This document shows positions 1 to 33,024 of a stretch of 33,024 nt of DNA, in pieces. Numbering within the stretch: the first letter of the stretch is position 1; every line of letters begins with the position of its first letter. Origin of the DNA: a virus (Duplodnaviria; Caudoviricetes); the IMG/VR virus record IMGVR_UViG_3300023055_000253, positions 1 through 33,024 of that record, one strand, 5' to 3'. The notes below the pieces were generated by a model. That model was not told the origin of the DNA. It was given only the letters and a program-made list of their open reading frames with translations, and ran no database searches. Made by a program: the position numbers and the translations under genes.

Positions 1-300
1 TTACTGTGCGGGGACGGCCACTTCTACACGGCGCGGGCGTTCGCCATCGCGGCCAGGTACGAGCACAACGATCACACACATGGCACGACCATTTTGCGTG
101 GTTGGTGTTGCCTTGGCCAATTGGCCACCCTGTGAGGCTGCCACTTGTTCTCCAACTGCCGCGCAATCACCAGCGGCAGCGACCAGAAGATTGGACTTCT
201 GTGGCGTCGCAATTGGCAGGGCACCGGCATCAACCGGCAACAGACCAATGCTAACGGCCAGAAGCGCGAAAATTTTGAGAGCAGGGTTCTGTTTCATCAT
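1..300 (-). CDS. Small secreted/periplasmic protein, possibly FeuN-like (modulator of the FeuPQ two-component system)
   Basis: Likely start MMKQ at 300 with GGAGG/AAGGG upstream. Signal-peptide-like N-terminus and two Cys (DCAAVG...MCVIVVLVP). The FeuN idea rests on recalled rhizobial synteny only; feuPQ is outside the window. Confidence 0.5.
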   Translation of the reverse strand: MMKQNPALKIFALLAVSIGLLPVDAGALPIATPQKSNLLVAAAGDCAAVGEQVAASQGGQLAKATPTTQNGRAMCVIVVLVPGRDGERPRRVEVAVPAQ

Positions 301-514
301 GTCCCTTATATAGCGCCTCCCAGCTGAACGATGCATGAACGATACACTCTGCTTGTCGACACAAAGGAAATTATGCTCATAAAACAGCTTCAACCCCATC
401 TCCGGATTGAAGCCATTCTAAACTATTGTTTTTATGCATAATATCAACCGGAACATCAGTCAATATTCCGGTTTCATGCATCTTTTCAAAACCTTGCTAT
501 CACGGATTATAAAA

Positions 515-721
515 TTATGAAATGCGTGAAGTTGCCCCTATGCGCCCAAAAACGGCGATAAGACCGGCAATAGCTGTAGCAAGCTGCAACAAAATATCCG
601 TCAGAGCCCCCTGATCCACAGTTTCACTGACCAGACCAAAAGCTCCGGCAAGTGATAGAAACAGGGCAACAAGGCCTGCCCAGACTGTGCGAGAAAGATA
701 CCAAGGCTTATCTTCGATCAT
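515..721 (-). CDS. Small two-TM membrane protein, putative holin
   Basis: 68 aa with KPWYLSRTVW N-terminus, two hydrophobic segments and a basic C-terminus. AAGGA RBS; last gene of the GTA operon. Confidence 0.6.
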   Translation of the reverse strand: MIEDKPWYLSRTVWAGLVALFLSLAGAFGLVSETVDQGALTDILLQLATAIAGLIAVFGRIGATSRIS

Positions 722-739
722 GACTTTTCCTTTCTAAAT

Positions 740-3700
740 TCAGATTCCGCTTGAGATATTGATTGAAGCAAAATCCCCTGCTCCAATTTTAGAACTCACC
801 ATTGCAACGCGAAGCTGGAAGTCGCTGGCCCCCAAATCCGAAAACCGGTCTGCACCGGGGTAAATCCAGGAAGCCGCTTGCACCTGAACGCTTCGGACAA
901 GCACATCCGAACTCCAGATTTCGACCTGATAGGCTTCGCGCTCTTCACCCAGTGGAATCTCTTCCCCAAGCCAGCTATCGGCATCAGCACGGCCGCGCCT
1001 GATCCAGCCGAACAACAGATCATTATTACTGAGCCGCTCTGCTTTGAGGTGAACAGGACTCAATGGTTTCAACGCCTGCACACCGCCGATTGCCTTTACA
1101 GTGTCGAAAAAATCGTCCGAGAACGATTTACCGGCCGCTCCAATGCGCCAGTTGAGTTCCAACCCGATTTCAGATGTTTGCAAACCTATGCTTTGAACGC
1201 CCCCATCCAGCAGGATGAAGGGCGTACCCGTCGGCTTTTCATTGAGGCTAGCGGCTTCTGTGCCAAGCTGCCCGCGCAAAAGACTGTTTAAGCGCCAATG
1301 GTTCTGGCCGATTTCTTGAGCATCAAGAAACTGCAGTACCTCCCATTTTCCATCGGAGGACTGCACAAGCGCGGTATTGGCACCATTCAGGATTTGCGTG
1401 AACGGTTTCGATTCCAACTCACCCGAATACAGCACCAGTTCCAGTGTTTGACCATCGAGAAGTCGCCCACTTGCCCCTCCGAGCAATGGAGCTGTCAATT
1501 CGCCCATAACGGCGCGCTCGCCGATCAGGCCGCGCTCGGTAAAGCCGTCATCGGAGGGCGAAGCATAAGTCGCGACCCCACGCCACGGCTTCGCATGACA
1601 GGCAATGCGAAACTGACCAGCCGGATCTTCAGCACCTGGCCAAAGTGGCAGGTCGATGAGATGAAATATCGGCTTCATATCCGAAACAGGTCCGCCCGGC
1701 GTCAGCTGCGGCGTTTCTCCCCTATCAGCAAAAGCCACATTGGGTGCCAGCGCTATAGCCTTGACCACCCGCACCTCTCCGTCTTCGATAGACGACACAA
1801 CATAATCGCGCCCACCGCCCAGCATATCGAGCCGCACACGATCACCGACATGCAGAGCAGCCTCAGACCACGGCAATGAGAAACTTGCTGTCCGCCGTTC
1901 GGCATAACGGCGCGCCATCCAGGCTTCAGCGAGTGCAGTCGCCTGTCCCGCTTCCATTGAGCCGGAGAGGCTGAGGCTTTCCGTGCCTTGGCCCATATCG
2001 CGCCGCACCGATGCACCGACCACCTGAAAATCACGCAGCGGATCGTTGCAGTAAAGTTCAGCTACCGAAGGTAAATCGCCCTGATCCTCAAGAACCGCGG
2101 TCAGCGCTTCGCCATCGGTCGGTTTAACAAGCACAGCCGCCACGTCGAGTACAGGGGCCACGCGACCAATGCTACGGAACTTGAACTGCCCTGACTGTTC
2201 GAAGCCCTGCACACCAAACACATTCATCAGTGGCTCCAGCACACCGCGAGCCGTGCTGGGCTCTGAAATCACGAAGCCAGTCAGATGCCCATCTGCGCCT
2301 GTGCAGTCTGCTTCCGGCAATCCAAAATCTGCGAGGATAGCTGCAATAAGCTCATCAAGTGCAACACCGCTCATGCGGCCATTGAGCCAATGTCCCAACC
2401 GCCAGTTTGGCGTGTCTCCCCACACATCGGCTTTTAGCGGAAACTCCGGAAAAGGTCTCGTATCCCATGACCAAAGATAGACGCGATCCATGTCGAGCAT
2501 CGGCCCGCCATAGATGGAGGAAACTGGGTTCCTATCCGGCCAGTAGTAATAATGCGCCCGTAGAAAGCGATCCATGGCAATATCGGAACGCGCCCCATTC
2601 GAAAAATAGGGTGTCGCGTTTTCTGAAGATTTCGGATCAGGGAACACATTCGGCTGGTTTGGCCCTTTATCGACCGCCGGGCATCCCAGTTCGGTGAACC
2701 ATATAGGCTTTGATTGTGGAGCCCATGCCGTTGGCGCGAGAGCCTCGGCACCATCAATGCGATTATAGTGCGGGTTGCTCCACCATGAGCGAATGTCTTT
2801 GTATCGGTAAACCCATGGCTTGCCCGCAAGCCCATCTGTGATTGGCGTGCGCTTGCGCTGCTCGCGGTTTTCGCTATTGGCATAATACCAGTCGAACCCC
2901 TCACCCGCTTCGATGTTGCTGCTCAGACCATCAAGATCGTAAGCACCTTCAAAACCATCAGGGTTGCCGCCATCAAGGTCGCCGTCTCGCCAATCAGAAA
3001 GCGGCATATAATTATCGATACCAATGGCATCGATGGCTGGATGTGCCCATAGCGCGTCAAGATTGAAGAAGAGATCGCCGGTGCCATCCTGCGCCTGATA
3101 GCCGAAATATTCAGTCCAGTCCGCGCCGTAACTGATGCGACAGCTCTGCCCGAGCTTCGTGCGCATTTCTGCTGCAAGAGTACAGAGATGGGTTATGAAC
3201 GGAAAGCTGTCGCGGCTTTCGCGGATGCTGGTAAGACCACGCAGTTCGGAACCCAGCAAAAACGCATCGACTCCGCCCGCCTGCATTGCGAGGCTTGCAC
3301 AGTGATTCAGAAAACGTCTGTAACCCCATGTTCCGTTGACGAAAGCTGCAACCTGATTGGCCGCTTCCAGCATCTTGTCAGGTGATCCAGAGATACCAAT
3401 CGCGGGACTACAGGTTATGCGCCCACGCCATGGGTAAACGGATTGTCCCACACCGCCGTAAGGCGACGGCAGCGAGTTGCCGGCGGGAACGTCCATCATG
3501 ATGAATGGATATAGCGTTACTTTCAGGCCGCGCGCCTTGGCATCGCGAATTGCATCCACCACACTCTGGTCGGATGGTGTACCACCATAGGCCGCTCCCT
3601 CGCCGCTCTGGGAAATCAAGTGCGCTCCGCTGCGCGTAACACTCTCAACTTTCCATGTCTGGCTCGACGACAAAGCACTCTGATGCGTAACACCGGGGCG

Positions 3701-4546
3701 TATCTGGCAATATCCCGCGCGCAAGTCATCGCCAAACCACGGCAGGACAATCGCCACATGCTGCAACTGAGGACAAAGCGCCTGCAGTTCATCCATGGCC
3801 ACGGTCCAATCGCTGCGACCGCGTTTTGCATTGCGATTAAGCGTGCGGCTTTCACCCGGCGACGGTCGATCCGTAACGGGAGTTGGCGAAAGACCAAACT
3901 CGGTTGAACCGGGAATAAGTGCGACAGCACGGACATCTCGCGCCAGCTTCCCAACCGGACGCAGAACCTCGAACTGAAACTGCGGCAGGCGATTGCCATA
4001 GACATCAAGCGGAATACGCTCAAACACGACATAGGCCGTTCCGCGATAGGCAGGAGCATTGCCTGTACCTTGCTTGGCTTCAATCAGCGGATCGGGCTGC
4101 TGTGTATCCGTGCCGTGATAAATGCGCATTTCGATTTCGGTAAGATCAAGCTCCTGCCCGTCGGCCCAGACACGGCGAATGCCAGCTATTTCCCCTTCGG
4201 CAACAGCATAGGCTGCATTGCCGAAATAGCTGTAGGAGGTCACCTTCGGACCGCCCTTACCACCCTGCCGTTCAGTCGTTTTCTTTTCCTCAAACCGTGT
4301 CGCCCAGATCAATGTGCCGGAAAGTCTTGCCGTGCCATAGACGAACGGCAGAGCTGCTCCTTCTTCGGCTGTTGCCACGCGCCCGCCATTGAGCCTTGCC
4401 CCTTCCATATGGCGGGTGGAGTTGATGATAGCCGTATCGATGGCATAACCACCCATTGCGCCAAGCCCTGCGCCGATGGCAGCACCCACAGGGCCAAAAA
4501 TGCCACCGACGGCAGCGCCCACCGCCTGCAGAACAACAGTCGCCAT
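740..4546 (-). CDS. GTA baseplate multidomain protein (megatron, g15; GTA TIM-barrel + phage tail domains)
   Basis: 1268 aa; MATVVLQAVGAAVGG start; motifs PAYRGTAYVVFE, YGGTPSD, GIDNYMPLSDWRDG, NQPNVFPDPKSSE. Confidence 0.93.
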   Translation of the reverse strand: MATVVLQAVGAAVGGIFGPVGAAIGAGLGAMGGYAIDTAIINSTRHMEGARLNGGRVATAEEGAALPFVYGTARLSGTLIWATRFEEKKTTERQGGKGGPKVTSYSYFGNAAYAVAEGEIAGIRRVWADGQELDLTEIEMRIYHGTDTQQPDPLIEAKQGTGNAPAYRGTAYVVFERIPLDVYGNRLPQFQFEVLRPVGKLARDVRAVALIPGSTEFGLSPTPVTDRPSPGESRTLNRNAKRGRSDWTVAMDELQALCPQLQHVAIVLPWFGDDLRAGYCQIRPGVTHQSALSSSQTWKVESVTRSGAHLISQSGEGAAYGGTPSDQSVVDAIRDAKARGLKVTLYPFIMMDVPAGNSLPSPYGGVGQSVYPWRGRITCSPAIGISGSPDKMLEAANQVAAFVNGTWGYRRFLNHCASLAMQAGGVDAFLLGSELRGLTSIRESRDSFPFITHLCTLAAEMRTKLGQSCRISYGADWTEYFGYQAQDGTGDLFFNLDALWAHPAIDAIGIDNYMPLSDWRDGDLDGGNPDGFEGAYDLDGLSSNIEAGEGFDWYYANSENREQRKRTPITDGLAGKPWVYRYKDIRSWWSNPHYNRIDGAEALAPTAWAPQSKPIWFTELGCPAVDKGPNQPNVFPDPKSSENATPYFSNGARSDIAMDRFLRAHYYYWPDRNPVSSIYGGPMLDMDRVYLWSWDTRPFPEFPLKADVWGDTPNWRLGHWLNGRMSGVALDELIAAILADFGLPEADCTGADGHLTGFVISEPSTARGVLEPLMNVFGVQGFEQSGQFKFRSIGRVAPVLDVAAVLVKPTDGEALTAVLEDQGDLPSVAELYCNDPLRDFQVVGASVRRDMGQGTESLSLSGSMEAGQATALAEAWMARRYAERRTASFSLPWSEAALHVGDRVRLDMLGGGRDYVVSSIEDGEVRVVKAIALAPNVAFADRGETPQLTPGGPVSDMKPIFHLIDLPLWPGAEDPAGQFRIACHAKPWRGVATYASPSDDGFTERGLIGERAVMGELTAPLLGGASGRLLDGQTLELVLYSGELESKPFTQILNGANTALVQSSDGKWEVLQFLDAQEIGQNHWRLNSLLRGQLGTEAASLNEKPTGTPFILLDGGVQSIGLQTSEIGLELNWRIGAAGKSFSDDFFDTVKAIGGVQALKPLSPVHLKAERLSNNDLLFGWIRRGRADADSWLGEEIPLGEEREAYQVEIWSSDVLVRSVQVQAASWIYPGADRFSDLGASDFQLRVAMVSSKIGAGDFASINISSGI

Positions 4547-4549
4547 TGC

Positions 4550-4984
4550 TTAACCTTCTGGTTCAAGGAAAATGAAAATTCCGGCTATACGTTTTTGCCA
4601 TTGCGGCACCAGCGCAGAAGCCATCACCCGATGCCCCTCATAGGCATGGATGAAACGGTTCTCATTGGCCATAATGCCAAGATGCTTGGCCGCCATATCG
4701 GACCGCCAGCGAAAAACGAGGAGATCACCCGGCTGCGGATCAGTGCCGTCGCGGCGCTGCATATGGCGCGATGCGGCTTCAAGCAGCGGATCGCCGTGAG
4801 CGGCCTCCGCCCAGTCTGGCGCATAGGTACCGGGACTTTCCGGCTCAGTGCAATAGATCGCACGCCAAATGCCGCGCACAAGACCAAGGCAATCGCAGCT
4901 GATACCACGCGCGGAAGCGCCGTGGCGGTAAGGCGTGCCAATCCAGCTTTCCGCCTCCGTCAGAACTCTGTCTGCAATAATCAT
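4550..4984 (-). CDS. GTA NlpC/P60 cell wall peptidase (g14)
   Basis: WIGTPYRH, CDCLGLVRG with catalytic Cys, KHLGI, FIHAY. Confidence 0.93.
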   Translation of the reverse strand: MIIADRVLTEAESWIGTPYRHGASARGISCDCLGLVRGIWRAIYCTEPESPGTYAPDWAEAAHGDPLLEAASRHMQRRDGTDPQPGDLLVFRWRSDMAAKHLGIMANENRFIHAYEGHRVMASALVPQWQKRIAGIFIFLEPEG

Positions 4985-5856
4985 GGAACCAGCGCGCTCC
5001 CGTCATATTCGTTGTTGGAGCTGACATAGGCAAAGGCGGCGTCATTGCCCGGCAAGTGCGGGAAGCCGCGGAAATTTGTACCATTGGCAAACTTTGCTTT
5101 GCAGGTGGCAAAGCTCTTGTCACAGCCTGCCACCAGTCGAAAACCGTCGTCCGGTTTTGCAGCAAGAACTGGCGGTTCTGTGAGATTCAGGCGATTGCCG
5201 CTATGTGCGAGGACGCGCACCGAACCGCCCTGATTATCTCCGCTTGTCCATGTGAGCCTCCCTTGTGTAAACCAGCTGCTGGCAAAACCATCGAGCCCAC
5301 TTACACTGAGAATTGCACCGTCGGCGCTTACAACAGAACCAACGGCAAAAAAGCGCGGGTCGTCGATATTCACGCCGCAGCGTTTATCGCCCAGCACAGC
5401 ATCGCATTGACGCAGAACACGCCGCCCACAGACAGCATCAAAAGCCGCAGCAGCACCTTTCAGTTCCATCACAAACCGGCCACCTGAGCGCGTGATTGCC
5501 CCGACCGTCCAGCGCCGCAAAAGCATGTGTTGATCTGGCATGTTCCAATTGGCGAGATAGCTCTCGACCACGGCACCATCAAAGCGCCCCTGCTCAATAT
5601 CGGTCTCGCTGATGCGTATCGAGGACAACACACCTTCGACATCGCCACCCGCGATGGAAAGACCGAGCGTTGTCGTGGCTTCGCTGCTGTTAAGACCCGT
5701 CAATGGCTCGCAGGAAATACCTTCCAGAACCAGCGCCTGGTCGTGATCTGTGAAACCCAAGACCACCTGATCGGAACGTCTGATAAGCCATGCAAAGCAA
5801 TGGCTTGTCACTTCTCCCTTCAGATGTGATTCAAGTTCTGCCGGGACAGGGATCAT
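4981..5856 (-). CDS. GTA baseplate hub protein (g13, DUF2163)
   Basis: LGFTDHD, CDAVLGDKRC, GCDKSFATCKAKFANGTNFRGFPHLPG. Confidence 0.92.
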   Translation of the reverse strand: MIPVPAELESHLKGEVTSHCFAWLIRRSDQVVLGFTDHDQALVLEGISCEPLTGLNSSEATTTLGLSIAGGDVEGVLSSIRISETDIEQGRFDGAVVESYLANWNMPDQHMLLRRWTVGAITRSGGRFVMELKGAAAAFDAVCGRRVLRQCDAVLGDKRCGVNIDDPRFFAVGSVVSADGAILSVSGLDGFASSWFTQGRLTWTSGDNQGGSVRVLAHSGNRLNLTEPPVLAAKPDDGFRLVAGCDKSFATCKAKFANGTNFRGFPHLPGNDAAFAYVSSNNEYDGSALVP

Positions 5857-6482
5857 GCCTTGACCTCGATAATGGGAATAGATGGGATTTCACCTGCTTG
5901 AAACGAAGCAATGCTTGCCGTGAGGCGGTCTGTATCGAAGCGCACAGGCACATCGAAAAGGAAACCAGCCGTCACCTTTGCGCCATCAGCAGGCACGTAA
6001 TCAGGGGTAAAAGATACAATCCCCTTGGCATGATCGATTGTGAAAGCCTCACCCTCGTTGAGCCTTACGCCGTTGACGCCAATCAGCACGGAACCCGCGA
6101 CAGGGCGTGTGATCGGTCGGCTGTATGCTTCGTAATGTTTGACAAGCTGGAACATGGCGGTTGCGCCATCGCCTGTTCCGATCACCTGATCGGTAAAGGA
6201 TGGTGCGGTACTGCCAGCAGCCGAAGAAAAGTCGAACGGATCGCGGAAACGGAAACTATGCAGCGATCCGCGTCTTGCCTCGAAAAAGGCAAGCACTGAT
6301 TTCAGATCGTCCAGCGAACGCAGACCGGTTCCCGCATCGAAATGTCTGCGTGAATGCGCCCATCGGGCATTGCGCTTTTCAAATCCTGATGTGAGCGTGA
6401 CGATTTCATTGCGCCACTCCGGTCCGGCCGTCGCACCGAATGAGACACCCAGCGGAAAACGGACATCGTGAAAAGCGTCCAT
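5853..6482 (-). CDS. GTA distal tail protein (g12, DUF2460)
   Basis: Start reassigned to ATG 6482 (MDAFHDVRFP). Motifs FFEARRGSLHSFRFRDP and FDVPVRFDTD. Confidence 0.92.
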   Translation of the reverse strand: MDAFHDVRFPLGVSFGATAGPEWRNEIVTLTSGFEKRNARWAHSRRHFDAGTGLRSLDDLKSVLAFFEARRGSLHSFRFRDPFDFSSAAGSTAPSFTDQVIGTGDGATAMFQLVKHYEAYSRPITRPVAGSVLIGVNGVRLNEGEAFTIDHAKGIVSFTPDYVPADGAKVTAGFLFDVPVRFDTDRLTASIASFQAGEIPSIPIIEVKA

Positions 6483-6483
6483 C

Positions 6484-7032
6484 TCACATCCTCCGTGCGC
6501 CGCGGCGCACAGCACCCGCAAGCATGGTTGAAAGCTGCGCTTCGGATTTGCGGAAGGAAGATGCGTCGGGCGATGTCATGTTGAACACGACCTGCACGGG
6601 CTTGGAGCCATTGCCGCCAGTTGCAACGCCCAGCCTGCCATCAGCACCGCGCGCCAGCGGCAGGATCGCTTCCGCACCCGCCTCACCCGTCAGGCCCAGC
6701 GAACCATTTCCCATGCCAAAATAAGTGGGGCTTGAAACAACCCCGCCCTTGGCAAAAGGCATGATGCCGCGAATGCCGCCCATCACACCCGACATTAGCG
6801 AGGAGCCAAGGCTTTGCAGTGGCTGAAGCCCAGCAGAAAGCGCTGAGCCTGCCAAACTGCTGGCAAGCCCGCGCAGCACATCATCAAGCCCCTTGCCAGA
6901 AACGATTGCACTTTTCAGTGCCGTTGTCAGGCTTGAGCCGAAGCTTGACGAACGCTTTTCAAGATCGGTCAGAGCGCGATCAAAGGCGCTCGTGTCCGCC
7001 TCGACGGAAACGGTTACGTTTTCATCTGTCAT
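6484..7032 (-). CDS. GTA short tail tape measure protein (g11)
   Basis: 182 aa, Ala/Ser/Gly-rich; FAKGGVV...GEAGAEAILPL motif. Confidence 0.88.
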   Translation of the reverse strand: MTDENVTVSVEADTSAFDRALTDLEKRSSSFGSSLTTALKSAIVSGKGLDDVLRGLASSLAGSALSAGLQPLQSLGSSLMSGVMGGIRGIMPFAKGGVVSSPTYFGMGNGSLGLTGEAGAEAILPLARGADGRLGVATGGNGSKPVQVVFNMTSPDASSFRKSEAQLSTMLAGAVRRGARRM

Positions 7033-7038
7033 GTTAAA

Positions 7039-7254
7039 TTACCTGTCGGGAAAGGCGTGCATCAGCGCGTCGAGTGTCGCGCGCGAAGGAGCATTCGTGC
7101 TCTGCGAAACGGGTCCAAGAACGGCGCCAAGTTCGCGTGGGGTCATGGCCCAGAAGTCTTTTGAAGAAAGCCGCAGCAAACCAAAACCTGCGCGCATCAC
7201 CTCTTCCCAGGGAAAAGGCTGACGTGAAGGAACCGATTCAACTGCGGCACTCAA
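7039..7254 (-). CDS. GTA tail assembly chaperone C-terminal part (g10.1)
   Basis: FWAMTPREL...LMHAFPD motif. The TTG start overlaps the g10 stop and lies in the -1 frame of g10. Confidence 0.82.
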   Translation of the reverse strand: MSAAVESVPSRQPFPWEEVMRAGFGLLRLSSKDFWAMTPRELGAVLGPVSQSTNAPSRATLDALMHAFPDR

Positions 7255-7589
7255 GGGTTTGAAGGAGAATCGCTTTCTTCGGTTCCGAAGGTCGCGGTGA
7301 GCAGTGCTGAAACGATGCGGGCATAGCCGCTCGCGCCGCCATCTGCTCGCATTTCTGCTACATCTTCAAACGGCACATCATGTCCACCGCCATGCAAACC
7401 GGCGCAGATGATACGCTGCATATCGAAGGCAGAAAGTTTGCCGCTCGAAAATCGGGCAATCAGATCAGAGAGATTGTCCGCTTCAAAAGCAGACTCCAGT
7501 TGTGCCAGCGCACCCAGCGTCAGGCAGAGTATCCAGTCGCGGCCATCAAGTTTTGCCGCAACCTCACCGCGATGGCGATTGACCATCAT
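7251..7589 (-). CDS. GTA tail assembly chaperone (g10)
   Basis: NRHRGEV...LCLTLGALAQLE; follows the tail tube gene. Confidence 0.88.
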   Translation of the reverse strand: MMVNRHRGEVAAKLDGRDWILCLTLGALAQLESAFEADNLSDLIARFSSGKLSAFDMQRIICAGLHGGGHDVPFEDVAEMRADGGASGYARIVSALLTATFGTEESDSPSNP

Positions 7590-7999
7590 AGTGCCTCTCC
7601 GAAGGTGATCAGTCCTGCGGATTCCAGTGCAATTTCAAACGTCACTTCCGCATCATGATTGCCGCCATATTCAAGGGCCACAATCTGGAAAGGACCGGTG
7701 ATGGTGCCAAAGTCGGGCAGCAAGATCTGCCAGTTGCGAATCTCACCATCAAAGAACACACTACGGATAAGAGCATCCGATGTTGCATCCTTGAATATGC
7801 CCGATCCGCTGATCGAAGCTCGTTGCACGCCGCTTCCGGCCAGCAGTTGCCGCCACCGACCGGCAGCATCCGCATCTGTCACATCGACGGTTTCGGCATT
7901 GAAAGCAATGCGCTTGGTGCGCAAGCCAGCACAGGTTTCAAACTGGTCCGTGCCATGCGCAATTTTCAGCAAGATATCCTTGCCGCGTTGAGCTGCCAT
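7586..7999 (-). CDS. GTA major tail tube protein (g9, TP901-1 family)
   Basis: Start reassigned to ATG 7999 (MAAQRGKDILLKI) with GAGGA RBS; GRWRQLLAGSG. Confidence 0.92.
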   Translation of the reverse strand: MAAQRGKDILLKIAHGTDQFETCAGLRTKRIAFNAETVDVTDADAAGRWRQLLAGSGVQRASISGSGIFKDATSDALIRSVFFDGEIRNWQILLPDFGTITGPFQIVALEYGGNHDAEVTFEIALESAGLITFGEAL

Positions 8000-8009
8000 T
8001 CTGTGTTCC

Positions 8010-8123
8010 TCGATCTTTTTTGCTTTTACGCGCATCTTAATTCTGATCGAAGCGGGATCAGAAATCAGTCCAATGGACTGATTTCTCCGCATAGACGGTT
8101 CCCACTTTTCGGGATGCGCTTTA
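8010..8123. repeat. Intergenic palindromic repeat (Bru-RS/RIME-like) with nested hairpins
   Basis: Minus strand reads AAAGCGCATCCCGAAAAGTGGGAACCG...AAGATGCGCGTAAAAGCAAA. It contains a perfect IR AGAAATCAGTCCA-A-TGGACTGATTTCT (8060-8086) and TTCTGATC/GATCAGAA (8041-8063). Confidence 0.65.
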
Positions 8124-8531
8124 ATTTTCCGGTTCGGTCACGGCGCGATAGCGCATGGTGCCGAGATAGCTGCCGAACCCGTCCGTGTTGCGGGCTAGAA
8201 CTTCGGTAAGCATGAGATTAACGACGCGATGGCCATTGAGATTGAGTGGTTCTTCATCGAGCCTCGTTGCGATACGCCCGGCAATTTCAAGCACGCGTTT
8301 GCGGCCTGCTTCACGCGCCCATATCTGGATATTGAGATAATGTTCTCCACCCGGCTCAGAGGCCGTATTCCAGTCCTTGCTCAGCGTTTCGCCGAGCGTG
8401 ACATAAGGAAATGGAGTCTTGGGCGGAACGTGATCATAAACATGCTCACCCCCAAGTGTTTCAATAAGTTCTTCGTCATTCTTCAAGGCGTCATAAAGTG
8501 CCTTCTGCAATGCTGCCGCGCCGTTCCTCAT
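8121..8531 (-). CDS. GTA tail terminator protein (g8, DUF3168)
   Basis: Start reassigned to ATG 8531 with GGGGAG RBS; ALQKALY, VYDHVP, FPYVTLG. Confidence 0.88.
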   Translation of the reverse strand: MRNGAAALQKALYDALKNDEELIETLGGEHVYDHVPPKTPFPYVTLGETLSKDWNTASEPGGEHYLNIQIWAREAGRKRVLEIAGRIATRLDEEPLNLNGHRVVNLMLTEVLARNTDGFGSYLGTMRYRAVTEPEN

Positions 8532-8667
8532 CTTGCTCCCCGCTTGATTTTTGAGTGTCGCGCCGGGCAATCAGCTGCCCGGTGGCAATATCCTCCCGCA
8601 CCGCGATTTGCCTGAAACGCAGTGCCCGAACGAGACCATCGAAGGTCAGTTTCATCGTGATATTCAC
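8491..8667 (-). CDS. Small hypothetical protein between GTA g7 and g8 (58 aa, not in the ORF track)
   Basis: GTG start overlaps the g7 stop (GTGA) with a GGAGGAGG RBS. Translates MNITMKLTFDGLVRALRFRQIAVREDIATGQLIARRDTQKSSGEQDEERRGSIAEGTL. Confidence 0.65.
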   Translation of the reverse strand: MNITMKLTFDGLVRALRFRQIAVREDIATGQLIARRDTQKSSGEQDEERRGSIAEGTL

Positions 8668-9002
8668 CGCCCCTCCTCCACCGCCAGGCAGATAAGGTAA
8701 CGTCCGCGTTCATCCGGATCGTGGACAGAGCGCAGCGTGAAAACACGCCCACCTTTGCGGAAGCGTTTGTCTGTCGCGATATCTTCACGATGACGCACCA
8801 GAATGCGGTGGGTGATCTCCGGGCGTGGCCGGATACCGAAATCCCGCTGACTAGTTGATAGGGGTTCAATACGACCCCAAACAGTCCCGATCTCCGACCA
8901 TGTTTCGCGATAGCCACCCATGTCATCAGCAACAGACTGCATGGCCTCCAGGGCCAACTCAGTCGTGAGCTGACCCGGATCAATAAACAACACGTTGTTC
9001 AT
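8664..9002 (-). CDS. GTA head closure/stopper protein (g7)
   Basis: DDMGG...W...VWGRIEP, THRILVR, DPDERGRYL (SPP1 gp16-like pattern). Confidence 0.88.
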   Translation of the reverse strand: MNNVLFIDPGQLTTELALEAMQSVADDMGGYRETWSEIGTVWGRIEPLSTSQRDFGIRPRPEITHRILVRHREDIATDKRFRKGGRVFTLRSVHDPDERGRYLICLAVEEGR

Positions 9003-9559
9003 AGGGATATTCGTCGCCAGCTATCGACCATCTGGCCAACCATCACAGGCAGTTCAGCCTTGGTTGTATCTAGGCCTGCGCGGTTCTCGTAGAGATGCGC
9101 AGTCAAAGTGAGTATCGCCTGTTTGAGCGCGTCTGGCACTTCAACGCCGGTTTCCCCAAACCCTGCAATGAAGTCGACCTCAAGGCCACAGAACGTCTGT
9201 GCATCGGGATATTGCGCCATGTAAACACGTTGCGGACGGCGGCCATGCTGGAGCATGAACTCTTCAGGCTCCATGCTGATTGCACTGCCATCAGGACGAT
9301 ATGCGACCACAGCTGTGACAGCTTTTACCGGATACTTGAAAATAGCGAGACGCCCCGAGCGCGGCCAGCGATCAACGCGCAGGCGCCATGTCTGATCAAC
9401 CAGTGCAAGCCCCGTCTCGGCTTCGACAAGCTCGCGCGCGGTCTTGATAATACGGCGCAAAATCTCGTCTTCGCTTTCAGTCGAAATTCGCAAAAATGCG
9501 CGTGCGTCAGCAATCGTCACCGGCTCCAGCGCCGGCGGCGTGACAAGAAACATTGTCAT
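8999..9559 (-). CDS. GTA head-tail adaptor (g6)
   Basis: PPALEPVT, VPDALKQAILTLTAHLYENR. Confidence 0.9.
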   Translation of the reverse strand: MTMFLVTPPALEPVTIADARAFLRISTESEDEILRRIIKTARELVEAETGLALVDQTWRLRVDRWPRSGRLAIFKYPVKAVTAVVAYRPDGSAISMEPEEFMLQHGRRPQRVYMAQYPDAQTFCGLEVDFIAGFGETGVEVPDALKQAILTLTAHLYENRAGLDTTKAELPVMVGQMVDSWRRISL

Positions 9560-9682
9560 GTATTTTCCCCTTAAATAACTCTCAAATCAGATAGTTACGC
9601 ATGCAACCCCAGAAAAAGATTCAACCTGTTCGCAAATTGAATCTAGCTGCCAAAACCGGCAGGGAGATCACTGCTAAAAATA

Positions 9683-10945
9683 TCAGGCTGTGAACTTCAG
9701 AAGCTTGACCGCATCAAAATCCTGCACACCGCCGCCCACGCGTTTAGTGGTGTAGAAAAGCACGTATGGCTTGGCAGAATATGGATCGCGCAACACGCGC
9801 ACACCGATACGATCCACCACCAGATAGCCGCGTTCAAAATCGCCAAAGGCAATCGGCGTTCCGTCAGCTGCAATGTCTGGCATATGCTCGGCCTCGACCA
9901 GACCAAAGCCCATCAGCGATGCCTTTTCACCAACAGCCGCTGGTGGCTGCCAGAGGTAGTTGCCGTCTGCATCTTTCAGCTTGCGCAATACGCTCTGTGT
10001 CTTGCGGTTCATCACAAAATTGGCGTTCTGGCGATAACCAGCTTTCAGCGCATAGATGAGTTCAATTAGTTTGTCGGATGGATCGGAAGCAGGCAATGCG
10101 CCGTCAACGCCAGTGGCTATGTGGCCGATCTTGCCCCACTCCCAGCTTGCATCTTCAACGGTGCTGTAGCTCAGGAAGCCCATCGGCTTGTTCAGGCCAT
10201 TGCCGGTGATGAAGGCAGCACCTTCCTGCTCGGCAAAGGCTGCTTCGACTTCTTCCGCGATCCACTGCTCAACGTTGACAGCTGCGTCATCAAGCAATGA
10301 AGAAGTGGCCGCAGGCATTGCGTAGATTTCCATCGTCGGGAACTGCAACTCTGCAAGCTTGGCCGAAGCTGTCTGCGGACGCGCATCGGTTTCACCGACC
10401 CAGCCTGTTGCGGGGCCGCTGACCGAGAATGGCTTTTTCAGCACAGCACCGGAAACCTGACGCACACTGGAAATGCCACGGATCGGTGACAGCACGGCCA
10501 GACGACGACCGATTTCGGTTTCGAGTTCCGCAGGCACCAGATAGCCGCCATCCGGACCAGATGCATAGGAATGGGCCTTTTGCTCAATGCCACGCATCGC
10601 CTGCTCGTCGCCACGGCGCACATAACCGTCAAAAGCCTGCTTATGCTCGACATCGACGATAGCATTGCCCTTGCCAAGCTGCGGACGCGCACTTTTCAAA
10701 ACATACTGGTCAAGTGCCTGTTTTTGTTCGTCCAGCGCACGGTTGATACGATCAACCTTGTCGCGCAGCAGCACATCGACATCGGCACTTTTTTCGACCT
10801 TTTTCAGACGCTCATCATTGGCTTCACGAAAAGCCGAGAAAGCGGTCATGAATTCATCGAAGGCTTCCGACACATCGCCGTTGTTTCCAAGCGCCTTCGT
10901 TTCCACGCTCTTGGTTTCGAGCGGGATTGCATGACTTTTTACCAT
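9683..10945 (-). CDS. GTA major capsid protein (g5, HK97 fold)
   Basis: DGGYLVP, FITGNGLNKPMGFL, RDPYSAKPYVLFYTTKRVGGGV. Confidence 0.96.
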   Translation of the reverse strand: MVKSHAIPLETKSVETKALGNNGDVSEAFDEFMTAFSAFREANDERLKKVEKSADVDVLLRDKVDRINRALDEQKQALDQYVLKSARPQLGKGNAIVDVEHKQAFDGYVRRGDEQAMRGIEQKAHSYASGPDGGYLVPAELETEIGRRLAVLSPIRGISSVRQVSGAVLKKPFSVSGPATGWVGETDARPQTASAKLAELQFPTMEIYAMPAATSSLLDDAAVNVEQWIAEEVEAAFAEQEGAAFITGNGLNKPMGFLSYSTVEDASWEWGKIGHIATGVDGALPASDPSDKLIELIYALKAGYRQNANFVMNRKTQSVLRKLKDADGNYLWQPPAAVGEKASLMGFGLVEAEHMPDIAADGTPIAFGDFERGYLVVDRIGVRVLRDPYSAKPYVLFYTTKRVGGGVQDFDAVKLLKFTA

Positions 10946-10958
10946 TTTTGATCCTGAT

Positions 10959-11627
10959 TTAATTAAGTTGCATCATCTTGCAGGCGGCGCGCATACGCTG
11001 CGCAAGCGCCTTATCATCTGCCTGGAAAGCGTCCCGCCCGTCCCGGCTTTGCATGGCTGCAAGCGCTGAATAGCCTTTGGCTATAACCAAACGTGCAGCA
11101 GAACGGCTCAGCCCCGCATCCCGCGTGAGCCAGCGTTCAAATTCTCTGACTGTCGGCAATTCCGCCTTCAGATTATCGATGCGTGCCTGTGGCAGCATAG
11201 GAAACGTGACCACCGAGATTTCCCAGAGATCTGCTTCCGTGATGTGGCGCAAACCGGTCCGCGCATCCTTGCGCGCTTTGACTGTGCGAAAGCCGATGGA
11301 TAGCCCATCCAGCCCACCAGCGCGCATGAGTTCCAGCGCCTCGCGTGCCCGTGCCACGCCCTTGGCCAGTCTGCCCTCGACATAAAGGCCGCGTGCATCC
11401 TCACGAATATCAATCCAGACACCGATCGGTTCAGCCGCATCATGCTGCCAGAGCATTCGCACACCAGAAGATTGACGCGACGCAAGCGACTTTGCAAAGG
11501 CGCCTTTTTCGATCACATCATTTCCAAGATCAGCTAAGCCGAACACACTGGCATAGCCTGAAAAACTGCCGTCGATTTCGATCTCTTCGAGCGCCAGTGA
11601 TGCGCGCTTGGTTTCAAGCTTTGTCAT
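10959..11627 (-). CDS. GTA prohead protease (g4, HK97 family)
   Basis: Start reassigned to ATG 11627 with AGGAG RBS; FSGYASVFG, MLWQHD, GLSIGF, LWEISVVTFP. Confidence 0.93.
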   Translation of the reverse strand: MTKLETKRASLALEEIEIDGSFSGYASVFGLADLGNDVIEKGAFAKSLASRQSSGVRMLWQHDAAEPIGVWIDIREDARGLYVEGRLAKGVARAREALELMRAGGLDGLSIGFRTVKARKDARTGLRHITEADLWEISVVTFPMLPQARIDNLKAELPTVREFERWLTRDAGLSRSAARLVIAKGYSALAAMQSRDGRDAFQADDKALAQRMRAACKMMQLN

Positions 11628-11991
11628 TCCGGCTCCTTTGCAAAGATGGGAGACCGGGAAGCGGTGCATGTTTCACACGTTCCGCAAAGCGCTTGAGAAT
11701 GCCAAGCACCGACCATGCGGCAAGACTTGCAGCGGTTGCGCCCATCAGCATCACCTCGGCACGACCAAGCAGCGGTTCAAGTGACAGTGTTTCGGCAATT
11801 TTCACGCCCGCTGCACCGCCAAAAACCATGCCGCAGATAATGCCTACAGCAAAGCGAATGCCAGCCTCACGCTTGCCATTTGGCAACATATAAGCAAGCG
11901 ACACGGCAGAACCGGCGACCGCCCCGGCAATCTTCGCGAACCACACCAGTGTCGCATCGGATGACATCACGGTTTCACTCAGATTACTCAT
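11614..11991 (-). CDS. GTA-associated membrane protein between portal and protease
   Basis: 125 aa with three hydrophobic segments; start overlaps the portal stop. Confidence 0.75.
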   Translation of the reverse strand: MSNLSETVMSSDATLVWFAKIAGAVAGSAVSLAYMLPNGKREAGIRFAVGIICGMVFGGAAGVKIAETLSLEPLLGRAEVMLMGATAASLAAWSVLGILKRFAERVKHAPLPGLPSLQRSRNDKA

Positions 11992-13181
11992 TGCACTCTC
12001 CTTTCTGCACGCGGCTGATAGCCAACCGCATCGCGTTTTTCATCGTCACTTAAGAACGAGGCATCAGAGACGCGCCGCCATAACGATTCACGTTCCAGAG
12101 AAAGACCTTCGATGCGATCCGTGTCATGCTCAAGCCTGAGATCGCTGCCGAAAATCGGCCCCAACCAGCACCCGAAAGCCTTTGCCGTGCGGTTGATCAG
12201 CGGCAGCACTGTCAGGCGATAAAATGCGCGGTTGGCTTCGGCATAATTGGCGTAAGTGTTGTCGCCCGGAATGCCTAGCAGCATCGGCGGCACGCCAAAT
12301 GCCAAAGCAATGTCGCGAGCCGCCCCATTTTTCGCTTCGATGAAATCCATATCCTGTGGGCTGTAACCCATAGCCTTCCAGTCGAGCCCACCTTCAAGAA
12401 GCAGCGGCCGCCCCGCACCAGATGCTCCGGTGTAGCCCTCCTCAAGTTCGGTTTTCAGGCGGTCAAACTGCTCTTCAGTCAGGTTGCCACCGTCTTTGGG
12501 CGCATAGACCAGCGCACCGGAAGGCCGTGCAGAGTTATCAAGCAAAGCCTTGTTCCAGGCACCTGCCGCATTGTGCAGATCAAGCGCCATCAGAGCTGCT
12601 TCAAGCGGCGGAAAACCATAATGATCATCCAGCGGATGAAAAAGCTTCAGATGCAGGCCAAAACACCCTGCCCCCGCGAGCGAAACCATGCGGCTCGTAT
12701 TGGCTGAGCGGTAGACCAGCGATTGCGGCCAGCCGTCACTCGATGTTTCCAGCGTCACTCTTTCAGGCCGCAGAAGATGCAGCTCACGTCTACCGCTCGG
12801 CAGATCGACGCGCTCGACATATGCATTTCCCGAAATCAGCAAATGCCCATAAAGCCGCTCGAAGAAACTGCTACCATCAAGCCCGCATTGCGGTGTCGCG
12901 ATGAGGTCGAGCAACGGATGCACCTCATGTTCGGTCATGCCTTCATAGAGCAGCCACGGTACATTGCTGGCCGCTTCCGCGATCAGCCGCACGCAGCGAT
13001 GCGCGACCGGATTGCGCATGAAGCCCTCACGAGCGAGCGACGTATAATCCCGCGCAATCCACGAAGCGCCGCGCTCCATATGCAGCGCCACGAAGCCATT
13101 TGCGCTTTTTCTCTCTCGCCCCGCTTCAGAATACGAAGGGGCATTCGCAGCACCTCTGCGCCACGGCCAGTTCCACGCCAT
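11988..13181 (-). CDS. GTA portal protein (g3, HK97 family)
   Basis: NPVAHRCV, NSARPSGAL, FGVPPMLLGIPGDNTYANY; likely ATG at 13181. Confidence 0.95.
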   Translation of the reverse strand: MAWNWPWRRGAANAPSYSEAGRERKSANGFVALHMERGASWIARDYTSLAREGFMRNPVAHRCVRLIAEAASNVPWLLYEGMTEHEVHPLLDLIATPQCGLDGSSFFERLYGHLLISGNAYVERVDLPSGRRELHLLRPERVTLETSSDGWPQSLVYRSANTSRMVSLAGAGCFGLHLKLFHPLDDHYGFPPLEAALMALDLHNAAGAWNKALLDNSARPSGALVYAPKDGGNLTEEQFDRLKTELEEGYTGASGAGRPLLLEGGLDWKAMGYSPQDMDFIEAKNGAARDIALAFGVPPMLLGIPGDNTYANYAEANRAFYRLTVLPLINRTAKAFGCWLGPIFGSDLRLEHDTDRIEGLSLERESLWRRVSDASFLSDDEKRDAVGYQPRAERRVQ

Positions 13182-13208
13182 ATATCGGCTCTCCAATAAA
13201 GTTAAATT

Positions 13209-14054
13209 TTACCCGAAGCGCCGGATACGTGGCTTTCGTTCGCCACCCAGCATGAGTTCGGTCAGCGCCCAAACGAGTGCATCAAGGCGATCCGGCGAGC
13301 GTCCGTTCGAGAGCCCTTCCGGCGCAAAGTCACACATTTCGTCTTCAAGTGCTGCGAAACGCCCGGTATGGCGAACACGCCCCTGTTCATAAAGGGCTGC
13401 CACCGGTTCGGCGCGCAACCACTTGCCGCGCGAGGCACGCCGCATCAAAACCGGCACCGTCGCATCTTCCGCCGCAAGCACGGCTGCAACCATTTCGCCG
13501 CCCTGATTAACCTCAGCCAGAACCGCATCCGCTTCAAAGGAGTGATAAAGCGCAATCGCCCGTCGCGCCCATTGATGTGGCTTGGCCATGTTCATGGTTT
13601 CATCGGCAAGCACATGCGCAATGCCATTTTCATCGATACCTGCAACCACAATCCCGCAAGCATCCGACGACTTACCCGATGAAGCAGGCGGATCAATCGC
13701 CACCAGAATACGGATCAACTCAGGAGCGGACTGTTCAAAACATTGCTCAATCCGCTCACGCGACCACAAGGCGCCTGCGCGTTCTTCGATAAGCTCGCCT
13801 TCCAGTTCCTGTCGTCCGAGCCTTGTTCCGGCATATCGCTGGTTAATCGTCTCAATAAAACCATTCGCCAGATTGGCTACGTTTTCAGCTGTCCGCATAT
13901 GTGTCATCGAAACTGAAACATCGCATATCAATGCCTTCAACAAAGGCACGGCCCGCGGTGTCGTCGTCACAACCTGACGCGGGAAATCGCCCAGACGCAG
14001 GCCAAATTGCAGCATGTCCCATGTGGCTTGCGGATTTTTCCACTTGGCCAGCTC
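13209..14054 (-). pseudogene. terL: GTA large terminase (g2), 3' portion only, interrupted by prophage
   Basis: The frame upstream of ATG 14015 continues as ELAKWKNPQATWD-MLQFGLRLG up to 14054, then gives R-C-stop (TAG at 14061-14063) instead of the family Walker B WCDE. TTTPR motif and nuclease motifs (AIDPP, SPDRLDALVW) are intact; Walker A is absent from the window. Confidence 0.9.
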
Positions 14055-14093
14055 CCTACACTATAGAATTGCGTGCAACAGGCAGTTGTAGGG
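14030..14093. other. Candidate prophage attachment junction (hybrid att site)
   Basis: Terminase coding similarity is lost abruptly at 14054/14055, 86 bp upstream of a serine integrase start. An imperfect palindrome lies at 14054-14093. Confidence 0.7.
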
Positions 14094-14140
14094 CAAAGTG
14101 TTAATTCAAACTTGCTACATCACTGAAAACAAAGGGTTAA

Positions 14141-15979
14141 ATGATGGCTGGTAACATGCATCCGAAAACGAAGGCGTATTCATACGTTCGTATTTCGTCA
14201 AAAGGCCAGATTGATGGTCGCGGCATTAGTCGTCAGGTGCAAGCAGCGCAAGACTATGCAGATAAGCATGAACTCGATTTAGATTCGAAACTATCGGACA
14301 TCGGCAAATCCGGCTTTCACGGACACCATGTAAAATTCGGTGCGCTCGGTAACTTCCTGCGCTTGGTCAAAGATGGTCAAATACCGATTGGTTCGTATCT
14401 GCTAGTCGAGTCCCTTGATCGCTTGTCGCGTGAAGACGTTCTAACAGCGCAATCGCAGTTCTTAGATATTTTGAGTGCTGGTATTACGATTGTCACGCTC
14501 ATTGATGGAATGGTCTACCACAAGGATAAGGACTTCACTCAGTTGATCATCTCGCTCACGTACATGAGCAGAGCAAACAACGAATCAAAGGAAAAGTCTG
14601 ATCGAATCAAAGATGTGATCCGTAATCGCAAACTCGAAGCGTTGCAGGGTAAGCCGCGATACAATCATCATCTTGTAGGCTGGATTGATCAGAAGCGGGT
14701 TGGCGAAACGAAAGACTATGAGTTCTCGTTGAATGATAAGGCTAAGACGGTTCAGCGCATATTTGAGTTATTCGATGAAGGTTTAGGCGTCTTCTCAATT
14801 GCAAAGATATTGAACACCGAGAAACTTCCTGTCTTGCGTACTAACACAAATACGGATCAACGCTGGAAAGACGCAACCATTCGCCTGCTGCTACGAAATG
14901 AAACTGCAATAGGCACATACACGATCACCGAGACAGTGAATGGCAAAACGGTGCCAATGGGTGAGCCGCTCAAAAACTATTACCCTGCCGCTATACCAGA
15001 GGATTTGTTCTGGCGCGTGCAGAGGCGTTTTAAGAGCAAGTCGCGAGCGGGAGCATTAGGACGTCGCTACGCAAACTTGTTTGCACGAAACACATCATGC
15101 GCAAAATGTGGTCGCGTTCTTAAAATGTCGCGTGGCGGACATGAGGGCAATCGGATTGTTTACCTGACATGTGCACAACGGCAATTGGTTAAAGGTCACG
15201 AGTGCGACTCGCCTACTCCACTCTTTCCATATGCTCCGCTTGAAGACTCCGTTCTGACATACGTAACTGACTTCTACGAAGCAGCCGCAGCAGAAATGAA
15301 CGCACCGCACAAAAACAAAGCGAAACTCGCCAAGCAGTTAGATGATGCAAACGAATATCTGATCTCGATTGAAAAGAAGCGGTCGAATTTGATGAAGTTG
15401 GCCGAACAAGACTTAGATGCCGCTGACCTAGCCGATATTAGCAAACGCATGCGAGAGTGGCGCGATAAGATCGAAGAACAAAAATCGTATATCAGTGGTC
15501 TCGAAACTGACATTCGGCAGACTGACGAAAAGCGGGAGGAACTGCAAAGCGTACTTCAGCAGATCGAATCAGAGCGCAAGAAATGGAAAACGGCTGGAGA
15601 CGACGAGGTGATGCAGAGCCGCGCTCGTGTTGCGAAAATGCTGCGAGAGTTCATCACAACCGTTGAAGTGGACTTCGACAATCAATTTGCAACGATTTGG
15701 GTCGGTGGCTTTACGAGCGCTTACAGGTTCGACCGAAAAGGTAATCTGGTTAGTCACGTCAACATTCTCCCAATGTTCCAAACTGGTCCTGTGCGAACTT
15801 ATGTTGACCGCACACCTTCTGGACGTGCGCGACGTATCCGCGTTCTAACCGATGCGCCTGACGTTCCTGCAATGACTGACGATATGATGCGTACCATGAT
15901 GATGAATATGGGGTGGAATGAATCACGGATAGAAATGGCAATGGAAGCAAGCAAGCGCATCCGTGAAAGCGTTATGTAG
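14141..15979 (+). CDS. Large serine recombinase (integrase)
   Basis: AYSYVRISS with catalytic Ser, ESLDRLSR, recombinase domain (GVFSIAKILN...YPAAIPEDLF), zinc ribbon CAKCG...C...C, coiled coil. Confidence 0.93.
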   Translation: MMAGNMHPKTKAYSYVRISSKGQIDGRGISRQVQAAQDYADKHELDLDSKLSDIGKSGFHGHHVKFGALGNFLRLVKDGQIPIGSYLLVESLDRLSREDVLTAQSQFLDILSAGITIVTLIDGMVYHKDKDFTQLIISLTYMSRANNESKEKSDRIKDVIRNRKLEALQGKPRYNHHLVGWIDQKRVGETKDYEFSLNDKAKTVQRIFELFDEGLGVFSIAKILNTEKLPVLRTNTNTDQRWKDATIRLLLRNETAIGTYTITETVNGKTVPMGEPLKNYYPAAIPEDLFWRVQRRFKSKSRAGALGRRYANLFARNTSCAKCGRVLKMSRGGHEGNRIVYLTCAQRQLVKGHECDSPTPLFPYAPLEDSVLTYVTDFYEAAAAEMNAPHKNKAKLAKQLDDANEYLISIEKKRSNLMKLAEQDLDAADLADISKRMREWRDKIEEQKSYISGLETDIRQTDEKREELQSVLQQIESERKKWKTAGDDEVMQSRARVAKMLREFITTVEVDFDNQFATIWVGGFTSAYRFDRKGNLVSHVNILPMFQTGPVRTYVDRTPSGRARRIRVLTDAPDVPAMTDDMMRTMMMNMGWNESRIEMAMEASKRIRESVM

Positions 15980-16004
15980 ATTGGAGGATAAAAATCCTCC
16001 AATC
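15979..16004. terminator. Hairpin between convergent integrase and late genes
   Basis: Perfect 11-bp stem GATTGGAGGAT-AAAA-ATCCTCCAATC; no clear U-tract. Confidence 0.55.
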
Positions 16005-16015
16005 GAATTGATGGC

Positions 16016-16201
16016 TCAATCGTTTCTCTGTGTCCAAGAAGTGTTTTCCACGTCCCAAATCCAATCGTTACCCGCTGGCGGCGCTGGAACTGCTATGAGG
16101 TTAGTCAGATATTTCGGCTCAACATCCTCACCTGTTAGCGTGCTGATTATGACGAGCGAACTTTTTGCCGTGTTCCAATAAAAATGATCTTTAATATCCA
16201 T
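16016..16201 (-). CDS. Small protein, possible tail fibre assembly factor
   Basis: ATG at 16201 overlaps the fibre stop (TAATG). 61 aa with PAPP...WIWD....W pattern. Confidence 0.55.
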   Translation of the reverse strand: MDIKDHFYWNTAKSSLVIISTLTGEDVEPKYLTNLIAVPAPPAGNDWIWDVENTSWTQRND

Positions 16202-17682
16202 TATCGTGTCGTCCCAAAATAATATCCAGTCCATGAATAAGAGCCTGATCCGCTTCGTTCAATGCGAATGGACTCGCCCTGACGGACTCGGCAGAACTGG
16301 TTATTGGTGCATGTAACGCCGGTTGATGTATTCCACGCTCGCAGAGAAATCGTGTTTGTAGTCGATACCAGCCCCTGAACCATCAAGTCATAACCAGTGG
16401 TGTTTTGCCATTCCTGGCCGTGACTGTTTAAGGAAACTTGGCCTGTAATAGCGTTGAAAACAGATCGATTACGCGCTTCTTGTGTCGCCCAAGCGCTTGC
16501 GCGGCCTTCAATCTGGTTAGAAATGGTCGCTTGTGTCCAACCTCCTACTGAGTTCACGTTGAAGTTCGACGGGTTATAGACATACATGTTAACGCCGTCT
16601 GATCCGCCCCAAACCCATGTCGGCTGTCCGCCTTGTCCAGACCAGTTGAATTGCATATTCACCCCGCCAACACGACGCGGATATGCATAACCGTTCATAT
16701 TGCCGTTAGTCGCTGTGGTGATAGCGCTGCTGACCTGAGCCGGTGTCTGTGGCGTGTAACCGAGAGCGCCGGTAATATCACCCGCCACCAGCGTTAGTGC
16801 GTGGGTGTGACCTGTTGCAGTAACTGAGTTTGTCGTTGAATTAGTAACAGTCGTAGGCGCACCCAGCGTGATCGTAACACCGCCGCTAATAGTACCGCCA
16901 CCAGTGAGACCATTCCCCGCCGTTACTGTTTTATTGAATGCATTATCGACATACGTTTTCGTGGCCGCTGCATTTCCAGAAGTCGGTGCAGTTGGCAAAA
17001 TCAACTGACCATCTGTTTGCAAAGTCATTTCTTTATAGGAAGTATCGTCGGTGCTGTAAGCGCGTAATGCAAGCGAGTTGTTCGTGCCATTATTAAAAAT
17101 GAGGCCAGTTACTTTATTATCTGGGGCGCGAAACCAAACGTGGCGATTACCTGCTGCATTGATGTAAACGGAACCACCGTCTGCGCTAACAAACTTCGTA
17201 GTAGCCGTGCCTGTAACGTTGATGTTCTCCACCGTTGTAAGGCCGGTGAAAGCAGGGTTAGCAGTGTTCGTCGAAAGCAAGCGGAAACTCGTTCCATCAA
17301 ACGCAACTTCGACAACCTGATCCTTATTGATCTGGTTTGCAGTGATCGGGCTTCCGTCATTATTGACGATTGAGCGAGCAGCCTGTGCGTTCACTTTGAG
17401 TGAAGCAGGACCAGTATTAGCAACATGAGCGATAAACGCGTATCGGTCGCCACGAACAAATTCTGTTGGGCCAACATCGAATGTCAGGACATAAGCAGCG
17501 CCCGTTCCTGACGATATTTTGCGTGGATTTTCGCGAGTGTCTTTGCGCTTCACTGCGCCTTTGTCTGCGCGAATAATATCGTAAAGACTTGTTGGAGGTG
17601 TACCAGCAGGTAAACCATCTGGCGGAGGAGCGACGTTAAGAACGTCTTCTTCCATCCATTTCGAACTATTAATATCAGCCAT
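16201..17682 (-). CDS. Tail fibre protein
   Basis: 493 aa, Thr/Gly/Asn-rich; AATKTYVD, AGNGLTGGG, GHTHA, FNWSGQGGQPTWVWGG modules typical of fibres. Confidence 0.85.
   Translation of the reverse strand: MADINSSKWMEEDVLNVAPPPDGLPAGTPPTSLYDIIRADKGAVKRKDTRENPRKISSGTGAAYVLTFDVGPTEFVRGDRYAFIAHVANTGPASLKVNAQAARSIVNNDGSPITANQINKDQVVEVAFDGTSFRLLSTNTANPAFTGLTTVENINVTGTATTKFVSADGGSVYINAAGNRHVWFRAPDNKVTGLIFNNGTNNSLALRAYSTDDTSYKEMTLQTDGQLILPTAPTSGNAAATKTYVDNAFNKTVTAGNGLTGGGTISGGVTITLGAPTTVTNSTTNSVTATGHTHALTLVAGDITGALGYTPQTPAQVSSAITTATNGNMNGYAYPRRVGGVNMQFNWSGQGGQPTWVWGGSDGVNMYVYNPSNFNVNSVGGWTQATISNQIEGRASAWATQEARNRSVFNAITGQVSLNSHGQEWQNTTGYDLMVQGLVSTTNTISLRAWNTSTGVTCTNNQFCRVRQGESIRIERSGSGSYSWTGYYFGTTR
17389..17405. 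repeat. Dispersed palindrome copy 1 (gTTCACT-TTG-AGTGAAG)
   Basis: Read directly; inside the tail fibre gene. Confidence 0.85.
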
Positions 17683-17737
17683 TAAGCCACCTTATTATTG
17701 TTGTTATGTGGTGTTCTTCGTATTTAAACTTGGAATA

Positions 17738-19807
17738 TTATCTGCGTGGTCCCGGCATCAGTTTATTGCTAATGTCGTTGAATTCTTCTTCTACCCAATC
17801 CGCACCATATTCCTTGCTCAGTTCACGACCTAGGTTGCGAAGAATCTTACTGTGATCCATCAATGCGCCCTGTTGCTGTGCAAGAGGAATGTCTGCAAAC
17901 CATTTGACGACACGCGGATCGGTAGCAATGCGTGACTGAATCGAGTTGTAACCCGAAACAACGCCTACCGTTTTACCAATCTTTTTCCAGCCGAATATCG
18001 CATCAGTTGCTGGGTCTGTCTTACCCGATGCTTTCTGAGCCTTGATACGTGCCTCCGTAATACGTGCAAGGCGGTCTAGGTCTTCACGTGCTGCCGAATG
18101 GGAAGTGCCCTTAAACATTGCGTCTTTCGCTTCCGGCGACATCTTGTTCCAGTTTTGAAGGAACTTGTTGCCGGAAAACTCAACCGCATCATCAGCAGTT
18201 CGTTTCGCCCCCAATTCGGTAATGTGATGACGAACAACACTTCCCCACATATCGTTACCGTTTGCCTGTTCGATTACCTCACGAACCTTAGCAATACGCG
18301 TACCGCCATGATTGAGGTTAGCAGTAAGCATCTGGTATGCTTTTTCGCCGCTTTCGGAATTAGCAAAAGGATCTAATACTTTGTCCGTTCCATTCGGACC
18401 TAATCGAGACTTGTATGCCTCATCTGCTTCTTTCCAAACGTCCTTTGCACGACCACCAAGACCATCAGCGGCTTGCTCCATGTCCTTTGACACGGCATCA
18501 CGTACGCGAACCAAATAGTTCTTGAGAGCAGGATTTGTATCTCGAGCAAAAGCGAGACGCCCTAATTCCTCACGCGCATCTTGCATTTCGCGGAAAGTCA
18601 GTCCTTTGCGAGCATCTTTAACAAGAGCATCTGTACGCTTGAGGACAGTATCCAGATAAGGTCCTTTGTCGATTTTTGCTGTGTTAGAAAGTTCCTTCTG
18701 CTCCGTCTTTAGTGTCTTACTAAGATCGGTAATATTAGGCGCTCTAGTAGTTGCAGCACCAGCAAGATTGTCCGTTTCCTTATACAAGTCGCCGACACGC
18801 TTATTGATGAAATCTTGTGACACTTTCGCTGCGTCTTGAATTGCTTCACCTACGCCCTGACGAGTGCTAGGGTTTGGATTAATCGTATCTTTAATGCGGC
18901 TAAATTCGCTCTTTAGCCCCTCGTCTAGTTCCCTAACAGTATTTGAAACACGACCATTGTCTGCTGCAATGAGGCGGTTCTCACGTGCTGCCTGACGAGG
19001 ACTACCTGACACTGTGCCGACTGTTGTCGGAAGACCTGCTTCCGAAAAGTCCTTAGCGGTCTGCGCAATCTTACCTGCATCGTCACCATCGCGGGTGAGA
19101 TACTTCGCTAGTTGGTTCTTACCCCCACGATATGCAGAACCGACACCTTTTGCGATGAGCATACCAGCGCCTTCACCAGCCGCGTTAACACCCACGTCAA
19201 TTGCTTTGTCAGTGAGGTATTCTCCTGTGTCGCGTGTATCTTCGTTGTCATACATATAGTTGATAATGCGTTCGGCGGCATCTCTTGCAGCCGCACCGCC
19301 ACCGCCAGCACCCGCAATTGCGCCGGAAACTGCGCCTGCGCCAGTACCGATAACAGGGACGGCGGAACCCGCTGCACCGCCACCTACTGTACCACCGAGA
19401 CCACCAAATAATGCGCCGAAGCCTTCTGCAATTTCAGGCACAACGCTAGATACGTCTCGCATAGTGAAACCCGGCATGTTGTAGAAGATCGTTTCGCCCG
19501 TTTCCGGGTCAGTCATAATGAAATTGTCTTCGCCATATGGCTCTGCGTTCGGGTAAGCCTTACGCAACGCATTGAGGCGGTCTTCCGGCTTCTTCAATGC
19601 ACCTAACTGCACACGAATGTTATGTGGTGCTTCTTTATTTGGATTGAGGCGGCTTTCATCTGGACGCGGTAATTGGGGGCGTTCTTCGTAAACGGCATCT
19701 TGATCCCACCAGTTATCATTTGCGACTGGTTCAGTCGGAGCAGGCGTTGCCTCTTCGACTGTTTCATCTTCATCCCACCAGTTTTCTTTCTTCTTTGCAC
19801 TAGCCAT
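17738..19807 (-). CDS. Large internal virion/DNA ejection protein
   Basis: Start reassigned to ATG 19807 (TAATG overlap), giving 689 aa. Gly/Ala-rich hydrophobic hairpin followed by a helical body; located at the ejection-gene position. Confidence 0.7.
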   Translation of the reverse strand: MASAKKKENWWDEDETVEEATPAPTEPVANDNWWDQDAVYEERPQLPRPDESRLNPNKEAPHNIRVQLGALKKPEDRLNALRKAYPNAEPYGEDNFIMTDPETGETIFYNMPGFTMRDVSSVVPEIAEGFGALFGGLGGTVGGGAAGSAVPVIGTGAGAVSGAIAGAGGGGAAARDAAERIINYMYDNEDTRDTGEYLTDKAIDVGVNAAGEGAGMLIAKGVGSAYRGGKNQLAKYLTRDGDDAGKIAQTAKDFSEAGLPTTVGTVSGSPRQAARENRLIAADNGRVSNTVRELDEGLKSEFSRIKDTINPNPSTRQGVGEAIQDAAKVSQDFINKRVGDLYKETDNLAGAATTRAPNITDLSKTLKTEQKELSNTAKIDKGPYLDTVLKRTDALVKDARKGLTFREMQDAREELGRLAFARDTNPALKNYLVRVRDAVSKDMEQAADGLGGRAKDVWKEADEAYKSRLGPNGTDKVLDPFANSESGEKAYQMLTANLNHGGTRIAKVREVIEQANGNDMWGSVVRHHITELGAKRTADDAVEFSGNKFLQNWNKMSPEAKDAMFKGTSHSAAREDLDRLARITEARIKAQKASGKTDPATDAIFGWKKIGKTVGVVSGYNSIQSRIATDPRVVKWFADIPLAQQQGALMDHSKILRNLGRELSKEYGADWVEEEFNDISNKLMPGPRR

Positions 19808-20709
19808 TAGCCAAGCCCTCTCATCCCACCGAGACCACCTAAGCCACCTTGTCTCGCTAGCATTGCGAGTTGCAGTTCCCACGGTTTCAACTTCTTCTTT
19901 TCGTCGGGTGCGCCCAGACTATTTAATAGGCTCACTTGAACGTTGCCGCCGCCACCAATCAGGCCACCTGTCTGTGCTGCTTCGCGATTGAAATCGTCTT
20001 CCTGCTTCGTGAAAATCTTGGCTGCTTCACCTAGTGCGCTTGTCGCGTCCTTAGTTTTTACACCTGCAATCTCGTCGGGTAAGAAGTTCAGATTGATTAA
20101 GCGCTTTTTCTTCTCTGGCTCTGCCTCCGTCGTTTCTGTTGCAGTGGGCTGAGTGTTCGCGTTCGGCTGGCTTGTCGCTGGCTGTGCCGGTGCTGCTTCA
20201 CTTTGAGTGAAGGTATTCGGATCAGCGCTTTGAGCCTTCACATCGCGCAGTTGATCGGCTGGCGTACCGTAAAGCGTGTTTGCGTGTTTTAGGCGATTGC
20301 CCCAACCGTGACCCGCTGTAGGGTTGTCAGCACGCCAGCCTTGCGGACGCTCATAACCGATCATTGCCGCCGTTGCTGAATGGACGTTGTCTGCTTGCTT
20401 TAGACGATTAAAGGCAGCGCTCTCGGTCGTCTTGAGTTCGTGTACCACGAAGTCCAATTGAGTATCGAGATCAGTAACAGGCTTCTTCTGATCCGCTGCA
20501 AACGCGTGAAGTGCCTTAGCGCGTCCACCGTTCCATTGCGCTAAGCCAATACTATCCGAACCATCGCGACCATCGCCGGGATTGCGAGCGCCGGTATTCA
20601 TGCTGCTTTCCTGCATGAGATTGCCGACAACTCCCGCTGCTTGAACAGGTGTTAAATTGTATCGACGCTGTAGATAATCATACGCATATCGCGCATTTGA
20701 GTTTGCCAC
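19807..20709 (-). CDS. Virion-associated phage tail-type lysozyme
   Basis: LTPVQAAGVVGNLMQES, SIGLAQWNGGR, TQLDFVVHEL, YERP (Phage_lysozyme2-like), then a low-complexity linker. Confidence 0.87.
   Translation of the reverse strand: MANSNARYAYDYLQRRYNLTPVQAAGVVGNLMQESSMNTGARNPGDGRDGSDSIGLAQWNGGRAKALHAFAADQKKPVTDLDTQLDFVVHELKTTESAAFNRLKQADNVHSATAAMIGYERPQGWRADNPTAGHGWGNRLKHANTLYGTPADQLRDVKAQSADPNTFTQSEAAPAQPATSQPNANTQPTATETTEAEPEKKKRLINLNFLPDEIAGVKTKDATSALGEAAKIFTKQEDDFNREAAQTGGLIGGGGNVQVSLLNSLGAPDEKKKLKPWELQLAMLARQGGLGGLGGMRGLG
20196..20212. repeat. Dispersed palindrome copy 2 (CTTCACT-TTG-AGTGAAG)
   Basis: Read directly; in the lysozyme linker region. Confidence 0.85.
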
Positions 20710-20760
20710 TTTTTCACCTCGTCCCCTTTGGGGCTTCTTATTATTCTTTGTATATTGTAC

Positions 20761-22311
20761 TTATTTCTTTACTTTACGAGTGCCATCAGGAGCAATATAA
20801 ACTGTACCAGATGGAAGCGCATCACGTTCTTCAATTGAAGTAACCTTCGGGAGATTGGTATCAACTGATTCAGCATCTTCGTTTGCTTTGCGTTCGTCGT
20901 ACGCTTTCTGCTCTGCAACTGCCTTTTTAAGACCAGTTGTGATGTTAATACCTTCTTCCTCTTTCGCGGCCTTGTATGCTTTAAAGCGTTCATAAGGATT
21001 CGGGAGAGCATCCATTTCCGCATATGCATCAGTATAATGAATTTCGCCCTTCTGTGCGCGACGAGCGATTGCAGCGGCAGCCATCTTATGCTCTTGAACT
21101 GCTCGCATCGTAACGGCAATAATTTCGTTACCTTCTGGTGTGTTAGCCAAATTCGGTAGAGATCTAAGGAACATTTTCGCATCGAAGTCGGACATCGCAC
21201 CGGAACCTGCAGGACGCATACCCGGAACTAGACGATTGATTGTTGCGTCGAAGGCTTGCGCTTGAGAGAGACCTTCAACCGTGAACCCGGCTAATTCGGC
21301 CCACGGTCCGAATCGCAGTTTGAATTCAGCCCATTTGCCGGTATCCATTTCTTTTGATAGATCGAGAAGCATGTCCATGTCGCCCGCCAATTGTGGCGCA
21401 TTACGGGCATCTTGAATGATGCCTGCGAAGTCTTTCGCTGCTTCTTCGTCGCTTTTTTCCTTAAACTTGTCACTGTTGGCACCAGTGTTCACGTTGACTT
21501 TGGATGAACCCGCTGCCTTCTGTTCTTTCTGCCAAGTGTTGAAATCTAAAGGTGTTTCGCCCTTTGCAGTGGCTTGCTCGACGTAGAATTCATAGTTCTT
21601 ACGGTCAGATGTGTATTTGCCAGCGTCCTCCGCACGCGAGTTTTCGCCTAAGCCTTCAGAGTAACCCGGGGCAACGACAAGGTTGCCATCTTCACCTACG
21701 ATCATGCCCTTACCCGCTGCGCCGTCTCGCAGTTTCATAATGTGGCCAAGGACTTTGTTGGCTTCTGTGTAGTCGCCATTTGCCATCAGATGTTTGTAGA
21801 TTTGCATGAGTTGGTCTTCGCTGTAGCCCATTCCACCCGCACTTGCGCCGCCACCTGAGTCGCCACCGATGGAGTCGGAAAACGATTTGTCCGCCTGTTG
21901 TTGTTTTGCTTCTGCATCAAGTTTGGCTTGGTCCGATGCTTTCTTAGCGTTCGTTAACAACTGCTTCTGGCTTGACTCGATTGAACTGTCGTAACCCTTT
22001 ATACCAGCGGCCAATCCCTGACCTGCGATGCTAAAGAGGTTAGTAGGTTCATATGAAGGACCAGATGAAGCCATCATCTGCGCACCCATCATCATAAGCG
22101 CACGACGACGAGCCGCGGACTCATCTTCGGTCTGTTCCGGCATAAATGCGTTCAAGATAGTTTTTCGATGCGTTGGTTCTGCCTGCTCATCACCGCTCAT
22201 AACTTGTTCAATCGGGGCTTTGCTTCCCGCTGGCAAAGCAGTGGGATCAGGTTTTGATCCCAAATTAATGCCTAGTTTCTTCAATATTTCTTCAATTGGA
22301 TTCAAAGCCAT
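20761..22311 (-). CDS. Internal virion/DNA ejection protein
   Basis: 516 aa; GSGAMSDFD...SLP motif and C-terminal LPSGTVYIAPDG; synteny. Confidence 0.68.
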   Translation of the reverse strand: MALNPIEEILKKLGINLGSKPDPTALPAGSKAPIEQVMSGDEQAEPTHRKTILNAFMPEQTEDESAARRRALMMMGAQMMASSGPSYEPTNLFSIAGQGLAAGIKGYDSSIESSQKQLLTNAKKASDQAKLDAEAKQQQADKSFSDSIGGDSGGGASAGGMGYSEDQLMQIYKHLMANGDYTEANKVLGHIMKLRDGAAGKGMIVGEDGNLVVAPGYSEGLGENSRAEDAGKYTSDRKNYEFYVEQATAKGETPLDFNTWQKEQKAAGSSKVNVNTGANSDKFKEKSDEEAAKDFAGIIQDARNAPQLAGDMDMLLDLSKEMDTGKWAEFKLRFGPWAELAGFTVEGLSQAQAFDATINRLVPGMRPAGSGAMSDFDAKMFLRSLPNLANTPEGNEIIAVTMRAVQEHKMAAAAIARRAQKGEIHYTDAYAEMDALPNPYERFKAYKAAKEEEGINITTGLKKAVAEQKAYDERKANEDAESVDTNLPKVTSIEERDALPSGTVYIAPDGTRKVKK

Positions 22312-22327
22312 AGTTCACCTTTTGTTC

Positions 22328-23641
22328 TTAAAGAATTCCGAGCAATGCTGTTAGAAGCCCCAAGCCACCACCTAGACCGCTGGACTGAACCGGCTTCGTC
22401 TGGTTGTTGTAACCGCCTGTTGTCACCATGTTGATCATGTTCGCAGCGTTCATAATGTCCTTGTTCTGCTCCAAGTCCCACTTGCGGATTTGTGCCTCTA
22501 GGGATGCATCGGAATAAGCATCTTTCTGCGCACCAACACCGGCGAGACGATCAGCATCTTTGTAATCGAGTTCGCGCATGTCACCGGCCATTCCTGCCCC
22601 TGCAAGTTGCTGACCCGACTGCTGTAGCATCTGCTGCCAGTAGTTAGTTGCCGCGTCATTTCGCATACCCTGCTGCGCCTGTGCTTGCTGGCCTAACTGA
22701 CCTGCACCGGACAATTGCTGACCAGTTGCGTTCTGACGAATTTGCTCTGTCGCATTAGCAAGGTTGCCATACAGGTTAGTTCCCTGATTGCGCATGTCCT
22801 GCTGGCTATTCGACGTATTGGCGAGGTTCGCGTTTGCGCCCAACTGATTAGCAACATCGGTGTTGTAGAAGTTGCCCATGCTATTCTGTGCGCCCAACAT
22901 GTTCTGACGTTCACGCGCATAATTGTCACCGAGCATAGTAGTGGCGTTCTTTGCCATCGCGTTTGCAACGGTGCTTTCTGCGTCATTACGTATGCTTGCA
23001 GCGGCACCAGAACCGGAACGACCGGCCATCATCGCTTGTGAGTCCATCTGTGGCGATGTGATGTTCTTAAACTGATCCATCATAGACTTATTCGCATTGG
23101 CGATATCGTTCATGAGATATTCGTTAGCGCCAAGGAACTCACCATTTGCGGACTTTGCGAGCATTGCATTTGCAGGGTTGTTTGCACCAGCCAAATTGTT
23201 CGCCTGATCCTGCTGTAGCCCAAATGCAGCATTGTTAAAGTTGCCAGCACTTGCAGCCTGACCGAGAGCCGGATTGGTGTAGTTGGTGTTGATGTTCTTC
23301 ATCGCGTCTTGCGTTGCCTGAACACCCGGATTAATCCAGTTTTGCGCTTGACCAAGCGTGTTAGCAGCAGGGTTATTCTGGAATGTTGCACCACTCGTGA
23401 TGTTGTTCACGGCGTTCTGAGCATTCGTAATTCCCTGAGAACCCTGCATCGCAGTTTGCGCAATCGATTCCTGTGCGCGCTTGGTTTCTTCGCTCTGCTT
23501 CGCAATCAAGTCGCCCTGCCAAGGCATCGGCTGACCATTGGACATGGCCTGATCCGCTTGAGCGTAGTATTTCTTCAAGTAAGGCTTTGCGCCGTCCCAC
23601 GGTTCTGTTTTTGTAGTAGTTTCTTTTGGACTGCTTGCCAT
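22328..23641 (-). CDS. Gln/Asn/Ala-rich DNA injection (pilot-like) protein
   Basis: Starts MASSPKETTTKTEPW...PYL; Q/N/A/G-rich helical body; C-terminal GLGGGLGLLTALLGIL. Confidence 0.7.
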   Translation of the reverse strand: MASSPKETTTKTEPWDGAKPYLKKYYAQADQAMSNGQPMPWQGDLIAKQSEETKRAQESIAQTAMQGSQGITNAQNAVNNITSGATFQNNPAANTLGQAQNWINPGVQATQDAMKNINTNYTNPALGQAASAGNFNNAAFGLQQDQANNLAGANNPANAMLAKSANGEFLGANEYLMNDIANANKSMMDQFKNITSPQMDSQAMMAGRSGSGAAASIRNDAESTVANAMAKNATTMLGDNYARERQNMLGAQNSMGNFYNTDVANQLGANANLANTSNSQQDMRNQGTNLYGNLANATEQIRQNATGQQLSGAGQLGQQAQAQQGMRNDAATNYWQQMLQQSGQQLAGAGMAGDMRELDYKDADRLAGVGAQKDAYSDASLEAQIRKWDLEQNKDIMNAANMINMVTTGGYNNQTKPVQSSGLGGGLGLLTALLGIL

Positions 23642-23643
23642 CC

Positions 23644-24051
23644 TCAAAATTCCTTATAATAATTTACTGATTGCACTGAAAATTCGTAACGCTTCAAAAT
23701 TCGTTCCCATTCAGGACGTGCGCTTGCATAAAAACCCTTACAACCCTGTGACTTAGCCCATTCCTCAACTTGTTTCTGACCGTCGCAAAGTATCTCGTTC
23801 ATTGCCGAACCGTGCTTGCCTCCTACGAGATAAAGAAAGCAAACCTTTTGGCCGTCGAGTTCCAATACTTGCACAACGCAAGCGGCATTATCTGAAACCC
23901 ATAAATGATATTTTTGGCTGTAAATTCCGTTGATTAGGGCTTCTTCATTGTCCGGGTTGGTTGAATATGCCATGGCACTTTTCAGCCACTCGCGAACCCT
24001 CGGAAACTCTATCTTGACGCCCTCGTAAGTATCTATCAGCCTTGCATTCAT
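23644..24051 (-). CDS. GNAT-like virion assembly protein
   Basis: YHLWV...LYLVGG...WAKSQGC...ARPEWERIL; lies between tail and ejection genes. Confidence 0.6.
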   Translation of the reverse strand: MNARLIDTYEGVKIEFPRVREWLKSAMAYSTNPDNEEALINGIYSQKYHLWVSDNAACVVQVLELDGQKVCFLYLVGGKHGSAMNEILCDGQKQVEEWAKSQGCKGFYASARPEWERILKRYEFSVQSVNYYKEF

Positions 24052-24103
24052 AAAAACTCTAAATTTATTTCAGTTAGTATCGTTGTATTTAAAAGACTTT
24101 AGG

Positions 24104-24466
24104 TTAGTCGAAAAATACATAATCGAAAAACAGCGGTTCAACAGTCCAGCGATGCCAAATGCTAAACTGACCGTCGAGTAGATCACCCATCCACAAAGCG
24201 GTCATGTATTCCGCCGATGGTGCATTGCGTGGAGCAAACGAGATTTTGCTATTTCGTGTAATTCTTGGATCAATGATCAACGTGTTTACGGTGCTGATTT
24301 CCATTGTGAACGAACCACAACCTGACGGCACAACAGGCACTTGCTCTAGTGCTGCAATGTCTGCCTCAAACTCGGCTAGTGCCTCTTCAAAATCGCCTTC
24401 ATGCTCAATATCGTCGATAATTTCTCTAATACGCTTGAAAACGGTTGGGTCTCTAACAATTGCCAA
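24104..24466 (-). CDS. Tail needle/appendage-like protein, paralog 3
   Basis: TTG start with GGAGG RBS; aligns by eye with the two upstream ORFs. Confidence 0.6.
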   Translation of the reverse strand: MAIVRDPTVFKRIREIIDDIEHEGDFEEALAEFEADIAALEQVPVVPSGCGSFTMEISTVNTLIIDPRITRNSKISFAPRNAPSAEYMTALWMGDLLDGQFSIWHRWTVEPLFFDYVFFD

Positions 24467-24495
24467 CTTATTTGCCCTCCATGCTGGTCACAGGA

Positions 24496-24867
24496 TTATT
24501 CTGTAAAAATGTAATTGAAGCGTAGGCTTTCCTCGTTTCGGACGTGTCCGATTGTGAGAACGCCGTTTGAAATGTCTTGAACCCACACGCTGCCTATTGC
24601 GTCAGCAGACCAAGAATTGTGCGGTGCAAGTGTCACCCTGCATTTGCTTGTAATCTGCGGATCAAGGACGATGGTTTCGCCAGTGTCTGGTGCTGTCTCG
24701 AACTCACCACTACCTCGGACTTTGCCGACAAGCGCTTTCAACGCCTCAATGGACGCTTTGATTTCTCTAAGTTGCTTACCAATGTCGCCCTGGCCTTCAA
24801 TAAGGCCAATCATGTCATTGATTTTCTTTGCTAATCGGGGATCACGTACTATTCTCACAATATTCAC
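24496..24867 (-). CDS. Tail needle/appendage-like protein, paralog 2
   Basis: IVRDP, short coiled coil, beta-rich C-domain ending FNYIF. Confidence 0.6.
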   Translation of the reverse strand: MNIVRIVRDPRLAKKINDMIGLIEGQGDIGKQLREIKASIEALKALVGKVRGSGEFETAPDTGETIVLDPQITSKCRVTLAPHNSWSADAIGSVWVQDISNGVLTIGHVRNEESLRFNYIFTE

Positions 24868-24888
24868 CTTTTAAAAATCGTTTATTAA

Positions 24889-25188
24889 TCAACCAATTCC
24901 GAAGATCACGTAATCCAAGTTGCGCGGCGTAGTTATTGAGCCATGGCTAATTGTGAATGAGCCATTTGATACTTGATTTACCCATATGGAATTCATGCTC
25001 TGAGCCGCGCTTGCGCTTCTCGGTGTGAGGATAATTTTACTTATGCTCGACACCTTCGGATTTTGGACAATCGTACTCGTCGTGTTTGCAGCCAATATTG
25101 CGCTGCCTGTGTTATCGAACTGACGGCAAATCTGATCTACGACCTCTTTGACCTGTCGGGGATTGCTAGGATCGCGAATGATTTTCAT
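24889..25188 (-). CDS. Tail needle/appendage-like protein, paralog 1
   Basis: Start reassigned to ATG 25188 (TAATG overlap, GGAGG RBS), giving 99 aa MKIIRDP...LDYVIF. Confidence 0.6.
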   Translation of the reverse strand: MKIIRDPSNPRQVKEVVDQICRQFDNTGSAILAANTTSTIVQNPKVSSISKIILTPRSASAAQSMNSIWVNQVSNGSFTISHGSITTPRNLDYVIFGIG

Positions 25189-26702
25189 TAACGACCTCCC
25201 GCCGGATATGCTTCGATGTGATATCCCATCGCATCGCTCCACTCGCCTTCAAACGAGAAGCGGAAACGATGGAATTTGTTTTGATAGCGGAAGTAAGCCC
25301 AGCCCGATTGCTCATTCACAGGTACACTCTCAGTGTACGTCAGAGCGTCATACACGTTGGTTCTGTGTCCTCCGCGCACTTGCACTAACCCGCTGCCATG
25401 AAACAGCGGACGAACGCGGTTGATGTTAGTGCGCTCACCTGCTGCATCGGGGATCGCTTGCGCAAGGTATTGCTCCTGCGTCTCGATCAGGCCGCGCATT
25501 GTCGAACCGCCGAAGATGAAAATCTTCCCGGTGTTATCCATGGCCCAAAGCATGGCATCACCACCCGCCCACATAGGACTGTCGAATGGTGCAGGTACGT
25601 TCTCAATCGTGCCGTAAACGTCTAACTGCTCAATGGTCCAAGGAAGGCTCAAACTGTTGAAGATGTAACCGGCTGTCGCATCTGCTTCTGACCAATTGCC
25701 TGTCTGATAATTGTAAATGAGGATTTTGTCGGCTTCTTCACCTGACGCGCCCTTACTCAGATAGGACCAGTAAACAAGTTTCTTCGCCGGATCGCTGGCA
25801 ACCGTCATGTACTGATAACGCGCATCATCGACGTTGTTCAGGAAGTAGCGATTTATCTGGCCGTCACCAATTGGCCTAATCTGATCGCCTTCAAGCACAT
25901 AAAAGCCATCAACACTCAGGAAGAAGGTTTTGCCCTCAACAGTGATGATGCTCTCCGCAACTGAACAGCCCTTACCCATTGCAGACGGCAATTGATCGAA
26001 CTGGAATATCAACGGAGCGCCCATAAAGGACATTTTCACGATTGAGCGTTCCATCAGAATGTAACCGGCTTCGCCGCCGACCACGCCCATGATGTTGCCA
26101 CCGTTAAAAATGTCCTGAAAGTCGGACATTGTTTGTTGTGAGAAATTCCAATCGAACGGGTTGTTTACAGCAGACCAACGAACTCGGTACGGAACCTGAC
26201 CGTCGAGTGCATCAAGCGTGTTTGCAACAACCATGAAGTCACGCACAACCGCGCAATGACGCGCCCTGACGAGCGATGTTAGGCGGTCAAACTTAATGTC
26301 TTGGCTTTTTTGAATGTACTGCGGTTCATTGGAGTAATTGAACGCGGCGACAATATCACCGAACTCCGCAAATACCCATCGCTCACCGCCAGCAGTGGAA
26401 TAACCGCCATCAGCGGAAATGTTTTTCCATTGCAGGTCGTTTGCGTTGACCTTGTAGAGCGAGTTTTTTGTACCCGCATAAATCTTTGCCAGACTGCTTT
26501 TGTCGCGACCGACAAGCGTTCCCAAGGGTCTGCTGTCCAGCGATGTATCTGAGTAAAGGCTTAGTCCGCGCATTGGATGATAAGTGACTGTACCGGGTTG
26601 AGTGCCAATACCCGGAGTGACATTACGAGCCATCGTAACGCCGGGATTATTCAGAGCCGGAAGATCAGGACACCATGGGCCAAATGCACCATTGATTACC
26701 AT
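25188..26702 (-). CDS. Podovirus tail nozzle/tubular protein (beta-propeller; P22 gp10/T7 gp12-like position)
   Basis: 504 aa, beta-rich, VRWS motif, follows the adaptor. Confidence 0.75.
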   Translation of the reverse strand: MVINGAFGPWCPDLPALNNPGVTMARNVTPGIGTQPGTVTYHPMRGLSLYSDTSLDSRPLGTLVGRDKSSLAKIYAGTKNSLYKVNANDLQWKNISADGGYSTAGGERWVFAEFGDIVAAFNYSNEPQYIQKSQDIKFDRLTSLVRARHCAVVRDFMVVANTLDALDGQVPYRVRWSAVNNPFDWNFSQQTMSDFQDIFNGGNIMGVVGGEAGYILMERSIVKMSFMGAPLIFQFDQLPSAMGKGCSVAESIITVEGKTFFLSVDGFYVLEGDQIRPIGDGQINRYFLNNVDDARYQYMTVASDPAKKLVYWSYLSKGASGEEADKILIYNYQTGNWSEADATAGYIFNSLSLPWTIEQLDVYGTIENVPAPFDSPMWAGGDAMLWAMDNTGKIFIFGGSTMRGLIETQEQYLAQAIPDAAGERTNINRVRPLFHGSGLVQVRGGHRTNVYDALTYTESVPVNEQSGWAYFRYQNKFHRFRFSFEGEWSDAMGYHIEAYPAGGR

Positions 26703-27286
26703 TGCACGCCCTCCGTAATGATCGCATTACCGCCGCGCTGCATGTTTCGATTGTCTTCATCAACACGTCCTAGCGCTTCCGCTAGTGACTGCTTTTCAAG
26801 TTGTTCCGCTTCAACATCGTCAAGCCAACGATGCGCGTAGATGAGCGCTCCGCTCAGATAGACTTGAGGGAAACGAGCAATCAGCCAGTTTGTCGGATTG
26901 GCTGGTGAAAGCGCGGGAACGCTTGCGTGGTAAATGAGTGTTGCGTTGACTGGCTTGTAATCTTCACGAAGCAAGCGATAGCCGTTGCCCTCTTGGAAAT
27001 ACCCGATCTGACTTGGATAAATCGAAGGCGTATAGGGGCTAACCTGTGTCGGCGTGACGTTTCCCACACGTAGAGCGCGGGGCGCAACCATGTCATTGGG
27101 AAAAGTTACATAGTCCGTAACATCGCTAATGGTCTCAATCTTCTCGCCCATGTAATGCTTGATGAACGGGCGAAAGTCGGCCTCCGCTAGCGATATAAAA
27201 TTATCGATGGGAAATGTCGGATCGCCTTCGCGACGAGCATATTCTGATATTGCGACACGCAATTCGTCATAGTTGGAGATAGCCAT
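26696..27286 (-). CDS. Head-tail adaptor protein
   Basis: ISNYDELRVAI...FISLAEA...TNWLIARFPQVYLSGAL. Confidence 0.8.
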   Translation of the reverse strand: MAISNYDELRVAISEYARREGDPTFPIDNFISLAEADFRPFIKHYMGEKIETISDVTDYVTFPNDMVAPRALRVGNVTPTQVSPYTPSIYPSQIGYFQEGNGYRLLREDYKPVNATLIYHASVPALSPANPTNWLIARFPQVYLSGALIYAHRWLDDVEAEQLEKQSLAEALGRVDEDNRNMQRGGNAIITEGVQW

Positions 27287-27631
27287 TTAAACCCTCCAAC
27301 TGTTGACGCGGAATTTCGCGTTGTCAGGATCGTTTAGACGTAGTGCCAGCGCTTTCGGGTCTTCTGTAATTCCTTCGTTCAGCCATTGATTGCGAAGCCC
27401 AACAGGAACGCTTGCTACTTTGACGAGCGCGCCATGATCGCCGTGCTTATTGAAACTGGCTGCTGCTTCTGCGTTATCATCGAACAACGCCTGCACGTTT
27501 TTCCACTGCACCGTTTGATACATTTGGTCGCCGTCACGCGTTAACCAGATGGCTTTGTCAGGTCCGTCGTAAAGGCAGAAGGTTCCCTTGGTAACAAGAT
27601 CGCCAACAGTTAAGTTATTATTATCGTTCAT
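27287..27631 (-). CDS. Hypothetical phage protein downstream of capsid
   Basis: 114 aa; KVASVP...W...LNDPDNAKFR; abuts the adaptor start. Confidence 0.7.
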   Translation of the reverse strand: MNDNNNLTVGDLVTKGTFCLYDGPDKAIWLTRDGDQMYQTVQWKNVQALFDDNAEAAASFNKHGDHGALVKVASVPVGLRNQWLNEGITEDPKALALRLNDPDNAKFRVNSWRV

Positions 27632-27674
27632 ATTCCCGCCCTTATTATTGTTATTCGTTATTTATTTGCGGGCA

Positions 27675-27700
27675 TAAAAAATGGGGGCCGAAGCCCCCAC
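27675..27700 (-). terminator. Rho-independent terminator after major capsid gene
   Basis: Minus strand GTGGGGGC-TTCG-GCCCCCAT-TTTTT: C(UUCG)G tetraloop plus U-tract. Confidence 0.9.
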
Positions 27701-27722
27701 TTGTCGTTCTATTCGGTTCTAA

Positions 27723-28652
27723 TTAGTCAACCTTGATGTCAGCGATCTTACCGTTACCGGCTTCGTTCAAGCACTCTAGGGTCAATTCAGTGATGATCTG
27801 AACCTTGTCGGAGTCACCAGTCTTAGCAAGTTCGTTCTTTGTGATACCGCGCAGTGTTGCAACGTTCCAAAGGTCTTTATCGAAAGCGATAAGAGTGGTC
27901 TTTGTCATGAAGTGATGCGGGATGATTTCGTGCGTGCCGAAATCAGACACGTAATAATCAACGCCTGCATAAATGGTCTTCTTTTCAGCGGGTGTCTGCC
28001 AAACGCCGACGCCACCAGCAAGCGCAGAAATCTTCTGCTTTACCTTACCCGGAGCGATAACCTGAGCAGCATTGCCACCGGCTTCCCAAATCTTAGTGAA
28101 AAGTTCGTTGAGCAATTCAACAGTGACTTCCTGCTCATCGCCCTCGGTTACAGCGCCAACGTTGTTGTTAGCAAAACCAGCAGTCGCACCACCAACGCCA
28201 TGAAGTGCGTTTGTCTTGATCCATGCTTCTGCACCACCGAGCATACCCGGACCTGTTGCAGATGGATTAGCGGAAACGAGAGCCGCTTCAATATCGCGAT
28301 TAAGTTCAGCACCTGCCTTAGTAATCTGGCGAGCCTTTTCGTTCTTTGCACCGGCAGTATCAACAGCCTGCAAGGTGTTCGTTACGGTGATTTCCTTAGC
28401 GAAAATCTGTGTGCGGTTGCCGAGGCGCGCTGGGCCTGTGTTGTTTGCTTCTGCTGCGTCTGCACCTTCAAGGCGAGCATTCTTAGCATTTGCAGGAGCA
28501 AGTTCGTCAGTGAGGAATTCGTGCCAAGTGGACGTTGCCTTGGTCTTACCAATCTCAGTGCGGAAAGGTGTCTTTTCCGGCGAAATCATGCTGATGAAAT
28601 TGCCGAGGTCTTCGCGAACGTGCTTAACGTCCGTAGTCTTCAATGTTGCCAT
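27723..28652 (-). CDS. Prophage major capsid protein (DUF5309/SU10-like)
   Basis: REDL...ISPEKTPF, EGAD, NRTQIF, YVSDFG, LAKTGDS. Confidence 0.9.
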   Translation of the reverse strand: MATLKTTDVKHVREDLGNFISMISPEKTPFRTEIGKTKATSTWHEFLTDELAPANAKNARLEGADAAEANNTGPARLGNRTQIFAKEITVTNTLQAVDTAGAKNEKARQITKAGAELNRDIEAALVSANPSATGPGMLGGAEAWIKTNALHGVGGATAGFANNNVGAVTEGDEQEVTVELLNELFTKIWEAGGNAAQVIAPGKVKQKISALAGGVGVWQTPAEKKTIYAGVDYYVSDFGTHEIIPHHFMTKTTLIAFDKDLWNVATLRGITKNELAKTGDSDKVQIITELTLECLNEAGNGKIADIKVD

Positions 28653-28673
28653 TATCGATATTCTCCAAAATTT

Positions 28674-29693
28674 TTAAAGTAGTTTGCTGATTACGCTGAT
28701 CGCGTCTCTCTGAGAGCCGGAGCGCTTTAGTCGGTTAACGTCTCGCTGGAACGCTTGGTCTGCTGAAACGGAGTTTGTTTTAACTCCCTGCGGCATTGAA
28801 ATCGGGGCTTTGTCCTCGATGTGCTTGCGTGCCGCTGGAACCTTCTTCTGCATGTCATCGTAGGCGATTGCCTTTAAAACAATGTCGATGATCTTGGCGT
28901 CCTGCACAGTCGAAATCTCGTCCTGTGAGAAGCCGTAGTTCAGAAGATAATCCTCTGTTTTAACAAGTCCTGCTTGGGCGACCTTCGGGTCTTTGAATTC
29001 GGGACGAAGTGTCTGCAACTCCGCCTTGGCGTTTTCAATGGCCTGATTACGAAGGGAAGCCAAATGCTCTGCGTCTTTGCGAGCAATTTCATTTTTGGCG
29101 TCTGCTAACTGCTTAACAGCAGCCTCGCGGCGCTGGAAGTTTTCCTTTTCCTGCATGTAGGTAGGGAAATCATACTGTCTCAGGTAATCCCAATCTGGTT
29201 CCTTCAACGTCTGAAATTCCATTGCCACTTGTGTCAGTAGACCATCGATATAATGATCGACCTGACCACGGAGAGCGTGCTTTTCGACCTGAACTTCCGA
29301 ATATTGCTTCTTGAGTTCAGATACCTCTTGCGTCTTTCTCGTGTAGTCGGCTCGGCGCATATAACCGTCTAATAGTTCCTTGCCCGACACTTGTTCATCA
29401 CCAATGGTAATGAGTGCATCTTCGGGAATATCGAACGCGCTTGGCGCTTCGTCCGTTTGTTCGGTTTCCTCTGCTACGTCTTCAACATCATCTGACTGAT
29501 CAGGTTCAAAGTCTGTTTCGGCTGTAGTTTCGTCTACCGACTCATTTGAGGGTTCAATATCAAAATCGTTACCCTCATCAGCATCTACGTTTTGGGTTGT
29601 AGTGGTTTCACTGTCCAAGAACTTAGCGATGTGTTCGGTTGCTTCCGCTGGGGTATAACCAGCCCCACTATCGGGGTTGTTGGTTCCGTCCAT
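28674..29693 (-). CDS. Capsid scaffolding protein
   Basis: Acidic disordered N-terminus, GYMRRADYTRKTQE, coiled coils; immediately upstream of the capsid gene. Confidence 0.85.
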   Translation of the reverse strand: MDGTNNPDSGAGYTPAEATEHIAKFLDSETTTTQNVDADEGNDFDIEPSNESVDETTAETDFEPDQSDDVEDVAEETEQTDEAPSAFDIPEDALITIGDEQVSGKELLDGYMRRADYTRKTQEVSELKKQYSEVQVEKHALRGQVDHYIDGLLTQVAMEFQTLKEPDWDYLRQYDFPTYMQEKENFQRREAAVKQLADAKNEIARKDAEHLASLRNQAIENAKAELQTLRPEFKDPKVAQAGLVKTEDYLLNYGFSQDEISTVQDAKIIDIVLKAIAYDDMQKKVPAARKHIEDKAPISMPQGVKTNSVSADQAFQRDVNRLKRSGSQRDAISVISKLL

Positions 29694-29762
29694 AGGTTTT
29701 CTCCTAATTTGTTTTTATCGTTTATTTATTCGGACGCTTCGGATTAGGACCGATTGCCCGTT

Positions 29763-30044
29763 TTATGATTGGCCTTGGCTCTTTCGTTGTAGTTCCGCTT
29801 TGGCCTCTGCTACGTAAAGTTCTGCCTTCTGCTGCACCTTGATTAGCGCTTGCGCTTGATGCTGATAGGCAAGGATTTCTGTTGTTTCCGATGGGTTCGT
29901 CAGTGAGAAGTTGCGAAAGTAGTCCTCTCGCACTTCTTCAAAGAAGCGATGAAACTCAGGAATTGAGAGCAGCAATTCCGCCATGCGCCCTCGTTCCATG
30001 ATCTTGTTCAACGCCTTTTCCTGTCGTTCATTCTGGTAATTCAT
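29763..30044 (-). CDS. Small helical protein between portal and scaffold
   Basis: 93 aa; GGGAG RBS; GRMAELLL...F pattern. Confidence 0.7.
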   Translation of the reverse strand: MNYQNERQEKALNKIMERGRMAELLLSIPEFHRFFEEVREDYFRNFSLTNPSETTEILAYQHQAQALIKVQQKAELYVAEAKAELQRKSQGQS

Positions 30045-30053
30045 TCGCTCCCC

Positions 30054-32402
30054 TTAAAACTGTGGTGGCATTGCTTCACTTTGAGTGAAGCCTTGCATTG
30101 CTTGCTGCATCGCTGCCGCTTCCTGATCTGCGCCTGCTTGCTCTGGTGACATGCCTTCACTTTGAGTGAAGCCCTGCATTGCCTGCTGCATTGCTGCCGC
30201 TGCTTCTTGATCGGCTTGCGCTTGCTGCTGGCGGTTCTGTTCGCGTGCCACCTGCATTTGCACCTGCGCATCTTGTTCCGCGCTTGCAAAATCCATGTCC
30301 ATGCGCTTCGATTCCTGCTCGGCTTTGATCGCTGCCATATTTACTTGCGCGTTGAATTTGGCCGCGATTTCAGCACGTTTGAGTTCCAAGTCTGCAAATG
30401 CCAGGTCACGAATGCGGTCGTTTTCCATGATGAGTTTCTTCGCTTCAAACTCTCGCTTTTCGCGTTCGGACTGCGCACGAAGTTCCGCCTTGGCCTTCTC
30501 AACCTCAATAAGACCGAGTGTGTCAGGGCTTGGCTGTGGTGGCGCTGGCGGTGGTGGTGGCGGAATAGTTGCAGGATCTAGGAAGAATGCGTTTGCGTTC
30601 TTAAAGCCTGCGTTCTCTGCCATGCGAACAAGCGTCTCATAAATGTTCTGCGGTGTGACGAATGGCATCTGACGTTCCATTGCGGTCAACTGGTTCTGCA
30701 AGATCATCTGCAAGGACATCATATTGCCGTCCTTGTTCATAACGCCGAAAGCAACCGTGGCGGACACGTCTAGTTCCGGGTCCCACTCGTCAACGAGCAT
30801 CTTTTCGTATTTGCCAAGAAGACGAGTGATTAGCGCTTCTGCATCATCTGGATACTGCATCAGCAGGTCGATGATGATACGGAACAAATAGCGGTAGCCG
30901 GTATCTGCAAAATGGCGACAAACCATTTCAACAAGCATCTGACTTGCGTTCGCTCTCTGACTTGTCGCTGTCGCTGTCGTGTTCTGCATGTCGCTGGCGT
31001 TGATGCTCATCATTGCGCCGCCAACGCCGGTTGTTAGTTCTGCTGTCTCTCTAATCTGCTCCATCACTGGCAACGCAGATGCGCCGGTAAATGGCGTGCT
31101 TATAAAGTTGATACCAGCATCAGGACTGGTCGAACGAATTGCAGCACCGGGAGCCAAGTTCAATGCATCATCAAAGCGGGTAACGTCTGGATTAACGACC
31201 TTAATCGGATGCACATGCATATTGAGATTGTCGATAATACCGCGTTGCATCTTTGAAAGCAGTTCTTGTTCCGGTCCGACACGATCAGCAATGCCCTGAC
31301 CGAATAGCGTGTTCGGAGTTACGAACGGGCAGAAAGCCGCATACGGATAGAACTTGCTGACTTCTTCATAGCCAAGCACCACCGGACTGCTTTCGAGATC
31401 ACCTGCAAGCGTGATGCGATAATGACGGCGCTTTTCGCTATCAATCGCCATGAACGTGTAAATCTCGTAGACGAAAACCTCGTCCTCAACATCGCTGATG
31501 CCCTGATCGTAATCGACGTTGGAAGCGCGTTGCACTGCAATGCCGCTTGTCTCGTCAGATGCGCTAGGAATTGCTTTTACTTTTTCATTGTCATAGCCCT
31601 GCTCGATAAGCGTTTGGCGTCCTATGACTGCTTTGTGACCCTGCAACTTCGCTTTAATGCCGCCGGTCTGCTGGTCAAAATCTGCGTCCTTGGAAACGAT
31701 GAAGTTCTCAGGAGCGAGGTTCACGATATTCATTCTGCGCTGAGTGCGAATATGACGGATTTTAAGATCGTAAATCTGTGGCTGTGGCATTAACTGCGCA
31801 AGCGCTGCCATCGGATCAGGATTATTCGGATCGGTTGGAGGTGGTGGCGCACTGTATGGTTCGCTTGCTTCCTCAATGATGATCTTTCCGGCTTCTTCCT
31901 GCTCCTTGAAGAAAACAAGTTGCTCGTCCGTCACGCCCTTGATCAACTGAGGCAGCAATTCCTCTTTGTGCGCTTTGAACTCGACCATGACGATACCAAG
32001 GCCAGTAATTGCCGAGTTTTTCACCCAAGGCAGCAACCAAGCCACATGACTGTTAAGATCGCGAGCCACGAAATTCGCTACGTCTGTTTGCTGTTCTGCA
32101 AGCGCTTCCTGATCCGGTCGATTGGGGAGAAACTCGACAACTTTCTTCTGCGTATCAAAGACGCGAAGTATCTGACCTGTCATCCATTCGGTATGCTCTA
32201 GGACTTTCGGCACTATGTATTTCGAGCGACCCTTGATCGCTGCATCACCTGCCATTGGCTTACGCAGATATTGCTTGATGGCGTCTTCTTGCTTGATCGC
32301 AATGTTGTCGTTTGAGAAGCCAACCGCATCGTTGACCATGCTTCCAATTTTACGTGCTAGATCGTCATCGCTCAGGAATTTCTTATTAGTTTTCTTAGCC
32401 AT
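30054..32402 (-). CDS. Podovirus portal protein (P22-like, long C-terminal barrel)
   Basis: 782 aa; GRSK, LAPENF, TATA, poly-Pro linker and coiled-coil tail; follows the terminase. Confidence 0.9.
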   Translation of the reverse strand: MAKKTNKKFLSDDDLARKIGSMVNDAVGFSNDNIAIKQEDAIKQYLRKPMAGDAAIKGRSKYIVPKVLEHTEWMTGQILRVFDTQKKVVEFLPNRPDQEALAEQQTDVANFVARDLNSHVAWLLPWVKNSAITGLGIVMVEFKAHKEELLPQLIKGVTDEQLVFFKEQEEAGKIIIEEASEPYSAPPPPTDPNNPDPMAALAQLMPQPQIYDLKIRHIRTQRRMNIVNLAPENFIVSKDADFDQQTGGIKAKLQGHKAVIGRQTLIEQGYDNEKVKAIPSASDETSGIAVQRASNVDYDQGISDVEDEVFVYEIYTFMAIDSEKRRHYRITLAGDLESSPVVLGYEEVSKFYPYAAFCPFVTPNTLFGQGIADRVGPEQELLSKMQRGIIDNLNMHVHPIKVVNPDVTRFDDALNLAPGAAIRSTSPDAGINFISTPFTGASALPVMEQIRETAELTTGVGGAMMSINASDMQNTTATATSQRANASQMLVEMVCRHFADTGYRYLFRIIIDLLMQYPDDAEALITRLLGKYEKMLVDEWDPELDVSATVAFGVMNKDGNMMSLQMILQNQLTAMERQMPFVTPQNIYETLVRMAENAGFKNANAFFLDPATIPPPPPPAPPQPSPDTLGLIEVEKAKAELRAQSEREKREFEAKKLIMENDRIRDLAFADLELKRAEIAAKFNAQVNMAAIKAEQESKRMDMDFASAEQDAQVQMQVAREQNRQQQAQADQEAAAAMQQAMQGFTQSEGMSPEQAGADQEAAAMQQAMQGFTQSEAMPPQF
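30074..30090. repeat. Dispersed palindrome copy 3 (CTTCACT-TTG-AGTGAAG)
   Basis: Read directly; portal 3' end. Confidence 0.85.
30155..30171. repeat. Dispersed palindrome copy 4 (CTTCACT-TTG-AGTGAAG)
   Basis: Read directly; 81 bp from copy 3. Confidence 0.85.
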
Positions 32403-32450
32403 AGCGCCTTCCGCCGCATTAATGCGGTTCTTGTTTTTGAATATTCCGGG

Positions 32451-32456
32451 TATTTA
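32451..32456 (-). promoter_or_regulatory. TAAATA putative late promoter upstream of portal (also at 29723, 27659, 24086, 17721)
   Basis: The same hexamer occurs on the coding strand in five short intergenic gaps, about 28-49 nt before start codons. Confidence 0.55.
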
Positions 32457-32463
32457 TTGGGGC

Positions 32464-33024
32464 TTATTCAAAACAGCGCAGATCGCCGTAATCGACGGCA
32501 CGCGTCCAATCGGCAGTAGTTCCGAGGCTGGTTGATGAAACTGCAAACGTCAGGCAGAGCGCATCTGCGAAGTCGGGCGAAGCACTCATGCGCTTGCGGA
32601 TCGACTTCTTGTCCTCGACCTTCACCTTGCCGTTTCGTTCTGTGTCGTAAGTCGGAAAGCACAACTCATTGATGAGTTCGGAATGCTTGGGGATGCTTAC
32701 ATTGCCTTTGACAAACCAGTCTCGGCATTCCCACCACAATTGATCACGAAGGCGATTGAAAAACTCAGGTCGTCTTGTTGGCGTGTTGGAAACGACAACC
32801 GCTTTAACCGGAACACCGAGTTCCTTGAGCATACTCGCGATGCCGTTGCCGATACCGATTGCGTCAACACAAACGAACTTCGGCTGCTCTGCCTTTTCCG
32901 TGGTGAAATACAAGTCACGCACTGCGTAGGCGAGCGTTGCGGGTTCCAAGCCTTTCCAGACCTTCGGATCGTCAAGCACAACATTGTCATGGCGCTTAAT
33001 AAGCACCGAACGGTCGCCACCCTG
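32464..33024 (-). CDS. terL: Prophage large terminase, C-terminal nuclease domain (5' end outside window)
   Basis: Frame open to the window edge (QGGDRSVL...); VDAIGIG, FNRLRDQLWW, KVEDK, SPDFADAL. Confidence 0.9.
   Translation of the reverse strand, partial: QGGDRSVLIKRHDNVVLDDPKVWKGLEPATLAYAVRDLYFTTEKAEQPKFVCVDAIGIGNGIASMLKELGVPVKAVVVSNTPTRRPEFFNRLRDQLWWECRDWFVKGNVSIPKHSELINELCFPTYDTERNGKVKVEDKKSIRKRMSASPDFADALCLTFAVSSTSLGTTADWTRAVDYGDLRCFE

What the first reader, a model, noticed from the sequence alone, without database searches (positions are those of the whole stretch)
13209..15979. Serine-integrase prophage inserted in the Walker B motif of the GTA terminase: candidate phage-controlled GTA switch
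Seen: the GTA TerL frame reads ELAKWKNPQATWDMLQFGLRLG and loses similarity at 14054/14055. A large serine recombinase starts 86 bp away, followed by a podoviral prophage, and every downstream GTA gene is intact. Known: RcGTA-family TerL has a WCDELAKW-type Walker B, and serine-integrase elements can reversibly split host genes (skin in sigK, SPbeta in spsM, Listeria comK prophage). Inference: integration disables GTA DNA packaging and separates the GTA operon from its upstream promoter, and precise excision would restore both. The phage would then act either as an active-lysogeny switch for host gene transfer or as a targeted inactivator of a competing packaging and lysis system. I know of no described case in a GTA terminase, but could not search.
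Basis: partly seen in the sequence, partly recalled or inferred. Interest (0 to 1): 0.92.

Follow-up and report, generated by a model that had tools for sequence, protein, structure and literature searches.

The report
Prophages land in GTA packaging gene
A 35-kb prophage sits inside the DNA-packaging (terminase) gene of a bacterial gene-transfer-agent cluster, at a site that related phages use in several other Rhizobiales, so it likely switches the host's gene transfer agent off while integrated, and precise excision would restore the gene.

Summary
Confirmed. The RcGTA-like terL is cut at the Asp|Glu codons of Walker B (14054). An intact large serine integrase starts 86 bp away, and the 14 downstream GTA genes are intact. 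One 43,232-bp public contig of the same strain holds both terL halves around a 35,430-bp insert with a duplicated 6-bp core.

Ten other Rhizobiales loci are broken at the same codon. In 5 of 5 genomes checked the halves rejoin in frame and give a symmetric attP. Sister integrases use two GTA capsid-gene sites and, from one junction only, the tail-tube gene. Other elements use a second terL site.

So this is a dedicated GTA landing site that likely silences the GTA. A host-serving switch is unsupported: no excised form in 7 runs' contigs, occupancy is rare, some lysogens' GTAs are decayed, and a closely related phage also uses a non-GTA site. Whether targeting is adaptive or a neutral landing pad is open. 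I found no paper describing it (10 searches). This scan noted similar cases before on other DNA (e1-7450368, e1-4332223).

The parts
740..4546 (-). GTA baseplate megatron (g15-like), intact, 1268 aa
   Evidence: NF048004 1672 bits, above cut-off
4550..9559 (-). GTA tail module: NlpC/P60 peptidase, hub, distal tail, tape measure, chaperone, tail tube, tail completion, head closure, adaptor
   Evidence: Pfam/NCBIfam; uninterrupted ORFs
9683..13196 (-). GTA head module: major capsid, prohead protease, DUF6107, portal
   Evidence: dN/dS 0.02-0.06 against the empty-site relative G033
13209..14054 (-). 3' part of the GTA large terminase, from the Walker B Glu through the coupling motif and nuclease domain
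   Evidence: 97% aa identity to intact TerL of G033
14049..14054 (-). 6-bp att core GAGCTG, duplicated at the far end; crossover inferred at its first two bases (14054-14053)
   Evidence: tables 7 and 8; GA shared by all five relatives' cores and centre of attP symmetry
14055..14084 (-). phage arm of this junction; with the far-end arm it forms a symmetric attP
   Evidence: 19 of 30 positions complementary about the GA, counted by hand from the two loose-end consensuses; null mean about 8 of 30
14141..15979 (+). large serine integrase, 612 aa, intact, with the conserved YxRxS motif
15979..16004 (.). 11-bp perfect inverted repeat between the convergent integrase and virion operon; possible terminator
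   Evidence: not called by the terminator scan
16201..33024 (-). podovirus-like (SU10-type) virion module: probable fibre, probable ejection proteins, adaptor, capsid, scaffold, portal, 3' end of the phage's own TerL; the element continues about 16.4 kb beyond the window
   Evidence: insert length 35,430 bp; fibre label is my reading, no family hit

Best explanation
A 35.4-kb podovirus-like prophage is integrated, likely by its own large serine integrase, between the Asp and Glu codons of the Walker B motif of a gene-transfer-agent terminase gene, which likely leaves the lysogen unable to package or build GTA particles until excision, which would rejoin the gene in frame. Shown: the junctions, the duplicated core, the symmetric attP and re-use of the site by integrases 38-81% identical to this one. 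Inferred: loss of TerL function, a polar effect on the 14 downstream genes, and excision tied to the phage's own lytic induction rather than to a host programme. I think the repeated use of GTA genes is most likely parasite-driven: these elements gain from landing in, and disabling, a conserved host programme that packages DNA and kills the producing cell. This parallels mobile elements that land in competence genes.
For: Both halves lie on one contig, 35,430 bp apart, with a 6-bp core. The same breakpoint occurs in 11 loci among the 110 best-scoring integrase loci listed, one being this strain. The 5' half is present and the join in frame in 5 of 5 genomes; attP symmetry is 18-21 of 30 against a null mean near 8, reached by 0-3 of about 6,100-7,200 positions. 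The terL site is spread through a well-supported 22-row integrase clade. Three more GTA sites are used by this integrase family: capsid TTKR|V (core GT, symmetry 18-19 of 30 in 3 of 3), capsid SAKP|Y (2 genomes, weaker symmetry), and tail tube (3 contigs, one junction only). A second terL site is used by elements with a different, tyrosine-type-looking integrase. The GTA label needs 5 changes on the tree. The GTA looks live: dN/dS 0.08 against G033, and DUF6456 (recalled as the GafA/GafZ activator domain) is found in 5 of 5 related genomes. In Caulobacter one promoter upstream of the terminase drives the cluster (PMC11150451) and producer death needs the cluster (PMC9632790, PMC13236601).
Against: No GTA particle or phenotype was tested, and I found no paper showing GTA function in this host group. 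A close relative of the phage (80% nt over 17 kb) sits between glmM and an outer-membrane-protein gene with a 39%-identical integrase, so the GTA site is not needed by this phage type. 21 of 42 labelled integrase rows are at non-GTA loci, and the sample was centred on a GTA-targeting query. In Rhodobacter the lysis genes are unlinked and a small-terminase mutant still lyses (PMC6854486), so the knock-out need not save the cell. The anti-curing logic of competence-gene targeting fits poorly, because donor function rather than recipient function is lost. The GTA-promoter position was not mapped in this host.
Confidence: 0.52

Rival explanations
1. Neutral landing pad: the integrases use GTA genes only because they are conserved across Rhizobiales, single-copy and dispensable; GTA loss is a side effect with no benefit to the phage.
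For: The family also uses many non-GTA loci: a rhodanese gene, the glmM-omp intergenic region, and neighbours of SleB, DUF882, DacA, KpsF and comM genes. A close relative of the phage swaps integrase and site. Unrelated cargo elements of 6-12 kb, two with flagellin plus resolvase, use the same terL site. Occupancy is low.
Against: Four of about 13 named sites of the family fall in a cluster of about 15 kb, roughly 0.3% of a genome (my arithmetic), and a second integrase type also hits terL. The Walker B window is not exceptionally conserved in DNA: 232 of 1202 windows of terL score higher (7 sequences).
Confidence: 0.33
2. Active-lysogeny switch: the element excises without lysis when the host needs GTA, restores terL and the operon, and may re-integrate.
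For: Precise in-frame restoration. Intact integrase. Downstream GTA genes are intact in this strain and give full-length hits in 3 of 5 element-carrying genomes. A candidate excision-factor ORF lies just inside the far end, on the same strand as the GTA operon.
Against: No contig bridges attB in 4 of 4 runs and no attP joint or loose end appears at the site in 4 of 4 runs; contigs drop rare forms, so this is weak. The element is not fixed in any group sampled: the nearest relatives are empty, and 0 of 400 random genomes of the order match a junction pattern. G004 has a truncated protease and a second insertion in the capsid gene, G002 has no hits beyond portal on that contig, and L164 lacks portal, protease and capsid. 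The G001 and G005 elements lack the candidate excision ORF. This element carries a full virion module.
Confidence: 0.12
3. Assembly chimera or chance recombination between a GTA and a phage contig.
For: The window is a metagenome-derived virus record with only one end of the element.
Against: Same junction in a second record and in several public runs; both ends on one contig; same codon hit in ten other loci; symmetric attP.
Confidence: 0.01

Closest known systems
Mobile elements that integrate into competence/recombination genes (comM, comYC, comGA, comFA, pilQ; PMC12378983 section 13, PMC12637031; enrichment of LSR targets in competence genes, PMC10083194)
   Same: Site-specific integration, repeated by different elements, into genes of a host gene-exchange system.
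   Different: The target is the donor-side, phage-derived GTA machine, not DNA uptake, so the anti-curing explanation does not carry over directly. The review section I read lists no GTA target.
Active lysogeny / gene-intervening elements (Listeria comK prophage, mentioned in PMC12378983; B. subtilis skin in sigK and SPbeta in spsM, recalled)
   Same: A large serine integrase splits a host gene and precise excision rebuilds it.
   Different: No evidence here of regulated, non-lytic excision; the element is rare in the genomes sampled and sometimes sits in a decayed target cluster.
Site-specific large serine recombinases with one target gene cluster (Durrant et al., PMC10083194)
   Same: Diverse integrases keep one conserved site in a coding sequence; short core, symmetric attP.
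   Different: No 'terminase', 'capsid' or 'gene transfer agent' in the main-text terms or 8 supplement files searched ('Rhizobium' is also absent there, so this negative is weak).
RcGTA-like clusters of Alphaproteobacteria (RcGTA, CcGTA)
   Same: Gene set and order from terminase to megatron; purifying selection; DUF6456 gene about 12 kb upstream in relatives.
   Different: Here it is the target. Shakya et al. (PMC5721377) found an integrase near only 1 of 91 large clusters and, in the passages read, described no insertion site.

Membership tests
Large serine integrase prophage | Catalytic, recombinase and zinc-ribbon domains with intact YxRxS motif | tested here: met
   (Zn-ribbon hit below the Pfam cut-off, but four Cys are invariant)
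Large serine integrase prophage | attL/attR with short shared core and symmetric attP | tested here: met
Large serine integrase prophage | Recombination directionality factor | tested here: inconclusive
Large serine integrase prophage | Excision and infectious particles | not testable with these tools
   Only contigs were available; no excised form seen
RcGTA-like gene transfer agent | Head-tail gene set in RcGTA order including megatron | tested here: met
RcGTA-like gene transfer agent | Purifying selection and chromosomal conservation | tested here: met
   dN/dS 0.08; portal-terL DNA match in 37 of 43 genomes of the genus
RcGTA-like gene transfer agent | GafA/GafYZ-type activator | tested here: inconclusive
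   DUF6456 in 5 of 5 relatives; this strain's chromosome is not held; the DUF6456 = GafA/GafZ link is recalled
RcGTA-like gene transfer agent | Particles that package and transfer host DNA | not testable with these tools
   No experiment possible
Active lysogeny switch | Excision restores a functional host gene | tested here: met
   In-frame join in 5 of 5 relatives; frame only, function not tested
Active lysogeny switch | Regulated excision without lysis under a host signal | not testable with these tools
   No attB/attP in contigs of 7 runs; contigs drop rare forms
Active lysogeny switch | Element kept across a host lineage with the target gene cluster preserved | tested here: not met
   Nearest relatives empty; 0 of 400 random genomes; decay in G004, G002, L164. 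One genome per species is held, so within-species frequency is untested
Elements targeting gene-exchange genes | Repeated independent targeting of one host system | tested here: met
   Five GTA sites and two integrase types
Elements targeting gene-exchange genes | Loss of gene transfer in the lysogen, with benefit to the element | not testable with these tools
   No experiment possible

The most novel reading that the evidence does not exclude
These prophages wire themselves into the GTA programme. The anti-terminated GTA promoter reads through the far-end junction into a small conserved excision-factor gene (or into the integrase, at sites with the reverse orientation), so the element excises exactly when the host commits to GTA production. 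It then either escapes the dying cell as phage in place of GTA, or rebuilds terL as a true switch.
Probability: 0.15. Interest if true: 0.87.

Novelty: new variant of a known kind. Interest (0 to 1): 0.63.

Why it matters
It points to an apparently undescribed phage-versus-GTA interaction: different integrases have come to use at least five sites in GTA packaging and structural genes. If selection drives this, GTA clusters in Rhizobiales, for which I found no functional study, must be active and costly to phages. The lysogens are natural GTA knock-outs with a defined reversion event, so both questions become directly testable in cultured rhizobia. It also flags a cause of 'broken' GTA clusters and of GTA-prophage hybrids in virus databases, and supplies a set of new integrase/attP/attB pairs with a candidate excision factor.

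Tried and rejected
(2) Excision evidence: none in contigs of X1, X2, X3, X5 (attB) or X1, X4, X6, X7 (attP). In X6 the prophage contig has depth 53.6 against 21.3 for the flank, and X4 shows 24.9 to 43.7, but X1 and X2 are near flat and contig depth is no copy number, so I do not use it. The RNA-labelled runs have contigs of 170-240 kb and identical substitutions; they likely hold DNA of one strain from one campaign, so they show neither expression nor independent occurrence.
(3) Complex prediction for integrase plus candidate excision factor: tool not available, so binding is open. The small protein is 96% identical to a relative of the B. rhizosphaerae copy, whose integrase is only 39% identical to this one, which weakens a cognate-RDF reading. 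Conserved motifs upstream of it also occur at the non-GTA site, so it may have its own promoter.
(4) No sigma-70 promoter or terminator at 13900-14400; no Rfam hit in the window.
(5) Idea that the same site is used in real phage terminases: 120 viral loci with the upstream Walker B pattern all continue in frame past the motif, 0 of 120 split there.
(6) 15 weak or multi-match genomes of the family sample were re-searched; none was a new Walker B split. About 25 other single weak matches were not examined.
(7) The careful tree did not finish; the quick tree is used.
(8) No close cultured phage: best capsid identity 43%.
(9) Literature: 10 searches gave no description of prophage integration in a GTA gene. 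Subscription journals are mostly missing, and supplements were searched for one paper only.

Full report
OBSERVATION. The window joins an RcGTA-like cluster (740-14054, minus strand) to a phage region. The terminase frame begins abruptly at ELAKWK. Empty-site relatives have WCD directly before it, and the motif aligns with T4 gp17 YIDE (E=0.06; Walker B label recalled; RcGTA TerL's Walker motifs are noted in PMC6854486, passages). An intact 612-aa large serine recombinase starts 86 bp away on the other strand, followed by a convergent SU10-type podoviral virion module with no close cultured relative. The 14 GTA genes downstream are intact. Against the nearest empty-site genome G033 (96% nt over portal-terL) their pooled dN/dS is 0.08; this mostly reflects history before the insertion. 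G033 lies in the genus of Brucella rhizosphaerae and has 5.5 Mb, so the host is likely a former Ochrobactrum; the species was not determined.

THE FAR END. The held genome is only this contig, so I laid public contigs on G033's intact terL. In run X2 one 43,232-bp contig holds the 5' part (record 3397-4503; 17 substitutions, no gaps over 1,107 bp, including the upstream candidate terS) and the 3' part (39928-41027). The two overlap in GAGCTG (window 14054-14049), giving an insert of 35,430 bp. Runs X1, X3 and X5 show the same two loose ends. Seven listed substitutions inside the 5' terL are all silent (3 of the 17 were not shown by the tool). The two phage arms are complementary at 19 of 30 positions about the GA of the Glu codon (hand count). 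No contig bridged the empty site in 4 of 4 runs, and no attP joint appeared in 4 of 4 runs. Contigs drop rare forms. The runs probably hold one strain, so they rule out misassembly but are not independent occurrences.

THE SITE IS DEDICATED. Scans with the integrase family gave 243 loci with hits, some duplicated between collections. Among the 110 best-scoring, 11 have the 3' terL piece 35-91 bp upstream: this strain (L001), six genomes (labelled Pseudorhodoplanes MAG, Rhizobium album, Mycoplana azooxidifex, Shinella, Neorhizobium MAG, Rhizobium MAG), one metagenome contig and three viral contigs. All break at the same codon, with integrases 38-81% identical to this one. In 5 of 5 genomes with long contigs the 5' half is present. 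The cores (3-9 bp) all include GA, the join is in frame and aligns with intact TerL, and attP symmetry is 18-21 of 30 against 7-10 for attB and a null mean near 8. The inserts differ: a 38-kb prophage in Shinella and elements of 6-12 kb in three others. The site is rare: 326 of 400 family genomes have a TerL match, with Walker B splits seen only in G001 and the centre genome (about 25 weak single matches unexamined), and a junction pattern hit 0 of 400 random genomes of the order plus the centre.

GTA GENES ARE HIT REPEATEDLY. The same family uses the capsid gene at TTKR|V (G008, G454, G455; core GT; symmetry 18-19 of 30) and at SAKP|Y (G004, G456; weaker symmetry, 11-14 of 30), with both halves found in 5 of 5. 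It also uses the tail-tube gene (3 viral contigs, one junction seen). On a quick tree of 59 hand-picked integrases the terL site is spread over a 22-row clade, and the GTA label needs 5 changes (17 rows unlabelled; L027 and L089 left out; non-GTA labels are nearest genes, mostly unmapped sites). Against over-reading: 21 of 42 labelled rows are non-GTA, and a prophage 80% identical to this one sits between glmM and an omp gene with another integrase.

HOW IT LIKELY WORKS. Shown: junctions, core, attP symmetry, frame restoration. Inferred: the integrase recombines attP with the terL attB at the GA. The lysogen would make at most a truncated N-terminal ATPase piece lacking the coupling motif and nuclease, and portal-to-megatron would lose their promoter. 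In Caulobacter a single start site upstream of the terminase, with anti-termination, drives the whole cluster (PMC11150451, passages); this is not mapped here. A small ORF just inside the far end is a candidate excision factor, but binding could not be modelled and the protein tracks the phage more closely than the integrase.

WHY THE SITE IS USED. (a) Adaptive knock-out (0.52): GTA production kills producers and needs the cluster in Caulobacter (PMC9632790, PMC13236601, passages). Four of about 13 named sites in about 0.3% of the genome is more than a random draw gives (my arithmetic). Against it, Rhodobacter lysis genes are unlinked (PMC6854486, section 8 read). (b) Neutral landing pad (0.33): conserved, dispensable DNA is a small part of the genome, so the excess could arise without benefit. 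(c) Host-serving switch (0.12): frame restoration fits, and GTA genes give full-length hits in 3 of 5 lysogen genomes (single stop flags there also occur in empty-site genomes and were not checked one by one). Rarity, decay in G004, G002 and L164, and no excised forms argue against it.

COMPARISON AND NOVELTY. It works like serine-integrase elements that split host genes (comK in PMC12378983; skin and SPbeta recalled) and like elements that target competence genes (PMC12378983 section 13 read whole; PMC12637031 and PMC10083194 passages). It is a member of the large-serine-integrase prophages. It fails the one population-level test of an active-lysogeny switch that I could run. Ten literature searches and term searches in PMC5721377, PMC8224337, PMC11080155, PMC10883770, PMC12286644 (passages) and the 8 supplement files of PMC10083194 found no description of prophages integrating in GTA genes. 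The library lacks most subscription papers, and other papers' supplements were not searched. This scan had noted related cases on other DNA. Verdict: real, a new variant of a known kind, interest 0.63; the boldest open reading, coupling of excision to the GTA programme, has probability about 0.15.

Noticed in passing
L265:886-1053(-), L268:8500-8637(-), L269:10051-10242(+), L314-L316, L467:18030-18209(-), L021:11940-12122(+); P0141: A 45-63 aa protein of no known family lies about 145 bp inside the far end, in several elements just before DUF2958. 118 homologs. Candidate excision factor. A small palindrome upstream varies in a compensatory way in G454.
   Followed up: partly
L312 (G060:C12:94000-107500), L313 (G140:C80:1500-18000): Second GTA terL site near the 3' end (D[Q/E]MC codons), holding 10- and 13-kb elements with a tyrosine-type-looking integrase (weak Pfam hit in G060, none in G140). 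The G060 element has its own TerL, capsid and portal genes. This fits earlier finding e1-7450368.
   Followed up: partly
L266:6223-8256, L267:8751-10841: The 12-kb and 7-kb non-phage elements in the terL site of G001 and G005 each carry a long flagellin gene (677 and 696 aa frames) and a resolvase.
   Followed up: no
L333 (G004:C11:296000-315500): Neorhizobium UBA3556 carries two elements in one GTA cluster (terL and capsid gene) and a truncated protease gene.
   Followed up: partly
L465/L467/L468 (G006:C26): Brucella rhizosphaerae PR17 has a roughly 36-kb prophage 80% identical to this one over 17 kb, between glmM and an omp gene. Its far half has lysozyme, endonuclease I, resolvase and defence-like cargo (SIR2-like, AbiJ-N/DUF7014, DUF2971), but no recognised polymerase, primase, helicase or repressor among 26 ORFs scanned.
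   Followed up: partly
L264:64-1851: The Shinella S4-D37 prophage has an IS66 element next to a 254-aa N-terminal piece of its portal gene, so it is probably defective.
   Followed up: no
L009:9597-9923, L005: Close integrases cut a rhodanese-domain gene right after a YCAG motif (recalled as its active-site loop), again a conserved catalytic motif.
   Followed up: partly
L327:9362-9865: The nearest empty-site genome G033 seems to have a frameshift in its GTA tail-tube gene.
   Followed up: no
L344-L463: 120 viral contigs carry terminases with nearly the same GPQFHFAWCDEL motif as the GTA TerL but no GTA-type portal hit nearby; a large phage group with a GTA-like terminase.
   Followed up: no
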